In this document: one piece after another, positions 1 to 51,662 of the stretch | Layout of the letters: each line of letters begins with the position of its first letter | How positions within the stretch are numbered: position 1 is the stretch's first letter | Sequence record: NC_049826.1 | Length of the DNA stretch: 51,662 nucleotides | DNA from: Escherichia phage aaroes | Strand: one strand, 5' to 3' | Notes under the pieces: generated by a model | The model's database searches: none | What the model saw: only the letters and a program-made list of their open reading frames with translations | Told to the model about the DNA's origin: nothing | Translations under genes and position numbers: made by a program

Positions 1-68
1 TTTTGTTAAAACGCCAGGCCTTGTGTCGGGCATAATTATTTCATCAAAACGAACAAGAGGAAAACAAA
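1..68 (+). promoter_or_regulatory. truncated copy of recurrent early promoter-leader cassette
   Basis: Window starts inside the core (TTTTGTTAAAAC), then GC inverted repeat, CATAAT at 31-36, and a leader/RBS (GAGGAAAACAAAATG) almost identical to the copy at 10911-10979. Confidence 0.5.
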
Positions 69-248
69 ATGGTTGTTTACGATCCACGCGCTTTTAAAAT
101 TGCTCAAGAAGTTTCACGCGAATCTGTTGCTGGCGGTTCGGTTAACGGCTATCAGTTTGATTGGTCGGCAGCAATGACCTTGCTTAAGGTTGCATATGGT
201 CACGCGCCAATTGAAACAGCGGAGGAATATTATAAGCATGAAGGTTGA
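69..248 (+). CDS. hypothetical small protein (58 aa)
   Basis: ATG at 69 after cassette RBS; stop TGA 246-248; below the ORF-track length cutoff. Confidence 0.35.
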   Translation: MVVYDPRAFKIAQEVSRESVAGGSVNGYQFDWSAAMTLLKVAYGHAPIETAEEYYKHEG

Positions 249-480
249 GCAAGGTAGGCAGGCTGTATGGGATCACGCAAAGGAATGCGGGATCGCAGAA
301 GACATATCCAGGATAGCGAAATATTTTGATATTGCTGACATAAGCATTATCAGCGGCGACAAAATGACATTTCTCAATGAACGCCCGCGCAAGATGCATC
401 GCGTCCCAGCAATACCAACAAAGATTGATTTCAAAGAGGCTATGGCGAAAATTCGCGAGCCGCGCAAATACTACAAATGA
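238..480 (+). CDS. hypothetical protein (80 aa)
   Basis: ATG at 238 with GAGGAA RBS; the track ORF 190-480 is the same frame extended upstream. Confidence 0.45.
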   Translation: MKVEQGRQAVWDHAKECGIAEDISRIAKYFDIADISIISGDKMTFLNERPRKMHRVPAIPTKIDFKEAMAKIREPRKYYK

Positions 481-568
481 GGATTATTATCATGTGGCGT
501 TTGTTACCCTGTTATGATGGCGATCTCTATTGTATACGTTGTCATAATGAGATAAGGAGAATTTTTTG

Positions 569-1699
569 ATGAAGCAAATCAAAATCACAGATGAACAATT
601 TATCAATGAGCGCAAGCAGGGAAAGACATATAAGCAGATCGCTAATGAGTATGGCATGAACGTTCGAAGCATTGAGCGACGTGCGGCACGATTAGCAAAG
701 CAAGGTAAAGTTACAACCATCGGATCGCCTGGTTTTGGTGTTACTGGAGAATCAAAGCTAATTGATAAAGATGGCAATGTTGTTATGACATGGATTAAGA
801 CAAGCAAGGACCGCGAACAGTTAGAAGCATTAATGCAGGCCGCTATGGATGCATTTAGCGAAGAAGTTCCGCGACTTGATCCACAGCCAGAATCACAAAA
901 GGATTATAGCGAGACGTTATCACTGTATCCGATATTTGACATGCACTTGGGCGCAATGGCGCATAAGCATGAATGCGGCGAGAATTGGGATACAGCAACA
1001 GCAGAGCGCGTAATGAATAATTTCATTGATTATTCCATCCAGTGCGCGCCGGATAGTGAAAAGGCTGTTTTGCTGATTGGTGGTGATATGCTTCACAGCG
1101 ACGGACTGGAAGCGGTAACGCCTGCAAGCGGTCACGTATTAGATCAAGATAGTCGATATGCAAAACTTGTTTATGTTGCTATCCGGTCGGTTCGTCGAGC
1201 AATTACAAAGCTGTTATCAAAACACAAAAACGTCGAGATCCAAATCATTGAAGGCAACCACGACCAAAGCGGTATGATCTGGTTGCGCGCAGCAATGGCG
1301 GCAGCATATGAGAATGAGCCGCGAGTGCATGTTGATGTGTCTCCGCGAGTAGTTCATCACACACAATATGGCAAAACGTTCCTGGCATACCATCACGGGC
1401 ATACTATCCGCAAACCTGAAACATTGCTCATGATGTGCGCGGCAGACTGGCGCGAAGATTTCGGCAATTCAAAAATGATGTATACTCACGTAGGGCACTG
1501 GCATCATCAGACAGTAACTGAAACAAGCCTGGGCATTGTTGAAGTGCATAGCACTATGGCGGCAAAAGATGCATATGCGGCGCGCGGTGGATGGCGTTCT
1601 CGTCGCCGTGCGGCTGTTATTGTTTACGATAAAGAATACGGCGAAGTCGGGCGATTTATGCATTATCCAGAAATGGCTGATCGAACTTTTAATTATTAA
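569..1699 (+). CDS. calcineurin-like metallophosphoesterase (Mre11/SbcD-type motifs) with N-terminal HTH
   Basis: AAGGAG RBS then ATG 569; motifs DMH, GGDMLHSD, GNHD, HHGH in order; N-terminal ~50 aa HTH-like (TYKQIANEYGMNVRSIERRAARL). Confidence 0.6.
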   Translation: MKQIKITDEQFINERKQGKTYKQIANEYGMNVRSIERRAARLAKQGKVTTIGSPGFGVTGESKLIDKDGNVVMTWIKTSKDREQLEALMQAAMDAFSEEVPRLDPQPESQKDYSETLSLYPIFDMHLGAMAHKHECGENWDTATAERVMNNFIDYSIQCAPDSEKAVLLIGGDMLHSDGLEAVTPASGHVLDQDSRYAKLVYVAIRSVRRAITKLLSKHKNVEIQIIEGNHDQSGMIWLRAAMAAAYENEPRVHVDVSPRVVHHTQYGKTFLAYHHGHTIRKPETLLMMCAADWREDFGNSKMMYTHVGHWHHQTVTETSLGIVEVHSTMAAKDAYAARGGWRSRRRAAVIVYDKEYGEVGRFMHYPEMADRTFNY

Positions 1700-1727
1700 A
1701 ATATCAATATAAATCATCAATTTAATT

Positions 1728-1757
1728 GGGCGAGGCATTTTGCTTTGCCCTTTTTTT
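1728..1757 (+). terminator. intrinsic terminator after phosphoesterase gene
   Basis: Imperfect GC stem (GGGCGAGGCA / TGCTTTGCCC) followed by a 7-T run. Confidence 0.5.
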
Positions 1758-1830
1758 ATTCCTTTTTGTGCGTTCAATGGTTAGGATACAATCAATTAAT
1801 TGTTGACTTTTATTTACAGGAGATCTAATC

Positions 1831-2046
1831 ATGAAAGATTTTTTAAACGCTGCAACTTCCGGCACTGGCGGCGCGTCAATCACTGGCGCGGTAACTGGTC
1901 AAACAACGATTGCAATAGCCAGCTTCGTTTTGATGGCTGCATTTGGTATGTGGGGCGCTTATCTTCGTTGGCGTGATAGTAAGGCGCTACGTGACGCGCT
2001 TGAATGCGGTGATATTAAGAAGGCTATTGAAATCAGGGGTAAATAA
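1831..2046 (+). CDS. holin (possible pinholin)
   Basis: 71 aa, hydrophobic Gly/Ala-rich TM segments and charged C-terminus; AGGAG RBS; stop overlaps endolysin start. Confidence 0.55.
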
Positions 2047-2534
2047 TGAGCATAAAACAAAGAGTGACCGCTGCGGCTTTTGGCGTTGCTCTTGCTCTTA
2101 CTTCTCCATTACTGGAGGAAATAGAAGGAGTAAAATATAAGCCGTACAAAGATATTGCTGGAATATGGACGGTTTGCGCCGGAATAACTGGACCTGACGT
2201 AATACCAGGTAAGACGTACACACAGAGAGAGTGCGATGCGCTACTGGCAAAGCATATCAAGATCGCAAAGGATGAAGTTGATAAGCGCGTGAAGGTTGAT
2301 ATTCCTGATACAATGCGCGCGGCAATGTATTCATTCACGTATAATGCTGGCACTGGTGCTTTTAGAAATTCAACCATGCTTAAGCTGATTAATAAAGGCC
2401 GTTACATGGAAGCGTGCGATCAGTTATGGCGATGGACCAAATACACCAATCCAAAAACAGGAAAGAAAGAAACGTCTAAAGGACTGCGCAACCGCCGCGC
2501 CGTGGAATTTAAATATTGCATTAAGGATCTGTAA
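2046..2534 (+). CDS. endolysin, T4-lysozyme-like (GH24), possible SAR type
   Basis: E...D...T catalytic-triad-like stretch ([25 protein letters not shown]); weakly hydrophobic Ala/Gly-rich N-terminus typical of signal-anchor-release lysins. Confidence 0.7.
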
Positions 2535-2536
2535 TT

Positions 2537-2935
2537 ATGAGAAAGTTATCAGTAATCGCGATCGCTGTTATCTTGTCTGGATGTTCAAGCGTTACGCCAC
2601 TGACCGGATTGATAGGAAGCAAGCCTGAGATAACAGCACAGGCAGGAGCGGAGAACGTAAAACAGACCGTCGGACTGACAGCAAAACAGGACGCCAGCAC
2701 AAAACAGGATACGACAATTAAAGAGTCGAAAGTTGACACTGTTGATACTTCAAACAAAAAGGAGATCAAAACGTCAACCATTCAGGCCAATACCATCAAG
2801 GCTGATAAAATCCAGGTCGTGCAGGGTGAGCAAGGCAAGTGGTACGATCCTATAATATATTGCGCGGCAATTTTTAGTGGTCTTTTGTCAATGCTTTACT
2901 TTTCCTGCCGAAAGGGCAACAAAAAGGAGGCTTAA
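2537..2935 (+). CDS. unimolecular spanin (lipoprotein with C-terminal TM domain)
   Basis: Lipobox LSGC after a signal sequence plus C-terminal hydrophobic helix; position right after the endolysin, as in T1 gp11. Confidence 0.55.
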   Translation: MRKLSVIAIAVILSGCSSVTPLTGLIGSKPEITAQAGAENVKQTVGLTAKQDASTKQDTTIKESKVDTVDTSNKKEIKTSTIQANTIKADKIQVVQGEQGKWYDPIIYCAAIFSGLLSMLYFSCRKGNKKEA

Positions 2936-2948
2936 CGCTTCCTTTGTT

Positions 2949-3164
2949 TTATGCATCAGCCCACATATAACTTTCGTTTGTGAGTTTTGCATATTCGCGA
3001 ACTTCAAATTCGCACTTATCACCGTACATCTCCGCGACTTTCTTCTCGTTCGCTACCGCTGATTCCTCGGTCCATCCATCAGCTTTGCTGTAAAGAGTTG
3101 GAATCTCACTGCTAGTACCGTTGGAGTGATTATAAACGCGAACTACTAAAAATTTGTTAGCCAT
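2949..3164 (-). CDS. hypothetical early protein (71 aa)
   Basis: ORF behind a cassette copy; RBS GAAGGAAAACATC before ATG. Confidence 0.5.
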   Translation of the reverse strand: MANKFLVVRVYNHSNGTSSEIPTLYSKADGWTEESAVANEKKVAEMYGDKCEFEVREYAKLTNESYMWADA

Positions 3165-3247
3165 GATGTTTTCCTTCTGGTCGTTTCGTCTCGATGAAAC
3201 AAATATACCCGATACGAGATCGGGTGTTTTAACAAAAAGTGCTATTC
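3165..3247 (-). promoter_or_regulatory. early promoter-leader cassette copy
   Basis: Read on minus strand: GAATAGCACTTTTTGTTAAAAC, hairpin CCCGAT-loop-ATCGGG, TATATT, leader CATCGAGACGAAACGA; TAG of the upstream ORF lies in the core. Confidence 0.55.
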
Positions 3248-3436
3248 AATACGCTTTACAGTAACCAACAAAACTCCGTCCTCATCACACAAATTATGCT
3301 CTGATATATCAAACGCTCGCATGTCAGAATGAATGAGCGTTAACATTGCGTGCATGAAGTCGTCATGTGAGATTGAACTTACGGCGCAGAACTTCAATAT
3401 TTTGTCTATTAGCATTTGACGTAAACAATTCTTCAT
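3242..3436 (-). CDS. hypothetical protein (64 aa)
   Basis: GGAGA RBS before ATG at 3436; overlaps the 3' end of the upstream ORF by 74 nt in another frame; stop TAG is inside the repeat core. Confidence 0.4.
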   Translation of the reverse strand: MKNCLRQMLIDKILKFCAVSSISHDDFMHAMLTLIHSDMRAFDISEHNLCDEDGVLLVTVKRIE

Positions 3437-3755
3437 CGCTCATTTCTCCGATCCGTAAAACATCCCTTACCCATTCGTTTTGCATACCTTCCAGGCTGTA
3501 AAGTTCAAACGAGAAAGGGCGATTTGCTGATCCTTTCTTACACCAGAACTTTCCACCAACTCCATCAAGATAACCAGCGGTCATCATTCTTGCGCAAAAT
3601 TCTTTTGAAACGGCAGTTGCAAACATCCTCGGCGTAAATCCTGCGGCCCTTGCGAGCCGCTCACATTCTCTGTGCTGAAAGATAAATTTTGCTATATGTT
3701 GACGTGTAAACCATTCGAATGACTCACACCAGCGATACAGATCCAGAAGAAACAT
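3363..3755 (-). CDS. hypothetical protein (130 aa)
   Basis: ATG 2 nt after the stop of the P-loop gene (translational coupling). Confidence 0.5.
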   Translation of the reverse strand: MFLLDLYRWCESFEWFTRQHIAKFIFQHRECERLARAAGFTPRMFATAVSKEFCARMMTAGYLDGVGGKFWCKKGSANRPFSFELYSLEGMQNEWVRDVLRIGEMSDEELFTSNANRQNIEVLRRKFNLT

Positions 3756-3757
3756 AA

Positions 3758-5341
3758 TTACCCTAGCAATGTTGGATTTACGAAAACAACGCCATTAATC
3801 ACACAAATATAATTTCTTTCCTCAAGCATCGGAAGCAGTTGCGTTTCCATGCGCTTCATTACTCCAGCCTGACCAACAAAAGGCTTAACTTTTCGTGCAG
3901 CCTCATATATGGCGCGCACATTCAAGATTCCCTTATTAGCCTTTCCGTGTCGAGTGATGATCTCGATTAGTTTACCCATTTCAGCATCATCACCAGCATA
4001 GCCAGAAGCGTTTGCGGCGCTAATGTATGTTTTGCTCAACTCGCTAAACATCAGCAATGCTTCCTGAACGGTTTCAACCTCAATCTCTTTCGACTTCTGA
4101 GGGTATCCACCAGGATTAAACCAATTGCGGATAGTGTGCAAAACCGAAGCAATCCTGATCACCTGCTTATCCATTTTGCCAAGCGCACCTCGCAGCATTG
4201 TATGCGAATACTTTCCGCCATCAGCAAGGTGCGGTTCCATCTCCTGACGAGCCATGTTAAGCACTCGCATTGCGGATTTGCTGATCTTAAGCTGGATGTT
4301 TGATTCGCTCATGATGTTATGGATCAGCTTAAAATATTGGCTTTTCAGTTCTCCATCAACAGGCTCATAAGTCGAATCACCGTTATCATCAACAAATTTT
4401 CGACGACCTAAAAATGATTCTTCACGCACAAGCAAATAACGCTCACTCACACCGATACCGCGCGATCCTGCATCCATGATGGCATTAATTGTTTCATCCT
4501 GGGCAATTACTGCCATGCAGCCAAGAGCTTTAAAACTCATGTTATTGTCTGCGTTTGCGCGAGCTATAGAAACATGACCGTGATCCCATGCTTTTAGCAC
4601 AAGTTCGCTGTTTGTTTTGCGTTCGCTATTGGCATATGTCAGACCTAAAAGGCTGTTAATACTCGTTGCCTCGTCTGAAATTACAGCAAAGTTACCCTGG
4701 CGATTGTTGATTCTTGCAAGTCCTTCCGGCGTGGTATCGGACACAGGGAAAACAATGTCACACATCTTTTCAAGTTTTTCTTCAAGATCTTCTTTCTCTT
4801 GGTATAGCGATTCCATATCAGCGCCAGATCGCTCGCTTTTCATCTCTTTTGCAAGACCTGCCAACTTTGCCTGAATCTTTTTTCGTTCCTTCTTTCGCTG
4901 ATCATTAATTCTTTCTACTTCAGCAACCATAGGAGCAAGTGCCAGGCTGTTAACGGCAGATTTACCAGTTGAAGGAGGCTGGCTTGTGACAACATAAAGA
5001 GCTGTCGGCTGATCCGTTCCGTGATACTCAACCGTGAAGCGTCCAAGCATTGCAGCAGACACGCATCCGATAAAATGCATATAGGCCGATGATTCAGGGA
5101 ATTGAACAGAGCGAGCAATGTTGCGCGCCAACTTACCAACAACATCAACATCATTGCCAAGAGAAATTACAGGGTAGCGATCGTTTCCGTTATTAACATC
5201 ATTAACCTCACCCCAAAAGCTGGACGATTGACGGTATCCGTTAGCCTGAATGGATACGCGCACCGGAGACAATCCTTGCGCATCAGCTAATTCGATAATT
5301 TGTTTTGGTGTTAGTTTATTGGTTTCAAACGAAAAATTCAT
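3758..5341 (-). CDS. P-loop NTPase of unknown function (527 aa)
   Basis: AAGGAG RBS before ATG 5341; Walker A-like QPPSTGKS and Walker B-like AVISDEAT; charged coiled-coil segment after the P-loop. Confidence 0.55.
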   Translation of the reverse strand: MNFSFETNKLTPKQIIELADAQGLSPVRVSIQANGYRQSSSFWGEVNDVNNGNDRYPVISLGNDVDVVGKLARNIARSVQFPESSAYMHFIGCVSAAMLGRFTVEYHGTDQPTALYVVTSQPPSTGKSAVNSLALAPMVAEVERINDQRKKERKKIQAKLAGLAKEMKSERSGADMESLYQEKEDLEEKLEKMCDIVFPVSDTTPEGLARINNRQGNFAVISDEATSINSLLGLTYANSERKTNSELVLKAWDHGHVSIARANADNNMSFKALGCMAVIAQDETINAIMDAGSRGIGVSERYLLVREESFLGRRKFVDDNGDSTYEPVDGELKSQYFKLIHNIMSESNIQLKISKSAMRVLNMARQEMEPHLADGGKYSHTMLRGALGKMDKQVIRIASVLHTIRNWFNPGGYPQKSKEIEVETVQEALLMFSELSKTYISAANASGYAGDDAEMGKLIEIITRHGKANKGILNVRAIYEAARKVKPFVGQAGVMKRMETQLLPMLEERNYICVINGVVFVNPTLLG

Positions 5342-5414
5342 TGGTGATAACTCCTTTTTGATGCGGCAATAATACCGCACCAATGCTACCCGCATTTAAC
5401 AAAAAATACTATTT
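5342..5414 (-). promoter_or_regulatory. early promoter-leader cassette copy (variant core AATAGTATTTTTTGTTAA)
   Basis: Core followed by inverted repeat ATGCGG...CCGCAT containing TATTAT, then AAGGAG RBS. Confidence 0.5.
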
Positions 5415-5630
5415 GATCCGCTCTATGCTAACTAAGATTTTTTCTGGTTCCTTTTCGCTATGGCAATGCGCGGTTACGGAATCAGCAAAATCAAAATAAA
5501 GTGATTTGTGGTAAGAAAGACCAATCAGCCATCCAACCATCGTTTTCTTTATTGGCCTGACTATATCGCCAGGCTTGAAGGTTTTTGTTGCTGAATAAGT
5601 CACCTTATAGCGATATTCAGTCTTGATCAC
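5409..5630 (-). CDS. hypothetical protein (73 aa, GTG start)
   Basis: Open frame with GTG start and GAGG RBS; stop TAG inside the repeat core; start uncertain. Confidence 0.35.
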   Translation of the reverse strand: MIKTEYRYKVTYSATKTFKPGDIVRPIKKTMVGWLIGLSYHKSLYFDFADSVTAHCHSEKEPEKILVSIERIK

Positions 5631-6013
5631 TTATACATAGCCTCAAACAAATGACAGCCACCAGCGGAAAATCCTACTTCTTCGCGGTATAGCGTCCAGC
5701 GGTCGCCAGCTTCATCAAAAACATAACCAGCAACAGCACCAAGCGCTCGCCCTTGCTCAATCTGGTAACGCTTTCCTTCTTTGAAATGTTTTTTGCACGG
5801 TATCTTGTGATCTACAAAGGTGCATTTAATTGTTTTTGTCTTGATATGACGATAGTCAGACTCAACAGCGTTTTGCCATTTGCTACCCTTTGTAATGCTC
5901 TTTACCTGGAATTGCTCCAACTCGATCACATCATCGCTACCAGAAATTTTTTCGTATACGGTTTTATAACGACCGTTCATCAAAACGTTGGTTTTATTGC
6001 AGATAACTTTCAT
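5627..6013 (-). CDS. hypothetical protein (128 aa)
   Basis: AAAGGAG RBS before ATG 6013; follows a cassette copy. Confidence 0.5.
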   Translation of the reverse strand: MKVICNKTNVLMNGRYKTVYEKISGSDDVIELEQFQVKSITKGSKWQNAVESDYRHIKTKTIKCTFVDHKIPCKKHFKEGKRYQIEQGRALGAVAGYVFDEAGDRWTLYREEVGFSAGGCHLFEAMYK

Positions 6014-6091
6014 CGTTTATTTCTCCTTTCGTTTCGGTGAGGTGATTATGCCAGGCTTTTACACCTGGCTTTTAACAAAAAGTGCTATTTT
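6014..6091 (-). promoter_or_regulatory. early promoter-leader cassette copy
   Basis: Minus strand: AAAATAGCACTTTTTGTTAAAAG, hairpin GCCAGG...CCTGGC, CATAAT, leader CACCGAAACGAAAGGAG. Confidence 0.55.
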
Positions 6092-6795
6092 GCGTTAGCT
6101 TCAAAGACTGCGCGGGCAAAACCGCGCGGGGTGAGGGAGCGGATCATCTTTGTGCGCGATGACTTGCCGCCAGTTTTGGCCCAGCCTGGATTATCTTTGT
6201 CGTTCTCTTTCGGCAGGATTAAAGCGCGTGGAGGAATAACAAAGCCGTTGCCAGTCCAGAGGCATGTTTTCTTAAAATAGCGATCCCGCGCCGGAATAAT
6301 ATCAGGGAAGTCGGGATGTTTATCATCTTCCGGCAGATAGCCAGCGTAATCGCACGGATGGAACGTATAATCAGGCTTACGCCATAACGTTGACAGCTTG
6401 CCTACAGGATTCTCTATCATGTAAGGAACACCGAAATAATCAGCGATATGCGCCGCTATTTTGCAAGTGTCGGCGGCCTCACCCTGGAACGATGGATTCT
6501 CAAGGCGCTTTTTGGACCAATGGCGAGATCCGCTATTCGCAAGGTCAGTGCAAGGTGGGAAGGCCATAATGAAATCAGGCTTACCCCAATTTTCAAGTTT
6601 TGCGGTATATTTGAATAGCTCATCAATCCACACATTAACGTAAAAAATATTGTCGTGGATTATGCGTACTGAGTGGTAATCACCGTGATCTGCATCATCG
6701 TAATTAAAGCAAATGCATTTATATCCAGCATCAGCCCAATCTTTAACGGCTTTACCAGATCCATCAAACAAAGAGAAAATTAAACCCTTATACAT
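6085..6795 (-). CDS. compact DNA cytosine-C5 methyltransferase-like protein (236 aa)
   Basis: C5-MTase motif order: I LFDGSG, IV FPPC, VI ENPVG, C-terminal LTPRGFARA (resembles the TPRE-ARLQGFP block); no room for a large target-recognition domain. Confidence 0.6.
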   Translation of the reverse strand: MYKGLIFSLFDGSGKAVKDWADAGYKCICFNYDDADHGDYHSVRIIHDNIFYVNVWIDELFKYTAKLENWGKPDFIMAFPPCTDLANSGSRHWSKKRLENPSFQGEAADTCKIAAHIADYFGVPYMIENPVGKLSTLWRKPDYTFHPCDYAGYLPEDDKHPDFPDIIPARDRYFKKTCLWTGNGFVIPPRALILPKENDKDNPGWAKTGGKSSRTKMIRSLTPRGFARAVFEANAK

Positions 6796-6804
6796 TTCAT
6801 CACC

Positions 6805-7029
6805 TCAAAACGGAAAGCATCGCTGGCAGTTAGGATCGAAGTTGCAGCCGCAATCATTGACAATCATTGTTGGATCTGCAAATGCAGCGCCGCATTCATG
6901 GTCCATATCCATTTCACCCAACGCATCATCAAGCGTCCTGATTTTATATGCGACTTCAAGCGCGGCCTCTTTATTCAGTCCGGCATCTTCTGCTTTTTGC
7001 AGTCGCTCAAAAAATCCGTCCTGACTCAT
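6805..7029 (-). CDS. hypothetical Cys-rich small protein (74 aa)
   Basis: Acidic N-terminus and C-terminal cluster of 6 Cys (possible metal-binding knuckle). Confidence 0.45.
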   Translation of the reverse strand: MSQDGFFERLQKAEDAGLNKEAALEVAYKIRTLDDALGEMDMDHECGAAFADPTMIVNDCGCNFDPNCQRCFPF

Positions 7030-7127
7030 TTAATAAACTCCTTAATAACAGTAAGAAGAATTGCAAGCCAAAGCAAACCAACAAGGCCAATCATCACGAC
7101 AAATAAAATATCAAGAAATTTCATCAT
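7026..7127 (-). CDS. hypothetical 33-aa hydrophobic peptide
   Basis: AAAGGTG RBS, tandem ATG, single TM-like helix; stop TGA overlaps the ATG of 6805-7029 (ATGA); below the ORF-track cutoff. Confidence 0.3.
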   Translation of the reverse strand: MMKFLDILFVVMIGLVGLLWLAILLTVIKEFIK

Positions 7128-7174
7128 TATTATCACCTTTATTTAAAGGGAGGAGGAAACCTCCCATTGATTAA

Positions 7175-7402
7175 TCATACAGCCTTCCAGCTTTCAATAA
7201 ACATGCTGTTTTCTTCCAGCAGTTTAATCAATTCTTCGCGCGTGTATTTGCGGATTTTACTACCTGGATGTGAGCCAACAACAAACACACCTTTGCCACT
7301 CGTGATTGTTAACTGGTTGATTCCGCAAGATTTATCCATCTTAATGGCGACGCGGTGATGCGCATCAACAGTGTGCATGATGTTAGTGACTTTAGCTTTC
7401 AT
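7175..7402 (-). CDS. hypothetical protein (75 aa)
   Basis: GAGGA RBS before internal ATG (MKAKVTN...); the track ORF extends into the promoter. Confidence 0.45.
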   Translation of the reverse strand: MKAKVTNIMHTVDAHHRVAIKMDKSCGINQLTITSGKGVFVVGSHPGSKIRKYTREELIKLLEENSMFIESWKAV

Positions 7403-7477
7403 TATGCAATCCTCATTATATTTGGTGTGGTAACTATACCAGGTTTGAGAAATATTGTTTAGCAATTAGTGCTATCA
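7403..7477 (-). promoter_or_regulatory. early promoter cassette, variant core (TAGCACTAATTGCTAAAC)
   Basis: Variant core followed about 21 nt later by TATAGT and then TATAAT just before the RBS. Confidence 0.45.
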
Positions 7478-7576
7478 GTTGAAATAGCCATGGCGCTTTG
7501 CTCGCTTTCCGTCTCCGCCATAATGATCATTAGAAACGGCAATCATCCAGGCATTATGGAATATTATTATCTTCAT

Positions 7577-7858
7577 CTAATTAATGCCAACAACGTTAAA
7601 ACTTACAACTTTTGTTCCGCTAAACACATACGCTTCAACAGATCCACCAAATAAACGAATTTTTCCCTGGCCATACTGCGCATTCATATTGCGCCAAACC
7701 GTCATGTTAGAACAGGACGCGTTACCATTCTTGATAAGATTATCCATCTTTTTCATTAGATTATGATAATCAAGCCAGAATCTATAAGCGCGTTGTTTAG
7801 TTCGCGCCGCCTTGATTGTTTCGGCTGAGTTTTTAAAATCGCTGTTTTTGTAGGCCAT
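7577..7858 (-). CDS. hypothetical protein (93 aa)
   Basis: ORF; stop overlaps start of the downstream gene by 1 nt. Confidence 0.45.
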   Translation of the reverse strand: MAYKNSDFKNSAETIKAARTKQRAYRFWLDYHNLMKKMDNLIKNGNASCSNMTVWRNMNAQYGQGKIRLFGGSVEAYVFSGTKVVSFNVVGIN

Positions 7859-8052
7859 TACACAACCTCCATAAAAGTATTGAATCCACGCAGTTTGAAA
7901 GCATTGCCATGTTTAACAACGTTCCATGTCAGGCCGGAGTGATACGCAACCATATCCTCAAGATCAATGGTGATGATAGCGCCTTTCTTAAAGATTCCTT
8001 TCTCGTGAGTGGTGTCGCGCTGCACAACTTTAACATCAACCTGTGTTTCCAT
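7858..8052 (-). CDS. hypothetical protein (64 aa)
   Basis: ORF directly behind a cassette copy. Confidence 0.45.
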   Translation of the reverse strand: METQVDVKVVQRDTTHEKGIFKKGAIITIDLEDMVAYHSGLTWNVVKHGNAFKLRGFNTFMEVV

Positions 8053-8129
8053 TTTTAAATACTCGCTCGTTGTCGATGCGCTTAATATACCAATCAGAGG
8101 CGCATCGTTTTTAACAAAAAGTGCTATTC
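8053..8129 (-). promoter_or_regulatory. early promoter-leader cassette copy
   Basis: Minus strand: GAATAGCACTTTTTGTTAAAAA, hairpin GATGCGC...GCGCATC with TATATT in the loop, leader CATCGACAACGAG. Confidence 0.55.
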
Positions 8130-8414
8130 AACAACAGATCCAGTTAAAGAGATAAGCTGCCTTGTGATCTTGTGTCTGCGATACTGACGCGCAACAACCG
8201 GAAGATTTTCACCGCGCTGATGACCGAAGCAGATCGGCAACTCACCTTCAAGCGATCGGAATCCACCAAATTCAAGATCCCGCACTGGCTTTGAGCGCCA
8301 GGATTCAATAAATCCGCGCTCGTCACGAGTGATATAGCGGTATATGTTAGGGAGTGGCAATTGTATCCCATCAAAATACACTGTATCGGTATAGCTGTAA
8401 AACTTAGAACTCAT
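8124..8414 (-). CDS. hypothetical protein (96 aa)
   Basis: Start at internal ATG (MSSKFYS...) overlapping the stop of the 50-aa ORF upstream (ATGAGTTCTAA); stop TAG inside the repeat core. Confidence 0.45.
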   Translation of the reverse strand: MSSKFYSYTDTVYFDGIQLPLPNIYRYITRDERGFIESWRSKPVRDLEFGGFRSLEGELPICFGHQRGENLPVVARQYRRHKITRQLISLTGSVVE

Positions 8415-8556
8415 AATCAACAACTCCAAATTCGTTAACGATCTGCGCCTTATAGAATCCGCCATTTTTAGCCAGGTTATAACAGGAGGCGACAGTCTCA
8501 AATTCGCGCGCTTCCGGCTGGCTGTTTTCGTTCTCCCAGGTAATCAGAGTAACCAT
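8404..8556 (-). CDS. hypothetical small protein (50 aa)
   Basis: GAGGA RBS, ATG right after the cassette; translationally coupled to 8124-8414; missed by the ORF track. Confidence 0.35.
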   Translation of the reverse strand: MVTLITWENENSQPEAREFETVASCYNLAKNGGFYKAQIVNEFGVVDYEF

Positions 8557-8636
8557 TTTAAAATCCTCGCATTCGTTGTCGATGTGTGTAATATATCGGA
8601 TCGCGAGGATTGAGTTTTAACAAAAAGTGCTATTTA
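8557..8636 (-). promoter_or_regulatory. early promoter-leader cassette copy
   Basis: Minus strand: AAATAGCACTTTTTGTTAAAAC, inverted repeat around ATATATTACACACATCGACAACGA. Confidence 0.55.
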
Positions 8637-8900
8637 GTCCAGGAATTCGATTTCACGTTCTCCAGTTAACGGATCTACAAGCCAGAATCCGAGCGCCTCA
8701 CCGTAAACACCGCCATAGAATCCAAGCGCCGCCAGATCTTCACCTTTAACGAATACCAGATCCCCGCTACGGCTTACGTGAGACACGTTAACGATAACAG
8801 GAAAGGTGCGATCCTTAAATGCAGGCCGCATGGCGTAACATCCATTATTAAGCAGTCGTGCTTTGCGCTTAACTGGAATAGGTGCATTGATACGTGGCAT
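8634..8900 (-). CDS. hypothetical protein (88 aa)
   Basis: AAGGAG RBS before internal ATG (MPRINAP...); stop TAA adjoins the repeat core. Confidence 0.45.
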   Translation of the reverse strand: MPRINAPIPVKRKARLLNNGCYAMRPAFKDRTFPVIVNVSHVSRSGDLVFVKGEDLAALGFYGGVYGEALGFWLVDPLTGEREIEFLD

Positions 8901-8919
8901 CTTTATTTCTCCTTTGTTG

Positions 8920-9159
8920 TTAACCATGTTTAACGGCATCCAGAACATCACAGGATTCGTTAATAAACTTTGCCATGCGCTTATCATCACCGACAGGTAT
9001 TAGAGCGTTACACTCGCATTTGTGACTTAATACGGTGACTTTATGGAATGATGCGAACGGCATCGACGGGAACTCCACTGTTTGCGTCAAGATCCGCAAC
9101 CCCATCTTTTTGGCCCTTACCTGGGCCTCTGCAAGTTCAAAATCCACTTCATTAATCAT
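8920..9159 (-). CDS. hypothetical protein (79 aa)
   Basis: ORF, overlaps the upstream gene by 4 nt. Confidence 0.45.
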   Translation of the reverse strand: MINEVDFELAEAQVRAKKMGLRILTQTVEFPSMPFASFHKVTVLSHKCECNALIPVGDDKRMAKFINESCDVLDAVKHG

Positions 9160-9428
9160 TTCTTGATCTCCTCAGCAATGAACTTCAATACCTTGCGCAA
9201 AAACACTTCGTTATTGATGGTGGCTGGCAATTCTTCTTTCACTTCTTGCGGCAGGTAAATATTGCCGTGCCAGGTTAAGCAATCGTAGTTGATGCGGTAA
9301 GAGCAAAGCCACTCGCAATCGTTATCCGCTTCCCAAATGCAAAGCTGCATGACGTCGCCAAAATCTTCAACAGTCAGTTCCAGGCCATGACGCTTAGCGA
9401 AGTTGAAAGTTGTTTTGCTGATGTTCAT
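9156..9428 (-). CDS. hypothetical protein (90 aa)
   Basis: ORF behind a cassette copy, RBS GGAGACGG. Confidence 0.45.
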   Translation of the reverse strand: MNISKTTFNFAKRHGLELTVEDFGDVMQLCIWEADNDCEWLCSYRINYDCLTWHGNIYLPQEVKEELPATINNEVFLRKVLKFIAEEIKK

Positions 9429-9513
9429 CTTACCGTCTCCTGATGGGTGTCTCGTTTCGATGTGTGTAATGTACCCGATCAGGCGGATTCAGTTTTAACA
9501 AAAAGTGCTATTT
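9429..9513 (-). promoter_or_regulatory. early promoter-leader cassette copy
   Basis: Minus strand: AAATAGCACTTTTTGTTAAAAC, TACATT, leader CACACATCGAAACGAGACACC, RBS. Confidence 0.5.
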
Positions 9514-9514
9514 C

Positions 9515-9703
9515 TCAACTGGCGATTATTCCACCTATTCCATTAATCAGGAATAACAGGAATAACTCATTCGAGATCACCTGGATTGTGAGATCTTGAG
9601 TTTGATCAATTTTAATCAGGTGATTAACTTTTTGTGTGGAGGGGATAGAGAAACGCGATCCTCTCGCATCCTTTCCGGCAATCCTGGCGCGCAACATGTT
9701 CAT
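9515..9703 (-). CDS. hypothetical protein (62 aa), possible first gene of the leftward early block
   Basis: ATG after GGATGG; sequence is repeat-rich; stop precedes the cassette core. Confidence 0.3.
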   Translation of the reverse strand: MNMLRARIAGKDARGSRFSIPSTQKVNHLIKIDQTQDLTIQVISNELFLLFLINGIGGIIAS

Positions 9704-9719
9704 TATGTTTCCATCCGTT

Positions 9720-10060
9720 CACGCAAATGAGCCTCCGCAGTTCTTCCACGTTTCATGCTGTCATGCACACAAAAGAAACAATGTAAAATCTATATAAATA
9801 CACATTAAATCAATAAGTTATTTATATATGTATTTATATTTGTTTCTTATTGTTCTTGTTGTGTGATGGTTATTGGTATATGTTGCGATTTTTGTGTTGG
9901 TGGATATTGATTGTTTATTGTTCGATTTGGTTGATGATTATGGTTGCTCATGGTTGCGTATGATTCTTGATGTATTTATGTATATATCCGCGAAAATTCG
10001 TGAACAGCCACACAGCCAAAAAACATGGTGAGGATTCTTTTTAAATCATGCACTTAACTG
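9720..10060. other. AT-rich, GT-iteron-rich non-coding control region at the strand switch
   Basis: About 340 bp without a credible ORF; repeated TGATT/TGGTT/TGTGTG units; shares ATAAATCAATAAGTTA and TGTT(C)TTATTGTT with 39480-39800. Confidence 0.5.
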
Positions 10061-10111
10061 TGAATTTTGTTTCCGCGCAATCTCCACACGTATAGCAAAC
10101 AATTAGAACGC

Positions 10112-10140
10112 TTGACATCGACACGGCGCGGTGGCAACAT
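10112..10140 (+). promoter_or_regulatory. candidate sigma70-type promoter for the rightward early block
   Basis: TTGACA, 17-nt spacer, CAACAT, about 40 nt upstream of the first plus-strand ORF. Confidence 0.35.
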
Positions 10141-10179
10141 TGCAACCACCAACAAACAGAGCAAATAGGAGTTACTCTT

Positions 10180-10641
10180 ATGACTATGACAAGTAAAGAA
10201 TTTTGCGATATGTTGCGAGTTAATGCAGCCTCACTAGCTAACGGTGATGTTAGCGAACTGCAAATCAAGGAGCTTGACTTGCAATGCAATATTGCGCCGG
10301 AAGACTTGAGGAAAATTAACGCCTCATACATCCGAACGATTATGAATCGAACGCCGGAGGTGAAAGCCGTTGGCGTGGTGAAAGTTGAACGCGTTCGAGG
10401 TGATGCGGATATTCCTGATTGCTATCGCGTAACCATTAACAAGAATCCAAAGCGCCGATTGCTGACAGATGAAGAATTGCCAAAACTTGAAAGTAAGTGG
10501 CGAGCAAAGTTTATTGCTCAACTGCTTAAAACACAGCCGCGAATCAGCGATCTGGAAGGTGAGCGCCTGGAAGGTGCAGCAATCGCACTTGAGCGAATGA
10601 ATGAAATGCTTAACGAGATGGTAAAGATGGAGGATGAATAA
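10180..10641 (+). CDS. hypothetical early protein (153 aa)
   Basis: AGGAG RBS then ATG 10180. Confidence 0.5.
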   Translation: MTMTSKEFCDMLRVNAASLANGDVSELQIKELDLQCNIAPEDLRKINASYIRTIMNRTPEVKAVGVVKVERVRGDADIPDCYRVTINKNPKRRLLTDEELPKLESKWRAKFIAQLLKTQPRISDLEGERLEGAAIALERMNEMLNEMVKMEDE

Positions 10642-10904
10642 TGGCTATGATGAAAATTCGCAAAGCAACAGATGATTTCATCCGCAGTAATGCGGAAAGC
10701 GGTCGCCTGTACGTTGCATTCGTGGAGCGCAAGAGAAAGCGCGGAAAGATTGTTGCGACTGAGCGGTTATTCAAGATGAAGCCGAGAACTGAATGCGAAT
10801 GCAAAAAGGATTGCGGTTTTTACTTCGGATGCCGTTGCAGCACGATAGAAAACGCGCGAACGCTCATAGATGAAGGAAAAGTATACTTCAATCCGGCAGA
10901 ATAG
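10641..10904 (+). CDS. hypothetical protein with C-terminal Cys cluster (87 aa)
   Basis: GGAGGA RBS; ECECKKDCGFYFGCRCS zinc-ribbon-like end; stop TAG inside the repeat core. Confidence 0.5.
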   Translation: MAMMKIRKATDDFIRSNAESGRLYVAFVERKRKRGKIVATERLFKMKPRTECECKKDCGFYFGCRCSTIENARTLIDEGKVYFNPAE

Positions 10905-10976
10905 CACTTTTTGTTAAAACGCCAGGTGCGAATCCTGGCATAATAGCCTCATCGAAACGAGATTGAGGAAAACAAA
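10901..10976 (+). promoter_or_regulatory. early promoter-leader cassette copy (canonical)
   Basis: ATAGCACTTTTTGTTAAAAC, hairpin GCCAGG-tgcgaat-CCTGGC, CATAAT, leader ATCGAAACGAG, GAGGAAAACAAA, ATG. Confidence 0.6.
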
Positions 10977-11162
10977 ATGGCACGTCGCATCACCAAAGAC
11001 CTTAAAGTCCTGAACAAAGAAAACGTAGTTAAAATCCTGGTTATCTGGGGATACAACGAAGAAGCAGCAAAGCAGAAGGTAGAGGCAGGTTATGACCTGG
11101 CTGTAAAAGCAATGCCAAACGACGACGCCAAAGGCATTGCAAACTATGTAGCGTTCTTTTAA
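10977..11162 (+). CDS. hypothetical protein (61 aa)
   Basis: ORF directly behind the cassette. Confidence 0.5.
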   Translation: MARRITKDLKVLNKENVVKILVIWGYNEEAAKQKVEAGYDLAVKAMPNDDAKGIANYVAFF

Positions 11163-11177
11163 TTAGCAGGTGAATAA

Positions 11178-11363
11178 ATGAAAACGAAATTAGTCCATAA
11201 ATCAGAAATCAAGATCGGCGATACTGTGATTCACAACGGCGAGCTTAGAACGGTTGGCAAAGAGTCAATAAGCCACGATGAATTTATGGGGATCTTGTTG
11301 TTCGGTGACTCTTATCGTCTTGGTTATAAAATGGTTGAGCTTGTGGAAGAGGTAAAATTCTAA
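11178..11363 (+). CDS. hypothetical protein (61 aa)
   Basis: ORF with RBS; stop TAA adjoins the repeat core. Confidence 0.5.
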   Translation: MKTKLVHKSEIKIGDTVIHNGELRTVGKESISHDEFMGILLFGDSYRLGYKMVELVEEVKF

Positions 11364-11462
11364 ATAGCACTTTTTGTTAAAACTCAAAAACGATAACCAG
11401 GCATAATAAATCACATAGGGCGGCACGGCGTCGCCCAGTAAAACCAATCAGGAGAAAGCACC
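11363..11462 (+). promoter_or_regulatory. early promoter-leader cassette copy
   Basis: AATAGCACTTTTTGTTAAAAC, CATAAT at 11402-11407, GC hairpin GGGCGgcacggcgtCGCCC in the leader, RBS GGAGAAAG. Confidence 0.55.
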
Positions 11463-12365
11463 ATGTTAAAACTTACTGACATTAAATTCCCGATCACCTT
11501 CGAATCTCGCGGCGTTGGTCATTTCATGTTTACCGACGAGAAGACATGCACTAAGTTTAACGAATACGGAAGTACAAACGCTTCAACAATGGAGATTGAA
11601 CACTTCATTGAAGCGCACAATAAACACTACAACTCACTCAGAGACTACGGCTATGCAATGCCAGGATACACCTGTTTTCACTACAAGCCATATAAAGGCC
11701 AGGTGTTGCCAGTGCGCTCGCCGGAACGCGCAGAGATTCATACGGTAGATATGAAAACCTGCGACTACAAAAAATTGTGGTGCTTAAGTGTGGACAATAT
11801 CAAGTATCCGATTGTTTTTAATTGTGGCGGTTCAACAATCAGGTTCACATCGCGCGACAATGGCGTTTATAGCGATGGTCAGAAATCAGAGTTGAAAGTT
11901 GATTTCTTTGTTAATGGTCACAACAAATTCAATCCGCACAATGAAAAAGATAAGGTGTACTACGTGGAAGGCATTACAAAACACTTGTTTGGAGAAACAC
12001 CATTCGGCGGCGGAAAGACGTCAATTCAAAAAATCATTGGCGAGGAGATCCACAAGGCAGCCGTTGAAATGAAAGCGCCTGGAGGCTGTAAGATTGATAA
12101 AAGCGACATTATCACCATTCGTTCAAAGATTGGCGGAGTTGAATACGAGGGCAAAATTGAAAAAATGCCGCTAGGCGCTTCAATCATCGGCATCAAAGAC
12201 GACAACGGCGATTGGCATGATGTTTCTTTCCCGATCAAGCGTATCGAAGTGCAAGACGACTTGATTTGCCTCCTGGCGCATCATGGCAGCTATAAGAACA
12301 ATCCGTTCTCCGCAGAGCTAAACATCAAGCGCGGAACGATTGTTAAGTGGAAGGCAAAAGTATAA
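11463..12365 (+). CDS. hypothetical protein (300 aa)
   Basis: Long ORF with RBS; no motif I could name. Confidence 0.5.
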   Translation: MLKLTDIKFPITFESRGVGHFMFTDEKTCTKFNEYGSTNASTMEIEHFIEAHNKHYNSLRDYGYAMPGYTCFHYKPYKGQVLPVRSPERAEIHTVDMKTCDYKKLWCLSVDNIKYPIVFNCGGSTIRFTSRDNGVYSDGQKSELKVDFFVNGHNKFNPHNEKDKVYYVEGITKHLFGETPFGGGKTSIQKIIGEEIHKAAVEMKAPGGCKIDKSDIITIRSKIGGVEYEGKIEKMPLGASIIGIKDDNGDWHDVSFPIKRIEVQDDLICLLAHHGSYKNNPFSAELNIKRGTIVKWKAKV

Positions 12366-12438
12366 ATAGCACGAATTGTTAAAACTCAAATGTGGGGCCA
12401 AGTATAATGGCCTCACTTTCAACGAAGGAGATAAAACG
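12365..12438 (+). promoter_or_regulatory. early promoter cassette copy (core variant ...CACGAATTGTTAAAAC)
   Basis: Core then inverted repeat GGGGCC...GGCC enclosing TATAAT, then AAGGAG RBS. Confidence 0.55.
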
Positions 12439-12669
12439 ATGTACATTAACAAGAAGATGAAATGCATTTCCGTTAACTATGGTTGCTCTGGCATGTTCAA
12501 GCCTGGCGAAATCTATATGGCGCAAAAACTGAAATCATCAACTGGATCTTTTTACGTGAGCAATAGTAAGGGGCATCGCATGTTCCTGAACGGCGGCGAA
12601 GGCACTAAGGTTATGGCACACGCTATGGTAATTGCTGAATTTGAGGAGGTGAAAGATGAAAGCAAATAA
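12439..12669 (+). CDS. hypothetical protein (76 aa)
   Basis: AAGGAG RBS before ATG 12439; the track ORF starts at a TTG inside the promoter. Confidence 0.45.
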   Translation: MYINKKMKCISVNYGCSGMFKPGEIYMAQKLKSSTGSFYVSNSKGHRMFLNGGEGTKVMAHAMVIAEFEEVKDESK

Positions 12670-12877
12670 GCGCGTCAAGCACAGGTTTATTGATAACCAC
12701 GGAGACGCGATCGATGTATACAAGTTCGGCGATCGCGTGTTTATTGACGGCACGTTTGAAGGTGGGCGCAGGCCGGATTTTAGGTCGATACTTACCGCTG
12801 ACCAGGTGCGCAAGCTGGCGGATAAGTTAAATGATCTGGCAGATGAAATCGAATACAAGCAAATCCATTTTAATTGA
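12656..12877 (+). CDS. hypothetical protein (73 aa)
   Basis: GAGGAGG RBS; overlaps the upstream gene. Confidence 0.5.
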   Translation: MKANKRVKHRFIDNHGDAIDVYKFGDRVFIDGTFEGGRRPDFRSILTADQVRKLADKLNDLADEIEYKQIHFN

Positions 12878-12888
12878 TAGGTTTGATA

Positions 12889-13509
12889 ATGAAAAAATAC
12901 GAATTTGAACTTTGGGGAAGCAAATACAATTTTTCCACGAGCAAGCCGATTGTTATCGTTGATCTGGACGGCACTTTATCCGATGGAACGCATCGCTTGC
13001 ACCTGCTGCCGACAGAAGATTTGCACCTTACAGAAAGCTGGTCTGAGTTCAATAAGGCGGCTGTTGGAGATTCGCCGATTAAGAGCACGGTTGCAGTGGT
13101 TAACGGATTGTGGATGTCAGGATTTGCCATCGTTATCCTGACAGGACGCAGCGATGAGGTCATGGCTGACACCTGCGACTGGTTAAATTATAACGGCATC
13201 AAGTACGACGCGTTAATCATGCGCCGCAAGGAAGATAACCGAAAAGACACGATCATCAAAGAGGAAGTCTTACGAGCTATCGGACTGGAAAACATTGTGT
13301 GCGCTTTTGATGATTCGCATAACGTGGTTAAGCACTTCCGCAGCCTGGGAATCACAACCTATCAGGTTACGGAATACGACAAGCCACATAATCACATCCA
13401 ATCGCACGGCGTGGATGAATTGAAGCCAAAAATCGAATGCGAAGGCGAGCACTGTTTTAGTGTGGTTGATGGTAAATGTTTGCGTTGCGGCGTGGAGGGT
13501 TTGAAATGA
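12889..13509 (+). CDS. HAD-family phosphatase resembling the T4 Pnkp 3'-phosphatase domain, with C-terminal Zn-ribbon
   Basis: HAD motif I VIVDLDGTLSDG, then VILTGR, RKDTIIKEEV and FDDSHNVV blocks in the order I recall for T4 Pnkp phosphatase; C-terminal CEGEHC...CLRCG. Confidence 0.65.
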   Translation: MKKYEFELWGSKYNFSTSKPIVIVDLDGTLSDGTHRLHLLPTEDLHLTESWSEFNKAAVGDSPIKSTVAVVNGLWMSGFAIVILTGRSDEVMADTCDWLNYNGIKYDALIMRRKEDNRKDTIIKEEVLRAIGLENIVCAFDDSHNVVKHFRSLGITTYQVTEYDKPHNHIQSHGVDELKPKIECEGEHCFSVVDGKCLRCGVEGLK

Positions 13510-13667
13510 CCTGGTTACTTTTAATCTTTGTCACAAGTTACAACTCCGCCGCTATTGAATCGCATGAGTTCCACAGCGAATCAAGATGTCAGGAAGCACG
13601 AAAGCAAGTTGTTCTCCACATGTCAGATAGTGGAAAAGATGTAACGGCGTTATGTGTCCGTAAATAG
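13506..13667 (+). CDS. hypothetical small protein with N-terminal hydrophobic segment (53 aa)
   Basis: GGAGGG RBS before ATG 13506, overlapping the upstream stop; stop adjoins the repeat core. Confidence 0.35.
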   Translation: MTWLLLIFVTSYNSAAIESHEFHSESRCQEARKQVVLHMSDSGKDVTALCVRK

Positions 13668-13738
13668 CACTTTTTGCAAAAACAGATTGTTGGGCTTGCG
13701 GTATAGTAAGCCCATCGACAACGAAAAAGGAAAACATC
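13663..13738 (+). promoter_or_regulatory. early promoter-leader cassette copy
   Basis: AATAGCACTTTTTGCAAAAAC, inverted repeat GGGCTT...AAGCCC enclosing TATAGT, leader CCCATCGACAACGAAAAAGGAAAACATC. Confidence 0.55.
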
Positions 13739-14038
13739 ATGTTAGTTCGTAATGCGATTTATAAATTCACCAACGAGATGGGAGTTCAACTTTACCACGT
13801 AAACCATCAAGGCCACACATCAATTGCGATGTATCGCGACGCTCGCGGGAAGTGCAAACCTTCTCTGTGTGGCAGAATTTCTCCTGCGTTCTTCATGTTC
13901 AAATGGTATGCAACAGAACAAAGCAACCATAACCATTGGAATAAAGTATTGGTTGCAGGAGGCCGAATTGTTGCCAGCCACGTAGTCGATCCGCGCAAAC
14001 TAACAAGTCGCCAGCTTCGCAAAATGGCGCGCAAGTGA
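13739..14038 (+). CDS. hypothetical protein (99 aa)
   Basis: ORF behind the cassette. Confidence 0.5.
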   Translation: MLVRNAIYKFTNEMGVQLYHVNHQGHTSIAMYRDARGKCKPSLCGRISPAFFMFKWYATEQSNHNHWNKVLVAGGRIVASHVVDPRKLTSRQLRKMARK

Positions 14039-14054
14039 TAGAGGAGAAGAACAA

Positions 14055-14240
14055 ATGATATATGCACTTGTATTTTTGGTGATTTTCTTTTATATTTCAG
14101 GACTATTCATCTTCCGCGCATTGGTTAAAGAGTGTGATTGCACGGATAAAGATCATCCTCTTGTTCTGATGTTCTGGTTTGTGTGGTTTTGGGTTGCGCT
14201 TTACCAGATTGTACGGGATGAAAGCGGCTTTAAGTGGTGA
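14055..14240 (+). CDS. hypothetical small membrane protein (61 aa)
   Basis: Two hydrophobic helices; RBS AGAGGAGAAG. Confidence 0.5.
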   Translation: MIYALVFLVIFFYISGLFIFRALVKECDCTDKDHPLVLMFWFVWFWVALYQIVRDESGFKW

Positions 14241-14295
14241 TTCTTGCTATAGCGCATTCATACAGTGCGCTATGTTGAGATAACAACATGAGATC

Positions 14296-14433
14296 ATGAA
14301 GATGCGAAACTTCGAAAAAATCGTATCCAAAAAGAAGCGATACAGCTACCACGAGCACCAAGAGATGAATCAACGCTGTCGCAATAAGCGCAAGCGCCCA
14401 GGTAAACATTCAAGCAGATATGGAGACAACTAA
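14296..14433 (+). CDS. hypothetical highly basic peptide (45 aa)
   Basis: K/R-rich ORF whose stop TAA sits just before the kinase ATG; weak RBS; below the track cutoff. Confidence 0.3.
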   Translation: MKMRNFEKIVSKKKRYSYHEHQEMNQRCRNKRKRPGKHSSRYGDN

Positions 14434-14434
14434 T

Positions 14435-15025
14435 ATGAAACGAGACATTATCATCCTTAACGGACCGCCTGGAGTTGGCAAGGATACGCTTGCGGCATAC
14501 TTAACGGGCCATCGTTACGCAGCGGTTAAAGCGTCGTTTAAACAGCCTATGTTTGATATTGCGTTTTCCATGCTTGGCGTTTACCGATATGACGAGTTCA
14601 TTGATCTGTATAACGACCGCGAGCAGAAAGAAAAGCCTCAAGCAATCTTGCAAGGCAAGTCGCCTCGCCAGTTCATGATCTGGATTAGCGAAGAAGTTAT
14701 GAAGTCAGCTTTTGGCGAGCAATATTTCGGAAATCGCATGGTTGAGCAAGTACACGAGATGTACAGAGATTTAGCTGTTGTAATTAGTGACGGCGGATTC
14801 CCTGAAGAAATCAAGCCGCTAGTTAAGGCAGGCCATGAAGTTCACATTTGCCGACTGCATCGCGAAGGCTTCACGTTTGATGGCGATTCACGAAACTATA
14901 TTGACCTGAACGGATACCATCACCGCGTAAAACATTACGACTTCACAATGATTGATGGCGATCCAGAAAAGACTGTTGACGAGATCATCAAAACGGTCCA
15001 GTGGAAACACATTAAGATCAAATAG
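14435..15025 (+). CDS. P-loop nucleotide kinase, T4 gp1 (dNMP kinase)-like
   Basis: P-loop ILNGPPGVGKDT then AVKASFKQP block, similar in order to T4 gp1 as I recall it; stop TAG in the repeat core. Confidence 0.6.
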   Translation: MKRDIIILNGPPGVGKDTLAAYLTGHRYAAVKASFKQPMFDIAFSMLGVYRYDEFIDLYNDREQKEKPQAILQGKSPRQFMIWISEEVMKSAFGEQYFGNRMVEQVHEMYRDLAVVISDGGFPEEIKPLVKAGHEVHICRLHREGFTFDGDSRNYIDLNGYHHRVKHYDFTMIDGDPEKTVDEIIKTVQWKHIKIK

Positions 15026-15095
15026 CACGAATTGCTAAAAGCGGGGCGCAATGCCTCGCTATAATGCAAACACCAATCAACGAGAGGACTTGAAC
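15021..15095 (+). promoter_or_regulatory. early promoter cassette copy (core AATAGCACGAATTGCTAAAA)
   Basis: Core, GC-rich imperfect repeat, TATAAT 15060-15065, leader AATCAACGAGAGGA. Confidence 0.55.
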
Positions 15096-15500
15096 ATGTT
15101 AGAGCTTAACTACATTCGCGTAGGCACAAAATTTCGCGTAACCTGGGTATATGATGAGCGATGCGGCATTCGCAAAGGTGAGATTGTAACGGCTTCCGAT
15201 CGTTATATCGGATCGTTAAAAGAGTTTAACCGACCACGCATCAAGAATGGCTATATCATTACTCGACGACTTGGCTTTGATCATTATTGCGTAGTGGCAA
15301 CTCAAGGCGTTTTGATTGAGCTTAAGCGAATCAGCGATCATCGCGGCTGCCATGTTAAGACAATGAAAATGCCATTTCAGCGAGCGCGATACGATGCGCG
15401 ACGTATGCGCCGACTTGCGCGAAATGCGATCAAGTTCAAAAAGCCTGGTAATGATTTTTACGTCATGTACAAGGGGATTGCGCGAAATGCTGGGAAATAA
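15096..15500 (+). CDS. hypothetical protein (134 aa)
   Basis: GAGAGGA RBS before ATG 15096. Confidence 0.5.
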   Translation: MLELNYIRVGTKFRVTWVYDERCGIRKGEIVTASDRYIGSLKEFNRPRIKNGYIITRRLGFDHYCVVATQGVLIELKRISDHRGCHVKTMKMPFQRARYDARRMRRLARNAIKFKKPGNDFYVMYKGIARNAGK

Positions 15501-15599
15501 CAACAACGCAACCAATCCTAAGCCACCGTTTGATTTTCATGAAATCATGATTGTGTTATTCTTGATTCTCTTATTTATTTATTCAGTGAGGGCCGCACT

Positions 15600-15863
15600 A
15601 TGGTTTTTAACGCACTAAAACGAATCTTTAAACCTGAATACAGGATTGTTGCTTGCACAGAATGCAATATTTATTACCTTCAACGCCGCCGCGTTATTGG
15701 TGGGGGTTGGGAATACCTGACGGATGATGCTTTCGGCTTTTGGGCTATGGAGTTCAATAGCTACAGCGAAGCGCGAGAATACGCTAAAAAGTTGCACAAG
15801 TTCAGACCTTACAAACTTCGTTTGCTGGTTGTCAAAAAGTGCGACGTATGGGAGCACGAATGA
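15600..15863 (+). CDS. hypothetical protein (87 aa)
   Basis: ORF; a possible 43-aa membrane peptide (15487-15618) upstream is not called. Confidence 0.45.
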   Translation: MVFNALKRIFKPEYRIVACTECNIYYLQRRRVIGGGWEYLTDDAFGFWAMEFNSYSEAREYAKKLHKFRPYKLRLLVVKKCDVWEHE

Positions 15864-16039
15864 AAAAGTACGCAATAATCACATTAGCACTAATTATCGG
15901 ATGCGCACTTGCTTATAGTTGCGATGGCATTCTTGAGTCAATAGGCGGAATGATCATCTTTGCGGCTGGTTGTTATGCTGGGTATCACGACGGGTTTACA
16001 GCAGGCAAGCGCCACATCCTGACCGGAAAAACAAAATAA
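15860..16039 (+). CDS. hypothetical small membrane protein (59 aa)
   Basis: GGAG RBS, hydrophobic N-terminus (AIITLALIIGCALAY). Confidence 0.45.
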   Translation: MKKYAIITLALIIGCALAYSCDGILESIGGMIIFAAGCYAGYHDGFTAGKRHILTGKTK

Positions 16040-16081
16040 TGTTAACCGCGCCGCTTAGGTGGCGCCAAAAGGAGGAAACAA

Positions 16082-16369
16082 ATGGCTAAAAGCTATCATA
16101 AAATGTTGATTAACGCATTCGAAAAGGCAGCGCTTGAGCGTGGTTGGAATGACTCATTTCACACAGCAAACTGCATCAGACGTTACGGATTCAAGAATTG
16201 CCGCTCATGGGCGCGTGAAATGGCTTCATGGTATGATTTCGATGCGCATTACCTTGATATGGATTGCGCGCTGGTTGAAATGATTGAGCAGGCAGCGCTA
16301 GAGGATCGACCATTGACGCAATCTGATTTTGATGATTTTGTTCGCGATGAAATCTATTACATGAGCTAA
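16082..16369 (+). CDS. hypothetical protein (95 aa)
   Basis: AGGAGGAAACAAATG RBS; stop TAA-TAG runs into the repeat core. Confidence 0.5.
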   Translation: MAKSYHKMLINAFEKAALERGWNDSFHTANCIRRYGFKNCRSWAREMASWYDFDAHYLDMDCALVEMIEQAALEDRPLTQSDFDDFVRDEIYYMS

Positions 16370-16444
16370 TAGCACTTTTTGTTAAAACTTCCGCGAGGGC
16401 ATTTGTTAAAGTGTCCTCATTGAAGCGAAACAGAGGAAAGCACA
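16368..16444 (+). promoter_or_regulatory. early promoter-leader cassette copy
   Basis: AATAGCACTTTTTGTTAAAAC, inverted repeat GAGGGCA...TGTCCTC, leader ATTGAAGCGAAACAGAGGAAAG. Confidence 0.5.
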
Positions 16445-16699
16445 ATGTCAACCTTAAAAGATAAAAATTTTATTGGTCATGTTAGAGTTAAGTTAATCAA
16501 TGTTGACTACAGACCAGATCCAGAATCGCCAACATTGCGCGAGTGGGCCGGATTCGAAAACGGAAAGGAAATGGTTGTCGAGCTTTACAAAGATGGTGAG
16601 ATGTGGGCGATGGCTGGCATTAATCACAACGGCGAATTTGGCGAAGTAAAAGAAACAGATTGGTTTAGTCTTACAGAGAATGAAGCGGAGATTATCTAA
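16445..16699 (+). CDS. hypothetical protein (84 aa)
   Basis: ORF behind the cassette. Confidence 0.5.
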   Translation: MSTLKDKNFIGHVRVKLINVDYRPDPESPTLREWAGFENGKEMVVELYKDGEMWAMAGINHNGEFGEVKETDWFSLTENEAEII

Positions 16700-16932
16700 T
16701 GATCACGATTAACCTTTCAGAGAAGCAAGCATATCAAGTGATGAGCTACATTTCTGGATTTGGTATGGAAGGCGCTATGGGTGAAGTTGCGGATCAGATT
16801 TGCCGTCAACTTACACCAGCACCAACGCGAGCGGCAGAAACTGCCGCATGGCGTAACGAGGCAGGATACATTCAGAAGGCTATTGAAGACTGGAAGCGCA
16901 AAAACGAGACGGCGGAGGATGCTGGATTATGA
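16699..16932 (+). CDS. hypothetical protein (77 aa)
   Basis: Start overlaps upstream stop. Confidence 0.45.
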   Translation: MITINLSEKQAYQVMSYISGFGMEGAMGEVADQICRQLTPAPTRAAETAAWRNEAGYIQKAIEDWKRKNETAEDAGL

Positions 16933-17243
16933 TTTACATTCACTACTACCAGATCGGGACAAACGAGAACAAGAAAGAGCATCGTTTCATTCATGATGAT
17001 TTGGACAAGGCAAAGGCCCAGCAACAGGTTTTAGGCGGTGTCATTCAGGCTTTTGAGCCAGTGGAAGACATAGAGCACCGAGAGCATTTGAAAGAGATTG
17101 TTATTGATGAAATTTCATCACTAATCGACGACATGACAAATCACGGTCCTGGTTCTCCGTGGGAAGAAGCCGGATCGACGGAGTGTGATTGCGCTAAAGT
17201 TGCAACGCTTAACAACTTTCGTGAGTTGCTCGACGATTTTTAA
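16929..17243 (+). CDS. hypothetical protein (104 aa)
   Basis: Start overlaps upstream stop. Confidence 0.45.
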   Translation: MIYIHYYQIGTNENKKEHRFIHDDLDKAKAQQQVLGGVIQAFEPVEDIEHREHLKEIVIDEISSLIDDMTNHGPGSPWEEAGSTECDCAKVATLNNFRELLDDF

Positions 17244-17252
17244 TTAAAATTG

Positions 17253-17298
17253 AATGCCTCATACAGCGAACAGGACGCATTTTGACGAGGCATTTTTT
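17253..17298 (+). terminator. intrinsic terminator
   Basis: Stem AATGCCTC / GAGGCATT with a long loop, then a 6-T run. Confidence 0.55.
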
Positions 17299-17313
17299 AG
17301 GTAAGGTGATTCA

Positions 17314-17442
17314 ATGGATAACTACATAAAACCGTCGCAGTGGTGCGCACAGAAGCAAGAGGAAGCATTAGAACGCGGCGACACTGAAACGGCAATGCAC
17401 TATTTCGAAATGTACAACTTGTGGAAGGGTAGAGGTCTGTAA
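17314..17442 (+). CDS. hypothetical small protein (42 aa)
   Basis: AAGGTG RBS; stop overlaps the next ATG; below the track cutoff. Confidence 0.3.
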   Translation: MDNYIKPSQWCAQKQEEALERGDTETAMHYFEMYNLWKGRGL

Positions 17443-17672
17443 TGTTTGGAATGAACGAGGCACAATTCAACGCTGCAAAACGCCAGGCTAAGAAGTGCGG
17501 CGAGGCAATGAAGGCGGATGTTGAAAAGCGCGGAAAGTATGTTGATGAAGTTATGAAGGGCATTATTGCCGAACATTATCAGCCAGTTGCGCCAATGCTG
17601 ACAATTACCCAATTCATCTGGTTGTGTGGTTATCTTCGTGGGCGATGGGGAAACGCATTTGACCGCGAATGA
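17442..17672 (+). CDS. hypothetical protein (76 aa)
   Basis: ORF coupled to the upstream small ORF. Confidence 0.45.
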   Translation: MFGMNEAQFNAAKRQAKKCGEAMKADVEKRGKYVDEVMKGIIAEHYQPVAPMLTITQFIWLCGYLRGRWGNAFDRE

Positions 17673-17701
17673 TTGACAACAATTTCCTGATTGGTTAACA
17701 T
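17673..17701 (+). promoter_or_regulatory. sigma70-type promoter (TTGACA-17-TAACAT)
   Basis: TTGACA 17673-17678, exact 17-nt spacer, TAACAT 17696-17701. Confidence 0.5.
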
Positions 17702-17764
17702 CTTCTGTGTTTACATAAGAGCGGCGTTAGTGCCGAACGGGTGGCGCGGTTGCCACGCAACAAC

Positions 17765-17806
17765 GGCGATATGCAGGTTTTTACCGTAAGACGTATCGCC
17801 TTTTTT
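17765..17806 (+). terminator. leader terminator/attenuator immediately upstream of an RBS
   Basis: Stem GGCGATA / TATCGCC followed by 6 T, ending 12 nt before ATG 17819. Confidence 0.55.
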
Positions 17807-17818
17807 ATAGGTGGATAT

Positions 17819-18052
17819 ATGGAAAAGTACAAATTAACTTTCATGTTTAATAGTATGGTGATGAATCCCTTAAATGGTTACGCTTGCAATAGCTTTTCTG
17901 TTACCGTGGATGAGGATGGAATTGATGATGATGGTAAATTTATTCAAATAGGTGATTACCTTTATCCTATTCACAATATCAATTGCATCAAACGCGAGAT
18001 CGTAAAAGATGAAGTACAAAGTAAAGCTGACGATCAGGCGAATGGGGCGTAA
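17819..18052 (+). CDS. hypothetical protein (77 aa)
   Basis: AGGTGGA RBS before internal ATG; the track ORF extension covers the leader terminator. Confidence 0.45.
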   Translation: MEKYKLTFMFNSMVMNPLNGYACNSFSVTVDEDGIDDDGKFIQIGDYLYPIHNINCIKREIVKDEVQSKADDQANGA

Positions 18053-18190
18053 TTGCCAGTCATGTAGGCAGGATTTTGAATGCGAGATTTCAGCGCAAAA
18101 TCCTGTTGACGCGATTCAATGTGCTAAAGTTATATCAGGTGCAGATCCAGAGACGCATCAATTTTCAATCAATTTTGTAAGGGAAGTATT

Positions 18191-18424
18191 ATGTTGAACT
18201 TAATTTCTGCTTTTGTTATTGGTTTTGTTCTTGCTGTAATTATTCTGTTTGTCGCATCGGAAAAGATTTGCAAATTTCTTGCTAAGAACGGGAAGTTTGC
18301 AAGCGTGACATGGAATAACAAGATGCAGCGATGGGATGTTCGCGGTCACTATCTGACGATTGGTAGCAAAATCCATCAGCACCTGAAGAATCAAGAAGAT
18401 GAAAAAGTAAAATACAAGTATTGA
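18191..18424 (+). CDS. hypothetical membrane protein (77 aa)
   Basis: N-terminal TM helix (LISAFVIGFVLAVIILFVA). Confidence 0.45.
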   Translation: MLNLISAFVIGFVLAVIILFVASEKICKFLAKNGKFASVTWNNKMQRWDVRGHYLTIGSKIHQHLKNQEDEKVKYKY

Positions 18425-18431
18425 CCAACTA

Positions 18432-18453
18432 CCCGCCAAATGGCGGGTTTTTT
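18432..18453 (+). terminator. intrinsic terminator ending the early block
   Basis: CCCGCC-aaat-GGCGGG followed by a 6-T run. Confidence 0.8.
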
Positions 18454-18503
18454 ATTGCCTGCAATTTGTCTATAATGAGGCTTTGTTATAAGGAGGGCGC
18501 ATT

Positions 18504-19025
18504 ATGGCTAAAAACGTTGAGCCAGCAGTAAAGGCTTGCAATTTTAAAAAACTATATAATAAGCAATATGGCGATATTGCAAAAATGACAAAGGCGCACA
18601 AGTACACGCCGGAACAGGTGTTTGATCTGGCTGTGCGTTACTTTACGTGGGCCGAGGAAAACCATATACAGGCTGCGGAAACTGCATCCTTTCAGGGTGA
18701 TGTATACGAAAGCAAGATTCACAAGCCGCGCGTGTTCACCTTAAATGGATTCCGCTTATTCGCTGGGCTTTCTGCTTCCGTTCTTGAAAAATGGCGACGC
18801 GAGCCAGGATTCAGCGATGTTATGGACTTTATCGACGGCGTTGTTTACGAGCAAAAATTCCAGCTTGCCGCAAACAATATTGTTAACGCCGGATTCATTG
18901 GTAAAGAGATCGGCATTGAAAAGCCAGCAACCGTAACCATTGAGAATAACACAAGCGCAAGCGTTGACGCTGTAACGGCGGAGGAAGTCAAAGAGGCGGT
19001 AATTGACATTCTGGAGAAGATATAA
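18504..19025 (+). CDS. terS: terminase small subunit
   Basis: 173-aa ORF immediately upstream of and overlapping TerL; strong RBS GGAGGG; call rests on position and size. Confidence 0.6.
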   Translation: MAKNVEPAVKACNFKKLYNKQYGDIAKMTKAHKYTPEQVFDLAVRYFTWAEENHIQAAETASFQGDVYESKIHKPRVFTLNGFRLFAGLSASVLEKWRREPGFSDVMDFIDGVVYEQKFQLAANNIVNAGFIGKEIGIEKPATVTIENNTSASVDAVTAEEVKEAVIDILEKI

Positions 19026-20593
19026 TGCTGATTTGGGAAGACTTAACAGCGGCGCAAAAACGCGCCGTTAAGGAAATGAGCGAATATTCATTCGAAAAGA
19101 TGATCCGCATTTGGTTTCAACTTCTCCAGGGGCAAAGGTTCTTAGGAAACTGGCATTTCAGTTACCTATGTAGCGAAGTTGAAAAAATCATCAAAGGAGA
19201 GTCACAGAATGTAATTTTCAACATAACGCCAGGCAGCGGTAAAACAGAGATATTCTCGATCCATATGTCGCCTTACGCGTCATTGAAAAGTAAGAAGGTG
19301 CGAAATCTTAATCTTTCGTTTAGTGATGGCCTTGTCCAGCAGAATAGCAACCGCATTAAGGAGATTATTGGTTCTCCAGAATGGCAGGAGCTATGGCCTG
19401 GAAAGCTGGTAAAGGCAAGCGCAAAGGATCTGATTGTAACCGATGGCGGCAAGGTTAAATTGCAAGTTAACTCGCGATCTATAGGTGGTCAGGTTACTGG
19501 TCTGCGTGGCGGTTACATGGACGATGGATTTACTGGTATGCTGGTTCTTGACGATCCAGACAAGCCGGATGACATGCTTTCTAAGGTAAAGCGCGAAGCC
19601 GGACACATGCGCCTAAAGAACACAGTGCGATCGCGTCGAATGAAGGACACAACGCCCATCGTAATGGTCCAGCAACGGCTACACGTCAATGATTCAACAT
19701 GGTTCATGACAAACGGAGGTATGGGCGGCATCCAGTTTAAGGTTGTTAGCATTCCGGCGCTCGTTACTAAGGAATATCGCGAAACGCTTCCTGATTGGTT
19801 AAAGCCTGAGTTTGATCGCGATGTTTTGTCAAGTAAGCCAGTGATGATTGATGGAGTTGCTCATTATTCATTCTGGCCTGCTAAGGAAAGCGCGGAGGAA
19901 TTGCTTGCGCTTCGAAATGCTGATCCGTACACGTTCGCTAGTCAGTATCAGCAACAGCCTGTTGCGCTTGGCGGTAACGTGTTTAAAACAGAGTGGTTTC
20001 AGTATTACGGAAGCAGTGAGAAATGCACACTACCAAAACCGGATCGCTTTGAATACACATTTATCACGGTTGATACCGCGCAGAAAACAGGGGAGCTTAA
20101 CGACTATTCCGTGATCTGTTATTGGGGGATGTATAAAGATCGTGTTTACTTCATTGATGGCGTTCGCGGAAAATGGGAAGCACCGGACCTTGAGACGAAT
20201 TTTGTTGCATTCGTTAATCAGTGCTGGAAGCGCAATAAAGAATGCGGAACATTGCGAAGGATTCATGTTGAAGATAAGTCGTCTGGCACTGGCTTGATTC
20301 AGAGTGCAGCGAAAAAAATCATGATAAAGATCAATCCAGTTCAGCGTGATAAAGACAAGGTTACTCGTGCAATGGACGCAGCACCAGTAATGCGCGCCGG
20401 ACGCGTGGCACTTCCAGAATCGCATCCTATGCTGGCTGAGATACTAGCTGAAGTTGCGGCGTTTACATTCGATGATAGCCATCCTCATGATGATATTGTT
20501 GATAACATCATTGATGCGGTTAACATTGAAATGAACATGGCAGATGATCCGGTTGGAAGAATGAAAAAATTGGCAGGCTTGCGGAACAAATAG
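19025..20593 (+). CDS. terL: terminase large subunit
   Basis: 522 aa; Walker A ITPGSGKTE, Walker B LVLDDPD, acidic nuclease-like C-terminal half. Confidence 0.85.
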   Translation: MLIWEDLTAAQKRAVKEMSEYSFEKMIRIWFQLLQGQRFLGNWHFSYLCSEVEKIIKGESQNVIFNITPGSGKTEIFSIHMSPYASLKSKKVRNLNLSFSDGLVQQNSNRIKEIIGSPEWQELWPGKLVKASAKDLIVTDGGKVKLQVNSRSIGGQVTGLRGGYMDDGFTGMLVLDDPDKPDDMLSKVKREAGHMRLKNTVRSRRMKDTTPIVMVQQRLHVNDSTWFMTNGGMGGIQFKVVSIPALVTKEYRETLPDWLKPEFDRDVLSSKPVMIDGVAHYSFWPAKESAEELLALRNADPYTFASQYQQQPVALGGNVFKTEWFQYYGSSEKCTLPKPDRFEYTFITVDTAQKTGELNDYSVICYWGMYKDRVYFIDGVRGKWEAPDLETNFVAFVNQCWKRNKECGTLRRIHVEDKSSGTGLIQSAAKKIMIKINPVQRDKDKVTRAMDAAPVMRAGRVALPESHPMLAEILAEVAAFTFDDSHPHDDIVDNIIDAVNIEMNMADDPVGRMKKLAGLRNK

Positions 20594-20619
20594 CACGAAT
20601 TGCTAAAAGAAAGTATAAT
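20589..20619 (+). promoter_or_regulatory. repeat-core copy at the TerL/portal junction followed by TATAAT
   Basis: AATAGCACGAATTGCTAAAAG with the TerL stop TAG inside it; TATAAT 20614-20619 sits just before a terminator hairpin. Confidence 0.4.
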
Positions 20620-20623
20620 CAAA

Positions 20624-20647
20624 GGCTGGTAAATCCAGCCTTTTTTA
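20624..20647 (+). terminator. intrinsic terminator
   Basis: GGCTGG-taaat-CCAGCC plus a 6-T run. Confidence 0.8.
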
Positions 20648-20661
20648 TTGGAGGAAAGATA

Positions 20662-21942
20662 ATGAGTAAATCACGAATCGTTAAGGCTGACGGCTATAAC
20701 GAGATCTTTAAAGGCGAGAATTGCAAATCGCGAGTAGAACAACCATTCTACATGCAATCAATGCCATACAAGACGCTTGCTGACTTTTACGAAAAAGATG
20801 GCCTGGCAAAAAGGATTATTGACGTAGTACCAGAGGAAATGGTTTCCCCTGGCTTTACTGTTGACGGCGTGGCAGACGAGGCTGCATTCCGTTCTTTGTG
20901 GGATGAAAAGCGATTGAATGCAAAAATTATTGATGCGCTTTGCTGGTCGCGTTTGTTTGGCGGATCTGCAATCATTGCTCTTGTTCAGGATGGGCGAGCA
21001 CTCAAATCACCTGTAAAGCCTGGCGCTGTGCTGGAAGATGTTCGCGTTTACGATCGTTATCAGATTCGCGTTGAAGCGCGCGAAACTAATCCCCGCAAGG
21101 TTCGCTATGGTGAGCCAGTGCTTTACACTGTAACGCCAGGCGGAGACTTGCCGGAATACCAGGTACATTACACGCGCGTTTGCATTATCGACGGTGAGCG
21201 GATACCTAACGCAAAGCGACGCAGCAATGATGGCTGGGGTGAGTCAGTTCTTAACAAGCGACTTGTTGAGGCTATTGTTGATTATAACTATTGTGAAACA
21301 TTGGCAACGCAATTATTGCGGAGGAAACAACAGGCGGTATGGAAGGCTAAAGGACTTGCTGACTTGTGCGATGATGAGGAAGGCGTTAGCGCAGCACGTC
21401 TGAGACTTGCGCAGGTTGACGATGAGGGTGGCGTAGGTAGGGCCATTGGTATTGATGCTGAGGATGAGGAATATGATGTTCTTAACTCTGACATTAGCGG
21501 CGTTGATTCTTTCTTGGAAAAGAAAATGGATCGCATAGTTTCCCTTTCAGGTATTCATGAAATCATCCTGAAAAATAAAAACGTTGGCGGCGTTAGCGCA
21601 AGCCAAAACACGGCGCTTGAAACATTCTATAAGCTGATTGAACGAAAACGCGTTGAGGATTACAAGCCTATCCTTGAATTTCTATTGCCGTTCATCATTA
21701 GCGAGCAGGAGTGGAGCATTGAGTTTTCACCTTTGAGCGTACCTAGCGATAAAGATCAGGCTGAAATTCTGAATAAGAATATCGACTCAATCAGCAAGGC
21801 TATTGATGGTCAGTTCCTTGATGTTGAAGAGGCGCGCGACACGTTGCGAGCAATCGCCCCAAGCGTTAAACTAAAGGACACTAATAAAATAAAGCTGCCG
21901 GAGCCATCGGAGCCGGAGCCAGGCACACAGGGGAATGAGTAA
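20662..21942 (+). CDS. portal protein
   Basis: 426-aa ORF directly after TerL with an acidic C-terminus; call rests on position and size. Confidence 0.65.
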   Translation: MSKSRIVKADGYNEIFKGENCKSRVEQPFYMQSMPYKTLADFYEKDGLAKRIIDVVPEEMVSPGFTVDGVADEAAFRSLWDEKRLNAKIIDALCWSRLFGGSAIIALVQDGRALKSPVKPGAVLEDVRVYDRYQIRVEARETNPRKVRYGEPVLYTVTPGGDLPEYQVHYTRVCIIDGERIPNAKRRSNDGWGESVLNKRLVEAIVDYNYCETLATQLLRRKQQAVWKAKGLADLCDDEEGVSAARLRLAQVDDEGGVGRAIGIDAEDEEYDVLNSDISGVDSFLEKKMDRIVSLSGIHEIILKNKNVGGVSASQNTALETFYKLIERKRVEDYKPILEFLLPFIISEQEWSIEFSPLSVPSDKDQAEILNKNIDSISKAIDGQFLDVEEARDTLRAIAPSVKLKDTNKIKLPEPSEPEPGTQGNE

Positions 21943-22706
21943 TGAAAGTGAATGGCGTCGTTAAACAATGGCGCTTTCCTGAAGCAAGCGAGCGGCAATT
22001 TAGCCGCTCAATTCAGGAGGCAATTAGAGATCTTGTGGTTCTCATGCGCAAGCGTACAAAAGCGATGAAGTTTGACGCAACAGATAATGAGATCAACAGC
22101 GCAGAAGATGAAATTAACAGCCTGGCAACTGACCTTATAGCTGGCATTGTTTCCACTCTTCCTGCAATCGCGTTGACCATCTATAAATTCAATGCGAAGC
22201 AGTTCATAAATGTTGCCAAGTCAACTGGCGGAAAGGATAACACGGCGGTAATTGTTTTGATCGCGGTTGGCGCTAACGCTAACGAGGAGTGGTATCATAC
22301 GCTTTACGGGCAATGGCACGGACTTACAGAATCATCGCTAAGGAAATTGTTCACAAACATTGCGTCTGACTGGTCAACAAACATTCGCAATGCAAACTTT
22401 CGTGGAAGCAATGATAAACAGGTTAATGATCTTGCAGAAAAGAGATTTGCTGTTTATAGCTCCTGGGGTAAAACGAGATCAGAAAACATTATCGGCGCGT
22501 GGAATAGTCGCCTGATGCGCCAGCGCCTTTATGATGCTAAAGTAACTCATTATTTCTGGCATGGAATGTTAGATGATAGAGAGCGCTTGCAGCATGTGTT
22601 ATGGGAAGGTAAAAGAATAGCTCTTGATGCAATTCATGATTTCCCTGGTGAGCCGTGGGGTTGCCGTTGCTGGGCGATTCCAGATTGGAATAGTAAAGGA
22701 GAGTAA
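21942..22706 (+). CDS. head morphogenesis protein (Mu F / SPP1 gp7-like)
   Basis: Position after portal; C-terminal GMLDDRERLQHVLWEG block resembles the Mu F family signature as I recall it. Confidence 0.55.
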   Translation: MKVNGVVKQWRFPEASERQFSRSIQEAIRDLVVLMRKRTKAMKFDATDNEINSAEDEINSLATDLIAGIVSTLPAIALTIYKFNAKQFINVAKSTGGKDNTAVIVLIAVGANANEEWYHTLYGQWHGLTESSLRKLFTNIASDWSTNIRNANFRGSNDKQVNDLAEKRFAVYSSWGKTRSENIIGAWNSRLMRQRLYDAKVTHYFWHGMLDDRERLQHVLWEGKRIALDAIHDFPGEPWGCRCWAIPDWNSKGE

Positions 22707-22709
22707 TTA

Positions 22710-23822
22710 ATGAAGGCAAAACAAAGATTTGATAGCGTCAAGGTTAAAGCGCATTTTGATGATAATGGCTTTTTAGTGGATCGCCCAATTGTGGCGCGAA
22801 TTGGCTTACAGGAGTATCACACACCGTATGGAATCAGACGAGAGTTCAGACCAGCGTCCGAGGTGTTCAAAGCTGATTCCCTTGCCACGTTCGCAGGCAA
22901 GCCGATAACTATCGGTCACGTAACGGTAACACCGGACAATGCGGATCAGGTTGTTGTTGGTTCATGCGCTGGTGCTGGTGTTCCAAATGGTGTTGGCGTT
23001 GAAGTTCCGTTAAGCATTTACTCAAAGCGAGCAATTGAGAGCGCAAAAAAGAAAGACACAGCCGAAATTTCAGTTGGTTACACATCCATTGATATTGATA
23101 AGCCAGGCTGGGGCAACAATAAAACTGGTGATTACTTATTTGAGGAAGACATTAAAGAAGACTGGAAGCCTGATTCTCCTGATTGGGTCAAATTTGACGC
23201 CATTCAGACGAATATCCGTGTCAACCACATTGCGCTTGTCTTTCGTGGTCGTGCTGGCATTGCCAAATTAAATCTTGATAGTGAACAAGATTTTCCGTAT
23301 AGTGACGAGATTCTAAATGACAAAGGAGATGAGGAAATGACAGTAAAAATTAAACTTGATGGCGCGGTAGAATTTGATGTTCCAAAGGCCGTTGCTGATC
23401 ATATTGAGGTGTTAAAGGCAGATGCAAAAGCTGCAACCGAAAAAGCTGATGGCCTTGAGGCCGAGCGCGACGCCCTGAAAACTAAAGTCGATGGCATTCC
23501 GGCGCAGATTGCAGAAGCTGTTAAGAAGGCAAAGACTGACGCAGAAGAACACGCCAAGCTAGTTGCAGATGCAACTGAAATTGGCATCAAGTGTGACGGC
23601 TTGGACGCTAAAGCGATCAAAGTTGCTTACGTCAAAGAAGTCACTGGCGCTGATATTTCAGAAAAAGCCGACGCATATATTGAAACAGCTTTTGACCTTG
23701 CGAAGCAGTCTGATAAAATGGCGGCGCAGCGTAAATATGTTAAGGGCGATTCTTTCGAATCTGGCAAGAGTGAAAAAACCGACTCCCTTGATCCGACTGC
23801 GCGTTTGAAAAAACTTAAATAA
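22710..23822 (+). CDS. scaffolding-like protein (possible protease-scaffold fusion)
   Basis: C-terminal half is a charged Ala/Lys/Glu coiled coil; sits between morphogenesis and capsid genes. Confidence 0.45.
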   Translation: MKAKQRFDSVKVKAHFDDNGFLVDRPIVARIGLQEYHTPYGIRREFRPASEVFKADSLATFAGKPITIGHVTVTPDNADQVVVGSCAGAGVPNGVGVEVPLSIYSKRAIESAKKKDTAEISVGYTSIDIDKPGWGNNKTGDYLFEEDIKEDWKPDSPDWVKFDAIQTNIRVNHIALVFRGRAGIAKLNLDSEQDFPYSDEILNDKGDEEMTVKIKLDGAVEFDVPKAVADHIEVLKADAKAATEKADGLEAERDALKTKVDGIPAQIAEAVKKAKTDAEEHAKLVADATEIGIKCDGLDAKAIKVAYVKEVTGADISEKADAYIETAFDLAKQSDKMAAQRKYVKGDSFESGKSEKTDSLDPTARLKKLK

Positions 23823-23834
23823 GGAGAAATAAAC

Positions 23835-24347
23835 ATGGCTACAATTGGAGCAAGTTATTTTGCTGTAATGTCTCGTGCGTTACCTGGTCAGGTGTCTGAC
23901 ACTTCAGCTTATAATATTGATGGCGCTTGTGTTCTTGAGAATGCGGAAGGCAACCAGAACAAAAACATTTTTGTTGGTGTTGCAGTCCAGCATGGCGGCG
24001 TTGATGCTATGGGCAATAAGCTAATTAAGCCGATGGCGGCAAGCGGCAAGGCTTACGGTGTTGCAATTCGATCCCACTTCCAGACTACTTCTGCTGACGG
24101 TCGAATGATTTATGAATCTGGCGGCGGAATCAACGTAATGACTGAAGGGCGTGTTTGGATGTTGGCTAAAGACGCCACCGCTCCAGCGTTCGGAACTACA
24201 ATCAAACTGTCTGATGATGGTCAGGTTGATACCACGTCTGGCACTATCGAAACAAACTGGATCGCGACTGGTGATTTCACCAAGTTTCAAGACTTGAAGC
24301 TGGTAGAGGTTCAGGTGCAAAAAGTTCCGGTAGTTCCAGCAGGTTAA
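23835..24347 (+). CDS. head-associated structural protein, paralog A (possible decoration protein)
   Basis: Shares blocks with the next ORF (GRVWMLAKDATAPAFG vs GSVWCLTSESEAPEYG); strong RBS. Confidence 0.45.
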   Translation: MATIGASYFAVMSRALPGQVSDTSAYNIDGACVLENAEGNQNKNIFVGVAVQHGGVDAMGNKLIKPMAASGKAYGVAIRSHFQTTSADGRMIYESGGGINVMTEGRVWMLAKDATAPAFGTTIKLSDDGQVDTTSGTIETNWIATGDFTKFQDLKLVEVQVQKVPVVPAG

Positions 24348-24354
24348 TAAATAT

Positions 24355-24378
24355 GGCGCTCAGTGAGCGCCTTTTTTA
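24355..24378 (+). terminator. intrinsic terminator between the two paralogs
   Basis: GGCGC-tcagtga-GCGCC then 6 T. Confidence 0.75.
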
Positions 24379-24392
24379 TATTTGGAGTTCTC

Positions 24393-24827
24393 ATGAGTGA
24401 TTATTCAGTCATTGTTGGCGCTGAGTCGCCAGGATGCATGGTTGATTCTTCAATAATGGTGATTAATGGTTCTTTTGTATGTGGAGACGAGTTTATTTCA
24501 CCAGGTAAGATTGTAAGGTTATCATATATATCAAGCGGATATAAAATAGTCAGTGTTAATGGTGATCTAGTTATTGGCGTGGCAGTAAGACCGCCGGACT
24601 CGTGCATATATGAGGAGGGTGATCCCGTTAATGTGGTTAGTAGAGGTAGTGTGTGGTGCTTAACTTCTGAGAGCGAAGCGCCAGAATATGGAGATAAAGT
24701 ATTTGTAACGCAAGATGGAGATGCGGCATACAGTGAAGGCTACTTGCTGAGCGGTTGGATCTTTACTGGCGAACATGTAAAGGTTGATCATGATTCATAT
24801 ATTGTCGGGGTAAGCATTAGCGCATAA
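24393..24827 (+). CDS. head-associated structural protein, paralog B
   Basis: GGAG RBS before ATG 24393; paralogous to 23835-24347. Confidence 0.45.
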   Translation: MSDYSVIVGAESPGCMVDSSIMVINGSFVCGDEFISPGKIVRLSYISSGYKIVSVNGDLVIGVAVRPPDSCIYEEGDPVNVVSRGSVWCLTSESEAPEYGDKVFVTQDGDAAYSEGYLLSGWIFTGEHVKVDHDSYIVGVSISA

Positions 24828-24846
24828 CACAAAATTATGTTGCACG

Positions 24847-24865
24847 TTTAACAAAAAATGCTATC
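24847..24865 (-). promoter_or_regulatory. inverted copy of the early repeat core upstream of the capsid gene
   Basis: Plus strand TTTAACAAAAAATGCTATC is the reverse complement of ATAGCATTTTTTGTTAAA; minus-strand CATAAT lies 6 nt beyond it. Confidence 0.4.
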
Positions 24866-24910
24866 ATTGTGGCGTTACATACTAACAGCCTTTATATATG
24901 GAGGAAGAAA

Positions 24911-25885
24911 ATGGAAAAAGAAAAATTTGATCAGCTAGATGCGGATATTGTTTCTAGTTATCTGGCTACTCGCGGCGTTAAGGGTGATGCTTCTGATATG
25001 GGTATCTGGACGGCGCAAGAGCTTCACAAGATCCGCTCAACTGCTTACGAGAAAGAATATCCTGCAGGTTCAGCGCTTCGTGTATTCCCTGTAACTAATG
25101 AGCTTTCTGATACTGATAAGACTTTTGAATATCAGATGTTTGACAAAGTTGGTTACGCAAAAATTATCGCTGATTACACCGACGACCTGCCGACCGTTGA
25201 CGCGCTGATGTCCAGCGAATTTGGTAAAGTGTTCCGCTTGGGTAACGCGTTCTTGATCTCCATTGACGAAATCAAGGCTGGTCAGCGCACTGGTAAGAGC
25301 CTTTCCACTCGCAAGGCAAACGCAGCACAAAACGCTCATGATCAGGAAGTTAACCGCCTGGTGTTTAAGGGTTCAAAGCCGCATAAGATTCTTTCGGTGT
25401 TTGAACATCCTAACCTGACAAAGATCGTGTCAACTGGCTGGTTAAGTGCTGATGAAAACACTAAGTTCCCGCAGGCAGCATCTGATGAACTGGAAAAGGC
25501 TATTGAAACCATTCAGACCATCACCAATGGTCAGCACCGAGCAACCAACATCCTGATTCCGCCGTCTATGCGCAAGGTTCTTTCCGTTCGAATGGAAAAC
25601 ACCACTGAAAGTTATCTGGAATACTTCCAGAAACAAAACAGCGGAATCACCATTGACTCAATCGCAGAGCTTGAGGATATTGATGGCACAGGAACGAAAG
25701 GTTGCCTGGTATATGAGAAAGACCCGATGAACATGTCGATCGAAATTCCAGAAGCATTTAACATGCTTCCGGCGCAACCAAAAGATCTGCATTTCAAAGT
25801 TCCGTGCACTTCAAAATGTACTGGCCTGACGATTTACCGTCCGTTTACGCTAGTGCTTATTACTGGCTTGAAAAAATCAGGTTAA
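24911..25885 (+). CDS. major capsid protein
   Basis: 325 aa from GGAGGAAGAAA RBS; position after scaffold; followed by a strong terminator. Confidence 0.65.
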   Translation: MEKEKFDQLDADIVSSYLATRGVKGDASDMGIWTAQELHKIRSTAYEKEYPAGSALRVFPVTNELSDTDKTFEYQMFDKVGYAKIIADYTDDLPTVDALMSSEFGKVFRLGNAFLISIDEIKAGQRTGKSLSTRKANAAQNAHDQEVNRLVFKGSKPHKILSVFEHPNLTKIVSTGWLSADENTKFPQAASDELEKAIETIQTITNGQHRATNILIPPSMRKVLSVRMENTTESYLEYFQKQNSGITIDSIAELEDIDGTGTKGCLVYEKDPMNMSIEIPEAFNMLPAQPKDLHFKVPCTSKCTGLTIYRPFTLVLITGLKKSG

Positions 25886-25897
25886 TCGTATAACATT

Positions 25898-25927
25898 GGG
25901 GAATCCTTAACTGGATTCCCTTTTTTA
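25898..25927 (+). terminator. intrinsic terminator after the capsid gene
   Basis: GGGAATCC-ttaact-GGATTCCC plus a 6-T run. Confidence 0.85.
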
Positions 25928-25941
25928 TTGGAGGTTATGAA

Positions 25942-26214
25942 ATGGCTAAAGAAAAAACTGTAACGCTAAAGGTTTCCGGCGTATGCCTTATCATTGTTGA
26001 TGGTGAGCATTATCATCCAGGCAAAGAGTTTGACGTAGAAGAATCAAAGTTGAAAACAAGCGCGTTTGAATATCTAATTGCAAAAGGCGATCTGGAGGTC
26101 AAAGATAACTCCGCATTGAACGAAGAAATCAAACAGAGCGCAGCAAGCAAACGTAAAAAAGACCCGCGAGAGGGCAAGAGCAAAGCCGAACTTGAAGACG
26201 GCGGCATCTATTAA
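25942..26214 (+). CDS. hypothetical head-region protein (90 aa)
   Basis: GGAGG RBS; charged C-terminus. Confidence 0.45.
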
Positions 26215-26220
26215 TAAAGA

Positions 26221-26240
26221 GGGCGCTTATAGCGCCCTTT
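26221..26240 (+). terminator. candidate terminator (weak U-tract)
   Basis: GGGCGCT-tat-AGCGCCC followed by TTTG. Confidence 0.4.
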
Positions 26241-26261
26241 GTCATATCTGGAGGAAACACA

Positions 26262-26678
26262 ATGGTTGATGAATTTTTCACTGACGCAGAAATCACGCAG
26301 CAAATCGTGAAATTAGCGCCACCGATGAAGCAGATTGATCCAGATTTAATGGTGGCATGGATTGAGCTTGCAAAGGAATTTGTTTGCAAGAAGCGGTTTA
26401 AAGAATCATATCCAAAAGCGGTTGCTCTTTATACGTTGCACCTTATGACGCTTGACGGAGCTATGAAGCAAGAAGGGGAAAGCGTAGAGAGTTACTCACG
26501 GCGCGTGGCGTCATTTTCCCTGACTGGTGAATTTAGCCAGACTTTTGATCGAGTGTCAGGCGACTCTGACGGAAAAGAGATTAGACAAACTCCCTGGGGG
26601 AAAATGTACGAAACGCTAAATCGTAAGAAAGGCGGTGGATTTGGCCTTGTGACTGGATTTCGGAGGCGTTGCAAATGA
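26262..26678 (+). CDS. head-tail connector/adaptor protein (putative)
   Basis: First of four overlapping ORFs between capsid and tail-tube genes; call rests on position. Confidence 0.45.
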
Positions 26679-27046
26679 ACTATAACGAGATCGCAAGAAT
26701 GGCAACCGAAGGAATTAACTTCTTTAGTGATGGCAACGGTGAGTTTAAGTGCATAACGCAGCGTGGAAGCGTTGAAATCATCGGAGGCGAAGAAGTAGAA
26801 AAGCCAGAGATTAGTGTAATGATTAAGGGTTTAATTAGATCCCCCAAAGTCCGAGAGGTTGACGGCGAGACAATACGAGTAACCGATAAGTTGGGAGTTT
26901 TTAACAATAAAGTTGAAATTAAGAACGGGTATCATATTGATGTTGATGGTGAATTATATGTTGTAGTTGAAGCAAGACCAATCAGACAAACCAATGTCAC
27001 TGTTGCTTATCGGCCTATTTTGAGAAGGATTTCTGTACATGGCTAA
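26669..27046 (+). CDS. head closure / head-tail joining protein (putative)
   Basis: Position; overlapping start. Confidence 0.4.
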
Positions 27047-27482
27047 AAACTACACGATAAGAGAGTTTCACGGAAACATTGATGCGTGGATAAACGCCGT
27101 TGATAGTGGCCTGAAAGATTGCGTTGAGTTGTTCGCCGAAAAAGTGCATACAGATCTTGTTAAGCGTTCTCCGGTTGATACTGGTCGTTACCGTGCAAAC
27201 TGGCAGGTAACAGCAAACAAGCCGCCATTGTATGCGCTTAACCAGTACGATAAGCACGGAGACAAAACGATCGCGGAAGGAAAGCGAGCCATATACGCGA
27301 TTTTACGAGGTGGCGGCGCAGTAAGAGCCATTTATTTTTCAAACATGCTTATTTATGCTAACGCGCTTGAGTACGGTCATTCAAAACAAGCGCCAGCGGG
27401 TGTGCTTGGGATTGTAGCGGTTAAGTTGAGATCTTATATGGCTGAAGCAATAAAAGAGTCGAGGGCTAAAAATGCACTATGA
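27039..27482 (+). CDS. tail completion / neck protein (putative)
   Basis: Position; overlapping start. Confidence 0.4.
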   Translation: MAKNYTIREFHGNIDAWINAVDSGLKDCVELFAEKVHTDLVKRSPVDTGRYRANWQVTANKPPLYALNQYDKHGDKTIAEGKRAIYAILRGGGAVRAIYFSNMLIYANALEYGHSKQAPAGVLGIVAVKLRSYMAEAIKESRAKNAL

Positions 27483-27870
27483 ATTAATGCTATCGGCGCG
27501 TAAGGCGCTGGCGACTGAATACGAGAGCAGATTCATTATCGCTTATGAAAACGTAGAGTTTACGCCACCTGGTGACGGTTCGCCGTGGTTGAAGTTTGAC
27601 TATGCCGAAGTTGACACAGAATACTTGTCATTGGATCGAAAATGCGTTTCCTATATCGGAATGATTCAGGTTGGCATTGTGTTTCCACCAGGTTACGGAA
27701 CTGACAGGCCGCGCGTTCTCGCTAAAGAGATTGCGCAATTCTTTTACGATGGTAAAATGCTGGAGCATGGTTATATATATGAGGGTGCAAGAGTTCACAA
27801 GCCGCTCAAGAGTGAAAGCGGTTGGATTCTCCCAATAAGGTTTTATGTTCGAATTGAAACAAAGGAGTAA
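27472..27870 (+). CDS. tail terminator protein (putative)
   Basis: Position directly upstream of the tube gene. Confidence 0.4.
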   Translation: MHYELMLSARKALATEYESRFIIAYENVEFTPPGDGSPWLKFDYAEVDTEYLSLDRKCVSYIGMIQVGIVFPPGYGTDRPRVLAKEIAQFFYDGKMLEHGYIYEGARVHKPLKSESGWILPIRFYVRIETKE

Positions 27871-27875
27871 AAATT

Positions 27876-28538
27876 ATGCATTTACCAAATGGATCGCAAA
27901 TTTTCGTTGAGAGCAATCGCGGAAGCGAAATCCAAGCAACAGCAGTGTCAAACGCCAAAGATCCTGTTTTCACTGTTGCATCTGGCGGCACTGCGTACAA
28001 GAAAGGTGATTATGTGATCATCACTGCGTCTTCTTGGGGTAAGCTGATTGATCGTGTTATGCGTGTAAAGGCTAACGGTGAAGAAACAAGCGTGACTCTT
28101 GAAGGCGTAGATACTACTGATCAGAACGTTTTCCCGTCTGGCGGTACTGCATCTTTTGCCAAAATTGATGCATGGACGGAGATCCCTTGCGTTCAGGATT
28201 TGTCGCAGGGCGGCGGCGAACAGCAATACTATACTTATCAGTGTTTGGCAGACGACCAGGAACAGCAGTTACCTACCTATAAGAGCGCCGTTTCTCTGAC
28301 CTACACTTTTGCGCACGAATACGATAACGCGATCTATCCGCTACTTCGTACAGCAGATGAGTCAGGCGCTGTAACGGCGCTTCGCATGTGTGTACCAAAA
28401 GCAAAAGAGATGCGTTGCTGGGCTGGTGTCCTTTCGTTTAACGAGATCCCACAAACGACCGTTAACGAAATGGAAACTGTTTCCCTGTCTGTATCCCTGA
28501 AAGGTCGATTCACCTTCCTACCTTCTCAAGTAGCATAA
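27876..28538 (+). CDS. major tail (tube) protein
   Basis: 220 aa, strong RBS AAGGAG, followed by a strong terminator and then the chaperone genes. Confidence 0.55.
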   Translation: MHLPNGSQIFVESNRGSEIQATAVSNAKDPVFTVASGGTAYKKGDYVIITASSWGKLIDRVMRVKANGEETSVTLEGVDTTDQNVFPSGGTASFAKIDAWTEIPCVQDLSQGGGEQQYYTYQCLADDQEQQLPTYKSAVSLTYTFAHEYDNAIYPLLRTADESGAVTALRMCVPKAKEMRCWAGVLSFNEIPQTTVNEMETVSLSVSLKGRFTFLPSQVA

Positions 28539-28543
28539 TCACA

Positions 28544-28566
28544 AGGGGCGTTGCGCCCCTTTTTTT
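28544..28566 (+). terminator. intrinsic terminator after the tail tube gene
   Basis: AGGGGCG-ttg-CGCCCCT plus a 7-T run. Confidence 0.85.
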
Positions 28567-28605
28567 GTTACTGTACAATCATGATAAACGATTCATAATC
28601 AATTC

Positions 28606-28625
28606 TTTTAACAAAAAGTGCTATC
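28606..28625 (-). promoter_or_regulatory. inverted copy of the early repeat core upstream of the tail chaperone gene
   Basis: Plus strand TTTTAACAAAAAGTGCTATC is the exact reverse complement of the early core; flanked upstream by TACAAT and CATAAT. Confidence 0.4.
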
Positions 28626-28637
28626 AAGGAGAAAGAA

Positions 28638-28955
28638 ATGTCAAAAATGAAATTGACGATTGGGCCGCTTCCTGACTTTAAATTACCAGTGAAATTTGCA
28701 ATGCCTAACGGAGAAGATCAAACAATTATCTTCACAGTTCGCCACCGCAAAACAAGTGAGATTCACGAGCGCTACACGTCAGATACTCCAATGAGCGATG
28801 TTGAAATGATCACCTTCCTTGCTTCCGGTTGGAATCTTGATGATGAATTTAACGAAGAAAATATTAAACAGCTTCTTGATTACTACCCAGCAACAGCAAT
28901 CGGATTAACTAGCGCATACATGAAAGCGCTTGCGGGGCAGCGAGTAAAAAACTAA
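28638..28955 (+). CDS. tail assembly chaperone (lambda gpG analogue)
   Basis: 105 aa ORF upstream of the tape measure gene ending in slippery A-AAA-AAC. Confidence 0.6.
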   Translation: MSKMKLTIGPLPDFKLPVKFAMPNGEDQTIIFTVRHRKTSEIHERYTSDTPMSDVEMITFLASGWNLDDEFNEENIKQLLDYYPATAIGLTSAYMKALAGQRVKN

Positions 28956-29266
28956 AAAGGGCGGTTTACCTGTTTTATCAGAAACCGCCGACAGATGCAG
29001 AGCTTGAGGCAGTTGGCCTTACAAGGGCAGACTATGAAGGAGAAGATCCGCCAGAGGTTATATTTGATGAAAGCATGATGCAATCATGGGATATATTTTG
29101 CGCAATGCAAACGCAATGGCGATGTTCTGGCGGTGGCGCTTACGGATTTGATTATAATGTCTTGCCTATGCTTTTTGAGATTTACAAGGTTGAGGATCGC
29201 GAGATGGCGCTAAACGACTTGCGAATCATGGAGCAAAAAGCACTTGAAATGATGCATTCAAAATAA
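28638..29266 (+). CDS. tail assembly chaperone frameshift product (gpGT analogue, -1 shift near 28952)
   Basis: The -1 frame is open from 28946 to the stop at 29264-29266. Confidence 0.55.
28946..28990 (+). other. programmed -1 ribosomal frameshift signal (slippery heptamer plus downstream hairpin)
   Basis: A-AAA-AAC at 28946-28952; stem GGCGGTTT (28960-28967) / AAACCGCC (28983-28990) 7 nt downstream. Confidence 0.6.
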
Positions 29267-29305
29267 GCGCCTACGGGCGCTTTTTTATTACCTGGAGGAT
29301 TAATA

Positions 29306-31978
29306 ATGTCAGAACAATACGCAGGCTTGACGCTTGGGGTTGACGTTTCTCAACTCAACAATGCTGTAAAGTCTTTGCAGCAATTCAAGAAGGCAAACGA
29401 CGACGCAAAGGGAAGCGTTGAGAGTTTTGTTGATTCAGAGGTTGTTGCGAGACAAAGAGCCAAACAACTGGCTGAGGAATTGGCAAAGCAGAAGCAAGAA
29501 TTTAAAGCAATTCAGTCGGCAATAGATCCGACAGCAAGCAAAATGGATAAGTTGCGCCAGGCTGCGACACAGCTTGATGCGCTTTGGAAAAAAGGAATTG
29601 TGCCGGATGATACATTCTTTGAGTTAGGATCAATTCTTGAGACGCAGCAAAACAAACTGATCGCAACTAAAAAGGCGCTAACTGAAGAAGGCCGCGCGGC
29701 GCTTGAGGAAGCAAAAAACAAGGCAAGGGCAGAGGCTGAGGCAAGAAAGTTTATTGCGGCATTGCAGGCGCAAGCTGACGCAGCGGAAAAAACAAAATCA
29801 GAGCTTGTCGAAATGAGAGCCGCACAACTTGGAGTTAGTGCAGAGGCTGCACCATTTATTGCAAAAATGAAGGAGCAGGAAAAACAAGCCTCAAAACTTG
29901 GCGTTTCTATGGGGCAGTACAAGCAAGCAATGGCGCAATTGCCAATGCAGATCACTGACGTTGTTACTTCTCTTGCTTCAGGTATGCCAGTGTGGATGAT
30001 CGCAATCCAGCAGGGCGGGCAAATCAAGGACTCATTCGGCGGTGTTGCTAATACGTTTAAAGCGCTAATGACATTTGTCACGCCTTTAAGTGTAGGAATG
30101 ACGGCGCTGACTGGTGCTCTTGGTTATGCTGCATATAATGCATACAAAGCAAATGCACAACTGAAGGAGATCACAAAAACCGTTCAGGAGGCAACTGGTC
30201 TTTCTGGTGATTTTGCGGAGCGGATTGCAACTGGAATCCAGGCGCTATCTGACAAGACAGGAGAGAGCGCCGACAATATAGCAAAGGCTTACATAAGCAC
30301 TAAGGATGGAGCAAGCGAGGCTATACAAAAACTCGTCGATGTTGGATTTACCTATGACGAAGCAAAGGTAAAAGTAAACGAATACAAAAACGCATCAAGT
30401 TTTGTAAGTCTTAACAATGAAATTGCCGATCATAAAAACAAAGTTCTTGAGCTTGGCGATTCATGGTATGCGGTCTTAAAAGCAAAACGTAATTATGCTT
30501 CACCGTCCGGCGGGCTGTTGGGGAAAGAGCTTGGTTATGTGAATCCAATGCTGCAATTTGCGAAGAACACCTATGAGGATATAGGAAAGATCGTAAAAGA
30601 TGCGAATAAGGATATGGCGGAACGAGCAGCACGAATCGACAGAGAAAACCTTTCCTTAAACAGAGTTCGAGCGGCGCAAGAGGCTTTAAACAAAGCTATA
30701 GAGGATCAGAAGAACGTAGCAAGGACAGCAGACGAAGAGTTGAAAAAACGAGCGGCTGAGAACGTGGAGTTCAGGCGAAAAGAGCTTGAAGAGGCGAAGA
30801 AGGCGCAGCAGCAAAAGGAAAAAGTTGGTGGAGTTGTAAAAGCACCAACAGAGCAGCTTGATAAGGAGCTATATGTTCTCAAAGCGCAACTTGAAACACT
30901 AAAAGAGCACAGGACTGTAAATGATGTTATTTCACGCCAGCGACAATCTTTGTGGAGCATTGAAAAGCAGATCCAGATCCTGGAGGAAGCGCAAAGCAAA
31001 CGTAAGCTGACAAAAGCGGAACAGGCGTTACTAAACGAGCAAAAAGCAGTTATTGCTATGGCAAAAGAAAAGGCCGAGATAGGCGATCAGATTGTTTTGC
31101 AACAGAGAAAGAATAAGCAATACCAGGAAGGTCTTAAATTCATTCAGCAAACATCAGATGCTATTGACGCTATGAACTTGCGACAGTCTGGAGCTACAGA
31201 TCTGCAAATCCAGCGAGAGCTTGAGTTGAAGAAGTTGCGAACTGATTATGTTGCTGGCGGAGGTAGTATCGACGATGAAATTTACCAGCAGATGGAAGCA
31301 AAACTGAAGGAGTATTACGCCACTGAGGATCAGCTTAGAAATAACTGGATTGCAGGAGCAAAGAACGCATGGGAGGTTTACGGACAAGATGCAATGGATA
31401 TGTACGGCAACGTGCAAGATATTGCAAGCGAGGCGCTCAACGGTCTAACCAACCAAATGGCTACATTCCTTGCAACAGGTAAGGCAAATTTTAAGAGCTT
31501 CGCAACGTCAATCATCCAAATGATTATCCAGATGATCACAAAGATGGTTATCTTTAATGCCATATCTGGTGCGATTGGCGGTGACACTTGGACGATTGGA
31601 AGCCTTCTTAAAAATGTTGGATTTGCAACTGGTGGATACACTGGCGACGGCGGTAAGTATGAGCCAGCAGGTGTTGTCCATAAAGGCGAGTTTGTCATGA
31701 CGAAGGAGGCCACGAAGCGGATCGGGGTTGGAAATCTTTACAAAATGATGCGCGGTTATGCAAATGGCGGCGTTGTTGGCGGAACTTCATACACTGGCGG
31801 CGGAGTTTCATCTGGAGCAACAAATCTTAATATTGGCGGGATCAGCGTTGATATTAACAACGGAAGCGATCCGAAAGGGTTGGAGACTGGCGTAAAAATG
31901 ATTTTCACTGATATGATTAAGCGTTCCTGTACGCAGGGTGGGGAAGTTTACGAATTTGTTATGTCTAAGCGGGGGTGA
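29306..31978 (+). CDS. tail tape measure protein
   Basis: 890 aa, long Ala/Gln/Lys/Glu-rich coiled coil, Gly-rich C-terminus; position. Confidence 0.85.
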
Positions 31979-32331
31979 TAGTGAAACTTGAGCAATTCAA
32001 ATGGTGCACACAAACGCAAGGAGGCGGCGGCACTATGACCACATCAAATAACGACAGGGAAATCTCATTTGGTAATGGTTACACGCAGGTTGCGTCAGGA
32101 GGGTTTAACACGGTACGCAGGGAGTTTTCCATTGTCTATGTTGGCAAGGATTACAGAGACGTTGTTGACTTCCTGAATGGGCACAGGCTGAAGCCGTTTT
32201 TATGGTTCATGCCTGACGGTCAGCCTGGTCTATTCAGGGTTAAATCCGGTAGCGTTGGATTAACTCCAATATCAGCAACCGTTCAGGAAGTGAAAGCAAC
32301 ATTTACTGAGCAATTTACATCAATGCAATAA
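31975..32331 (+). CDS. minor tail protein (lambda gpM-like)
   Basis: Position after the tape measure gene; start uncertain (GTG 31975 or ATG 32035 after AGGAGG). Confidence 0.55.
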
Positions 32332-32335
32332 TTCA

Positions 32336-32358
32336 AGCCGCCTTTGTGCGGCTTTTTT
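32336..32358 (+). terminator. intrinsic terminator
   Basis: AGCCGC-ctttgt-GCGGCT plus a 6-T run. Confidence 0.8.
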
Positions 32359-32392
32359 ATTGATGATACAATGTACGAAAGGAGGTGCAATT

Positions 32393-33154
32393 ATGGCTAA
32401 TGAAACAACAGGTCGCGCGGATCTTGAAAATTGTCTGCAAAGCCTTTACCCTGGCGAGATTATCACGCTAATTGAAATTGACGGAACAAAGTTTGGCGCA
32501 AACATTTACCGCATACACAATGAGAACATCTCATACACTGCGGAAGAATTATTGCAGGCGCGAGAAACTGGAGTTCTTCCGCCGAAAGAGATTACATTCC
32601 GTGGTGAGGTTTACGGCGCGCGCCCGTTCGGAATATCTGGAATCAACTTCACAAGCAACGGAAAGGCTGATAAGCCACAATTGATACTGTCAAACCTTGA
32701 CAGCCAGGTGAGCGCGATGATTCGCAACTTTAACGGCATGATGCAAGCTAAGGTTACAATCTGGATCACGCCAGCGGAATTAATGGGGAAAGATGGCAGC
32801 ATTAAAGATGGAGCTTCAAGAAAGCTGGTTTACTACATTGAGCGCCCAAGCCATTACAATAGAATGATGGCGAAATTTGACCTGACATCGCCTTATGATA
32901 TGGATGGAATAATGATTCCTCCGCGAATAACTCAAAGCGTTTGTTATTGGGCGCAGCGTGGATGGTATCGAAGCGGAAAAGGTTGCGGATACAATGGATC
33001 GCGAATGTTTGACAAAGACAACAATCCTGTAACCGATCCATCTCAAGACTTTTGCGCAGGAACTGTAACAGCGTGCAAACTTCGTTTTGGTGCAGATCAG
33101 CAGCTTGATTTTGGCGGCGCACCAGTAGCAAGCCTGTTAAGGAGAAACCAGTAA
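32393..33154 (+). CDS. minor tail protein (lambda gpL-like)
   Basis: AGGAGG RBS; C-terminal four-Cys cluster like the gpL Fe-S motif; position. Confidence 0.6.
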   Translation: MANETTGRADLENCLQSLYPGEIITLIEIDGTKFGANIYRIHNENISYTAEELLQARETGVLPPKEITFRGEVYGARPFGISGINFTSNGKADKPQLILSNLDSQVSAMIRNFNGMMQAKVTIWITPAELMGKDGSIKDGASRKLVYYIERPSHYNRMMAKFDLTSPYDMDGIMIPPRITQSVCYWAQRGWYRSGKGCGYNGSRMFDKDNNPVTDPSQDFCAGTVTACKLRFGADQQLDFGGAPVASLLRRNQ

Positions 33155-33885
33155 TGATTAGTGCAAAGATAAAACTTGAAATAATGCAGCACGTAAAAGA
33201 TGAATACCCGCGCGAGGCGTGCGGGGTTATCACTCAAAAGTCGCGGGTACAGAAATATCACCGAATAACAAACGTGCATGATGATCCTGAAAATCATTTT
33301 GAGATGAACGCAATTGAATACGTTGAGGCGTGTGAAAGTGGCGAGATTATTGCTGTTGTGCATAGCCACACTGGGGACGGGGCAAGTACAATTCCAAGCG
33401 CCCATGATACATGCATGTGTGATGAAATGGGTGTTTCATGGGTTATTGTGTCATGGCCAGAAGGTGATATGAGAATCATTGAGCCTGAATCTCGTCCTCT
33501 TATTGGTCGCCCGTGGTCGCTTGGGGCGTATGATTGCTGGGGGCTTATTATGGCATGGCACAAAAAACATGGCGTTATCCTGAATGATTTCAGGAAACCA
33601 TATGAATGGTGGAAGCCTGAGCACGGTGAAAATCTTTATCAAGAAAATTATCTGAAAGAGGGTTTTGTTGAAACAGGAGAGCCGCCAAAACCTGGTGATA
33701 TGGTTATCTTTCAGCTTTCCGCGCCAGTGTGGAATCATGCAGGCATTTATCTTGGCAACAATCAGTTTCTTCATCATGCCTTTGGTAAGTTGTCAAGGGT
33801 TGATTTGTATTCTGGATGGTATCAGGAACATGCAAAAATGGTTTGTAGACATAAGGATCTGAAATATGACTTTGAAGGTAATTAA
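33154..33885 (+). CDS. tail assembly protein (lambda gpK-like, JAB/MPN plus NlpC/P60 domains)
   Basis: JAMM motif HSHTGDGASTIPSAHD; C-terminal Cys/His papain-like core (YDCWGL ... H). Confidence 0.75.
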   Translation: MISAKIKLEIMQHVKDEYPREACGVITQKSRVQKYHRITNVHDDPENHFEMNAIEYVEACESGEIIAVVHSHTGDGASTIPSAHDTCMCDEMGVSWVIVSWPEGDMRIIEPESRPLIGRPWSLGAYDCWGLIMAWHKKHGVILNDFRKPYEWWKPEHGENLYQENYLKEGFVETGEPPKPGDMVIFQLSAPVWNHAGIYLGNNQFLHHAFGKLSRVDLYSGWYQEHAKMVCRHKDLKYDFEGN

Positions 33886-34462
33886 ATTGTCTGGATCTTT
33901 AGGGCGAAGATTTGGTGTATTTCATAAGCTGGCTGTTGACTCATACCCTGAAGCAATCCGTGCGCTATCTTCGCAGGTGGAAGGATTCAAGGACTACATG
34001 CAAAGCGAAGTGGGATCGCGAATGCGTTACGCTGTATTTGTTGACGGTAATAATGTAGGACAGCACGATGAAAAAGCGTGGCAATGCGCAAAGGAAGTGA
34101 GGATTATTCCAATCCCAACAGGTTCAAAGTCTGGCGGGTTGTTTCAGGTTGTTCTTGGCGCGGTTATTATGGCGACTGCATTTTTCACTGGCGGCTCTTC
34201 ACTTGCTTTGATGGGTGCTTTTGCATCGTCTGCTTTCATGATGGGTGGTGCTATGGTGCTTGGCGGAGTAATGCAAATGATTTCACCGCAGCAAGGAGGA
34301 TCAAGATTGTCCTCACAGTCAGCAGAAAACAAGCCGTCTTATGCTTTCGGTGGCGCTGTTAACACAACAGCAGCAGGATACCCAATACCATTGCCATACG
34401 GTCAAAGGACCGTCGGCGGAGCTATCTGGTCGGCTGGCAGCTATGCAGAGGATAAGGCTTAA
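33866..34462 (+). CDS. tail assembly protein (lambda gpI-like)
   Basis: Position between K-like and J-like genes; Gly/Ala-rich hydrophobic C-terminal half. Confidence 0.6.
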   Translation: MTLKVIKLSGSLGRRFGVFHKLAVDSYPEAIRALSSQVEGFKDYMQSEVGSRMRYAVFVDGNNVGQHDEKAWQCAKEVRIIPIPTGSKSGGLFQVVLGAVIMATAFFTGGSSLALMGAFASSAFMMGGAMVLGGVMQMISPQQGGSRLSSQSAENKPSYAFGGAVNTTAAGYPIPLPYGQRTVGGAIWSAGSYAEDKA

Positions 34463-34470
34463 TATAAAAG

Positions 34471-34497
34471 AGTCGCGCGTTGCGCGGCTTTTTTTTT
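34471..34497 (+). terminator. intrinsic terminator before the J-like gene
   Basis: 8-bp GC stem (AGTCGCGCG / GCGCGGCT) with a 3-nt loop plus 9 T; followed by TATAAT and a degenerate core (AAATAGCAC). Confidence 0.85.
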
Positions 34498-34542
34498 GCC
34501 CGTATAATTCAACAAATCAAATAGCACAAAAGGTGAAAAAGC

Positions 34543-37500
34543 ATGGCTGAAAATATGATAACTGGAAGTAAGGGTGGATCATCAAAACCTTATGTTCCAA
34601 AAGAGATGGAAGATAACCTGATCTCAATCAATAAAATCAAAATCCTTCTTGCAGTTTCCGATGGCGAGTGCGATCCAGATTTTACACTTCGCGATCTGTA
34701 TCTTGATGATGTTCCGGTAATTGCAGACGACGGAACTGTTAACTACCAGGGTGTGAGCGCAGAGTTTCGCCCAGGTACACAGACTCAAGATTACATCCAG
34801 GGATTTACTGACACATCAAGAGAAGTGACGCTGGCGCGTGATATTACTACGTCAAATCCTTATGTGATTTCCGTAACCAACAAAACATTATCTGCTATCA
34901 GAATCAAAATGCTAATGCCAACAGGCATTAAGCAAGAGGATAACGGCGATCTTGTCGGCGTTAAGGTTACTTATGCTGTTGATATGGCTGTTGACGGAGA
35001 CTCTTACAAAGAAGTATTGCGAGACACTATCGAAGGTAAAACGCGTTCCGGTTACGACAGAAGCAGAAGGATTGACCTTCCGGCATTCAATGATCGCGTA
35101 TTACTTAGGGTTAGAAGGATTACGGCAGACAGCGCATCTTCTCGTGTTACTGATCTGATTAAGCTACAAAGTTACGCTGAGGTTATTGATGCAAAATTCC
35201 GTTATCCTCTGACTGGTCTTGTATACGTTGAATTTGACAGTGAATTGTTTCCTAACCAGATCCCAAATATTTCAATCAAGAAAAAGTGGAAACTGATTAA
35301 TGTACCAAGCAACTATGATCCTGTATCTCGAGAGTATAGAGGTTCATGGGATGGAACATTCAAAAAAGCCTGGTCAAATAATCCAGCATGGGTGCTTTAC
35401 GACATCATTACAAATCAGCGTTATGGATTAGATCAGAGAGAGCTTGGTGTACAGGTTGATAAGTGGAGTCTTTACGAAGCTGCGCAATACTGCGATCAGA
35501 AAGTTCCAGACGGAAAAGGAGGCACAGAGCCACGCTATCTATGTGATGTTGTTATCCAGAGTCAGATTGAGGCTTATCAGCTTATTCGTGACATTTGCTC
35601 TATCTTCCGTGGAATGAGCTTTTGGAATGGCGAGAGTTTGTCAATCGTTATTGATAAACCACGCGATCCATCTTACATCTTCACAAATGATAACGTTGTT
35701 GATGGTGATTTCCAGTATACGACGGCAAGCGAAAAGAGCATGTACACGCAGTGCAACGTGACGTTCGACGACGAACAAAACATGTATCAACAGGACGTAG
35801 AGGGCGTATTCGACACCGAGGCAGCATTGCGCTTTGGATACAATCCTACAAGCATAACAGCGATCGGATGTACACGCAGGAGTGAGGCTAATCGGCGAGG
35901 TCGATGGATACTAAAAACCAACTTGCGCAGCACTACGGTAAACTTTGCTACCGGACTGGAAGGCATGATCCCATCAATAGGTGATGTGATTGCTATTGCT
36001 GACAATTTTCACAGCAGCAACCTTAAATTAAACCTATCAGGGCGCGTGATGGAAGTTTCCGGCTTGCAGGTGTTCGTTCCGTTTAAGATTGACGCGCGAC
36101 CAGGTGATTTCATTATCATCAACAAGCCGGACGGAAAGCCAGTTAAGCGCACAATCTCAAAAGTAAGCGGTGACGGAAAAACCATTGAGCTAAACATTGG
36201 GTTTGGGTTTGAAGTTAAGCCGGATACAGTTTTTGCAATCGACCGCACTGACATTGCGTTGCAGCAATATGTTGTAACGAGTATCGGAAAAGGTGATGAT
36301 GATGATGAATTTACATACTCCATCACGGCTGTTGAATATGACCCTAACAAATACGACGAGATTGATTACGGAGTAAACATTGACGACAGGCCAACTTCAA
36401 TTGTCCAGCCTGACACGATGGCAGCACCGGAAAACGTGCAAATATCCTCATACTCGCGAATTGTCCAGGGTGCAAGCGTTGAAACAATGGTTGTGTCGTG
36501 GGATAAAGTACCTTACGCATCACTGTATGAAATGCAATGGCGAAAAGGTGATGGCAACTGGCTGAATACACCACAGACCGCAAACAAAGAAATTGAGGTT
36601 GAAGGTATTTATTCAGGAAACTACCAGGTAAGGGTTAGATCTGTTTCTGCTTCAGGTTCTACGTCTCCGTGGTCCAGAATTGTGACAGCTTCACTGACTG
36701 GTAAGGTAGGAGAGCCAGGCGCTCCAGTTAACTTAACCGCATCCGACAATGAAGTTTTTGGTATTCGTGTTAAGTGGGGGATGCCAGAAGGGAGCGGAGA
36801 CACGGCATACATTGAGCTTCATCAGTCGCCGGATGGAACGGCTGAAAACTCAAGCCTGCTAACGCTGATCCCGTATCCACAATATGAATACTGGCATGGA
36901 ACGCTTCCGGCTGGTCATGTTGTATGGTATCGGATCAGGAGCGTAGACAGGATCGGCAACGTTTCCGGTTGGACTGATTTTGTTAGAGGTATGGCTTCAG
37001 ATGATGTTGAGGCTGTTTTAGGAGATATTCTTGACAAGATTTTTGATACTGAAGCAGGTCAGGATCTGAAAGAGAACGCCATTGACAGTGCAAACAAGAT
37101 AAAGGACCAGGCGCAAGCAATCATCCAGAATGCTCTTGCTAATGATGCTGATATTAAGTGGACGCGAGTACAAAACGGAAAGAGAAAGGCTGAATATGGT
37201 CACGCTCTTGAGCTTATAGCCACAGAGACTGAGGCACGAGTTACGCAGATTGAAGAATTGAGGGCGTCAATCGACGAGGATATTGTTTCAAGTATAAAGA
37301 CAGTGCAGGAGGCTATCGCCACAGAATCTGAAACGCGAGCAACTCAAATAAACGCTTTGGATTCAAAATTCACAACTGAAATTGACGGCGTAAAACGCGA
37401 TACAGCAGCAAGCATTAATCAGGTGAATCAAACAATTGCCAACGAATCTGAAGCGCGAGCGCAGGCCGTTAACGCTCTTGATGCGAAGTTCACAAAGGAG

Positions 37501-38121
37501 ATCGAAGATTTAAACGGAGTTATTAAGACTGAGGTTGAGGCTAACATCTCTGAAGTGAAACAGGCTATCGCTAACGAGACAGAAGCAAGGGTGCAGGCTG
37601 ACCAGGCGTTAACAGCTAAGTTCGGCGATGTTGAATCGGCATTAGCTCAAAAACTTGATTCATGGGCTAGTGTGTCGTCTGTTGGAGCTAAATACTCAAT
37701 GAAATTGGGGTTAACATACAACGGTCAACAGTACAGCGCAGGAATGGTAATGCAGCTTTCGCAGAGTTCATCCGGCCTTATCTCGCAGATTTTGTTTGAT
37801 GCGAACAGGTTCGCCATCATGACAAGTTCGACTGGCGGGGTGTATAAGCTACCTTTCGTGGTGGAAAATAACCAGGTATTCATTAACAGCCTGTTAGTGA
37901 AAAATGGTTCAATCACCAATGCGATGATCGGTAATTATATTCAGTCGAATAACTTTGTTGCTAATCAGCAGGGGTGGAGGCTGAATAAAAACGGCAGATT
38001 TGAGAACTACGGTTCTACATCTGGAGAAGGGGCCATGAAGTTGACCAACGAAACAATAAGTGTACGAGACGCAAACAGGCGCTTGCGTGTTCAGATTGGT
38101 AGGCTTACTGGTACATGGTAA
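34543..38121 (+). CDS. central tail fibre / host specificity protein (lambda gpJ-like)
   Basis: 1192 aa at the end of the M-L-K-I module; contains about four tandem ~40-aa coiled-coil repeats. Confidence 0.8.
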   Translation: MAENMITGSKGGSSKPYVPKEMEDNLISINKIKILLAVSDGECDPDFTLRDLYLDDVPVIADDGTVNYQGVSAEFRPGTQTQDYIQGFTDTSREVTLARDITTSNPYVISVTNKTLSAIRIKMLMPTGIKQEDNGDLVGVKVTYAVDMAVDGDSYKEVLRDTIEGKTRSGYDRSRRIDLPAFNDRVLLRVRRITADSASSRVTDLIKLQSYAEVIDAKFRYPLTGLVYVEFDSELFPNQIPNISIKKKWKLINVPSNYDPVSREYRGSWDGTFKKAWSNNPAWVLYDIITNQRYGLDQRELGVQVDKWSLYEAAQYCDQKVPDGKGGTEPRYLCDVVIQSQIEAYQLIRDICSIFRGMSFWNGESLSIVIDKPRDPSYIFTNDNVVDGDFQYTTASEKSMYTQCNVTFDDEQNMYQQDVEGVFDTEAALRFGYNPTSITAIGCTRRSEANRRGRWILKTNLRSTTVNFATGLEGMIPSIGDVIAIADNFHSSNLKLNLSGRVMEVSGLQVFVPFKIDARPGDFIIINKPDGKPVKRTISKVSGDGKTIELNIGFGFEVKPDTVFAIDRTDIALQQYVVTSIGKGDDDDEFTYSITAVEYDPNKYDEIDYGVNIDDRPTSIVQPDTMAAPENVQISSYSRIVQGASVETMVVSWDKVPYASLYEMQWRKGDGNWLNTPQTANKEIEVEGIYSGNYQVRVRSVSASGSTSPWSRIVTASLTGKVGEPGAPVNLTASDNEVFGIRVKWGMPEGSGDTAYIELHQSPDGTAENSSLLTLIPYPQYEYWHGTLPAGHVVWYRIRSVDRIGNVSGWTDFVRGMASDDVEAVLGDILDKIFDTEAGQDLKENAIDSANKIKDQAQAIIQNALANDADIKWTRVQNGKRKAEYGHALELIATETEARVTQIEELRASIDEDIVSSIKTVQEAIATESETRATQINALDSKFTTEIDGVKRDTAASINQVNQTIANESEARAQAVNALDAKFTKEIEDLNGVIKTEVEANISEVKQAIANETEARVQADQALTAKFGDVESALAQKLDSWASVSSVGAKYSMKLGLTYNGQQYSAGMVMQLSQSSSGLISQILFDANRFAIMTSSTGGVYKLPFVVENNQVFINSLLVKNGSITNAMIGNYIQSNNFVANQQGWRLNKNGRFENYGSTSGEGAMKLTNETISVRDANRRLRVQIGRLTGTW

Positions 38122-38164
38122 AATCAAAGCGGGGCGATTGCCCCGCATTTATGGAGGTTTAATA

Positions 38165-38470
38165 ATGGCTGAATATGGTGTTTCAACGTGGGATGCTAAC
38201 GGGAAGTATAACAACTACGGAATCAAGCCAGTTTCCGTTGTTGGTGTCATCAGCCTTGCCGCTGGTCAGACAAGCGGATCGTGGAGCTTTAGCATTCCAA
38301 GTGGTTTTAAGGTTGGGTATGTTGTTTCACTTGATGAAGGTGCTAGAGGAGTTGGAAGGGAAATAGTAGCATCTGGAAATACAATAAGAATTAGTCCTAC
38401 ATCGTCAATCGGTGCAAATAGGTATTCTTCTTCAAAGTGCGAGTTAGTTGTTTTTCTTGAGAGGGTTTAA
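38165..38470 (+). CDS. hypothetical tail-associated protein, MAEYG paralog 1 (101 aa)
   Basis: GGAGG RBS; shares N-terminus MAEYG...WDANGK with the next ORF. Confidence 0.45.
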   Translation: MAEYGVSTWDANGKYNNYGIKPVSVVGVISLAAGQTSGSWSFSIPSGFKVGYVVSLDEGARGVGREIVASGNTIRISPTSSIGANRYSSSKCELVVFLERV

Positions 38471-38472
38471 AA

Positions 38473-39111
38473 ATGGCTGAGTATGGAGCAATGTTATCAT
38501 TATCAAATGGGAATCCATTTGTTACACCAAAATCAACGCCATTTTGCTTATATGGCAAGTACACTTATTCATCTTCAGGTACTTCTGCCTATCATAGCGC
38601 AAGCGCAAATATACCAGTAAATCAATCTTATCCATGCATGGCATTTATAAAAACAACAAACACACAGCAGCCAACTGCATTAATAGCTTACAGGAACGGT
38701 GGTAACATTTATGTAAACGGAGGAAATCCATACGGGCAATCATTTACAATGACTGTTTATATATTCGCTATATTCCCTCAAACTCTACCAAAATATGGTA
38801 TGGCTATATGGGATGCAAGCGGCAAGTTGGTTTTAACTAATGAAAGCAGGGTGCTAACAGACCTTGTGACAATTGGTACTCCTGGTTCTTCAGGGGGAAC
38901 GAATATAGATCAGACATTATCTGGTTCTTATGCTGTTTGCCCATCAAGGCTTGGTGCGGTTATAGGCATGGGTGCGTCTGACATATATACATCATGCAGG
39001 TATAATGGTTCAGTCACAAGGATAGGTGCAGCAAGGACAACTCCAGGGACGGGTTCTATAACAAATAACGGAAATTCAATAATTGCAATAAAGACTGATA
39101 TTTACGACTAA
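38473..39111 (+). CDS. hypothetical tail-associated protein, MAEYG paralog 2 (212 aa), possible receptor-binding accessory
   Basis: N-terminus MAEYG and a later IWDASGK block; Ser/Thr/Gly/Asn-rich. Confidence 0.45.
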   Translation: MAEYGAMLSLSNGNPFVTPKSTPFCLYGKYTYSSSGTSAYHSASANIPVNQSYPCMAFIKTTNTQQPTALIAYRNGGNIYVNGGNPYGQSFTMTVYIFAIFPQTLPKYGMAIWDASGKLVLTNESRVLTDLVTIGTPGSSGGTNIDQTLSGSYAVCPSRLGAVIGMGASDIYTSCRYNGSVTRIGAARTTPGTGSITNNGNSIIAIKTDIYD

Positions 39112-39113
39112 TG

Positions 39114-39142
39114 AAAAAGGGGCTTTCGCCCCTTTGTTTTTA
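39114..39142. terminator. bidirectional intrinsic terminator between convergent genes
   Basis: AAAAA-GGGGC-tttc-GCCCC-TTTgTTTTT. Confidence 0.8.
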
Positions 39143-39143
39143 T

Positions 39144-39371
39144 TTAAAGACTGCAATCAGCGTTTTTAAAGTTGTCAATGCTTACCCACTGAAAATTAAA
39201 CGGATAGCCAGCCTTAACAAGAGTGCGTTCGCCAACTCGTTTTACTCCAAAAATAGCAACTGAATACTGCATACCGCTATTTTCATAAATAGCCGTGCAT
39301 TCACGTTTAGGCATATTTGCGCAACCAGTCAGGGTTACGGCTGCAATCAAAACGGCGATTAACTTTTTCAT
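39144..39371 (-). CDS. cor: small outer-membrane lipoprotein, Cor-like superinfection-exclusion candidate
   Basis: 75 aa, signal peptide with lipobox LTGC; AAGGAG RBS; size, lipobox and location resemble Cor of T1/phi80/N15. Confidence 0.5.
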   Translation of the reverse strand: MKKLIAVLIAAVTLTGCANMPKRECTAIYENSGMQYSVAIFGVKRVGERTLVKAGYPFNFQWVSIDNFKNADCSL

Positions 39372-39447
39372 GTTGGTGTCTCCTTCGTTGTTGTTGGTTG
39401 CAACTATACACGATCTTACAGCAGGCGTTTAGCAAAAAGTGCTATTC
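39372..39447 (-). promoter_or_regulatory. early-type promoter cassette for the lipoprotein gene (core variant GAATAGCACTTTTTGCTAAA)
   Basis: Core, TATAGT, leader CGAAGGAGACACC before ATG; here the TAG in the core is not a stop of any upstream gene. Confidence 0.45.
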
Positions 39448-39479
39448 TGTTCTTTTTGTTCTCCTGCGTTCTCAAATCT

Positions 39480-39800
39480 GCGGAGGCGTAAATTTAGAGT
39501 AAAAAGTGAGCAATAACAGAGCGCGATATATACAGATAAATATATATACATACATATAAATCAATAAGTTAGTAGTATATATATTAATGTTTGTTCTTTA
39601 TTGTTATCTGTGTTTTGTGTGATTTTGTGTGTCTGGTGATTTTTCTGTGATTATGCATGTGTCAGTGGTTATGTGTGTCTATATATCTATATCCGTCGCA
39701 AATTGAGGAACAAGAGAACAAAAAGACAACAAAGATATTTATCAATCACTTACATGTAAGTTTTGTTATCCAAGTTGGCGAGAACGTTGTTAAAACAGAA
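39480..39800. other. second AT-rich, TGTG-iteron non-coding control region (homologous to 9720-10060)
   Basis: No ORF; shares ATAAATCAATAAGTTA (39556-39571) and TGTTCTTTATTGTT with the first region; repeated GTGTGATTTT / GTGATT units. Confidence 0.5.
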
Positions 39801-39815
39801 AAAACAAAATAACTA

Positions 39816-39843
39816 TTGACTAAACGCATCAAATAGCTACAAT
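39816..39843 (+). promoter_or_regulatory. sigma70-type promoter for the recombination module
   Basis: TTGACT, 16-nt spacer, TACAAT, about 30 nt upstream of ATG 39873. Confidence 0.5.
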
Positions 39844-39872
39844 GCAGACATACCAACCAATGAGGGCAAATC

Positions 39873-40934
39873 ATGAATAAGTTTATGGCGTACACCAGCG
39901 AAGAAATGAGTAATGAGCTTTATCACGATCCAGAAGCGTGGACGGCTGATTATGTTAGTGGATCAAGCCTGGCCGAGATTTACAGCACATGCCCGGCGGC
40001 GTGGAAGTTCAAGCCTCGTGACGATAAGAGCAAGGCGCTTGTTTTCGGTACGCAGTCGCATACCAACTTTGAGAGCAAGGAGCTTTTCGAAAAAACATAT
40101 CGCCGAGCGCCAGCGCCAGAAGACTTTAAGGATCTGATAACTAGCCAAACTGCGCTTGCCGCAAAACTGAAATCATTTGGCCTGAAAGGTACAACCGGAA
40201 AGACTTATCCAGACCTTATCAAAATGATGGTAGATTGCGGAGAAGACCTTAACGTCATGTGGTTAATCGACATGATCGCAGAAAGCCAGGCCAGGGCCGA
40301 CGGAGTGCAGTTAATCGACGCTAAAGACTACGACGCTTGCGTTGCAATGCGCCAGGTTCTGGAATCAATACCGGAACATAACGCATGTATGAATAGCAAG
40401 ACAGCACAACGTGAATTATCGTTGTTCGGTGAAATCAACGGCGTAAAAGTCAAAGTGCGATGCGATCACGTTGACGTAACAAAGAACGTAACAGCAACTT
40501 TGATTGATGGTTACGATGAAAAAGGTCAACCGATTTGCCGCGATATTATTTATCCAGAGGCGATTGTGATCACTGACTACAAAACAACAATGAGCGCTAA
40601 TCCGGTTGAGTTTATGCGCCTGGCTTACAATCACGGCTATTATCTTAAAATGGCGTTGCAATGTGATTTATTCAGGAAAGCGTATCCAGAAGAAAAGCGA
40701 CCTATAGTTGTGCGCCTGTTAGCGCAAGAGAAGAAAGAGCCTTATTTGCCGCTGGCTTTCCGCATGAATAGCGAGCAATTAAAGATCGGGCGCATTCAGT
40801 ACATGAGCGTGATTAACCAGTTTTCCATGTGCCAGCAGCATGACGTTTGGCCTTCGTATTCAAACGGTGAGCCGGAGGTTTGCCTTGATACTCCTGATTG
40901 GGTGCGCCGCCAGTTTAAGCAATATCTTATTTAA
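39873..40934 (+). CDS. PD-(D/E)XK exonuclease (RecB/Cas4/YqaJ-like)
   Basis: IVITDYKTT motif (D-x-K core) with upstream acidic residues; sits in the recombination module with Erf and SSB. Confidence 0.5.
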   Translation: MNKFMAYTSEEMSNELYHDPEAWTADYVSGSSLAEIYSTCPAAWKFKPRDDKSKALVFGTQSHTNFESKELFEKTYRRAPAPEDFKDLITSQTALAAKLKSFGLKGTTGKTYPDLIKMMVDCGEDLNVMWLIDMIAESQARADGVQLIDAKDYDACVAMRQVLESIPEHNACMNSKTAQRELSLFGEINGVKVKVRCDHVDVTKNVTATLIDGYDEKGQPICRDIIYPEAIVITDYKTTMSANPVEFMRLAYNHGYYLKMALQCDLFRKAYPEEKRPIVVRLLAQEKKEPYLPLAFRMNSEQLKIGRIQYMSVINQFSMCQQHDVWPSYSNGEPEVCLDTPDWVRRQFKQYLI

Positions 40935-41015
40935 ACAGCACAAATAGCTAAACAAATGAAAAATGCGGTGTTATAATTCACCGCATAAGTTAACAACAAG
41001 CGTAAGGAAATAAAC
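40935..41015 (+). promoter_or_regulatory. degenerate cassette: core remnant plus hairpin with TATAAT in the loop
   Basis: AAATAGCTAAAC, then stem ATGCGGTG / CACCGCAT with loop TTATAATT, then RBS AAGGAAATAAAC. Confidence 0.4.
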
Positions 41016-41282
41016 ATGGAAAACAAACAAGTTTCAGAGGTAGCAGTTCACATCAATAATTTTGCCACCGGCATGGCTATGTTGCTTCGTGACTTTGTGG
41101 CGCCGCTTGACCCAACGGCAGGCGCAGAAGAAATGGAGTACATCAGAAAAGTAATGGATGCAGTCGATAACGTCGTACTCATTGCAACAATGAGCGAAGA
41201 CAACGAGGAAGCAATCAAGGCGGTAAAAGAAAGTTCTGATCGCATGATGGAAAATCTGATTAAATTACACACCAAAGAATAA
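41016..41282 (+). CDS. hypothetical acidic protein (88 aa)
   Basis: ORF between the exonuclease and Erf genes. Confidence 0.45.
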   Translation: MENKQVSEVAVHINNFATGMAMLLRDFVAPLDPTAGAEEMEYIRKVMDAVDNVVLIATMSEDNEEAIKAVKESSDRMMENLIKLHTKE

Positions 41283-41339
41283 ACAAAGCATTAACAGCAA
41301 TAAGGCGGCGAAAGCCGCCATGAATTACGGGAATTAATC

Positions 41340-41996
41340 ATGAAACTATCAGAGCAATTCGATAAGGTTTTACCAGCACTGCATAAGGCGCGTAGTTTGT
41401 TTGTAAAGGTGAAGAAGGATAAGCAAAACACTCACCTTAAAAACCGTTACGCAACACTTGATGCCGTACTTGATGCAATCACTCCGGCGCTAAACGATAA
41501 CGAATTAATGCTTATGCAGGATATGATTGAAAGCGATCAGCCAAATAGGATTAAAGTTGAAACGACAGTTCTTCATGTGTCCGGTCAGTACGTTAAATTC
41601 TATGCTGAGCTACCAATCGTTAAAAACGATCCTCAAGGTGTCGGATCTGCATTCACATACGCGCGTCGTTATGCAGCCGCAGCTGCATTTGGCTTAAGCC
41701 AGGCAGACGATGACGCACAGATTGCCGTTAAATCTGCAAACGACTGGAAGCGTGACATTGAGAAATGCGAAAGCGTAAACGAATTACAAGAAGTGCTCAA
41801 ATCAGCATGGAAGGCAAGCGATCCGGCAAGCAAGCAGGTAATTAAAGAGCATTACGAAAAGCGCAAGGCAGAACTTGAGATCGGAAAAGCACGAGGATTT
41901 AATCCAGCGCAACCAAAACAAAATCTTGCCGCTCAAGACGTTGACACAAAAAACGACGAGCAAGTAAAATCACAAAGCATAACTGACTTTGAATAA
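41340..41996 (+). CDS. erf: Erf-family single-strand annealing protein
   Basis: [16 protein letters not shown] and [21 protein letters not shown] blocks match the Erf pattern as I recall it from P22 Erf. Confidence 0.6.
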
Positions 41997-42003
41997 TTGA
42001 CAT

Positions 42004-42025
42004 GGGGCGCTTGCGCCCCTTTCTT
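42004..42025 (+). terminator. intrinsic terminator
   Basis: GGGGCG-cttg-CGCCCC followed by TTTCTT. Confidence 0.65.
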
Positions 42026-42040
42026 ACAGGAGAATAAATA

Positions 42041-42487
42041 ATGCATATTATTACTGGTGAGATCCGAAAAGAGCCGCGAGTAAAGCAAATGCCTAACGGC
42101 AGCACACTTTATGTGGTTGAACTTTCAGAGCGATATAAAGATAAAGATGGAAACTGGCAATATACAAACTACAGTTTCTTTTTTAATGCCAAAACAGAAG
42201 GTCTTAATGGTTGGTATTCTGAGGCGTTCCAGGTTGGCAAGGTTATTTCTGTATCTTGCGACACGCTGCGCATTGAAACGCGCGAATATAACGGCAAGAC
42301 ATATTCAAGTTTGATGACTGGCGGATTTGCAAATCTTATATTCAGCCAGCGCGGAGAAGGTCAGCCGCAACAGCAACAACAAGGCGGATGGGGACAACCA
42401 CAGCAACATAATCAACCACAGCAACAGCAACAACCAAGACAAAGCAATCAGCCTCCTATGGACTTTGACGACGACATCCCTTTCTGA
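42041..42487 (+). CDS. ssb: single-stranded DNA-binding protein
   Basis: OB-fold-sized N-terminal domain, Gln/Gly-rich linker, C-terminal acidic tip DFDDDIPF identical to the E. coli SSB tip. Confidence 0.85.
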   Translation: MHIITGEIRKEPRVKQMPNGSTLYVVELSERYKDKDGNWQYTNYSFFFNAKTEGLNGWYSEAFQVGKVISVSCDTLRIETREYNGKTYSSLMTGGFANLIFSQRGEGQPQQQQQGGWGQPQQHNQPQQQQQPRQSNQPPMDFDDDIPF

Positions 42488-42492
42488 TCAAC

Positions 42493-42516
42493 AAAGGGGC
42501 ATTACGCCCCTTTTTC
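42493..42516. terminator. bidirectional terminator between convergent genes
   Basis: AAA-GGGGC-attac-GCCCC-TTTTT; the minus-strand stop codon lies in the loop. Confidence 0.75.
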
Positions 42517-42759
42517 ACTTTCAGCCATTCCAAGAACAGCAATCACCTTAACAGCAATTCGCTTTGCAAGTTCAGTTTGATGAGCGTTCAGCTTTCCGGT
42601 GGTCATTATTGACAACATTCCGCTCATACTTCCAAGCCCGTTAAAATCTGACATTGCAGATTTCATTATTGATATTGGTGAATGACCATCATCAGCTATT
42701 GTGTGCGCTCTCTCTGATAGGTCTTTAACTACCTGATCTATTCCTTCACTTTTCTTCAT
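42502..42759 (-). CDS. hypothetical protein (85 aa)
   Basis: ORF; start overlaps the upstream stop. Confidence 0.45.
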   Translation of the reverse strand: MKKSEGIDQVVKDLSERAHTIADDGHSPISIMKSAMSDFNGLGSMSGMLSIMTTGKLNAHQTELAKRIAVKVIAVLGMAESEKGA

Positions 42760-43237
42760 TTGCTTTTCCTTCAGGCGTTGATTGTTGTTCTGGCATTACA
42801 GGCCACGGGCTAATTGATTCCCTTTCTGCTATTGGCCTTTCAGGTTCAACCCCTAAAAACTTTCCTACAAACTCACCAACAAAATTTGAGCTATCGCTTA
42901 CATAAACATGCATCCTGTCTAGATCTGCAACAGTAACGCTATTTGGCGCGATCATGATCCTCTGTTGGTGAAAACCGATATACATCACATTAGCCGGACG
43001 CTCAATAGTTCCCATATTTGGCGCAATTACGCCCATTATCCAACAATAATGAATGTTGCCATCAAGCGGCTCACATCCAGCGTTAAGCCAGTTTACTTTC
43101 TGGTGTGGGAATGCCATTGATGAATCAGTAGCATCACGCCGCAACGACCATTTAACGCCTCCAATCTCAATGATTTGTTTTGGCCTCATTCCGTTGAATT
43201 GAGTCACGCCAGCGCCATTTTGATTAATGTTTTGCAT
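42746..43237 (-). CDS. hypothetical protein (163 aa)
   Basis: AAGGTG RBS before ATG 43237. Confidence 0.5.
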   Translation of the reverse strand: MQNINQNGAGVTQFNGMRPKQIIEIGGVKWSLRRDATDSSMAFPHQKVNWLNAGCEPLDGNIHYCWIMGVIAPNMGTIERPANVMYIGFHQQRIMIAPNSVTVADLDRMHVYVSDSSNFVGEFVGKFLGVEPERPIAERESISPWPVMPEQQSTPEGKANEEK

Positions 43238-43251
43238 ATCGGTTCACCTTG

Positions 43252-43575
43252 TTACATTGATTTCATTTTACGCAATGCGCAGATACAAGCGGCAGCAAGA
43301 TCGGTTAATTCTTTCTCAATGCCATGATGCGATCCGTCTGCCTTTTCTGTCATTAGCTCTTTGTATTCCATTTCTACAATCGACATTAAGCCGCCCGGCT
43401 TGTCAATGTGTGCGTCCCAGGTCTTAGGATGGTGCTTAGTTCTTTCAATAACACTTCCCATAACTGCATCATGTTCATGATCTCGATCATAATCTCTATC
43501 ATGGCCATTTCCTTCAATTACTACTCGCGGCAAATGCACGCGCGGTAAATGATAGCCAGCGACAAGAATTTTCAT
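43252..43575 (-). CDS. hypothetical His/Asp-rich protein (107 aa)
   Basis: ORF after a terminator; HDRDYDRDHEHD segment (possible metal binding). Confidence 0.45.
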   Translation of the reverse strand: MKILVAGYHLPRVHLPRVVIEGNGHDRDYDRDHEHDAVMGSVIERTKHHPKTWDAHIDKPGGLMSIVEMEYKELMTEKADGSHHGIEKELTDLAAACICALRKMKSM

Positions 43576-43591
43576 AAGTATATCCCCTTAT

Positions 43592-43615
43592 AAAAAAGCG
43601 CCTCGAAAGGCGCTT
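43592..43615 (-). terminator. intrinsic terminator (minus strand)
   Basis: AAGCGCCT-ttcg-AGGCGCTT then TTTTTT on the minus strand. Confidence 0.8.
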
Positions 43616-43621
43616 GATTTA

Positions 43622-51662: not shown

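Follow-up and report, generated by a model that had tools for sequence, protein, structure and literature searches.

In phage lambda, the constitutive strong promoter PR' produces a short terminated transcript, the 6S RNA, which ends at tR' upstream of the late and packaging genes, whose expression needs read-through; the module works through the Q protein, acting at DNA sites together with a sigma-dependent pause, and the short RNA carries no conserved structure requirement. Species 1 and 2 of phage T4 (rnaC and rnaD) are structured RNAs of about 100-150 nt and of unknown function, found in one unit with tRNA genes; the c4 RNA of P1 and P7 and the CI RNA of P4 are structured RNAs at the 5' end of an operon, processed from the leader and pairing with complementary sites downstream. 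For the T1-like phages (Drexlerviridae), which count among the most common coliphages and Klebsiella phages and feature in therapy collections, we know of no study in which the timing and control of transcription with the host polymerase have been worked out. In phage HK022, the putL element, a short RNA of two stem-loops, lies immediately downstream of its sigma-70 promoter (PMC9378689).

The locus considered here is from Escherichia phage aaroes, a T1-like siphovirus (Drexlerviridae, Tempevirinae, Hanrivervirus), and lies in a window of 51,662 nt, the whole stretch of DNA that was analysed (NC_049826.1). The element occupies a 146-bp gap between the TGA stop (17670-17672) of a 76-aa ORF and the ATG (17819) of a 77-aa ORF, about 0.7 kb upstream of terS (18504), with terL and the portal gene also there. 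A preliminary description of the gap had listed a promoter, a leader of some 60 nt with one hairpin and an intrinsic terminator, and had suggested either a riboswitch or attenuator, or an sRNA of about 95 nt with a read-through mRNA. Taken by itself, this layout in the aaroes sequence is within what chance would produce (the lone-sequence fold has a z-score of only -1.39), and the case rests on comparison with relatives. About 60 related phages were compared, their loci being gathered by tblastn and a DNA pattern scan; protein-seeded retrieval gave 3-4 loci each. The element's surroundings are 94-98% identical to those in Escherichia phages damhaus, aalborv, vojen and G29-2 (all Drexlerviridae, Tempevirinae, Hanrivervirus). 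By blastn, a 161-bp region is matched in 128 phage records, and in 68 more distant ones (60-80% identity) the match ends at the U-run that closes the element. MG065640 and some 20 similar records, marked UNVERIFIED, carry names of the type "Campylobacter phage A14b, A143, ..." and are classed as Hanrivervirus; they match the aaroes region at 89-91% identity and look like coliphage sequences entered under a Campylobacter host. A separate hairpin with T6 (17255-17298, -9.1 kcal/mol), in the gap that precedes the ORFs of 42 and 76 aa and about 400 nt before the promoter discussed below, is a possible terminator of the upstream small-gene array.

The sigma-70 promoter is present just as it had been described (17673-17701, + strand): a -35 TTGACA (17673-17678) and a -10 TAACAT (17696-17701), separated by 17 nt and scoring 10/12 in a consensus scan; a 2.5-kb scan found 4 promoter-like sites against 5.0 expected. 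In an alignment of 17 Tempevirinae sequences (A1), the TTGAC of the -35 is invariant and the -10 reads TAnCAT. CTGATTGG is conserved inside the spacer, TGn stands directly before the -10 in several relatives, and 11 lineages have an equivalent promoter (TTGACN or TTGCAT, 17-18 nt, TAnnnT) at the same distance. Past the -10 come 7 variable nt, and conservation begins exactly at G17709, always with a pyrimidine preceding; we infer that transcription starts at this G, 7 nt after the -10. From there sequence conservation runs to the U-run, and the gene beyond is swapped in relatives that keep the RNA. The first 13 nt, GUUUACAUAAGAG (17709-17721, + strand), form a conserved single-stranded 5' segment with the family consensus GUnnRCRnWMGAG, in which invariant bases are interspersed with variable ones. 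Its complement is matched 17 times in the phage genome against 14.3 expected, an absence of enrichment that is consistent with recognition by a protein or polymerase and not with an antisense seed.

The core shared across the family has four parts: this 5' segment (GUnnRCRnWMGAG), a helix H1, an AACG linker and a helix H2. H1 (CGGC/GCCG, 17722-17725/17732-17735) is 95.5% paired among 33 distinct sequences, with all four pairs changing on both sides, around an unconserved loop that reads GUUAGU in aaroes and elsewhere UUAGU, UAAG, AACUAA, AUAGA or GAAC. After the linker, AACGG in aaroes (17736-17740; AACG is nearly universal in the family in alignments A5 and A6), H2 (GUGGC/GCCAC, 17741-17756) is 99.4% paired in the same number of distinct sequences, and four of its five pairs change on both sides, as in GUGAC/GUCAC, GUAGC/GCUAC, GUGAG/CUCAC, GCAUC/GAUGC and GCCAG/CUGGC; its loop, GCGGUU in aaroes, is semi-conserved (RCGRWW). 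H2 is the GTGGC...GCCAC hairpin that had been picked out from the aaroes letters, and it covaries. The leader that had been put at about 60 nt is likewise real and conserved, measuring 56 nt before the terminator hairpin, but it contains a third hairpin, H1 (17722-17735), that had been overlooked.

Taken together, the core helices are 97.6% paired in a model-fitted alignment of the 33 distinct sequences, with 8/9 pairs changed on both sides. An independent MAFFT alignment of 14 diverse sequences gives 93.6% paired and 7/10 pairs changed on both sides, against 66% paired in its shuffled control and 20-40% in its slid ones; over the two alignments, controls with the helices slid along the sequence are 20-45% paired. 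These are compensatory substitutions across homologues and on one strand, as in a structured RNA family: the G-U pairs in the helices fit the + strand only, and become C-A mismatches on the opposite one. Together with the promoter that precedes the element, they identify the functional molecule as a + strand RNA, and on the same grounds hairpins acting at the DNA level are disfavoured. The minimum free energy (MFE) and centroid folds are identical and consist of three independent hairpins. A search by eye for pseudoknot or loop-loop pairings (the H2 loop or AACG with CCGU, and the 5' GAG with the 3' tail) gave no support for any of them, because the bases involved either never vary or fail to covary.

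Beyond H2, a linker, GCAACAAC (17757-17764), conserved in the terminator-type lineages, leads into the 3' domain, a hairpin GGCGATATG...CGTATCGCC (17765-17800, + strand, -13.8 kcal/mol) followed by U6 (17801-17806), which is likely to be the 3' end of an RNA of about 98 nt and a partial terminator. The terminator hairpin and T6 thus stand as previously reported (17765-17806), with the end of the T-run 12 nt before the ATG at 17819. The hairpin comprises a 9-bp lower stem (GGCGAUAUG/CGUAUCGCC), an inner GGU/ACC helix and a 3' internal loop, GUAAGA, and it includes the motif CCGUAAGA (17784-17791). A 9-bp lower stem and then U6 is the form of an intrinsic terminator; a consensus terminator scan did not call this one, because its interior, at 18 nt, is atypically long. 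In the terminator lineage the stem is 98.9% paired (slid controls 29-61%), and six of its nine pairs change on both sides. The apex, as aligned, is a variable region of the RNA: the Warwickvirus phages and the Hanriverviruses grams and JLBYU09 (loci L006, L008, L009 and L011-L013) carry an insertion of 17-20 nt there, for example UUUUUGCAUUGCAAAAUAAU, which forms a small hairpin of its own (alignment A1, columns 83-101).

Across the family, two 3' architectures can be distinguished. The first, found in the terminator-type Tempevirinae genera (Hanrivervirus, Warwickvirus, Henuseptimavirus, Changchunvirus), consists of a CAACAAC linker, the long hairpin with its 3' internal loop GUAAGA, and then the U-run, which varies from 4 to 9 residues among close relatives within the Tempevirinae and is interrupted in some. 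The second, found in T1, TLS, the L020 and L021 loci, Braunvirinae and Rogunavirus types, has at least one variable hairpin, then a last hairpin of 5 bp whose loop is ARnCCGUAA, and a tail, CAAC..YUC, that runs directly into the next ribosome binding site; it has no U-run, which is therefore not a conserved feature of the family. A CCGUAA motif is common to both architectures and to most non-terminator lineages, with variants in PHB17, Rao1 and JK06; Webervirus lacks it. Termination is therefore an added property of the 3' domain in the aaroes lineage and not the conserved function. Since certain close relatives have a shortened or broken U-run and T1, TLS and others have none, release as a free RNA would not be universal. 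The T1 lineage has an extra hairpin (T1, L019 7693-7735, with equivalents in L021, L043 and L091) whose loop is AUAGUGGUUAA or GUAGUGGUAA; we take this loop to resemble a tRNA D-loop, and the CGUAA that ends the loop of the final 5-bp hairpin is presumably like positions 34-38 of the anticodon loop of tRNA-Thr(CGU).

A covariance model built from the Tempevirinae sequences finds one strong match per complete genome searched (aaroes, T1, Bas11), upstream of terS, and one per terS-anchored locus in the other lineages, all of them 0.65-0.9 kb upstream of terS (T1, TLS, Bas11, Henu7, PHB17 and IMG/VR contigs). In Webervirus, Braunvirinae, Rao1 and Rogunavirus JK06 the core was recognized by eye or at weaker scores, the Webervirus match being the weakest (10.8 bits, E 0.65). 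By this comparison the core is kept in all sampled Drexlerviridae subfamilies, in Webervirus only weakly. A degenerate pattern scan of IMG/VR returned 67 loci, 48 of which are true members; one scores 40 bits and the others 52-72, and almost all of them come from contigs as long as a Drexlerviridae genome or from smaller fragments. The same pattern matched at least 120 times in 185,579 bacterial and archaeal genomes; 80 of these matches were checked with the model and none was a member (best 17 bits). A blastn comparison of the RNA with 5,426 E. coli genomes gave no match, which argues that it is neither host-derived nor prophage-borne, and the pattern and model searches did not recover the core outside Drexlerviridae-like contigs. 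Rfam 15 had no match in the whole window at gathering thresholds and only noise for 17650-17850 at E<=10, and ARAGORN called neither a tRNA nor a tmRNA anywhere in the window or, for T1, TLS, L020 and L021, at the element. No description of the RNA was found in the literature on T1 antitermination or on Drexlerviridae transcriptomes or sRNAs. Judged by these searches, the element is an undescribed conserved structured RNA family, specific to Drexlerviridae.

In aaroes, a Shine-Dalgarno sequence, GGTGG (17810-17814), follows the U-run and serves the 77-aa ORF from ATG 17819 (17810-18052 in all, + strand), the first gene of a read-through cassette that continues with two small ORFs (18009-18424, + strand) of 62 aa (phrog_2919) and 77 aa (DUF7299, with a hydrophobic N-terminus). 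Ten proteins of the window were scanned against Pfam and nine of these also against PHROGs, and the nine neighbouring proteins are all of unknown function. What follows the RNA differs among relatives. EC147, A14b and Bas11 keep the RNA and have other small ORFs in place of the 77-aa gene. In three others, Rogunavirus JK06, phage Rao1 and one of the Braunvirinae, the RNA's last hairpin is followed at about 10 nt by a gene for tRNA-Arg, with CCT or TCT as its anticodon (L027 1197-1272, L028 1165-1240, L033 1381-1458). In these three the RNA and the tRNA-Arg are presumably made from the same promoter, and their adjacency suggests that the RNA can form part of a stable-RNA unit, from which tRNA processing could free it.

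The short unit in aaroes is closed by an intrinsic terminator, t2 (CCCGCC AAAU GGCGGG and U6; 18432-18453, + strand), which has its equivalent in all 15 of 15 genomes as a canonical terminator with a pure G+C stem and U6-7, 45-80 nt upstream of terS. Directly after it, also in 15/15 genomes, stands a -10 element, usually TGnTATAAT or TGnTAAAAT; in aaroes it is TATAAT (18471-18476, + strand), preceded by a TG that is here displaced by one base (TGTCTATAAT, 18468-18476), and the T1 counterpart of the whole terminator-promoter junction is at L019 8322-8370. It is probable, from the conservation of this element, that terS and the late genes have a promoter of their own at 18468-18476. The conserved terminator and -10 before terS imply that the RNA's promoter heads a short unit, made up of the RNA, two to four tiny ORFs or a tRNA, and a terminator. 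A homologue of the T1 "transcriptional regulator" ST23 is encoded elsewhere in the window (47660-48109, - strand); it has a Cro/YdaS-like helix-turn-helix just below Pfam cut-offs, and ST23 in T1 has a lysine- and arginine-rich N-terminus before the helix-turn-helix region. This protein is a candidate for the regulation of the conserved promoter regions. As an antiterminator it was rejected, its helix-turn-helix being of the Cro/YdaS-like kind and not of any antiterminator family.

Comparison of sequences establishes here that the RNA exists, together with its boundaries, strand, structure and distribution; what it does can be proposed with less assurance. The reading to which most weight is given, with a confidence that stops a little short of even, is that of a discrete functional RNA of about 98 nt (17709-17806) with a leaky terminator, whose core is a module recognised by a protein or by RNA polymerase. 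Host sigma-70 RNA polymerase would initiate at the strong promoter (17673-17701), most likely at G17709, and the transcript would fold into a 13-nt single-stranded 5' end, H1, H2 and the long 3' hairpin. Many transcripts in aaroes and close relatives would end at the U-run, giving a discrete RNA of about 95-98 nt, and the remainder would read through into the three small genes (17819-18424) as far as the terminator at 18432-18453. Such partial termination at 17801-17806, with the rest of the polymerases reading on, is what we infer for aaroes from the hairpin and its U-run. The RNA would act by binding a host or phage protein, or RNA polymerase itself, whatever gene lies downstream. The conserved pattern, in which the helices are kept as shapes and the loop varies in H1 and is semi-conserved (RCGRWW) in H2, points to a recognition module and not to a metabolite switch or an antisense seed, because what is conserved is a shape with few invariant unpaired bases and variable positions interspersed among them. 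Of the two options offered in the preliminary description, the sRNA of about 95 nt with read-through fits this anatomy, but the riboswitch or attenuator is unsupported.

Other possibilities for the role of the RNA can be set against this discrete-RNA reading. In a classical attenuator or riboswitch, a signal would toggle the leader between terminator and antiterminator folds and so control read-through into the ATG at 17819. The order of the elements (promoter, structured leader, hairpin and U6, ribosome binding site) fits, but mutually exclusive folds, such as a switch requires, are not seen: the MFE fold is the centroid fold, and extended folds of 13 homologues contain no conserved competitor for the terminator arm. 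All helices are kept together by covariation, there is no leader peptide and no Rfam match, and most lineages keep the core without a U-run terminator. Since the core persists where the terminator is missing, or where a tRNA follows, regulated termination before one particular gene is not its conserved function, and a switch of this kind is very improbable. A 5' untranslated leader acting purely in cis on the mRNA of the adjoining small genes, by tuning its stability or translation, is less far-fetched, though still unlikely. It could work if the invariant GAG (17719-17721) paired with the U-run or the YUC tail before the Shine-Dalgarno sequence; the ribosome binding site is always 10-25 nt after the last hairpin in ORF-linked lineages, and in some MFE folds (Jahat, Bas11) the purine-rich 5' segment does pair with the tail over 3-7 bp. 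Against it, the closing helix has only 3-4 bp and no informative covariation, a 13-nt unpaired 5' end would be an unusual design for a stabiliser, the following gene differs among lineages, and the tRNA gene that follows in three of them needs no translational control. The least credible account, to the point of being negligible, is that there is no RNA element, only chance motifs or the N-terminal part of a longer protein starting at TTG 17750 or GTG 17741. The frame is indeed open from 17741 into the 77-aa ORF, and GenBank/RefSeq records of damhaus, G29-2 and slyngel annotate a 100-aa product from the equivalent of 17750, with the CDS starting at the TTG inside H2 (window 17741-17818 corresponds to L001 2238-2306, L002 2238-2306 and L014 784-852, respectively). 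Other relatives' records leave the gap non-coding, however, and the ATG at 17819 has its own Shine-Dalgarno sequence. Substitutions in the helices are compensatory, not synonymous, and U-runs of 5, 6, 7 or 9 T in phages with the same downstream gene, together with the 17-20-nt insertion, break the frame. These indels (alignment A1) rule out a coding extension across H2 and the terminator, and on this evidence the true start of the downstream CDS is ATG 17819.

The strongest competitor to the discrete RNA, itself doubtful, is a put-like processive antitermination leader: nascent H1-H2, by itself or together with a phage protein, would bind the elongating RNA polymerase and make it resistant to terminators, enabling transcripts from one strong promoter to pass the RNA's own hairpin, the pre-terS terminator and the late-operon terminators. 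The layout is like that of putL, with two short stem-loops immediately downstream of a sigma-70 promoter, and the element heads a co-directional gene array. Between 17.6 and 37.6 kb there are 34 terminator-like sites where 17.7 +/- 3.8 are expected, and at least four strong intrinsic terminators in the structural operon (20624-20646, 24355-24377, 25899-25926 and 29267-29286, all + strand) have the ribosome binding site and ATG of the next gene within 15 nt. These leave no room for a promoter, so that the downstream genes must rely on read-through. More than 12 terminators are annotated in the late operon in the T1 record, no protein antiterminator is annotated in T1 or Bas11, and an antitermination leader would function independently of the downstream ORF or tRNA, as is observed. 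On the other hand, the extended -10 promoter between the closing terminator and terS in 15/15 genomes would let the late operon start without the RNA, whose own conserved 3' domain is, in aaroes, a terminator hairpin. The strictly promoter-proximal position is hard to explain, since the element would also be transcribed by polymerases coming in from upstream genes, and leaky terminators could by themselves set the expression gradient of the structural genes. The core model (R2), run with filters off on the early control region of HK022 (24.0-36.0 kb), reached at best 5.3 bits (E>1).

If antitermination were nevertheless the function, the RNA would represent a new class of promoter-proximal antiterminator, unrelated to put, and would supply the cis element that is missing from gene control of the T1 type, a proposition that we consider speculative and rather improbable. 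It would then equip host RNA polymerase, by itself or with the help of a small phage protein not yet recognised, to get past the pre-terS terminator and the successive intrinsic terminators of the 20-kb structural operon. An RNA under structural selection, kept across the family, with a fixed place beside the packaging genes, offers a testable handle on the control of transcription in T1-like phages. The finding also corrects gene calls in several reference genomes and adds an RNA family absent from current databases.

Comparison with the known systems brings out partial likenesses. Like Hfq-dependent sRNAs such as lambda PreS and DicF, the RNA has its own promoter, a 3' hairpin with a U-run and, in the aaroes lineage, an AAC-repeat linker; unlike them, its candidate seed is not uniformly conserved, its U-run is lost in most lineages, and no target was found in the phage genome. 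It shares with P1/P7 c4 and P4 CI the position of a structured RNA encoded at the 5' end of an operon, but those pair with downstream sites in temperate elements, whereas T1-like phages are virulent and no complementary sites were found in the phage genome for the 5' segment. The likeness to T4 species 1 and 2 lies in the members of Rogunavirus and Braunvirinae in which the RNA directly precedes tRNA-Arg, although there is no homology, and the aaroes window has no tRNA and an RNA ended by an intrinsic terminator. With regard to lambda-type nut sites, inspection of the + strand from 17709 to 17806 revealed no boxA-like string (CGCUCUUA / GCUCUUUAACAA), and the unconserved loop of H1 differs from the conserved purine-rich pentaloop of boxB.

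Two further parallels concern the organization of the transcription unit. The likeness to HK022 putL/putR is that of a two-stem-loop RNA placed by a sigma-70 promoter at the head of a long phage transcription unit with terminators; a put homologue was rejected, the core model showing no similarity in sequence or structure across the HK022 early control region. Suppression of downstream terminators by put RNA needs no added factor and depends on the zinc-binding domain of beta'. The T1-like RNA, at most a putative antiterminator, is present in one copy per genome, where HK022 has two put sites, and its unit has a terminator of its own and then a separate late-gene promoter. With the PR' module of lambda it has in common a strong promoter whose short transcript is terminated a little before the late and packaging genes. 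No Q-like antiterminator gene is annotated in T1 or Bas11, and no -10-like pause element is conserved in the first 13 nt of the RNA; where lambda relies on a protein and a pause, it is the RNA helices themselves that are under selection in the T1-like phages.

Follow-up and report, generated by a model that had tools for sequence, protein, structure and literature searches.

The window, a stretch of 51,662 nucleotides from Escherichia phage aaroes (NC_049826.1), belongs to a T1-like coliphage (Drexlerviridae, Hanrivervirus) with ~97% identity to phage damhaus. Two of its gene junctions, one between the genes for the large terminase (TerL) and the portal protein and the other between the genes for an HTH regulator and a primase, carry a repeated core sequence together with a stem-loop and a run of T residues. 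Both cores are co-oriented with the downstream gene. The features of the TerL/portal junction are as follows.

19025-20593, + strand: coding sequence of TerL (ORF list; Pfam Terminase_6C, E = 1.3e-11)
20590-20608, + strand: core ATAGCACGAATTGCTAAAA, G-type, an exact match at every specified consensus position, with the TerL stop TAG (20591-20593) inside it
20614-20619, + strand: orphan TATAAT, 5 nt past the core and 1 nt ahead of the stem, conserved and outside the family geometry
20621-20643, + strand: terminator stem-loop AAAGGCTGG-TAAAT-CCAGCCTTT (terminator scan, 9 pairs)
20641-20649, + strand: T-tract TTTTTTATT, consisting of T6 (20641-20646) and then ATT (direct reading)
20650-21942, + strand: portal gene, with RBS GGAGG at 20650-20654 and ATG at 20662 (Pfam Phage_portal_3, E = 8.5e-72)

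Those of the HTH/primase junction are listed in the direction of transcription.

48188-48161, - strand: host-type sigma-70 promoter TTGAGT-16-TATAAT upstream of the HTH gene (promoter scan, 10/12 matches)
48109-47636, - strand: Cro/YdaS-like HTH regulator gene, with its stop TAA (47638-47636) within the core
47652-47634, - strand: core AAAGCACTAATTGCTAAAA, with one consensus mismatch (AAAGCAC) and the HTH stop in its 3′ part
47628-47600, - strand: terminator stem-loop GCCTGGCA-t-GATG-TTAT-CATC-TGTCAGGC (RNA fold)
47617-47609, - strand: extended -10 TGT-TATCAT, exactly 19 nt past the core, within loop and inner stem (sequence scan)
47604-47602, - strand: predicted primase transcript start C-A-G, 5 to 7 nt past the hexamer, in the 3′ arm (from the geometry of the repeat family)
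47599-47590, - strand: T-tract TTTTTTGTTT (direct reading)
47589-46648, - strand: primase gene, with RBS GAGGTG at 47589-47584 and ATG at 47580 (Pfam Zn_Ribbon_Prim, E = 1.7e-12)

The 157-aa HTH protein matches Pfam YdaS_toxin and P22_Cro, each slightly under its cutoff, as well as PHROG 2856 (transcriptional regulator; E = 3e-78) and Cro proteins in the PDB. The promoter at 48161 to 48188 would drive its gene toward the terminator. The TLS paper (PMC11447400) reports no more than three promoters of sigma-70-like type in TLS, and P57, the orthologue of this one, is among them. Because our literature search found no transcript 5′- or 3′-end mapping for any Drexlerviridae phage, all of the transcript starts and ends given below, and the temporal logic built on them, are predictions from sequence, phasing, folding and conservation with changed arms. 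The one RNA-seq paper naming Drexlerviridae sequenced a T5-like phage.

The original prediction placed a true intrinsic terminator at each junction, in the order stop, core, hairpin, T-run, RBS and start of the next gene, with a TATAAT ahead of the hairpin at TerL/portal. The coordinates bear out both orders, the second on the minus strand. Both elements have a stable GC stem, a T-tract, a stop codon upstream and counterparts in relatives, and we agree that they are true intrinsic terminators. The TerL/portal hairpin has 9 bp and a 5-nt loop (-14.3 kcal/mol, z = -3.55), and the first three T residues of TTTTTTATT close the base of the stem by pairing with AAA. The HTH/primase hairpin has 8+4 bp, one bulge and a 4-nt loop (-18.1 kcal/mol, z = -4.74). 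Both terminators are already known from the annotation of relatives (T1, TLS and Sip; in G29-2, TerL/portal only). The T1 record (NC_005833) annotates rho-independent terminators at 10545-10573 and 35930-35971, at the same two junctions and in the same orientation, and in the TLS paper terminators T30 and T57 occupy these junctions, likewise in the same orientation. The T1 and TLS terminators share the layout of hairpin, T5-7 and RBS with those of the window, and their TerL/portal stem is homologous in sequence to that of the window. They differ in having no core at TerL/portal and in having unrelated arm sequences at regulator/primase. Neither the T1 record nor the excerpted TLS text mentions a -10 in the hairpin loop. 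Scanned at gathering thresholds, the whole window matched nothing in Rfam, and accordingly no known RNA family is recognized here.

The hairpin and T-run are conserved at the TerL/portal junction in every Drexlerviridae lineage sampled. The arms mostly retain their sequence, apart from a few pairs that change between lineages from A-T to G-C or from T-A to T-G; these changes were read directly because the MAFFT alignment of this junction is out of structural register for T1 and TLS. The segment TTTTTATT is invariant in 13/13 lineages, and ATAAT is invariant across the 13 (TAAAAT in TLS), while the loop of the hairpin drifts (TAAAT, ATTTTT, ACATT, ACTATT and AATT). The core follows a different course. 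It is kept, 5 to 6 nt from TATAAT, in most of the Tempevirinae and in the relatives sampled from Klebsiella and Enterobacter phages (K50 and BHUENT9), is degraded in G29-2 (5 to 6 substitutions) and Fulano1, and is absent from T1, phi2457T and TLS, which nonetheless keep TATAAT, hairpin and T-run. The proposal that stop, core and hairpin form one 3′-end unit is thus not upheld at this junction. At the same time, the conservation of the core where it occurs, its fixed spacing to TATAAT and the 72 nt that separate it from the start codon hint, on sequence grounds, at a role beyond the explanation that we favor.

The TATAAT itself was said to lie about 5 nt before the stem and to be hard to read as a productive promoter. 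The distance needs correcting, as the hexamer is 1 nt from the extended stem and 4 nt from its GC part, but the judgment holds. The hexamer stands 5 to 6 nt from the core and lacks a -35, a TG extension, the 19-nt phasing of the repeat family and a C-A start; nothing resembling a -10 lies 18 to 20 nt past the core, where the sequence is GGTAAA, and a promoter scan found no sigma-70-type promoter between 20590 and 20662 beyond this orphan. A transcript starting at G20624 or G20625 would retain a hairpin of -11.3 or -7.6 kcal/mol and would therefore terminate itself at the U6. These observations make it very unlikely that TATAAT is a late promoter whose RNA begins at the base of the stem, with the hairpin stabilizing the 5′ end of the portal/head mRNA and the U-run antiterminated. 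Such a promoter would account for the conservation of TATAAT, including the critical A2 and T6, at 1 to 2 nt from the stem in phages ranging from T1 to Hanrivervirus. It would also suit the structural genes, whose products are needed in larger amounts and whose expression a terminator directly after TerL would reduce, and since the late region holds many terminators, some way past them is needed in any case. However, the entire 50-nt segment is conserved, so TATAAT may merely hitch-hike. The conserved TATAAT is not accounted for by the explanation that we favor. We also considered whether a -10-like hexamer precedes every late terminator; it does so at 12/23 in the window and T1, against ~27% in an AT-matched background, a weak enrichment largely due to AT-rich stop-codon contexts.

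The core has the same consensus as, and is, the published 21-nt direct repeat aaATAGCACnnnTTGnTAAAA of Drexlerviridae. The TLS paper (German et al. 2024, PMC11447400) describes these repeats in TLS, T1, Rtp and Rogue1 and leaves their function open, proposing a stoperator, an enhancer-binding site or an UP element. As in the window, they come in T, G and A subtypes, are intergenic and co-oriented with transcription, and lie ~76 nt before start codons. A literature query with the core sequence as text returned nothing relevant. The window holds 18 matches to the core, against 1.2 expected, and none of 100 shuffles reaches 18. When 69 cores from the window, T1 and TLS are pooled, 55 have a TAnnnT hexamer 18 to 20 nt downstream; the offset is exactly 19 nt in 46 copies, and every other offset has at most 7. 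Among the 55 phased copies, the extended -10 position is G in 45, an A stands seven nt past the hexamer in 44, and C-A occupies the start position in 33, compared with a genome dinucleotide frequency of ~7%. The start codon, preceded by an SD, lies at a fixed distance from the core (median, 76 nt; 10th percentile, 71), and the 72 nt of both junction copies falls within this range. The excerpted text of PMC11447400 mentions neither phased hexamers of extended -10 type nor the C-A start nor hairpins built into the repeats; its table places DR10 beside T57 and DR12 beside T62 without comment. Judged by sequence, core and phased hexamer together are a promoter geometry.

Between core and start, 41/55 phased copies have a hairpin of variable sequence, -5 kcal/mol or better, that lies entirely upstream of the predicted start. 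It encloses the -10 in 28 copies, abuts it in 10, and in most copies begins 5 to 10 nt from the core. In addition, the stop codon of the upstream gene lies in or against the core in 45/51 copies, supplied by the TAG of the core in 22, by its TAA in 7 and, in 15, by a stop at the first base of the core or no more than 4 nt before it. These two properties are what would be expected if the whole family, core plus hairpin, were a 3′-end, processing or stability element of the upstream RNA instead of a promoter, with the two T-run copies simply its clearest cases. Some of the hairpins to which the T1 and G29-2 records attach the label "terminator" look like those of canonical copies in position, and TAGCA-N5-TG(C/T)TA within the core could form a small RNA hairpin in which the C/T alternation exchanges G-C for G-U. 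However, a hexamer of extended -10 type at exactly 19 nt, the C-A at +6/+7 and the constant 76 nt before the next start codon would all go unexplained if the element served a 3′ end. Copies with no upstream gene exist, such as 48123+ in the divergent HTH/helicase region; a true U-tract (7 T in 8 nt past the hairpin) is found only in the HTH/primase copy among those of the window, T1 and TLS; the TerL/portal terminator persists in T1 and TLS with no core; and the Rfam scan offers no match. We therefore give the 3′-end reading of the whole family little credence. With a -10 box in the hairpin loop of one of the terminators, the family looks like a set of promoters with built-in stem-loops and not like 3′-end signals.

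Readings of the core as a -35 or an UP element were tried, and none fits well. TTGTTA as a -35 requires a 22-nt spacer, TTAAAA as a -35 has a 19-nt spacer and is weak, and the T-run and A-run resemble an UP element but lie 7 to 8 bp too far downstream. The family has no good -35, and activity may need a further factor bound to the core. A general antisense terminator, formed on the opposite strand by the spacer hairpin and the TTTTAAC of the core, was rejected as a family rule because most hairpins start 5 to 10 nt from the core. At HTH/primase the hairpin is flanked by an A-tract and a T-tract, and an antisense terminator is possible there; the Sip record annotates the terminator of this junction on the opposite strand.

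The HTH/primase junction combines both sets of signals. The original prediction missed the extended -10 TGT-TATCAT in the hairpin loop, and it offered a 3′-end role here as an alternative to a promoter. The hairpin and T-run are again conserved in every Drexlerviridae lineage sampled, and orthologous cores occur in T1, TLS (DR10), Warwickvirus, Changchunvirus and Webervirus. In nine lineages the hairpin ranges from -15.6 to -19.7 kcal/mol (z from -4.4 to -6.3) and its arms show five or more distinct sequences (GCCTGGCA, GGCCCAGC, GATCGCGTA, ACGCCTAC and ACGCGTAG), and despite these differences all nine retain the core, the 18 to 19 nt, TAnnAT in the loop, T5-7, the RBS and a purine at the start position. 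A strict pattern (core + 19 + TAnnnT + 6-16 + T6) retrieved nine loci from IMG/VR, all at the primase junction. In TLS the -10 at this junction is mostly base-paired within the hairpin. With the phasing kept inside the terminator across nine lineages, promoter and terminator functions look superimposed rather than alternative. Of the overall interpretation advanced originally, the two terminators and the poor promoter prospects of the TerL/portal TATAAT thus stand, and the single 3′-end unit and its competition with a promoter reading do not, since the cores of the family keep a fixed register with both an extended -10 and a conserved start.

This conservation also weighs on the view that ordinary terminators happen to stand beside decayed or inactive cores, like the "half" PeSL of T4-like phages, with the primase expressed by read-through. 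Degraded composite promoter/stem-loop elements are known from those phages (PMC4122927), and the TerL/portal core fits this description: it stands off the promoter register, several lineages do without it, and in G29-2 and Fulano1 it is degraded. Some co-occurrence of cores and terminators is in any case expected because both are restricted to intergenic gaps. At HTH/primase, however, phasing, TAnnAT and start purine survive in nine lineages with rewritten stems, where a nonfunctional loop should drift as the TerL/portal loop does, and a hairpin of -18 kcal/mol followed by U6 would let read-through alone give little primase. Coincidence is therefore a rather unlikely explanation for the two junctions.

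We consider it probable that the two elements are true rho-independent terminators, already present in the common ancestor of the T1-like phages, the one at HTH/primase being a nested terminator-promoter and the one at TerL/portal an ordinary late terminator, and that the cores are promoter-upstream elements. The HTH gene would be transcribed from the host-type sigma-70 promoter, and its RNA would fold into the hairpin at 47628-47600 and end in the U-run. The same DNA would also serve as a normal repeat promoter, with core, 19 nt and TGT-TATCAT, the -10 lying in the loop and the start in the 3′ arm. RNAs starting 4 to 9 nt past TATCAT form no hairpin (ΔG, 0 to -0.1 kcal/mol). A primase RNA from the embedded promoter lacks the 5′ arm and therefore would not fold into the hairpin but would pass through the U-run into the RBS, and so would escape while transcripts from upstream terminate. 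The primase and the genes downstream of it would in this way be insulated from immediate-early transcription and made dependent on the core promoter. TATCAT is an imperfect -10, and the U6 run at +4 of the predicted primase start could lead to slippage or poor promoter escape. The TerL/portal terminator would be one in a series punctuating the late operon, its core and TATAAT being out of promoter register and dispensable for termination. Across the family, the cores would act as promoter-upstream elements of extended -10 promoters, and the variable hairpins would act only on RNA from the upstream gene, as attenuators or 3′-end stabilizers.

A dyad, TAGCA-N5-TGCTA, within the core, for which a small hairpin is predicted, raises the question of a binding protein. 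The HTH gene ends within one core and has another (48123-48141) in its 5′ leader, and the TLS paper proposes stoperators or enhancer-binding sites, all of which would agree with cores that are operators for the Cro-like regulator, serving as stoperator roadblocks or repressor sites, and with bound regulator tuning termination at both junctions. Core conservation is asymmetric (ATAGCAC ... TTGnTAAAA), though, and the dyad is interrupted in T-type copies. A role confined to roadblocking would leave the phased -10 and start unexplained, and the dyad center, inferred to lie near -42, is at the position of a class II activator and not of a roadblock. We regard operators of this kind as a poor prospect. 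The resemblance to extended -10 (TGn-TATAAT) sigma-70 promoters with a class II activator near -41.5 is closer: the family has G at -14 (45/55), no usable -35 and a quasi-dyad centered near -42. It differs in its asymmetric core, which is partly like an UP element displaced downstream, and the activator is only putative. One could go further and suppose, as a doubtful but conceivable extension, that the cores bind the Cro-like regulator near -42, that it activates ~20 core promoters and represses itself, and that the hairpins are occupancy-dependent terminators without a U-tract. If so, the nested terminator would insulate the regulator, whose gene would be read from one of the few host-type promoters, and the regulator would turn off that promoter through the leader core at 48123-48141. 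The hairpin arms would occupy the spacer and discriminator regions, an active promoter would halt the transcript from the preceding gene, and the hairpins would be a new class of terminator. The phage would then have one-gene transcription units that could be shuffled as cassettes, each closed by in-core stop codons.

Elements that end one transcript and begin the next are known elsewhere. T4-like phages carry PeSL (promoter-early stem-loop) cassettes, reportedly treated by Arbiol in 2010. These are composite stem-loop/promoter elements linked to cassette exchange (Comeau 2014, PMC4122927). Like the family described here, they repeat stem-loop, promoter, SD and start codon in intergenic regions among small variable genes, and degraded copies exist. 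In the single genome pair compared, the window and G29-2, several copies differ in ways that may reflect swapped units. Apart from TerL/portal, the 19-nt core is identical in 16/17 aligned copies; the flanks of copies 9511- and 8127- cannot be aligned, and the G29-2 counterpart of copy 8633- has a different spacer, resembling that of window copy 3245-. PeSL elements differ in belonging to T4-like phages, in showing no sequence similarity and in having the stem-loop upstream of a -35/-10 promoter; in the window family it lies between core and start, usually around the -10, and a 19-21-nt core replaces the -35. In promoter-coupled bacterial terminators, promoter-bound RNA polymerase raises the efficiency of the overlapping terminator (Fletcher et al. 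2026, bioRxiv 10.64898/2026.08.19.745784), and, as proposed for HTH/primase, one stretch of DNA ends the upstream gene and starts the downstream tandem gene. Their order is stem-loop (serving as the -35), T-tract, -10 and start; the RNA ends ~10 bp upstream of the start, the class being defined by an RNA end within ~35 bp upstream of the next start. HTH/primase, with its -10 in the loop and its predicted start upstream of the T-tract, falls outside this class, but the canonical copies TLS 39624 and T1 41956 do fit its geometry.

If the terminators are ordinary and the adjacent cores inert, nothing new is added to the annotation of T1 and TLS. If promoter and terminator are nested as proposed, a compact geometry, with the -10 in the terminator loop and the start in the 3′ arm, joins the picture of coupled promoters and terminators, and it could provide a small insulating part for synthetic biology. 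For T1, one of the founding models among phages, and its relatives, taking the most conspicuous repeat to be the upstream portion of extended -10 promoters that carry a stem-loop gives testable coordinates for ~20 starts per genome, and the nested promoter at the regulator/primase junction would, if real, explain how genes are staged in a phage whose host-type promoters number only about three.

The window is an approximately complete phage genome, that of a T1-like siphovirus of the genus Hanrivervirus (Drexlerviridae, Tempevirinae), and its terminase-to-capsid block (4 kb) is 96 to 97% identical to that of the Escherichia phages damhaus, G29-2, and haarsle. By Pfam, the first junction lies between the large terminase (TerL) and portal genes, and the second lies between the gene of a Cro/YdaS-like HTH protein and that of a zinc-ribbon primase. 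Further matches of this HTH protein are PHROG 2856 (transcriptional regulator) and, in the PDB, Cro proteins. The 19-nt core repeat found at both junctions has 18 matches in the window (three or fewer mismatches), against 1.2 expected. Positions 1 to 55 match the family profile from model position 13 on, so that the window opens partway into a family copy and its start cuts a repeat unit at an arbitrary point.

Among all core matches of the window, T1, and TLS (n = 69), a TAnnnT hexamer with at least four of six matches to TATAAT lies 18 to 20 nt past the core in 55 copies. The offset is exactly 19 nt in 46 copies, and any other offset between 0 and 44 nt occurs in 7 or fewer. In these 55 phased copies, a G is found two nt upstream of the hexamer in 45 and a T three nt upstream in 27, a preference that is the signature of a TGn extended −10 element. 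Seven nt past the hexamer there is an A in 44 of the 55, mostly as C-A (33/55; the genome frequency of CA is about 7%), which opens a conserved leader, CATCGAAACGA. The distance from core to start codon has a median of 76 nt (interquartile range, 74 to 78). By its sequence, the family is one of putative extended −10 promoters in which the conserved 19-nt upstream element replaces the −35, and transcription would start at the conserved purine.

The HTH/primase junction contains the following features.
47652-47634, minus strand: core AAAGCACTAATTGCTAAAA, containing the HTH stop
47638-47636, minus strand: HTH stop TAA, in the 3′ part of the core
47628-47600, minus strand: terminator stem-loop, GCCTGGCA-t-GATG-TTAT-CATC-TGTCAGGC
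after the hairpin, minus strand: T-tract TTTTTTGTTT, then GAGGTG, before the primase start
47580, minus strand: primase ATG

The RNA hairpin has an energy of −18.1 kcal/mol (z = −4.74 versus dinucleotide shuffles), and the copy is in family geometry, with TGT-TATCAT at an offset of exactly 19 nt from the core, within the terminator loop. All nine lineages compared here (Hanrivervirus, two Warwickvirus types, BananaBelafonte, Changchunvirus, Webervirus, T1, TLS, and an IMG/VR contig) share the core, a TAnnAT hexamer (TATCAT, TAATAT, TATGAT, or TAACAT) 18 to 19 nt past it, a purine 7 nt beyond the hexamer, T5-7, and an RBS. The arm pairs differ (GCCTGGCA/TGTCAGGC, GGCCCAGC/GCTGGGC, GATCGCGTA/TACGCGAT, ACGCCTAC/GTGGGCGT, and ACGCGTAG/CTACGCGT), and all nine hairpins have energies between −15.6 and −19.7 kcal/mol (z between −4.4 and −6.3). 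The stems have been rewritten, yet the hairpin, the phased loop hexamer, and the T-run were kept; this comparison therefore argues that terminator and promoter are both under selection. RNA started 4 to 9 nt past TATCAT would contain no more than a portion of the 3′ arm and is unstructured (ΔG, 0 to −0.1), so that primase RNA is predicted to pass the U-run. Among the phased copies, only this one has seven T within 8 nt after the hairpin, as is the case in the window, T1, and TLS alike, and scanning IMG/VR with a strict pattern (core, 19 nt, TAnnnT, 6 to 16 nt, T6) returned nine loci, all of them primase junctions. Upstream of the HTH gene lies a host-type promoter, TTGAGT-16-TATAAT (48188-48161). 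The TLS authors accept only three sigma-70-like promoters, among them its orthologue in that phage, P57 (PMC11447400). For the regulator/primase copy, the best reading is a putative promoter nested in a terminator: an immediate-early regulator transcript would end at the terminator, and the primase would be expressed from the core promoter nested in it.

The −35 and −10 of the HTH promoter (48188-48183 and 48166-48161, minus strand) fall in a divergent region, 48110-48200, that also holds a core promoter for the helicase gene on the plus strand (core, 48123-48141; −10 TATTAT, 48160-48165). The two −10 boxes overlap on opposite strands, and the helicase core lies within the HTH leader, beside the HTH RBS. 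The region looks like a mutually exclusive switch, with which its geometry is consistent. The core has a dyad, TAGCA-N5-TGCTA (e.g., 20591-20605 and 47651-47637); the common T-type TGTTA breaks it in DNA but would still pair in RNA via G-U. RNAfold gives a small core-dyad hairpin in both junction copies, although at about 5 bp it is too weak as evidence for an RNA role. More speculatively, the Cro-like regulator might bind the quasi-dyad TAGCA-N5-TG(C/T)TA, centred near −42, and activate the family.

The TerL/portal junction is arranged differently.
20590-20608, plus strand: core ATAGCACGAATTGCTAAAA, containing the TerL stop
20591-20593, plus strand: TerL stop TAG, inside the core
20614-20619, plus strand: TATAAT, preceded by spacer GAAAG and followed by C, between core and hairpin
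20621-20643, plus strand: terminator stem-loop, AAAGGCTGG-TAAAT-CCAGCCTTT
20641-20646, plus strand: T6 of the T-tract, then ATT
20650-20654, plus strand: RBS GGAGG
20662, plus strand: portal ATG

Here the RNA hairpin has an energy of −14.3 kcal/mol (z = −3.55 versus dinucleotide shuffles), and the block TA(T/A)AAT, 1 to 2 nt, stem, T5-7, ATT, and RBS is kept from T1 to Hanrivervirus (13 lineages). The stem sequence is mostly conserved (GGCTGG/CCAGCC); the pairs altered are few (A-T to G-C at its base in BananaBelafonte, W011D, BHUENT9, and T1; T-A to T-G in T1 and TLS), and loop sequences drift freely. No core is present at this junction in T1, phi2457T, or TLS, and in G29-2 and Fulano1 the 3′ half of the core is rewritten (CACGAATCGATAAAC), in contrast to the other aligned window/G29-2 copies, 16/17 of which have an identical 19-nt core. 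Thus, this terminator can do without the core. The TATAAT is out of family register, 5 to 6 nt from the core, and lacks both the TG and the C-A start, and RNA started at G20624 or G20625 would still place a hairpin (−11.3 or −7.6 kcal/mol) before U6, which bears out the original prediction that this hexamer is a doubtful promoter. The unit nevertheless has the family length (72 nt), and its TATAAT is conserved though out of register, the gap to the core being fixed at 5 to 6 nt in most Tempevirinae and in sampled Klebsiella/Enterobacter relatives (K50 and BHUENT9). For this copy, the best reading is a terminator of the late operon whose neighboring core is out of register.

In 12 of 23 terminators, a −10-like hexamer ends 0 to 4 nt ahead of the stem, compared with about 10% genome-wide and about 27% at equal AT-richness (the survey names late terminators at window positions 20621, 25898, 28543, 29265, and 32335 and terminators at T1 positions 10545, 14235, 16107, 16445, 18770, 24972, and 28568). 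This enrichment is weak, and most of it is probably an effect of stop codons and AT-richness. Upstream of the small terminase (TerS) gene, these building blocks are arranged in a further order: 18431-18476 holds a terminator hairpin, a T-run, about 20 nt, and TATAAT (18471-18476), followed by a degenerate core-like stretch and an RBS; in T1 (8322-8380), a clear core (8362) after TAAAAT abuts the TerS RBS, with no −10 downstream. Two reverse-oriented cores are found in the late structural region just upstream of the major capsid and tail-chaperone genes (28606-28624 and 24846-24864, minus strand). Both are kept in T1 (18850 and 15086, minus strand) and one in TLS (15042, minus strand). The copy at 28624 has a phased TATCAT (TAGCAT in G29-2, TAAGAT in T1), antisense toward the terminator hairpin at 28543-28561, and may act as a promoter for antisense RNA or as an orientation-independent protein site.

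Hairpins are general in the family. One of −5 kcal/mol or better occurs in 41 of the 55 phased copies, with a sequence that varies from copy to copy; it encloses the −10 in 28 (arms over spacer and discriminator) and stops at the first −10 bases in 10. Folds of the 52 nt after the core have a mean z of −2.2 over all 69 matches, and orthologous copies show compensatory changes (e.g., CCCGAT/ATCGGG in the window versus CCCGGC/GTCGGG in G29-2). Because the predicted start is downstream of both arms, only RNA from the upstream gene should be able to form the hairpin. Copies other than HTH/primase lack the U-tract after it. The T1 record calls terminators at three canonical copies (38973, 39998, and 41980), and G29-2 calls look, from their positions, orthologous to window copies 10901 (plus), 40935 (plus), and 6088 (minus). 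The generality of the hairpins and these terminator calls fit, in part, the earlier proposal that the whole family marks 3′ ends, but a 3′-end role cannot account for an extended −10 in phase with the core, a C-A at the start, or a constant distance to the start codon, and the lack of a U-tract in all copies but HTH/primase tells against it as well. As an alternative to a promoter, a 3′-end role of the core is unsupported; the family units look like composite promoter/stem-loop modules with the two roles superimposed. The canonical hairpins would attenuate or stabilize upstream RNA, possibly aided by polymerase on the promoter.

Of 51 copies from the window, T1, and TLS that have an upstream open reading frame, 45 have its end within the core or right beside it: the frame uses the core's TAG in 22 and its TAA in 7, and in 15 the stop lies at most 4 nt before the core or at its first base. 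Example copies are 10901, 13664, 15022, and 50647 (plus) and 3245, 6088, and 8127 (minus). With a TAA often directly before the core, the repeat puts a stop in each of the three frames, as would be expected at a boundary of exchangeable gene cassettes. When the window is compared with G29-2, a phage of its own genus, some copies among 9511, 8127, 8633, and 3245 (all minus) have unalignable flanks, and the G29-2 spacer of copy 8633 resembles window copy 3245. This suggests that recombination at cores exchanges gene cassettes, a process also proposed for PeSLs.

Direct sequence reading and folding recovered every element that the original prediction listed at both junctions (stop, core, hairpin, T-run, and RBS, with TATAAT at TerL/portal), and its view that these are true intrinsic terminators holds: each is a stable, conserved hairpin with a T-run, annotated in T1 and TLS. 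GenBank annotates terminators at both junctions in T1 and at TerL/portal in G29-2, and Table S1 of the TLS study lists T30 (TerL/portal) and T57 (regulator/primase), with DR10 directly upstream of T57 (PMC11447400). The terminators and their adjacency to the repeat are therefore already on record, though uninterpreted, and both terminators are real and old. That study (German et al. 2024) describes 18 intergenic copies of aaATAGCACnnnTTGnTAAAA in TLS, which are co-oriented with transcription, precede start codons by about 76 nt, and are of T, G, and A subtypes; it states the same repeat for T1, Rtp, and Rogue1 and suggests roles as stoperators, enhancer sites, or UP elements (PMC11447400).

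Known composite elements include the PeSL cassettes of T4-like phages, which join a stem-loop to an early promoter and mediate cassette shuffling (PMC4122927), and bacterial promoter-coupled terminators, in which promoter-bound polymerase increases the efficiency of an overlapping terminator (bioRxiv 10.64898/2026.08.19.745784). Unlike in both of these, the stem-loop here sits inside the promoter, and the predicted start at HTH/primase precedes the T-tract. The repeat itself was published earlier; what is new is, modestly, a geometric variant of composite promoter/terminator elements. Sequence, phasing, folding, and conservation despite changed arms are direct observations; we infer that RNA from upstream genes terminates in the U-runs and that transcripts from the nested promoter escape.

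Follow-up and report, generated by a model that had tools for sequence, protein, structure and literature searches.

Predicted major and minor cement-protein paralogs on either side of an intrinsic terminator in the head-gene region of Escherichia phage aaroes

Upstream of its major capsid protein (MCP) gene, Escherichia phage aaroes (NC_049826.1; 51,662 nucleotides, analysed over the full length and referred to here as the window) carries two adjacent ORFs with a hairpin lying between them. A preliminary description, made from the DNA letters alone, took the ORFs for a duplicated pair of decoration or cement proteins, with the second expressed at a lower level and the two present at different stoichiometry. 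The locus raises the question of what these two proteins are, and of what a terminator placed between two related structural genes means for the amounts in which they are made.

Across positions 22700-26300, the sequence shares 97.6% identity with Escherichia phage vB_EcoS_G29-2 (Drexlerviridae, Tempevirinae, Hanrivervirus) and 96% with many further coliphages and Shigella phages, and the aaroes genome is that of a Hanrivervirus, a T1-like member of the Drexlerviridae. The head genes include those for the portal (20662-21942) and a Mu F-like head morphogenesis protein (21942-22706). The gene immediately upstream of the pair (22710-23822) had been called a scaffold gene, which is correct for part of it; rather than a plain scaffold, it encodes a DUF2213 prohead protease/scaffold fusion (Pfam PF09979, E 6.7e-27; phrog_530 head maturation protease, E 1.9e-110). 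It is followed by ORF1 (23835-24347, 170 aa) and ORF2 (24393-24827, 144 aa), hereafter c1 and c2, and by the gene for the 324-residue MCP (24911-25885; Pfam PF09950, E 8.1e-54; phrog_264, E 1.2e-99) with its GGAGG ribosome-binding site at 24900-24904. From 22710 onwards, these genes and the signals associated with them lie on the + strand. An intrinsic terminator 3' of the MCP gene (25898-25927, + strand, -17.1 kcal/mol) is annotated in G29-2 and was found in every relative examined. Further terminators in the window follow the genes for TerL, a gp33-like protein, the major tail protein (28543) and the tail assembly chaperone. An Rfam scan of the whole window returned no family at gathering score.

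Comparison of c1 with c2 by BLASTP gave an E value of 5e-14, with 28% identity across 116 residues. The preliminary description had proposed alignment against shuffled controls as a check on the duplication; the Smith-Waterman score was 128, compared with 29.6 ± 4.9 for the controls (z = 20), with a top score of 59 in 2000 shuffles. The coordinates it gave are right, both shared blocks that it had quoted, GRVWMLAKDATAPAFG and GSVWCLTSESEAPEYG, are found in the sequence, and the BLASTP and shuffle results provide direct evidence for the duplication itself. The same two Pfam families recognise both proteins: c1 scores 93.1 bits against PF22758 (Phage_cement, E 2.4e-26) and 65.5 bits against PF23982 (XM1_gp53), and c2 scores 52.7 bits (E 6.3e-14) and 90.0 bits (E 1.8e-25), respectively, all above the gathering threshold of 27. 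Both also match phrog_1989. Family membership and matches to the solved capsid chains of phage T1 bear out the suggestion of a cement or decoration function, and we assign c1 and c2 on this basis as cement-protein paralogs.

The T1 chains allow the two proteins to be placed individually. c1 matches the T1 cement protein gp49 (PDB 9kzj/9kmg, 158 aa) over residues 1-162 with 55% identity (E 9.8e-47), and the c1 N-terminus, MATIGASYFAVMSRALPG, aligns with that of T1, MAQINASYQRDMAIALPG, free of gaps. In T1, the N-terminal arm of gp49 extends to the inner capsid surface, with gp48, which has no such arm, found outside only (PMC11945409). As judged by sequence, c1 is the ortholog of gp49. c2 scores near-equally against gp49 (E 1.2e-10) and gp48 (9kzj_H, E 5e-10, residues 9-142) among the PDB chains of T1, and it is 38% identical to the N-terminal domain of gp48. 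Its N-terminus is divergent and has 4 residues fewer; T1 gp48 likewise has a short N-terminus. The T1 protein is 255 aa long, with a proline linker and a Big_2 domain (it is named "BIG2 domain-containing protein" in the PDB), whereas the 144-residue c2 has neither: the alignment stops exactly at the final strand of the cement domain, and Pfam detects no Big_2 domain in c2. From its place and its matches, c2 is assigned as the positional equivalent of T1 gp48. An AlphaFold2 model of c2, computed from a 15-sequence alignment, has a mean pLDDT of 47.7, with residues 1-84 below 50, and was rejected as unusable.

The true c2 start is the ATG at 24393, preceded by GGAG at 24384-24387 (a weak ribosome-binding site, read from the sequence, + strand); the alignment of homologs begins at this codon, and the N-terminus MSDY(G/S) lines up in it. 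The mechanically assigned ORF2 start, GTG at 24363, was rejected as it lies inside the terminator stem. Fusion of c1 to c2 by stop-codon read-through was likewise considered, the two being in the same frame in aaroes; c1 ends in a double stop, TAATAA, which excludes it, and the frame relation varies among relatives.

When 49 dereplicated domains were analysed by neighbour joining, all c1 proteins, including those of lineages that have no c2, separated from all c2 proteins, with the c1|c2 split present in 63 of 100 bootstraps. One ancient duplication with later losses would be the simplest reading of these sequences. Alternatively, c2 and T1 gp48 could descend from separate duplications of c1, or have been shaped by gene conversion, which would make them analogs in the same slot and not orthologs. 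The T1 gp49/gp48 pair is 44% identical and the aaroes pair 29%, and the two pairs may have had different histories; moreover, T1-type c2 proteins lie nearest the c1 clade and share the c1 motif PG..SDTS.YNIDGACV, and the bootstrap value for the split is just 63%. Set against this are the separation of all c1 from all c2 in the tree and the shortened N-terminus, the slot and the flanking signals that c2 proteins have in common. We regard separate origins as unlikely, though they deserve serious consideration.

The terminator that had been described between the two ORFs is borne out by a GC-rich hairpin followed by six T at 24355-24377 (+ strand), which is also annotated in G29-2. The stem, GGCGCTC-AGT-GAGCGCC (24355-24371), comprises seven pairs, six of them G-C, around a 3-nt loop; it starts 7 nt past the c1 stop on the coding strand, and the T tract (24372-24377) comes directly after it. 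It folds with a minimum free energy of -13.3 kcal/mol (z = -3.2), a value matched by one of 200 shuffles. In seven Hanriverviruses, the stem is invariant, as is the promoter-like site ahead of the MCP gene, and variation is confined to a loop base and the ribosome-binding-site region; synonymous sites in the same seven phages do differ (dS 0.16). The records of G29-2 and Stevie already mark a terminator here.

We surveyed the locus more widely in annotated phage records and IMG/VR, which together gave 93 loci, 86 of them distinct. A hairpin with a T run lies 3' of the c1 stop in essentially every surveyed locus, with energies mostly between -9 and -19 kcal/mol, compared with a background of 6% when the same hairpin search is applied to random 75-nt windows. 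At least 12 different stem sequences occur at this position, and compensatory changes are seen between T1 (ACTATCC/GGATAGT) and swan01 (ACCATCC/GGATGGT). The gap between c1 and c2 is 45 nt in aaroes and 43-62 nt in hand-checked relatives, and consists of the terminator and the ribosome-binding site. The terminator is also present after c1 in approximately 26 loci that have no c2; it did not therefore evolve specifically to tune c2.

Transcription appears to be renewed further downstream. A promoter-like site at 24840-24867 (+ strand), consisting of TTGCAC, a 16-nt spacer and the extended -10 element TGcTATCAT, lies between c2 and the MCP gene. The consensus in this gap, TTG(C/A)(A/C)(C/G)-(G/C)TTTAACAAAAA(A/G)TGCTAT(C/T)AT, was found in nine of nine diverse hand-checked relatives. 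The aaroes site scores 8/12 plus the TG, which is under the cut-off of the scan; its T1 equivalent scores 10/12 plus the TG. It overlaps a genome-wide repeat, TTTAACAAAAAATGCTAT, that occurs in 15 copies in the window compared with 1.45 expected, and the copy before the MCP gene is the only one that has a -35 element together with a good -10 element. A general promoter role for the repeat TTTTAACAAAAAGTGCTAT was rejected, as in the early arms it faces the other way with respect to the genes. The promoter-like repeat is predicted to restart transcription before the chaperone gene as well as before the MCP gene. A hairpin in the MCP 5' leader (24870-24891) was also considered; it gave z = -0.3 in the window, with stronger forms in relatives, and was set aside.

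What occupies the interval between terminator and promoter differs considerably across relatives. The order c1, c2, MCP is found in 60 of the 86 distinct loci, and the remaining loci, approximately 26, have no cement paralog. A bare paralog of 144-168 aa is present in 31 loci (144 aa in Hanrivervirus, 146 aa in Tlsvirus). In 27 loci, T1 among them, the paralog carries one Big_2 domain (254-269 aa), and in 2, including swan01, it carries two (337 aa). Pfam accordingly reports one or two Big_2 domains in c2 of T1, tunus and swan01 and none in the bare forms. The slot is empty, with a gap of at most 150 nt, in 21 loci, and holds unrelated ORFs, collagen-repeat proteins among them, in 5.

The arrangement in aaroes is consistent with the lower c2 expression that the preliminary description proposed: the 45-nt gap is taken up by the terminator and a weak GGAG, leaving no room for a promoter, and the next promoter-like site is 3' of c2. 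No promoter-like site was found in the c1-c2 gap of the window. As c2 sits between the terminator and the promoter-like site of the MCP gene, with a weak ribosome-binding site and no promoter of its own, it would be expressed by read-through. c1, for its part, has a strong AAGGAG site. Since the portal and other low-copy proteins are encoded in the same transcription unit as c1, much of the ratio must be set by translation. Together with the presence of the terminator in phages that have no c2, this co-transcription indicates that tuning c2 was probably not the first role of the terminator. It probably serves in the first place to end and stabilise the c1 message and to insulate the putative MCP promoter, with c2 occupying the low-expression interval that results.

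A stronger version of this argument would make these the main functions of the terminator and attribute the c2 level mainly to its weak ribosome-binding site. It overlaps with the read-through explanation that we prefer, and can draw on the terminators in the c2-less loci (21 of which have a gap of no more than 150 nt between c1 and the MCP gene), on the terminators that follow other abundant structural genes in the window, those for the MCP (25898) and the major tail protein (28543), and on the c2 site itself, which is GGAG, or GGGG in some relatives, against AAGGAG for c1. However, a 7-bp stem rich in G-C pairs and followed by T6, with no promoter downstream of it, should lower c2 transcription whatever its origin, and the roles are compatible with one another. 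As the principal account of the c2 level, we find this version somewhat doubtful.

Whether c2 is maintained for a function can be judged from its evolution. Across the seven Hanriverviruses, dN/dS is 0.12 for c1, 0.19 for c2 and 0.06 for MCP, all at dS of approximately 0.16, and c2 is under purifying selection. The length of 144 aa is kept in more than 20 c2 protein clusters at 85-95% identity. c2 nevertheless evolves faster than c1, with longer tree branches as well as the higher dN/dS. This faster evolution, the many relatives without c2, and the absence from aaroes c2 of the Big_2 domain to which the T1 authors tied function would all suit a decaying or dispensable gp48-like remnant that has lost its Ig domain, or an assembly factor that does not enter the virion. 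A dN/dS of 0.19 and intact 144-aa ORFs in all those clusters speak against decay, and Tlsvirus is among the further groups in which the bare form has become fixed (31 of the 86 distinct loci). Such a status for c2 seems to us very improbable.

Evidence of coupling between the two genes comes from swan01 and tunus, two phages of one genus. These are 97.5% identical up to approximately c1 codon 33 and again from the MCP promoter repeat onwards; the cassette between these points comprises the c1 body, the terminator and c2, and that of swan01 resembles T1 and bears no relation to that of tunus. That c1, terminator and c2 have been swapped together fits co-assembling proteins that need to match.

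The T1 capsid shows how such a pair can be used. The cryo-EM structure contains 415 MCP copies; its cement trimers are 80 homotrimers of gp49 and 60 heterotrimers, each built from one gp48 and two gp49, which corresponds to 360 gp49 and 60 gp48 copies (Viruses 2025, PMC11945409). gp48 projects a flexible C-terminal Ig domain, through which the T1 authors proposed a role in adsorption (PMC11945409). According to the legend of their Figure 2, the hexon and penton are depicted together with four homotrimers and two heterotrimers (PMC11945409). We read these six trimers as ringing one hexon: on a T = 7 lattice, exactly two of the six trimer sites that surround a hexon are in contact with a penton, and 12 x 5 gives 60 such sites, which would place the heterotrimers next to the pentons. 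The T1 heterotrimers should on this reading adjoin the pentons with gp48 above a penton subunit, an arrangement that is our own deduction and absent from PMC11945409.

By analogy with this homologous pair in the same gene order, with its 360 gp49 to 60 gp48, the proposal that the aaroes proteins differ in stoichiometry gains support. We consider it probable that c1 and c2 are the major and minor subunits of a T1-type trimeric cement lattice, with c2 kept low via read-through and a ratio of roughly 360:60. On a capsid with the HK97 fold and T = 7, cement trimers would clamp the junctions at the three-fold and quasi-three-fold axes. c1 would be abundant as the last gene of a portal-to-cement transcription unit, with a strong ribosome-binding site and an intrinsic terminator at its end, and c2 would be made from read-through transcripts only, at a fraction of the c1 level. 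If the parallel with T1 extends to assembly, c2 would take one c1 place in approximately 60 trimers, and these c2-bearing trimers would adjoin the pentons, giving about 360 c1 and 60 c2 per virion. Transcription would then restart for the MCP, the most abundant protein. For aaroes, we infer the termination efficiency, the presence of c2 in the virion, the 1:2 heterotrimers and their site by the pentons. Given that c2 in Hanrivervirus has no outward-pointing Big_2 domain, its conserved job would be structural rather than adhesive.

A different placement can be envisaged, in which c2 enters the virion as homotrimers of its own, for example at the 20 strict three-fold sites, which would likewise take 60 copies, or around the portal vertex. 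The lower identity within the aaroes pair than within the T1 pair would suit this, as would the less than firm orthology of c2 with gp48 (63 of 100 bootstraps for the c1|c2 split), and a low-expression context suits any low-copy site. Heterotrimers are, however, what is found in T1, the only solved relative (PMC11945409), and the transfer of c1 and c2 as one cassette suggests direct partnership. Placement as homotrimers or at the portal therefore appears improbable, and we retain mixed c1/c2 trimers as the preferred arrangement.

Extending the argument to the family, we tentatively suggest that the interval between terminator and promoter is a conserved low-expression slot in Drexlerviridae for sub-stoichiometric capsid accessories, in which read-through sets the ratio of approximately 6:1, and that the minor subunit, as its bare form in aaroes would show, originally served to fit the lattice to the five-fold vertices, with Ig-mediated adhesion added later. 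This broader scheme is possible but speculative. Whole genera retain the minor subunit without an Ig domain, which suggests that it is important for the lattice itself too.

Paired cement paralogs and a 6:1 ratio are already published for T1. What is added here is the recognition that the Hanrivervirus pair belongs with the T1 system, an Ig-less form of the minor cement subunit, and a family-wide view of the variable low-expression slot that runs from terminator to promoter. Two "hypothetical" genes are thereby given a specific structural role; in many Drexlerviridae records these genes are mis-annotated, as zonula occludens toxin, scaffold protein, major capsid protein or BIG2 protein. The locus is a simple, testable example of how a terminator and a promoter can encode the proportions of virion proteins. 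For T1-like therapeutic phages, it further suggests a natural site for low-copy display, at approximately 60 per capsid, at which domains have been added and removed repeatedly in nature.

Our search of the literature for transcriptomes or virion proteomes from Hanrivervirus, Tlsvirus or other T1-like phages yielded nothing usable apart from one gel of TLS, in which SDS-PAGE shows a single band of approximately 18 kDa assigned to a decoration protein (PMC11447400). The decoration protein of the siphophage Sf11 (PMC12724387) was discarded as a comparison, as it belongs to another phage lineage. The late region of T1 is described as a series of "transcriptons" bounded by rho-independent terminators, with RpoD-type promoters (Roberts et al. 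2004, cited in PMC11447400); as relayed there, the description leaves the gap between terminator and promoter unconnected to cement stoichiometry.

Among known systems, T1 is the closest in organisation. It shares with aaroes membership of the Drexlerviridae and the order protease, major cement protein, terminator, minor cement protein, promoter-like site, MCP. In T1, the gaps are 61 nt between gp49 and gp48 and 90 nt between gp48 and the MCP gene, and the promoter-like site before the MCP gene reads TTGACG, 16 nt, TGcTATTAT. The T1 terminator stem, GGGGACTATCC...GGATAGTCC followed by T7 (-17.8 kcal/mol), is unrelated to the aaroes stem. The β-tulip trimers of lambda gpD and TW1 gp56 occupy the same three-fold and quasi-three-fold sites on a T = 7 capsid, and the T1 authors call gp49 and gp48 β-tulip-like (PMC11945409), although sequence similarity of gpD and gp56 to the aaroes pair is undetectable. 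Lambda gpD, moreover, is a single homotrimeric species that joins the capsid after expansion. The E217 gp24, Pam3 gp6 and XM1 gp53 families are nearer in sequence, and both aaroes ORFs match them over nearly their full length. By description, the myophages E217, Pam3 and XM1 each use a single cement protein, in contrast to the two tandem paralogs of aaroes with their unequal expression contexts.

The late region is laid out as short modules divided by terminator-like hairpins. Strong hairpins of this type on the plus strand were located behind TerL (20621-20643), the major capsid protein gene (MCP, 25898-25921), the DUF7444 gene (26220-26238), the major tail protein gene (28543-28561) and the tail assembly chaperone genes (29265-29282). 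The region of the window holding these hairpins contains 21 terminator-like sites, compared with 10.7 expected. The DUF7444 gene (25942-26214), encoding a protein of 90 residues, lies directly 3' of the MCP terminator and is another small head-module gene located behind a terminator. No promoter-like site was found ahead of this gene in the window.

Just 3' of the promoter-like site that precedes MCP, a further hairpin followed by a T run is located at 24870-24891 in the window, approximately where the 5' end of the MCP transcript is expected. A hairpin occupies the equivalent position in four related loci (L004, L005, L008 and L012). In the relatives the hairpin is strong (GGCCGTTACATTTAACGGCC, with a T run behind it), and PGN590 carries a compensatory change in it; the window hairpin is weak, with a non-significant z of -0.3. 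The element could act as a 5' stabiliser or as a second barrier to read-through.

A comparison of swan01 (L008, 2024-3473) with tunus (L005) and T1 (L002) reveals that the two Warwickviruses, swan01 and tunus, are 97.5% identical in the flanks but differ in the cassette comprising the body of the major cement gene (c1), the terminator and its minor paralog (c2). The left junction is located at approximately codon 33 of c1, and that on the right falls inside the conserved repeat ahead of MCP; the pair is a clean case of cassette swap through recombination at conserved sequences. In some 44-47 kb relatives, the stretch running from the cement-gene terminator to the capsid gene contains unrelated ORFs in place of a cement paralog (L083:3079-3781, L084:2984-3960, L090:2776-4246 and L071:3029-4301). 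Among the products are proteins that carry long collagen-like G-P-Q repeats; of the unrelated proteins, one has a match to the Pfam Collagen family, and the remaining ones gave no Pfam matches.

In GenBank, 19 records (MG0656xx, 'Campylobacter phage A1xx') labelled as phages of Campylobacter jejuni are ~96% identical to the window head region, and OR786094 ('Streptococcus phage MBBL140'), labelled as a phage of Streptococcus agalactiae, contains a c2 homolog with 40% identity, the same as the Tlsvirus Stevie. The Campylobacter and Streptococcus host labels on such records look doubtful. Across L002, L003, L011 and the GenBank matches to the window head region, the names given to the cement genes differ: 'putative zonula occludens toxin', 'major capsid protein', 'scaffolding protein' and 'BIG2 domain-containing protein', the last being applied in phiE31-2 to a truncated call (129 residues) of the Ig-less c2. 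These names look like misnomers spread from record to record.

A repeat of ~19 nt, TTTTAACAAAAAGTGCTAT, occurs in 15 copies in the window, with 1.45 expected, and these are chiefly intergenic. Copies on the plus strand are located at 3231, 5398, 6074, 8113, 8619, 9497, 24850, 28610 and 39431, and those on the minus strand at 10901, 11364, 13664, 16369, 48123 and 50647. With respect to the genes, copies in the early arms are oriented opposite to those that precede MCP and the gene for the tail chaperone. The copies at 28610 and 48123 directly abut a ribosome-binding site. The repeat may serve as an operator for a phage regulator, as opposed to a plain promoter. A 21-nt direct repeat has been reported for phage TLS (PMC11447400), and the window repeat is the reverse complement of this TLS element.

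Follow-up and report, generated by a model that had tools for sequence, protein, structure and literature searches.

The window analysed here is the 51,662-nt stretch of record NC_049826.1, taken from Escherichia phage aaroes, a T1-like coliphage (Drexlerviridae, Hanrivervirus). Its early genes carry a repeated core sequence, two copies of which lie inverted within the late structural operon, and this raises the question of what such copies do among late genes. An earlier note proposed either that they drive antisense transcription into the late genes, or that the core is an orientation-independent protein-binding site tied to the early-to-late switch. The second proposal fits best with the comparisons presented below, and we consider it somewhat more probable than an even chance that the late copies are operators of one Cro-like regulator, which would activate early promoters and silence the late boosters.

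The 19-bp core, TTTAACAAAAARTGCTATY, occurs 16 times in the window when up to three mismatches are tolerated (<=3), against 0.08 copies expected from shuffled sequence. It is a near-palindrome, TA[A/G]CA-N5-TGCTA, in which the half-sites TA[A/G]CA and TGCTA lie 10 bp apart, the spacing of Cro/CI-type operators, and the palindrome is perfect at 7458, 15021, 20589 and 39428. A relaxed search, disregarding the central N5, yielded 22 sites. Fourteen of the 16 copies read AATAGCACTTTTTGTTAAA toward the downstream early gene, and the two late copies are oriented the opposite way relative to the late genes. No Rfam family matched anywhere in the window at the gathering score.

Both inverted copies are present in the late operon, at 24847-24865 and 28607-28625; the coordinates of the first had been given correctly, whereas the second had been placed one base early, at 28606. 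The earlier note named their conservation in close relatives as a check, and both are kept in the same two places and orientation in T1 and dozens of relatives. It was also right that nothing of the early unit follows them: the conserved leader CATCGAAACGA, with ribosome-binding site and open reading frame, is absent behind copy 1 and copy 2. What had been overlooked is that both copies lie inside promoters running in the sense direction, and that the late operon holds two weaker cores, at 20589-20607 and 34520-34538.

Several other readings of the core were rejected. Taken as a -35, its TTGTTA would leave a spacer of 22 nt to the -10; taken as an UP element, it has A and T runs that are offset by about 7 nt from those of the consensus. 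An RNA-level role is unlikely given that the two orientations would yield complementary, not identical, RNAs, and a role in replication or packaging is unlikely for sites that are dispersed and tied in position to -10 hexamers.

Most cores stand at a fixed distance from such a hexamer. At 19 of the 22 window cores a -10 (TAnnnT or CATAAT) is found 19-21 nt beyond the TTTAAC end, compared with one of 22 on the control side, and the same spacing is seen in T1 (16/22), Samwise (17/21) and K50 (15/20). In these early-type promoters the core sits near -42, with a -10 present and no -35. Given that this is the geometry of class II activation, the regulator probably activates early or middle promoters, of which it would switch on about 19. 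The cores that depart from this spacing in the four genomes are mostly found at late-gene promoters, namely those of terS, the portal, the capsid, the tail tip and the tail fibre. The early repeats as a whole resemble spread cassettes, composed of core, hairpin, -10 and leader.

The candidate regulator and the core beside it are located as follows.

47636-48109, minus strand: gene of the candidate binder of the core, an all-alpha, Cro-like HTH protein of 157 aa with a conserved basic N-terminal arm
48122-48140, plus strand: core separating the helicase gene (ATG 48199) from that of the regulator

The core is most likely bound by a dimer of this candidate, which belongs to the T1 gp23 family. 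Its fold is Cro-like (Xfaso1 Cro at a TM of 0.75), and members of its family occur almost exclusively on contigs near 50 kb, which matches the genome size of these phages. A core lies between the regulator and helicase genes in five of five genomes, i.e., the HTH gene stands beside its own presumed sites, and a second core is found at the 3' end of the regulator gene in the window, T1 and K50 (3/5 genomes). The core half-sites stay the same across the family, including the most distant of the regulator homologues that were examined. The HTH gene beside a core, the near-palindrome and the deep conservation at both late places all support a protein site. A conserved TATTATA (48160-48166) yields a -10 on both strands, and the regulator's own gene has the same opposed-promoter arrangement that is described for copy 2 below.

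Copy 1 is located in the 83-nt gap between the gene at 24363-24827 and the start of the major capsid gene (ATG 24911). The genes upstream, described in the earlier note as capsid-associated paralogs, do prove to be related (28% identity, E 5e-14). Judging from sequence comparison, the copy is best read as part of P_mcp, a conserved sigma-70 promoter pointing forward into the major capsid gene, with a predicted transcription start near 24874.

24840-24845, plus strand: P_mcp -35, TTGCAC, its TTG invariant in 36 distinct relatives; TTGACG in T1
24847-24865, plus strand: late copy 1, TTTAACAAAAAATGCTATC, which fills the 16-nt spacer, provides the TGn and runs 4 nt into the -10
24859-24861, plus strand: TGn of the extended P_mcp -10, supplied by copy 1
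24862-24867, plus strand: P_mcp -10, TATCAT, its TAnnnT kept in nearly all relatives
24871-24893, plus strand: hairpin and T-run beginning 3 nt after the P_mcp -10, with co-varying stems

TTGCAC is separated from the -10 by 16 nt, in the 16-18 nt range looked for in a -35-like hexamer, and TGC TATCAT (24859-24867) joins a TGn to a TAnnnT, as in an extended -10. The window's -35 matches the consensus at only 3/6 positions, and because of this the promoter was missed by a simple promoter scan of the window, which showed no enrichment (26 found, 31 expected); it was recognised by comparison with relatives. In T1, P_mcp is the top match of that scan (10/12 with TG). No promoter is marked at copy 1 in the public annotation of the records listed by the similarity searches. 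The TTG, TGn and -10 persist in lineages with as little as 53% tail-tube identity, with a 1-nt shift of the -7 T in one Klebsiella lineage. The 15 spacer nucleotides contributed by copy 1 hardly change until tail-tube identity falls to about 66% and decay in the most distant group, and the bases neighbouring them vary throughout the lineages. In distant Klebsiella phages, similarity to the window is confined to the P_mcp stretch. Given that copy 1 forms both the spacer and the extended -10, a protein bound there would exclude RNA polymerase.

In most relatives the hairpin behind the promoter reaches -11 to -15 kcal/mol, whereas the version in the window is weak (about -6). It probably terminates upstream transcripts, and the 5' end of the P_mcp transcript would fall within its 5' arm. 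On the minus strand, no -10 is found 19-21 nt from copy 1 in the window, T1, Samwise or K50; at the early spacing the sequence is TATGCG here, TATACA in T1 and TATTGG elsewhere, with no T at -7. The claim of antisense promoters hence fails at copy 1, whereas at copy 2 it is plausible.

Copy 2 follows the tail-tube terminator and precedes the chaperone gene (ATG 28638). It covers roughly +22 to +40 relative to the forward promoter of the chaperone and tape-measure genes, P_tac (predicted start near 28586), and is at about -42 of a plausible minus-strand promoter (predicted start near 28574), both of which were recognised from sequence.

28543-28561, plus strand: tail-tube terminator, the loop of which, TTGCGC (28551-28556), doubles as the P_tac -35
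28574-28579, plus strand: P_tac -10, TACAAT, 17 nt from TTGCGC
28586-28581, minus strand: -10 of the minus-strand promoter, TATCAT, 20 nt from copy 2, the early-promoter spacing
28607-28625, plus strand: late copy 2, TTTAACAAAAAGTGCTATC, just before the ribosome-binding site AAGGAG (28626-28631)

The P_tac -10 reads TAnAAT in 29 of 29 core-bearing relatives, always 27 nt from copy 2, and is also there in lineages without the core. Since several lineages retain P_tac and have no copy 2, this copy is dispensable. The minus-strand -10 faces that of P_tac with one base between them. It keeps TAnnnT in all 29 distinct sequences, through nine different hexamers and 20 distinct spacer sequences, is preceded by TGn in 24 of the 29, and is missing wherever the copy 2 core is missing. 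Given a core at -42 of the minus-strand promoter and interleaved -10s, a bound regulator would recruit polymerase to the antisense side, and P_tac would be repressed. The likely role of the antisense promoter is competition with the overlapping P_tac, and not the production of a long antisense RNA.

The weaker late cores accompany two further genes, those of the portal and the tail tip.

20589-20607, plus strand: late core variant AATAGCACGAATTGCTAAA, overlapping the large-terminase stop codon
34480-34485 and 34503-34508, plus strand: tail-tip promoter, the third one, within a terminator (-35 TTGCGC, 17 nt, -10 TATAAT)
34520-34538, plus strand: degenerate core AATAGCACAAAAGGTGAAA, before the tail-tip gene and downstream of the terminator-embedded promoter

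At the first of these, a TATAAT follows 6 nt on (20614-20619), then a terminator and then the portal gene; this arrangement is present in Samwise and K50, and not in T1. At the tail-tip position, better cores are found in T1, Samwise and K50. About nine intrinsic terminators are spread along the late operon, from 18431 to 34486, some of which have no promoter after them.

The leading idea of the earlier note, that both copies are antisense promoters yielding RNAs against late genes, we hold to be unlikely. The minus strand of copy 2 has the full early-type geometry of core, 20 nt and TATCAT, with the conserved TAnnnT and TGn reported above, but copy 1 has no such -10 in any genome, leader and open reading frame are absent behind both, and a transcript from copy 2 would soon meet the reversed tube terminator. 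Moreover, forward promoters account for the position and orientation of both copies. The chance is comparably small that the binder is a host protein rather than the phage HTH protein. Such a factor would allow the -42 promoters to fire immediately upon infection, and the core loosely resembles the Lrp consensus, YAGHAWATTWTDCTR, at 11-13 of 15 positions by eye. This match is weak, however, and a regulator gene stands beside the core in every one of the five genomes, as is usual for phage proteins that regulate themselves.

Two other explanations appear very improbable to us. The sites might act positively at late promoters, for instance by loading a read-through factor onto RNA polymerase as lambda Q does. 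Lambda Q acts from a site in the PR' spacer, its binding element being between -35 and -10, which is where copy 1 lies, and the terminators that no promoter follows would suit such a factor. Yet the candidate that was examined, the regulator gene alone, has a Cro-like fold, the late-promoter cores are spread over positions between about -28 and +31, in better agreement with steric blocking than with a single mechanism of loading, and the identical core is found at -42 of 19 promoters. Alternatively, no protein is involved, and the late copies are remnants of a duplicated promoter cassette that supply polymerase contacts (TGn, TAT). The cassette-like look of the early repeats agrees with this, as does the core end TGCTAT, which gives copy 1 its extended -10. 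Spacer sequence is not read by polymerase, however, and the copy 1 spacer is nearly invariant between flanks that vary; copy 2, for its part, gives P_tac no promoter element, yet its sequence and exact spacing are kept.

The reading of the late copies as operators of the Cro-like regulator has a cost of its own, which was counted against it: late repression by an early protein requires a release mechanism, by which it would later be relieved. The lineages that keep P_tac and have no copy 2, and the weak -35 of P_mcp in the window, also count against it. A bolder form of this reading, which we find doubtful, makes the Cro-fold protein the master timer of a virulent phage, with about 19 promoters activated, every late booster shut and dilution flipping the switch. 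The late shut-off would be achieved partly via interleaved face-to-face promoter pairs, and replication would dilute the protein over hundreds of new genomes with about 22 sites each, turning early genes off and late genes on together. In a still bolder variant, this same protein would load onto polymerase at the core sites and take it past the late terminators.

Literature searches by exact sequence and by keyword turned up no account of the core motif, and the genome papers on T1-like phages used generic promoter predictors and leave the motif unmentioned. How T1 times its genes with host RNA polymerase alone has, to our knowledge, never been worked out. The wiring of the core in T1-like phages is unreported, but the type of mechanism is already familiar. 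The analysis provides a testable map, made up of the roughly 22 sites, a single candidate regulator and the predicted starts near 24874 and 28586 on the plus strand and near 28574 on the minus strand. It also provides compact parts for engineering T1-like phages, namely promoters within terminators and a candidate regulator-operator pair.

Several known systems come close to this one. As with lambda CI/Cro at OR, a phage HTH dimer (here predicted) would act at near-palindromic sites with the regulator gene beside them, and one promoter is activated from a site near -42, with another repressed by sites that cover its core elements. In contrast to lambda, this phage is strictly lytic, its roughly 22 sites are dispersed rather than gathered in two operator clusters, and the candidate protein, of about 157 aa, is extended at its N and C termini. 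Phage Mu Mor/C and class II CRP/FNR likewise use an activator site at about -42 that overlaps the -35 region, with a good -10 and no -35, but here the fold is Cro-like and the same site also occurs in repressing positions. The phi29 p4 switch offers a single phage DNA-binding protein whose effects on early and on late promoters are opposite, although the predicted sign is reversed here (late repressed) and no sequence or structural relationship exists. In coliphage 186, the opposed promoters pR and pL compete, and the activity of one lowers that of the other; the interference there comes from elongating polymerases, whereas -10s 1 bp apart, as found here, should make polymerase binding mutually exclusive. 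Finally, T4 PeSL cassettes are also repeated early-promoter units with a stem-loop between small early genes, but the T1-like unit additionally has a palindrome resembling a protein site at a fixed distance from the -10.

The 19-bp repeat core typical of early promoters occurs 16 times in the window with at most three mismatches, against 0.08 expected, and 14 of the 16 copies read AATAGCACTTTTTGTTAAA toward the downstream early gene. This phage belongs to the T1-like Drexlerviridae, and its late genes are all read rightward, from the plus strand. The earlier note had reported two cores reversed with respect to the late genes; both are present in that orientation, the second at 28607-28625.

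Late core sites in the window and in phage T1 (L002)
24847-24865: core copy 1, inverted relative to the late genes, TTTAACAAAAAATGCTATC
28607-28625: core copy 2, inverted relative to the late genes, TTTAACAAAAAGTGCTATC
20589-20643: portal-gene core site with -10 and terminator
34474-34538: tail-tip core-like site with -10 and terminator
T1 15069-15087: equivalent of copy 1, before the major head gene
T1 18833-18851: equivalent of copy 2, after the tail-tube terminator

Both late copies have counterparts in relatives, including T1, a member of another subfamily, which carries them at equivalent places and in matching orientation. In a set of 62 IMG/VR loci that have the tail-tube gene at their centre, all core matches at these two places are on the gene strand. 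Hanrivervirus coliphages such as G29-2, pSf-1 and KarlJaspers are 97% identical to window 24300-29300. The intergenic stretch of copy 1 is also matched by 19 "Campylobacter phage" records (GenBank MG065636-MG065687), with 94-99.5% identity to this coliphage among the eight matches listed; their host labels look doubtful.

The sequence of the core, TA(A/G)CA-N5-TGCTA, is nearly palindromic, and a second variant, TTTAGCAATTCGTGCTATT, has perfectly symmetric half-sites. In Samwise (L065) and Klebsiella phage K50 (L066), early promoters carry this symmetric variant (centre ATTCG) far more often, and in K50 it is dominant; the capsid promoter of both phages retains the AAAAG centre. Read in the early orientation, the core has a -10 hexamer (e.g., TATATT, CATAAT, TATAGT, TATAAT) 19-20 nt beyond it, and most early copies then have a leader like CATCGAAACGA (e.g., 10939-10980), a ribosome-binding site and ATG. 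The leader could have a role in translation or RNA stability. Given that the TTGTTA of the core lies 22 nt from the -10, which excludes it as a -35, and that no other -35 is present in the early repeat promoters, the core has its centre near -42, where class II activators sit. When N5 is ignored, the window has 22 cores: 19 carry a -10 on their TTTAAC side, 19-21 nt away, against 1 of the 22 on the opposite side; a -10 at the early spacing accompanies 16 of 22 cores in T1, 17 of 21 in Samwise and 15 of 20 in K50. The window's three cores without one (20589, 24847 and 34520) are all in the late operon.

Judged from its sequence context, copy 1 belongs to a forward promoter, TTGCAC-g-TTTAACAAAAAATGC-TATCAT, read as a -35, a 16-nt spacer with TGn, and a -10. 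The T1 equivalent, TTGACG-16-TATTAT, is the best promoter-scan match of its 4-kb stretch (10/12, with TG). Across 36 distinct copy 1 sequences, TTG, TGn, TA...T and an upstream A-run are kept and the core is nearly invariant, amid variable surrounding bases; in the most distant Klebsiella phages, the blastn match to the window is confined to 24825-24893. One Klebsiella lineage has a 1-nt insertion that harms the right half-site of the core and leaves the -35 and -10 intact. A hairpin with co-varying stems starts 0-3 nt 3' of the -10, and most lineages have a T-run after this hairpin. It probably halts upstream transcripts, and capsid transcripts would begin within its 5' arm.

The proposal that the late copies act as antisense promoters fails at copy 1, whose minus strand has no -10 at the early spacing, and is plausible at copy 2, where each of the 29 core-bearing sequences has a minus-strand TAnnnT at 20 nt from the core, as nine different hexamers, with TGn ahead of it in 24. 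On the forward strand, the loop of the tail-tube terminator provides TTGCGC, and TACAAT (28574-28579) comes 17 nt later. Both elements are likewise found in 29/29 sequences, and the forward -10 is exactly 27 nt from the start of copy 2 in every case, across variable intervening sequence. Only 1 bp separates the opposing -10s; therefore, two promoters overlap face-to-face at copy 2. Lineages lacking copy 2, including Samwise and K50, also lack the minus-strand hexamer, and a forward -10 remains in them. A second promoter-like pair, TGTACA-16-CATAAT (28572-28599), stands just before copy 2 in the window and its close relatives, not in T1.

Window terminators with a TTGC loop are those that then have a -10 downstream; six late terminators with other loops have none and lead directly into a ribosome-binding site. 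In the terminator-built promoters at 28543-28579 and 34474-34508, the TTGC loop serves as -35, with 17 nt to a -10 beyond the T-run. The latter, at the tail-tip gene, is followed by a core-like sequence, to which T1, Samwise and K50 have better matches. Upstream of the portal gene, the window, Samwise and K50, not T1, have a core with TATAAT 6 nt after it and then a terminator. The T1 small-terminase and tail-fibre promoters have cores over the transcription start, both degenerate in the window; the small-terminase relic, AATGAGGCTTTGTTATAA (18470-18495), follows a -10 ahead of the gene and is intact in T1 (8361-8379). Cores at late promoters thus lie at about -28 to +31, positions that suit blocking, not activation.

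The candidate core-binding protein (47636-48109, minus strand; 157 aa) scores below threshold for Pfam YdaS and P22 Cro. Its PHROG match is to a transcriptional-regulator family, and all-alpha Cro proteins, including those of Xfaso1 (TM 0.75) and N15, are matched by both its profile and its predicted structure (mean pLDDT 85). Its N-terminal arm is basic and conserved; residues 14-33, ahead of the HTH, read a nearly invariant DKRTxNGNNGTRRGKDKKxRK, modelled with low confidence. Relatives are almost all on contigs about as long as the genomes of these phages, ~50 kb. A core lies between the regulator and helicase genes in 5/5 genomes checked, and TATTATA in this gap (48160-48166) forms overlapping -10 hexamers on both strands, kept in four full genomes (window, T1, Samwise and K50).

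Elsewhere, between divergent early gene blocks, a ~230-nt AT-rich stretch (9760-9990) has many short T/G-rich repeats and no ORF of at least 60 aa; it could be a replication origin or control region. Just downstream is TTGACA (10113-10118), with CAACAT, which weakly matches a -10, 17 nt farther on.

We infer that the regulator would switch on the -42 promoters and keep polymerase off the promoter of the capsid gene. For the chaperone promoter and its own gene, it would draw polymerase to a second promoter, which faces the forward one and overlaps with it. Late promoters might be released as genome replication dilutes the regulator. No published description of the core motif was found in the literature searched; all the kinds of parts involved are already known.

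Follow-up and report, generated by a model that had tools for sequence, protein, structure and literature searches.

Programmed -1 frameshifting in long-tailed phages allows a single gene to yield both a short and a long tail-assembly chaperone. In the genome of Escherichia phage aaroes (NC_049826.1; the whole stretch of 51,662 nucleotides that was analysed is referred to here as the window), the chaperone gene, G, stops directly after a potentially slippery heptamer, and a second frame, T, remains open beyond the stop codon. This arrangement raises the question of how T comes to be expressed: as the C-terminal part of a fusion made by frameshifting at the end of G, as a small gene in its own right, or by way of altered transcripts. 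A preliminary description of this DNA had proposed the first of these, in the G/GT form. Gene order, Pfam families, selection in the -1 frame, a conserved heptamer and an annotated relative together support that proposal, and we regard it as very probable that this T1-like siphophage uses programmed -1 ribosomal frameshifting of the G/GT type at the site. The frameshift had been correctly read, and is an ordinary example of a kind already known in T1-like relatives.

The G and T frames meet at a slippery heptamer

The junction between the two frames runs ...GGG CAG CGA GTA AAA AAC TAA AAA GGG CGG TTT ACC..., and the register of G, which begins with ATG and can be followed directly in the sequence, places the 0-frame codons GTA at 28944, AAA at 28947, AAC at 28950 and TAA at 28953-28955. 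A_AAA_AAC (28946-28952) is an X_XXY_YYZ heptamer in the right register for tandem -1 slippage. The last upstream stop codon in the -1 frame is TAG at 28910-28912, and the frame then stays open from 28913 until TAA at 29264-29266. Reading after a slip would resume with CTA at 28952 and continue for 103 more codons to that stop, so that the predicted GT fusion is join(28638..28952, 28952..29266), a protein of 209 aa. The preliminary description had located the chaperone end at A_AAA_AAC followed by TAA (28946-28955), an open -1 frame through to 29266 and a hairpin starting 7 nt past the heptamer, all of which our reading reproduces (Table 1). It had likewise remarked that the list of open reading frames represents the T frame only by a 63-aa fragment (29075-29266), and this is indeed the case because no ATG, GTG or TTG occurs between 28913 and 29075.

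Table 1. Features of the G/T locus and its neighbours, in coordinates of the window.
Feature	Position	Strand	Basis or remark
HK97-gp10-like tail component	27039-27482		PF04883
Tail terminator	27472-27870		PF13554
Major tail (tube) protein gene, 5' neighbour of G	27876-28538	+	Phage_tail_3 (PF08813), E = 8e-63
Terminator-like hairpin and T run, between tube gene and G	28543-28568	+	
Shine-Dalgarno AAGGAG	28626-28631	+	6 nt before the G start codon; read from sequence
Gene G, tail assembly (tape measure) chaperone, 105 aa, product of standard translation	28638-28955	+	ORF; PF08748; phrog_569, phrog_17368
Overlap in which 0 and -1 frames are both open, 43 nt with the G stop	28913-28955	+	
Slippery heptamer A_AAA_AAC	28946-28952	+	Sole canonical heptamer in the overlap; same heptamer and place in 37 of 44 comparable loci
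T extension, -1 frame, 104 codons and stop	28952-29266	+	PF08809; phrog_17368 positions 109-211; purifying selection indicated 5' of the first ATG (29075)
0-frame stop TAA adjoining the heptamer	28953-28955	+	Adjoining in 41 of 44 loci (stop TAA, TGA or TAG)
Putative frameshift stimulator hairpin	28960-28989	+	8 bp and 3 bp; 7-nt spacer (28953-28959)
Terminator-like hairpin and T run, beginning within the T stop codon	29265-29288	+	
Tape measure protein gene, 3' neighbour	29306-31978	+	TMP_2 (PF06791), E = 1.9e-35; Tape_meas_lam_C (PF09718), E = 6.5e-22
Minor tail protein	31975-32331		PF05939

Genomic context and protein families

The window belongs to a T1-like siphophage of the genus Hanrivervirus (family Drexlerviridae) and is 98% identical to known phages. 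Across 27800-29400 its identity to the 30 best-matching phage records lies between 96.5 and 98.2%, and those of the best-matching records that were inspected (Fulano1, JLBYU09, Henu8, damhaus and pSf-1) are Hanrivervirus, Drexlerviridae, as well. The G/T pair sits between the tube and tape measure genes, which is the canonical G/GT position.

Profile searches assign each half of the predicted fusion to a family of its own. G matches Phage_TAC_4 (PF08748) over the complete profile (positions 1-124 of 124; E = 1.8e-30, 106.2 bits against a gathering cut-off of 21.1), and T matches DUF1799 (PF08809) over profile positions 2-80 of 80 (E = 3.5e-12, 46.8 bits against a cut-off of 26), corresponding to fusion residues 127-206. 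No further Pfam family, including those of lambda's gpG and gpT, is matched at E <= 0.01. A single PHROG, phrog_17368, covers both halves: of its 213 positions, 1-107 align with G and 109-211 with T, and fused proteins of this family are therefore on record. Searching for homologues of the 209-aa fusion brought up three ORFs only, all limited to T and 123-136 aa long. By sequence, no meaningful match emerged from the PDB, the best being an unrelated kinase domain at E = 0.4, and an Rfam scan of 28500-29400 stayed well below the gathering cut-offs: its top scores were 20-24 bits where 50-60 would be required, and came from sRNA families with no relation to the locus.

Two strong terminator-like hairpins flank the G/GT gene, and terminators are annotated at the equivalent places in G29-2, Sazh and PTXU06. 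These elements may step transcription down across the tube, chaperone and tape measure genes.

Conservation of the junction among relatives

A tblastn search with the 209-aa fusion matched 1,142 phage records, 1,075 of which cover at least 80% of the fusion. The match comes in two pieces in 58 of 60 rows sampled across the ranking, and identities range between 99% and 28%, the lowest being those of Vibrio and Ralstonia phages. Records of Klebsiella phages that carry the G/T gene pair number 434.

Comparison of 47 loci (46 that were fetched, together with the window) places T in the -1 frame of G in 44, the sampled loci being related, such that these and the following counts do not represent independent events. 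A canonical heptamer ends exactly at the G stop codon in 41 of the 44, down to 22% identity in G. Three types of heptamer occur at this position: A_AAA_AAC in 37 loci, A_AAG_GGT in one (MatMar) and G_GGA_AAC in three (Vibrio phage Marilyn and two Ralstonia phages). The only other candidate slip site within the aaroes overlap, G_GGG at 28934-37, was rejected, as relatives do not conserve it. An upstream Shine-Dalgarno-like stimulator was also considered and rejected; the GGGG at 28934-37 is replaced in relatives (gctggtcag, gcaggtcaa).

The remaining three of the 44 loci have no canonical heptamer at the junction. Two of them, from Klebsiella Webervirus (L007 and L040), read A_AAA_GTT_TAA, and the third, Rogunavirus C119 (L038), reads A_AAG_GTC_TAA; in codons these are GCA AAA GTT TAA and GCA AAG GTC TAA, which leave no more than a Lys tetramer, separated from the stop by a single codon. 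Motifs with a single tetramer form the class Z_ZZN (Sharma et al., PMC4066793), and in the Webervirus and C119 loci the shift may come about through one slipping tRNA-Lys alone. With three relatives lacking a canonical heptamer, members of the family do not all slip in exactly the same way.

T is out of the -1 frame in three loci, namely an IMG/VR contig (L012) and Salmonella phage 36, which is represented twice (L032 and L039). In the contig (IMGVR_UViG_2974632794_000001, about 1800-2200) the slippery run is one A shorter (A5 for A6), a run of five T is reduced to T4, and T carries a deletion close to its end. The record of Salmonella phage 36 (NC_029071) is fragmented, its chaperone region being split into several small ORFs. 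Both anomalies look like homopolymer sequencing errors, not biology.

The downstream hairpin and the adjoining stop codon

The hairpin downstream of the junction is formed by outer arms GGCGGTTT (28960-28967) and AAACCGCC (28982-28989), with three inner pairs between 28970-72 and 28979-81, and has an MFE of -15.1 kcal/mol. Measured against dinucleotide shuffles its stability is not significant (z = -1.5; 16 of 200 shuffles are as stable), and among codon-usage-weighted synonymous recodings of the T frame 3.5% are as stable. Of the relatives with a canonical heptamer, most likewise have a stem that starts 6-7 nt downstream in the MFE fold of the 55 nt past it, with z = -2.5 to -4.5 under uniform synonymous recoding. 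Stems also occur in distant phages in which the arms code for other amino acids, such as Dhillonvirus PTXU06 (GGCGGCG / CGCCGCC) and Vibrio phage Marilyn (GGTCGGG / CCCGACC). In an ungapped alignment of 27 sequences, 76% of the cells at paired positions can pair, versus 31-50% in slid controls. Covariation is weak, the score of 0.155 being matched by one slid control (0.160). Synonymous changes have removed the stem in the L013 group (AGG GCG GTT to CGC GCC GTC in L013) and in L037, both of which keep the heptamer; it is also missing from AN_ECEAS, where the heptamer is kept, and from C119. The hairpin is likely a non-essential stimulator, a role with moderate support, and the adjoining stop codon, which is more strictly conserved, may matter more.

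This difference in conservation bears on how the slip itself occurs. One variant of the G/GT frameshift, the 'shifty stop', would have the ribosome slip after translocation, with the stop codon in an empty A site and either the E- and P-site tRNAs or the P-site tRNA-Asn alone re-pairing; the identity of the site would be the same, and the stop, not the hairpin, would be the main stimulator. Such a scheme fits the contact between heptamer and stop, which holds in 41 of the 44 loci whichever of the three heptamers or stop codons they carry, as well as the dispensability of the hairpin in some lineages and the retention of a stop within one codon in the relatives that have only a tetramer. The same adjacency may instead reflect a minimal overlap, or selection for a G that is wholly contained in GT, and the lambda G/GT site works with its stop codon further downstream of the slip site. 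On balance we consider the post-translocation route rather unlikely. Extended to the whole Phage_TAC_4 and DUF1799 family, the idea would make contact between slip site and stop the real stimulator and the hairpin an optional tuner, with heptamer-less lineages shifting on a single tRNA-Lys. We hold this broader scheme to be doubtful; if it is true, the family would constitute a natural series on how stop-codon context sets a low frameshift ratio.

Translation of the T frame from the junction

Whichever the timing of the slip, a G/GT frameshift predicts that T is translated from the junction onward, including the stretch of 41 codons that precedes its first start codon. We compared this stretch in the window with 23 other ungapped unique sequences. 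Relatives with 88-98% amino acid identity there differ from the window by 14-22 nucleotides in codons with a synonymous change and by 1-8 in codons with a non-synonymous one (for example, 18 versus 1 in L013 and 20 versus 1 in MatMar), and variable columns fall on -1-frame codon positions 1, 2 and 3 in the numbers 23, 17 and 38. This pattern of substitution indicates that the 41 T codons 5' of the first start are under purifying selection in the -1 frame. A coding stretch that has no initiation codon and lies in phase with the slippery site is what the frameshift model predicts, and is hard to fit to an independent T gene.

An independent gene is nonetheless how most GenBank records treat T: many annotate an ORF of its own in this frame, of 55-85 aa, and in G29-2, where an ATG falls two codons past the junction, a 102-aa ORF is annotated. 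For aaroes, such a gene would have to begin at ATG 29075 (63 aa) or at a non-canonical start, given the lack of ATG, GTG and TTG in the open frame upstream, and no Shine-Dalgarno sequence lies ahead of 29075 (ttgatgaaagcATG). The annotated starts vary between records, and the first in-frame start is absent from the 41-codon stretch in many lineages or else falls at codon 2, 17, 22 or 35, with none of these positions conserved. The codons ahead of the ATG are, moreover, conserved as protein, changing mostly synonymously, and belong to the phrog_17368, phrog_680 and DUF1799 profiles, whose matches to T begin at residues 1 and 9 (PHROGs) and 22 (DUF1799). We therefore judge a separate T gene expressed with no frameshift to be very improbable.

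Marginally less credible still is slippage of RNA polymerase on the six consecutive A of the heptamer (28946-28951), which would put an extra A into some transcripts and dispense with ribosomal slippage: contig L012 does differ in length in exactly this run, but it also carries the T5-to-T4 change and the deletion that look like sequencing error, productive transcriptional slippage generally wants runs of about 8-9 or more, longer than A6, and the relatives with G_GGA_AAC or A_AAG_GGT, which have no long homopolymer, still obey the rule for tandem tRNA slippage, so that the X_XXY_YYZ property, and not the A run, is what has been conserved. Because the heptamer sequence varies while this property and its position stay, the comparison argues for selection on slipperiness and against polymerase slippage on the A run. 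Transcriptional slippage as a subject is reviewed in PMC5009743.

Other heptamers in the window

The heptamer taken alone is unremarkable, AAAAAAC occurring 17 times in the window versus 21.6 expected. Canonical in-frame heptamers occupy 43 of the 15,408 codon positions of the window's ORFs (0.28%); for any one gene this puts the chance of a heptamer at its last position at about 0.3%, and the chance of one anywhere in the 14-codon overlap at about 4%. Among 14 in-frame heptamers that we checked, comprising the most shift-prone types and those close to gene ends, the G/T site has the longest -1 extension, at 104 codons; the next are 78, 54 and 42, and in 10 of the 14 the -1 frame closes within 19 codons or fewer. 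The significance of the site comes from its position, context and conservation, and from neither heptamer nor hairpin alone.

The sites with the next-longest extensions have simpler explanations. A_AAT_TTC at 7116-7122 and G_GGT_TTG at 13497-13503 lie 7 and 1 codons from gene ends and are followed by 78 and 54 open -1 codons, respectively; the ORFs past them (7167-7358 and 13476-13667) have their own start codons and so look like ordinary small neighbouring or overlapping genes. At 42478-42487, an in-frame C_CCT_TTC adjoins the stop codon of an SSB-like gene (product ...DFDDDIPF), followed by a terminator-like hairpin. The 42 open -1 codons past this heptamer show no evidence of a conserved product, and the simplest account of its presence is the conserved IPF tail (ATC CCT TTC), with no recoding involved. 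In-frame G_GGA_AAG or A_AAA_AAG heptamers, the types that shift most readily in E. coli, also occur amid long ORFs at 619-625, 4877-4883 (- strand), 23045-23051 and 49359-49365. The -1 frame reaches a stop after 1-19 codons at these four, and they are probably incidental because slippage would give truncated products only.

Proposed mechanism

In the G/GT frameshift as we envisage it for aaroes, most ribosomes would start at 28638 and terminate at the TAA at 28953, producing the 105-aa chaperone G. A minority would slip one base back on A_AAA_AAC, where both tRNAs, tRNA-Lys from AAA and tRNA-Asn from AAC, could re-pair with AAA, and would then read from CTA at 28952 through 104 codons to 29266, giving a 209-aa GT that consists of the whole of G and the DUF1799 T domain. 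How often slipping occurs is probably governed by the adjoining stop codon and by the hairpin that follows after 7 nt, through pausing of the ribosome. AAN codons are shift-prone, those of mixed purine and pyrimidine such as AAC being weaker than AAG in E. coli, and in an IS family A_AAA_AAC has been proven to act as a frameshift site in E. coli (PMC4066793). The ratio of G to GT in lambda is 30:1 (PMC5009743), and a weaker shifter such as AAC would fit a low GT:G ratio of this order (1:30). By analogy with lambda, many copies of G and few of GT would coat the tape measure protein, with the T domain recruiting the tube protein; neither G nor GT would be present in the finished virion, as is established for lambda.

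Annotation and significance

The aaroes site adds one more case to a mechanism that is very widespread and that fixes the proportion of G to GT for tail assembly. The fusion is predicted from sequence, conservation and annotated relatives, and we found no protein-level evidence for GT in Escherichia phage aaroes or its genus. The sole addition of the analysis is a correction of annotation for Hanrivervirus-type records, to join(28638..28952, 28952..29266). Most of the closest Hanrivervirus records either list G and a separate, truncated T of 63 aa, whose name is 'hypothetical' or the erroneous 'tail length tape measure protein', or else list no T.

Naming in this region is uneven more generally. 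G and the T fragment of relatives appear variously as 'tail length tape measure protein', 'TfmS' and 'hypothetical protein'; in VAC10 the tube protein is labelled 'tail protein depolymerase', and in JLBYU09 a 123-aa head-tail gene is labelled 'ribonucleoside-triphosphate reductase'. The N-terminal core common to both isoforms of chaperones of this kind was recently reported to be a target of a bacterial Avs immune sensor (bioRxiv 10.64898/2026.01.04.697583), and correct annotation of the isoforms is therefore of some use to work on phage defence.

Comparison with known systems

By architecture and function, and not by sequence family, the aaroes site is of the G/GT kind, and would be a functional analogue or a distant relative of lambda's. 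Studies of lambda G/GT include those of Levin, Hendrix and Casjens in 1993 and of Xu, Hendrix and Duda in 2004, 2013 and 2014, and the G/GT type was reportedly defined in the 2004 work. The aaroes locus presents the characteristic gene position, a -1 overlap in which T has no initiation signals of its own, a slip site in register, conservation of the arrangement and a T frame that appears to be translated. In lambda the fusion is of low abundance, with an extra domain believed to bind to tube protein (PMC5009743). The lambda heptamer is G_GGA_AAG, whereas that of aaroes is A_AAA_AAC and directly adjoins the stop codon; the proteins also fall into different Pfam families, those of aaroes being Phage_TAC_4 and DUF1799, and a corresponding function in aaroes is suggested by analogy.

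The same heptamer is found in an insertion sequence that we take to be IS1, at its insAB' junction. That site, in cluster A_AAA_AAC_1, supports low-level -1 shifting by E. coli ribosomes (Sharma et al. 2014, PMC4066793). It has no established stimulator and joins transposase ORFs, whereas the aaroes site has an adjoining stop and a candidate hairpin. The dnaX cassette, which consists of A_AAA_AAG, an upstream Shine-Dalgarno-like element and a downstream hairpin, shares with aaroes an A-rich heptamer, a similar hairpin spacing and the translation system of the host. It differs in ending on AAG, where aaroes has the weaker shifter AAC, and in yielding a frameshift product shorter than the 0-frame product, where that of aaroes would be longer. 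No Shine-Dalgarno-like element of the dnaX type is conserved 6-17 nt upstream of the aaroes heptamer, the only candidate being GGGG at 28934-37.

Among tailed viruses of more distant hosts, the haloarchaeal siphovirus HCTV-2 has A_AAA_AAC at its g-t frameshift and HCTV-1 has G_GGA_AAC (PMC5009743); the latter is also the heptamer of the Vibrio and Ralstonia phages compared here. HCTV-2 differs from aaroes in having an archaeal host and unrelated sequences. The closest parallels are Citrobacter phages Sazh and Stevie and E. coli phage U136B, which share with aaroes both the family Drexlerviridae and the Pfam families of the two halves. The junction of Sazh (MH729819, Tlsvirus) is identical, GTA AAA AAC TAA AAA GGG CGG TTT ACC, with the same hairpin arms, although amino acid identity to aaroes is only 58% in G and 88% in T. 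A two-piece joined CDS is annotated in Sazh as 'Tape measure chaperone frameshift product', and the genome papers of Stevie and of U136B (PMC8104045) report the same frameshift.

Follow-up and report, generated by a model that had tools for sequence, protein, structure and literature searches.

A duplicated (TA)n-rich module with IHF consensus sites, upstream of the exonuclease VIII gene of T1-like coliphages, as a candidate replication origin

The intergenic region between cor and the recombination genes

The window studied here (Escherichia phage aaroes, NC_049826.1; the whole stretch of 51,662 nucleotides) is the genome of a Hanrivervirus (Drexlerviridae, Tempevirinae), i.e., of a T1-like coliphage. 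A 500-nt gap at 39372-39872 separates two groups of genes. On its left, a leftward gene (39144-39371) encodes a 75-aa lipoprotein with 56% identity to T1 Cor (ST30) and a weak lipobox match. On its right, PHROG matches identify the genes of a recombination module, exonuclease VIII (exoVIII), Erf and SSB. An earlier note made from the sequence alone had described this neighbourhood in the same terms, and had seen in the gap the second copy of a control region. Sequences matching the gap occur in 181 phage records. The top one is Escherichia phage grams (98.8%), and the close matches are Hanrivervirus throughout.

Within the gap, a conserved, gene-free module of ~400 nt, hereafter region B, extends from ~39446 to ~39843 (Table 1). 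The location previously proposed, 39480-39800, is right, and the module is slightly larger than had been indicated. At its right end, a strong rightward promoter, TTGACT-16-TACAAT, is found exactly where the earlier note had placed it (39816-39843). Its -35 TTGAC and -10 TA.AAT positions are unchanged across 13 diverged relatives, and it is the counterpart of promoter P51 of phage TLS. Just three sigma-70-type promoters are listed for TLS: the rightward ones of region B and of its sister, region A (P51 and P01, respectively), and that of the HTH-primase operon. The counterpart of the latter in the window (48188-48161, - strand) is devoid of any such module.

The left edge of the gap carries a leftward promoter region. 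In phages T1 and TLS, a 21-nt direct repeat with the consensus aaATAGCACnnnTTGnTAAAA, oriented with transcription, is found about 76 nt ahead of start codons (PMC11447400). A copy of this repeat, AGAATAGCACTTTTTGCTAAA(C), is present at 39428-39448 on the - strand, with its 5' end 76 nt from the cor ATG, a distance matching that of the TLS paper. The "leftward cassette-type promoter" of the earlier note thus corresponds to a published element. Copies of the 21-nt repeat fall in repeat families D4 and D10 of the window. The repeat occupies only the left edge of the gap, and TLS lacks it in region B. As an element, the conserved module is distinct from the T1/TLS repeat and, as far as is known, undescribed: in searches of open-access full text, neither the module itself nor an origin or a dependence on IHF was found to be described for T1-like phages, although the 2004 T1 genome paper may contain a prior mention. 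According to recent genome papers, no replication origin could be located in phages of this type.

Table 1. Features of the cor-exoVIII intergenic region, of the adjoining genes and of the sister region A (positions of the window)
Feature	Position	Strand	Remarks
Region A, sister module	9704..10179	.	Arms, TA core, G+T-rich stretch, IHF-like site and rightward promoter in the same order as in region B
Region A, IHF site	9808..9820		Identical to IHF core consensus no. 1 of region B
Region A, G+T-rich stretch	9837..9936		
Region A, IHF-like site	10044..10056		One mismatch
Region A, rightward promoter	10112		TTGACA
cor-like superinfection-exclusion lipoprotein gene	39144..39371	-	Left neighbour, outside the conserved module
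Leftward cor promoter region	39403..39448	-	21-nt repeat AGAATAGCACTTTTTGCTAAA at 39428-39448 and -10-like TATAGT at 39403-39408
Left arm	39446..39473	+	Three forward units CTGTTCTTTTTGTTCTCCTGCGTTCTC (GTTC, 9-10 bp spacing); TTTTGTT invariant in 13 relatives
GGCGTAAAT box, first copy	39485..39493	+	CG.AAAT columns conserved in the alignment of relatives
(TA)n-rich core, candidate DNA-unwinding element	39526..39590	.	Least stable duplex segment of the window
IHF core consensus no. 1, AATCAATAAGTTA	39559..39571	+	Exact WATCAANNNNTTR match, flanked by short TATATA inverted arms
G+T-rich stretch	39583..39682	+	80% G+T on the + strand; sequence and length variable, composition kept in relatives
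Central arm	39590..39617	+	Forward units TTTGTTCTTTATTGTTATCTGTGTTTTG; TTGTT invariant; inverted partner of the right arm
GTCGCAAAT box, second copy	39695..39703	+	CG.AAAT columns conserved in the alignment of relatives
Right arm	39705..39734	-	Three reverse units GAGGAACAAGAGAACAAAAAGACAACAAAG; two AACA blocks invariant (13 relatives)
IHF core consensus no. 2, TATCAATCACTTA	39740..39752	+	Exact match; starts 76 nt upstream of the -35
Promoter-proximal arm	39780..39811	-	Reverse units GAGAACGTTGTTAAAACAGAAAAAACAAAATA, A-rich; at ~-40 to -70 of the promoter
Sigma-70 promoter of the exoVIII-erf-ssb operon	39816..39843	+	TTGACT-16-TACAAT (10 of 12); TTGAC and TA.AAT invariant in 13 relatives
Exonuclease VIII gene	39873..40934	+	First gene of the recombination module; PHROG matches
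Erf gene	41340..41996		Downstream of exonuclease VIII; PHROG match
SSB gene	42041..42487		Downstream of exonuclease VIII; PHROG match

Anatomy of region B

Region B is built of four arms arranged around a (TA)n-rich core and a G+T-rich stretch. The forward units of the arms are all found to the left of 39620 and the reverse units all to the right of 39700. The arms of region B, those of region A and those of TLS align with one another as modules of ~30 nt having TGTT/AACA cores. The left arm (39446-39473) aligns with the other arms of all three and has the promoter-proximal arm as its inverted-repeat partner, while the central arm is paired in the same way with the right arm. These two inverted pairs are kept in 13 diverged sequences. 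Moreover, the reverse complement of the right arm aligns with the left arm, and blastn yields an inverted-repeat match of the region with itself (39451-39726, E 5e-7). The order of the motifs hinted at an internal tandem duplication of region B; this idea was abandoned, blastn finding no direct-repeat match. Over the whole module, the 10-11 bp periodicity of AA/TT or of GTT/AAC is not significant (89th-97th percentile for region B, ~50th for region A), so that the 10-bp phasing of the units is local and holds within the arms only.

The core stands out by its physical properties. In nearest-neighbour calculations, the core of region B has the lowest stability of the window at all sizes from 40 to 300 nt. 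With windows of 60-300 nt, its core (39526-39625) and that of region A (9781-9880) are the first and the second least stable duplexes of the 51.6 kb, and at 100 nt their instability lies ~5 SD off the mean. A candidate AT-rich unwinding element, of the kind that adjoins the repeats in iteron-type origins, is thus present in both regions. The two most G+T-rich 100-mers of the + strand of the window are found just to the right of these cores, at 9837-9936 (first) and 39583-39682 (second). ATATATA heptamers are concentrated in regions A and B in three genomes from three subfamilies, with 10 of 18 here, 18 of 20 in T1 and 9 of 13 in TLS.

Region B contains two exact WATCAANNNNTTR sites; region A contains one exact site and one with a single mismatch. 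The IHF consensus occurs nine times in the window, three of these occurrences being in regions A and B, which represent ~2% of the sequence. IHF site 1 of region B is identical to that of region A at 9808-9820 and is conserved in several lineages; it also forms the loop of a central hairpin. Among the region B loci compared, 32 of 46 have an exact IHF site, as against 0.07 expected per locus. IHF site 2 is kept at the same position across the Tempevirinae, where no indels are found between the site and the promoter. The T1 group has an exact IHF site equally far from the promoter, but carried by the opposite strand; its variation is confined to the four N positions of the consensus, which is the pattern expected of a selected site. 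The IHF core consensus is thus present in region B, and its sites are conserved in relatives.

Regions A and B are sister modules

When the gap 39372-39872 was compared with the whole window by blastn, the best non-self match was between 39538-39672 and 9786-9918 (137 columns, 72% identity, E 6.6e-17). A second common block associates 39676-39767 with 9971-10071 (66%, E 1e-3), and a 15-mer, TAAATCAATAAGTTA, is identical in the two regions. The similarity is also captured as repeat family D11. Both modules are found in the genomes of T1 and TLS, and the two regions of TLS match each other (E 2.6e-12). In T1 and TLS, region A lies inside a divergent early region that spans the deposited genome ends.

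The low complexity and the AT-richness of both regions inflate local similarity, and a chance resemblance between two AT-rich intergenic regions can therefore be invoked. However, the likeness is the top non-self match of the window, with an E value of 6.6e-17; the order of the elements is identical in regions A and B; both copies are kept in T1 and TLS; and the motifs are confined to the two regions. Moreover, the ranks of the cores by duplex stability and of their flanks by G+T content argue that the similarity does not come from low complexity alone. Chance resemblance is thus extremely unlikely, and the "second copy" of the earlier note is a true paralogue of 9704-10179.

Conservation of region B and its interchangeable left neighbour

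A search of IMG/VR with the exonuclease gave 45 loci, covering Tempevirinae, TLS and T1. Relatives of region A, sought via the adjoining DUF7174 gene, amounted to 4 distant loci only, and the whole genomes of T1 and TLS were compared instead. The module is found upstream of exoVIII in all 45 IMG/VR relatives, whatever the gene on the left. In each of the 14 loci scanned for ORFs, ~390-530 nt of non-coding DNA precede the exonuclease gene, and a TTGAC is located 56-76 nt ahead of the exonuclease start in 44 of 45.

The left neighbour is cor here and in T1, and three other leftward genes are found in haarsle and KarlJaspers. In TLS, region B is preceded by a rightward tail-fibre gene and a terminator, with no leftward promoter. 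Because the left neighbour varies and exoVIII is constant, the module belongs with the exonuclease promoter and not with cor. The earlier suggestion that the region could couple expression of superinfection exclusion with recombination is not supported.

Within Hanrivervirus, the mean pairwise identity reaches 0.96 for the TA core with IHF site 1, 0.95 for the right arm, 0.96 for IHF site 2 and 0.96 for the promoter. All of these values exceed the 0.874 obtained for exonuclease codons at their third position, and the TA core is the most conserved sub-element. The G+T-rich stretch (0.888) is near the synonymous level and shows indels of 2 and 29 nt among relatives; the left and promoter-proximal arms drift similarly.

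Repeated units and their possible ligand

The type of unit found in the arms depends on the lineage: TGTTC/GAACA in Tempevirinae, a palindromic TGTWACA in T1 and a TGTAAT-type in another lineage. In the 48.8-kb genome of T1, all six TGTWACA heptamers are located in regions A and B (binomial probability 2.5e-10). Four are in region B, two on either side of the TA core. The other two are in region A, placed as operators would be with respect to the rightward promoter, over its -10 and at ~+15. In 17 loci of the T1 group, the density of TGTWACA is 4.9/kb in the module vs 0.04/kb in the flanks (113-fold). In 26 Tempevirinae loci, that of TGTTC/GAACA is 13.4/kb vs 1.7/kb (8-fold). In the window, these units are short and degenerate. 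Taken by itself, the window shows no exceptional density of them genome-wide, and the support comes from the relatives.

If the ligand were a host factor, a single motif should have been retained across the coliphages. The units are lineage-specific and common to both copies of the module, from which we infer that they are bound by a phage-encoded protein. Several proteins of the phage were considered as binders. The C-terminal winged helix of the DUF3987 protein (see below) has a generic fold only (best Foldseek E 0.04). The HTH-157 protein encoded beside the primase is highly conserved, T1 included, and the unit type is not mirrored in its putative recognition helix. A 130-aa protein (3363-3755) and the DUF3987 helicase as a whole are both conserved across lineages. 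Sequence searches of the PDB for a binder gave no match, and among the proteins compared no candidate initiator tied to the units was found.

The phage encodes replication proteins of its own. Its primase has a homologue in the alpha protein of satellite phage P4, in the primase domain of the latter (alpha residues 22-262, E 8e-13). A high-confidence model (pLDDT 89) of the DUF3987 protein (3758-5395, - strand) has the architecture of an MCM-like AAA+ helicase, with a winged helix at the C-terminus. For one member of this family, found in mobile elements, 5'-3' helicase activity has been demonstrated (PMC11724360). A RadD-like SF2 helicase, SSB, exonuclease VIII and Erf complete the set of replication and recombination proteins. 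The helicase and C-terminal origin-binding parts of P4 alpha have no sequence match among the proteins of the window.

Coding, RNA and oriC-type signals

The gap contains ORFs of 30-61 aa, and the automated annotation of some relatives places "hypothetical proteins" under the region. These facts leave room for a small protein, for instance that of the 51-aa ORF at 39657-39812, or for a small RNA. However, the 2-nt and 29-nt indels found in relatives fall within the span of this ORF, and no predicted promoter reads in. As for RNA, Rfam gives no match at the gathering score or at E<=1. The folding z-scores (-0.38, +1.29 and +0.28, both strands and DNA) and the RNAalifold consensus energy of 13 relatives (-0.98 kcal/mol) likewise speak against a structured transcript. 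No conserved ORF or conserved RNA structure was found in the module, nor any tRNA in the gap. It is thus very unlikely that region B is there to encode a small RNA or protein.

DnaA boxes, with at most one mismatch allowed, number 0 in region B and 1 in region A. A single GATC is found in the whole gap, outside the module, and none in region A; there is no cluster. Any origin located here would therefore not be of the oriC type, dependent on DnaA. GC skew was discarded as an origin marker because it mirrors gene orientation only. The search for CRP and ArcA-type sites gave none that was convincing.

Comparison with known systems

In the record of satellite phage P4, ori and crr are both annotated with type-1 repeats, TGTTCACC, spaced by 10-11 bp and arranged in inverted groups. 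Regions A and B resemble this system in several respects: P4 also has two separate cis regions per genome with a common short unit; the genes on either side of its ori diverge; (T/C)GTTCAC closes several of the arms in region A and in TLS; and, as indicated above, the primases are related. There are also differences. No exact TGTTCACC is found in region B, where the units read GTTCTC or GTTCCT; T1 has TGTWACA; and GTTCAC/GTGAAC occur once each in region A (9717 and 10000). The T1-like phage has a separate MCM-like DUF3987 helicase, and neither a helicase of the alpha type nor the C-terminal domain for origin binding can be detected. Conversely, P4 is without a (TA)n core carrying a central IHF site of the kind found in region B. 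Membership in the P4 ori/crr class thus fails, region B containing no TGTTCACC and the homology with alpha being restricted to the primase domain.

In the R6K gamma and pSC101 origins, an AT-rich, meltable segment with an IHF site lies beside the initiator repeats; these are followed on their far side by another IHF site, and a promoter is close by. Unlike these plasmids, the virulent phage studied here has no gene for a Rep/pi-type initiator and no DnaA boxes at region B, and its arms of 30 nt contain cores of 5-7 bp instead of iterons of 19-22 bp. The Bacillus phage SPP1, a pac-type siphovirus, has two origins, oriL and oriR, with common initiator boxes and an AT-rich region. Its initiator is G38P, and its recombination module (exonuclease, annealase, SSB) serves later replication. 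The likeness to SPP1 is one of organization and concerns the two copies, the AT-rich region and the recombination module.

Control regions also offer parallels. In the early operator region of phage Mu, an IHF site is placed between repeats, and the whole between divergent promoters; in phage lambda, pL is stimulated by IHF bound upstream, at ~-90 to -100. These regions are not known to occur more than once per genome, or to have an extreme (TA)n core or a strand-biased G/T stretch.

Origin of replication or control region

By its anatomy, region B may be an origin-like or a regulatory nucleoprotein module. Our preferred reading, to which we give a probability of about 0.4, is that region B would be a phage-specific replication origin, assisted by IHF and flanked by transcription, one of two in T1-like phages. 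Region A would then be the second origin or a helper site. A phage that encodes its own replication proteins is expected to need a site at which they enter the DNA. The arguments for placing it here are that both regions associate one of the two least stable cores with one of the two most G+T-rich 100-mers of the window, that they are conserved under selection, that they contain IHF sites and share lineage-specific units, and that P4 provides a precedent for two cis regions with common units.

The following scheme can be proposed. A phage-encoded, sequence-specific protein would bind the inverted arms (of the TGTTC/GAACA type here, TGTWACA in T1). Host IHF would bend the DNA at two places, the exact consensus at the centre of the (TA)n core and the second site, which precedes the -35 by ~70 nt. 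The polymerases starting at the flanking promoters (the rightward sigma-70 promoter, present in all relatives examined, and, here, also the leftward cor promoter) would leave negative supercoils in their wake. Together, the protein bound to the arms, IHF and the supercoils would open the TA core, predicted to be the place where the genome melts most easily. The MCM-like DUF3987 helicase and the P4-alpha-type primase would be loaded at the opened core, and the strand-biased G/T-rich flank might be a zone of single-strand loading or priming. A tentative generalization, slightly less probable than the assignment of region B itself, is that T1-type phages (Drexlerviridae) would possess two paralogous, IHF-bent (TA)n origins, each bordered by inverted lineage-specific units and a strand-biased G/T loading zone and followed on the right by a strong early promoter directed away from it, and would load an MCM-like helicase and a P4-alpha-like primase there.

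All the features, save the extreme TA core and the G/T-rich stretch, are equally expected of a regulated early promoter region. A serious rival, somewhat less probable than the origin, is that region B only controls an early promoter and plays no role in replication, its arms serving a phage regulator as operators or enhancers. The IHF bend would bring an upstream protein or AT-rich DNA to the RNA polymerase bound at the sigma-70 promoter. Expression of immediate-early exoVIII-erf-ssb, and at region A of the rightward early genes, would be boosted and later shut off. In agreement with this, of the three sigma-70-type promoters listed for TLS, two (P01 and P51) have a module immediately upstream, and the distance from IHF site 2 to the promoter is free of indels across Tempevirinae and is equalled by that of the IHF site of T1. 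The promoter-proximal arm, A-rich and at ~-40 to -70, resembles an UP element, and TGTWACA sites overlap the -10 and ~+15 of the promoter of T1 region A. However, transcriptional control does not explain why conservation is highest, and duplex stability lowest, in a (TA)n core located 250-300 bp upstream, nor why a G/T-rich stretch is conserved in composition. Moreover, the third sigma-70 promoter has no module, so that early promoters do not in general require one. The "second origin" suggested by the earlier note thus fits the anatomy and is the reading we prefer, with a purely transcriptional role keeping its rank as a rival. The two are compatible, origin-binding proteins being frequent repressors of nearby promoters as well.

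Other cis-acting roles can be envisaged, such as a boundary for recombination or mosaic exchange, a site involved in packaging, or DNA to which host nucleoid proteins bind as to a decoy or a platform. The left flank of region B is indeed a mosaic junction, where varied receptor-binding or exclusion cassettes are joined to the same module. Region A adjoins the pac neighbourhood and the genome ends of T1 and TLS, and in the pac site of P1 repeats flank an IHF site. Nevertheless, in T1 and TLS region B is separated by 20-30 kb from the pac neighbourhood and the ends of the genome, it has no GATC-containing unit as in P1 pac, and selected, lineage-specific units with two conserved IHF sites exceed the needs of a homology patch. 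A role of this kind is improbable.

Implications for T1-like phages

T1 belongs to the classic set of seven T phages, and phages related to it rank among the commonest coliphages, laboratory contaminants and candidates for phage therapy. The present analysis narrows the search for an origin in T1-type phages to two modules of 400 bp with named sub-elements, i.e., the TA core, two IHF sites, the arms and a promoter. If these modules are origins, they would provide an entry point to a poorly studied replisome, composed of an MCM-like DUF3987 helicase and a P4-type primase, and would be useful in the engineering of T1-like phages and phagemids. Should the reading with two origins be true, it would represent the first assignment of an origin in the T1 family, as well as a new origin architecture for an MCM-like helicase of bacterial viruses. 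If the modules are control regions only, they would define the immediate-early switch of the family and its dependency on a host factor, IHF.

Region B Borders an Exchangeable Cassette

The gene content between tail-tip protein J and region B, the non-coding module between cor and exoVIII, varies among close relatives (38060-39371 in the window, compared with 1329-2492 in L001/L002, the loci of relatives in the context of haarsle and KarlJaspers). In the window, this interval holds two rightward genes and cor, the superinfection-exclusion lipoprotein gene, whereas haarsle and KarlJaspers carry three leftward genes. Mean identity is 0.56 over the cor span, as against 0.92 in the adjoining region-B module. 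Region B is the right border of this exchangeable cassette. Between cor and the gene convergent with it lies a G+C-rich hairpin flanked on either side by T runs, likely a bidirectional terminator (Table).

Coliphage-type region B is also present in 18 "Campylobacter phage" records (MG0656xx; 91-94% identity) and in "Streptococcus phage MBBL140" (OR786094; 67% identity). Such T1-like genomes, filed under unrelated hosts, seem to reflect contamination or mislabelling. On the other side of region B, exoVIII and erf are separated by an 88-aa gene whose sole PHROG match is phrog_11265, "tail length tape measure protein". Since this name is implausible for a gene of that position and size, the label is probably a propagated mis-annotation.

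Region A and the Packaging Start

The 62-aa ORF immediately left of region A, the sister module, matches no PHROG and probably does not represent a gene. Compared by eye, the stretch that it spans looks like the deposited genome-end sequences of T1, and the TLS genome starts at the equivalent place, at the proposed pac sequence AGATTT. Thus, region A, unlike region B, seems to adjoin the packaging start. In T1 (L048), two of the six TGTWACA units (469-475 and 494-500) overlap the -10 element and about +15 of the region-A rightward promoter. This operator-like position suggests a further role for the unit-binding protein as a repressor of that promoter.

Candidate Regulatory and Replication Proteins

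A 157-aa Cro/YdaS-like HTH protein is encoded immediately before the primase gene and served by one of the few sigma-70-type promoters. It is strongly conserved throughout Drexlerviridae, where its basic N-terminal motif DKRxxNGNNGxRRGxD is invariant. The 21-nt repeat, whose role was posed as an open question by the TLS authors (PMC11447400), is conserved to the same degree, and one candidate for its binder or activator is the HTH protein. For the neighboring RadD-like SF2 helicase, the true start probably lies downstream of TTG 48133, the start set by the mechanical ORF call; with an ATG near 48200 as start codon, the divergent gap measures 90 nt. Its arrangement of leftward promoter and rightward repeat is the same in TLS (promoter P57).

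Features of the window, with strand
Feature	Position	Strand
DUF3987 protein	3758-5395	-
62-aa ORF	9515-9703	-
21-nt repeat (about 20 copies)	e.g., 10900-10918, 16368-16386, 50646-50664	
Gene convergent with cor	38473-39111	+
Hairpin	39116-39135	
cor	39144-39371	-
88-aa gene	41016-41282	+
HTH protein	47636-48109	-
Divergent gap	48110-48200	
Promoter TTGAGT-17-TATAAT	within divergent gap	-
21-nt repeat	within divergent gap	+
Sigma-70-type promoter, HTH gene	48161-48188	-

Finally, the structure modelled for the DUF3987 protein (pLDDT 89) is that of an MCM-like AAA+ helicase whose C-terminus forms a winged helix, and the best PDB fold matches of this model are, without exception, MCM2-7 subunits. 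T1-like phages therefore appear, on this modelling, to carry an MCM-type replicative helicase.
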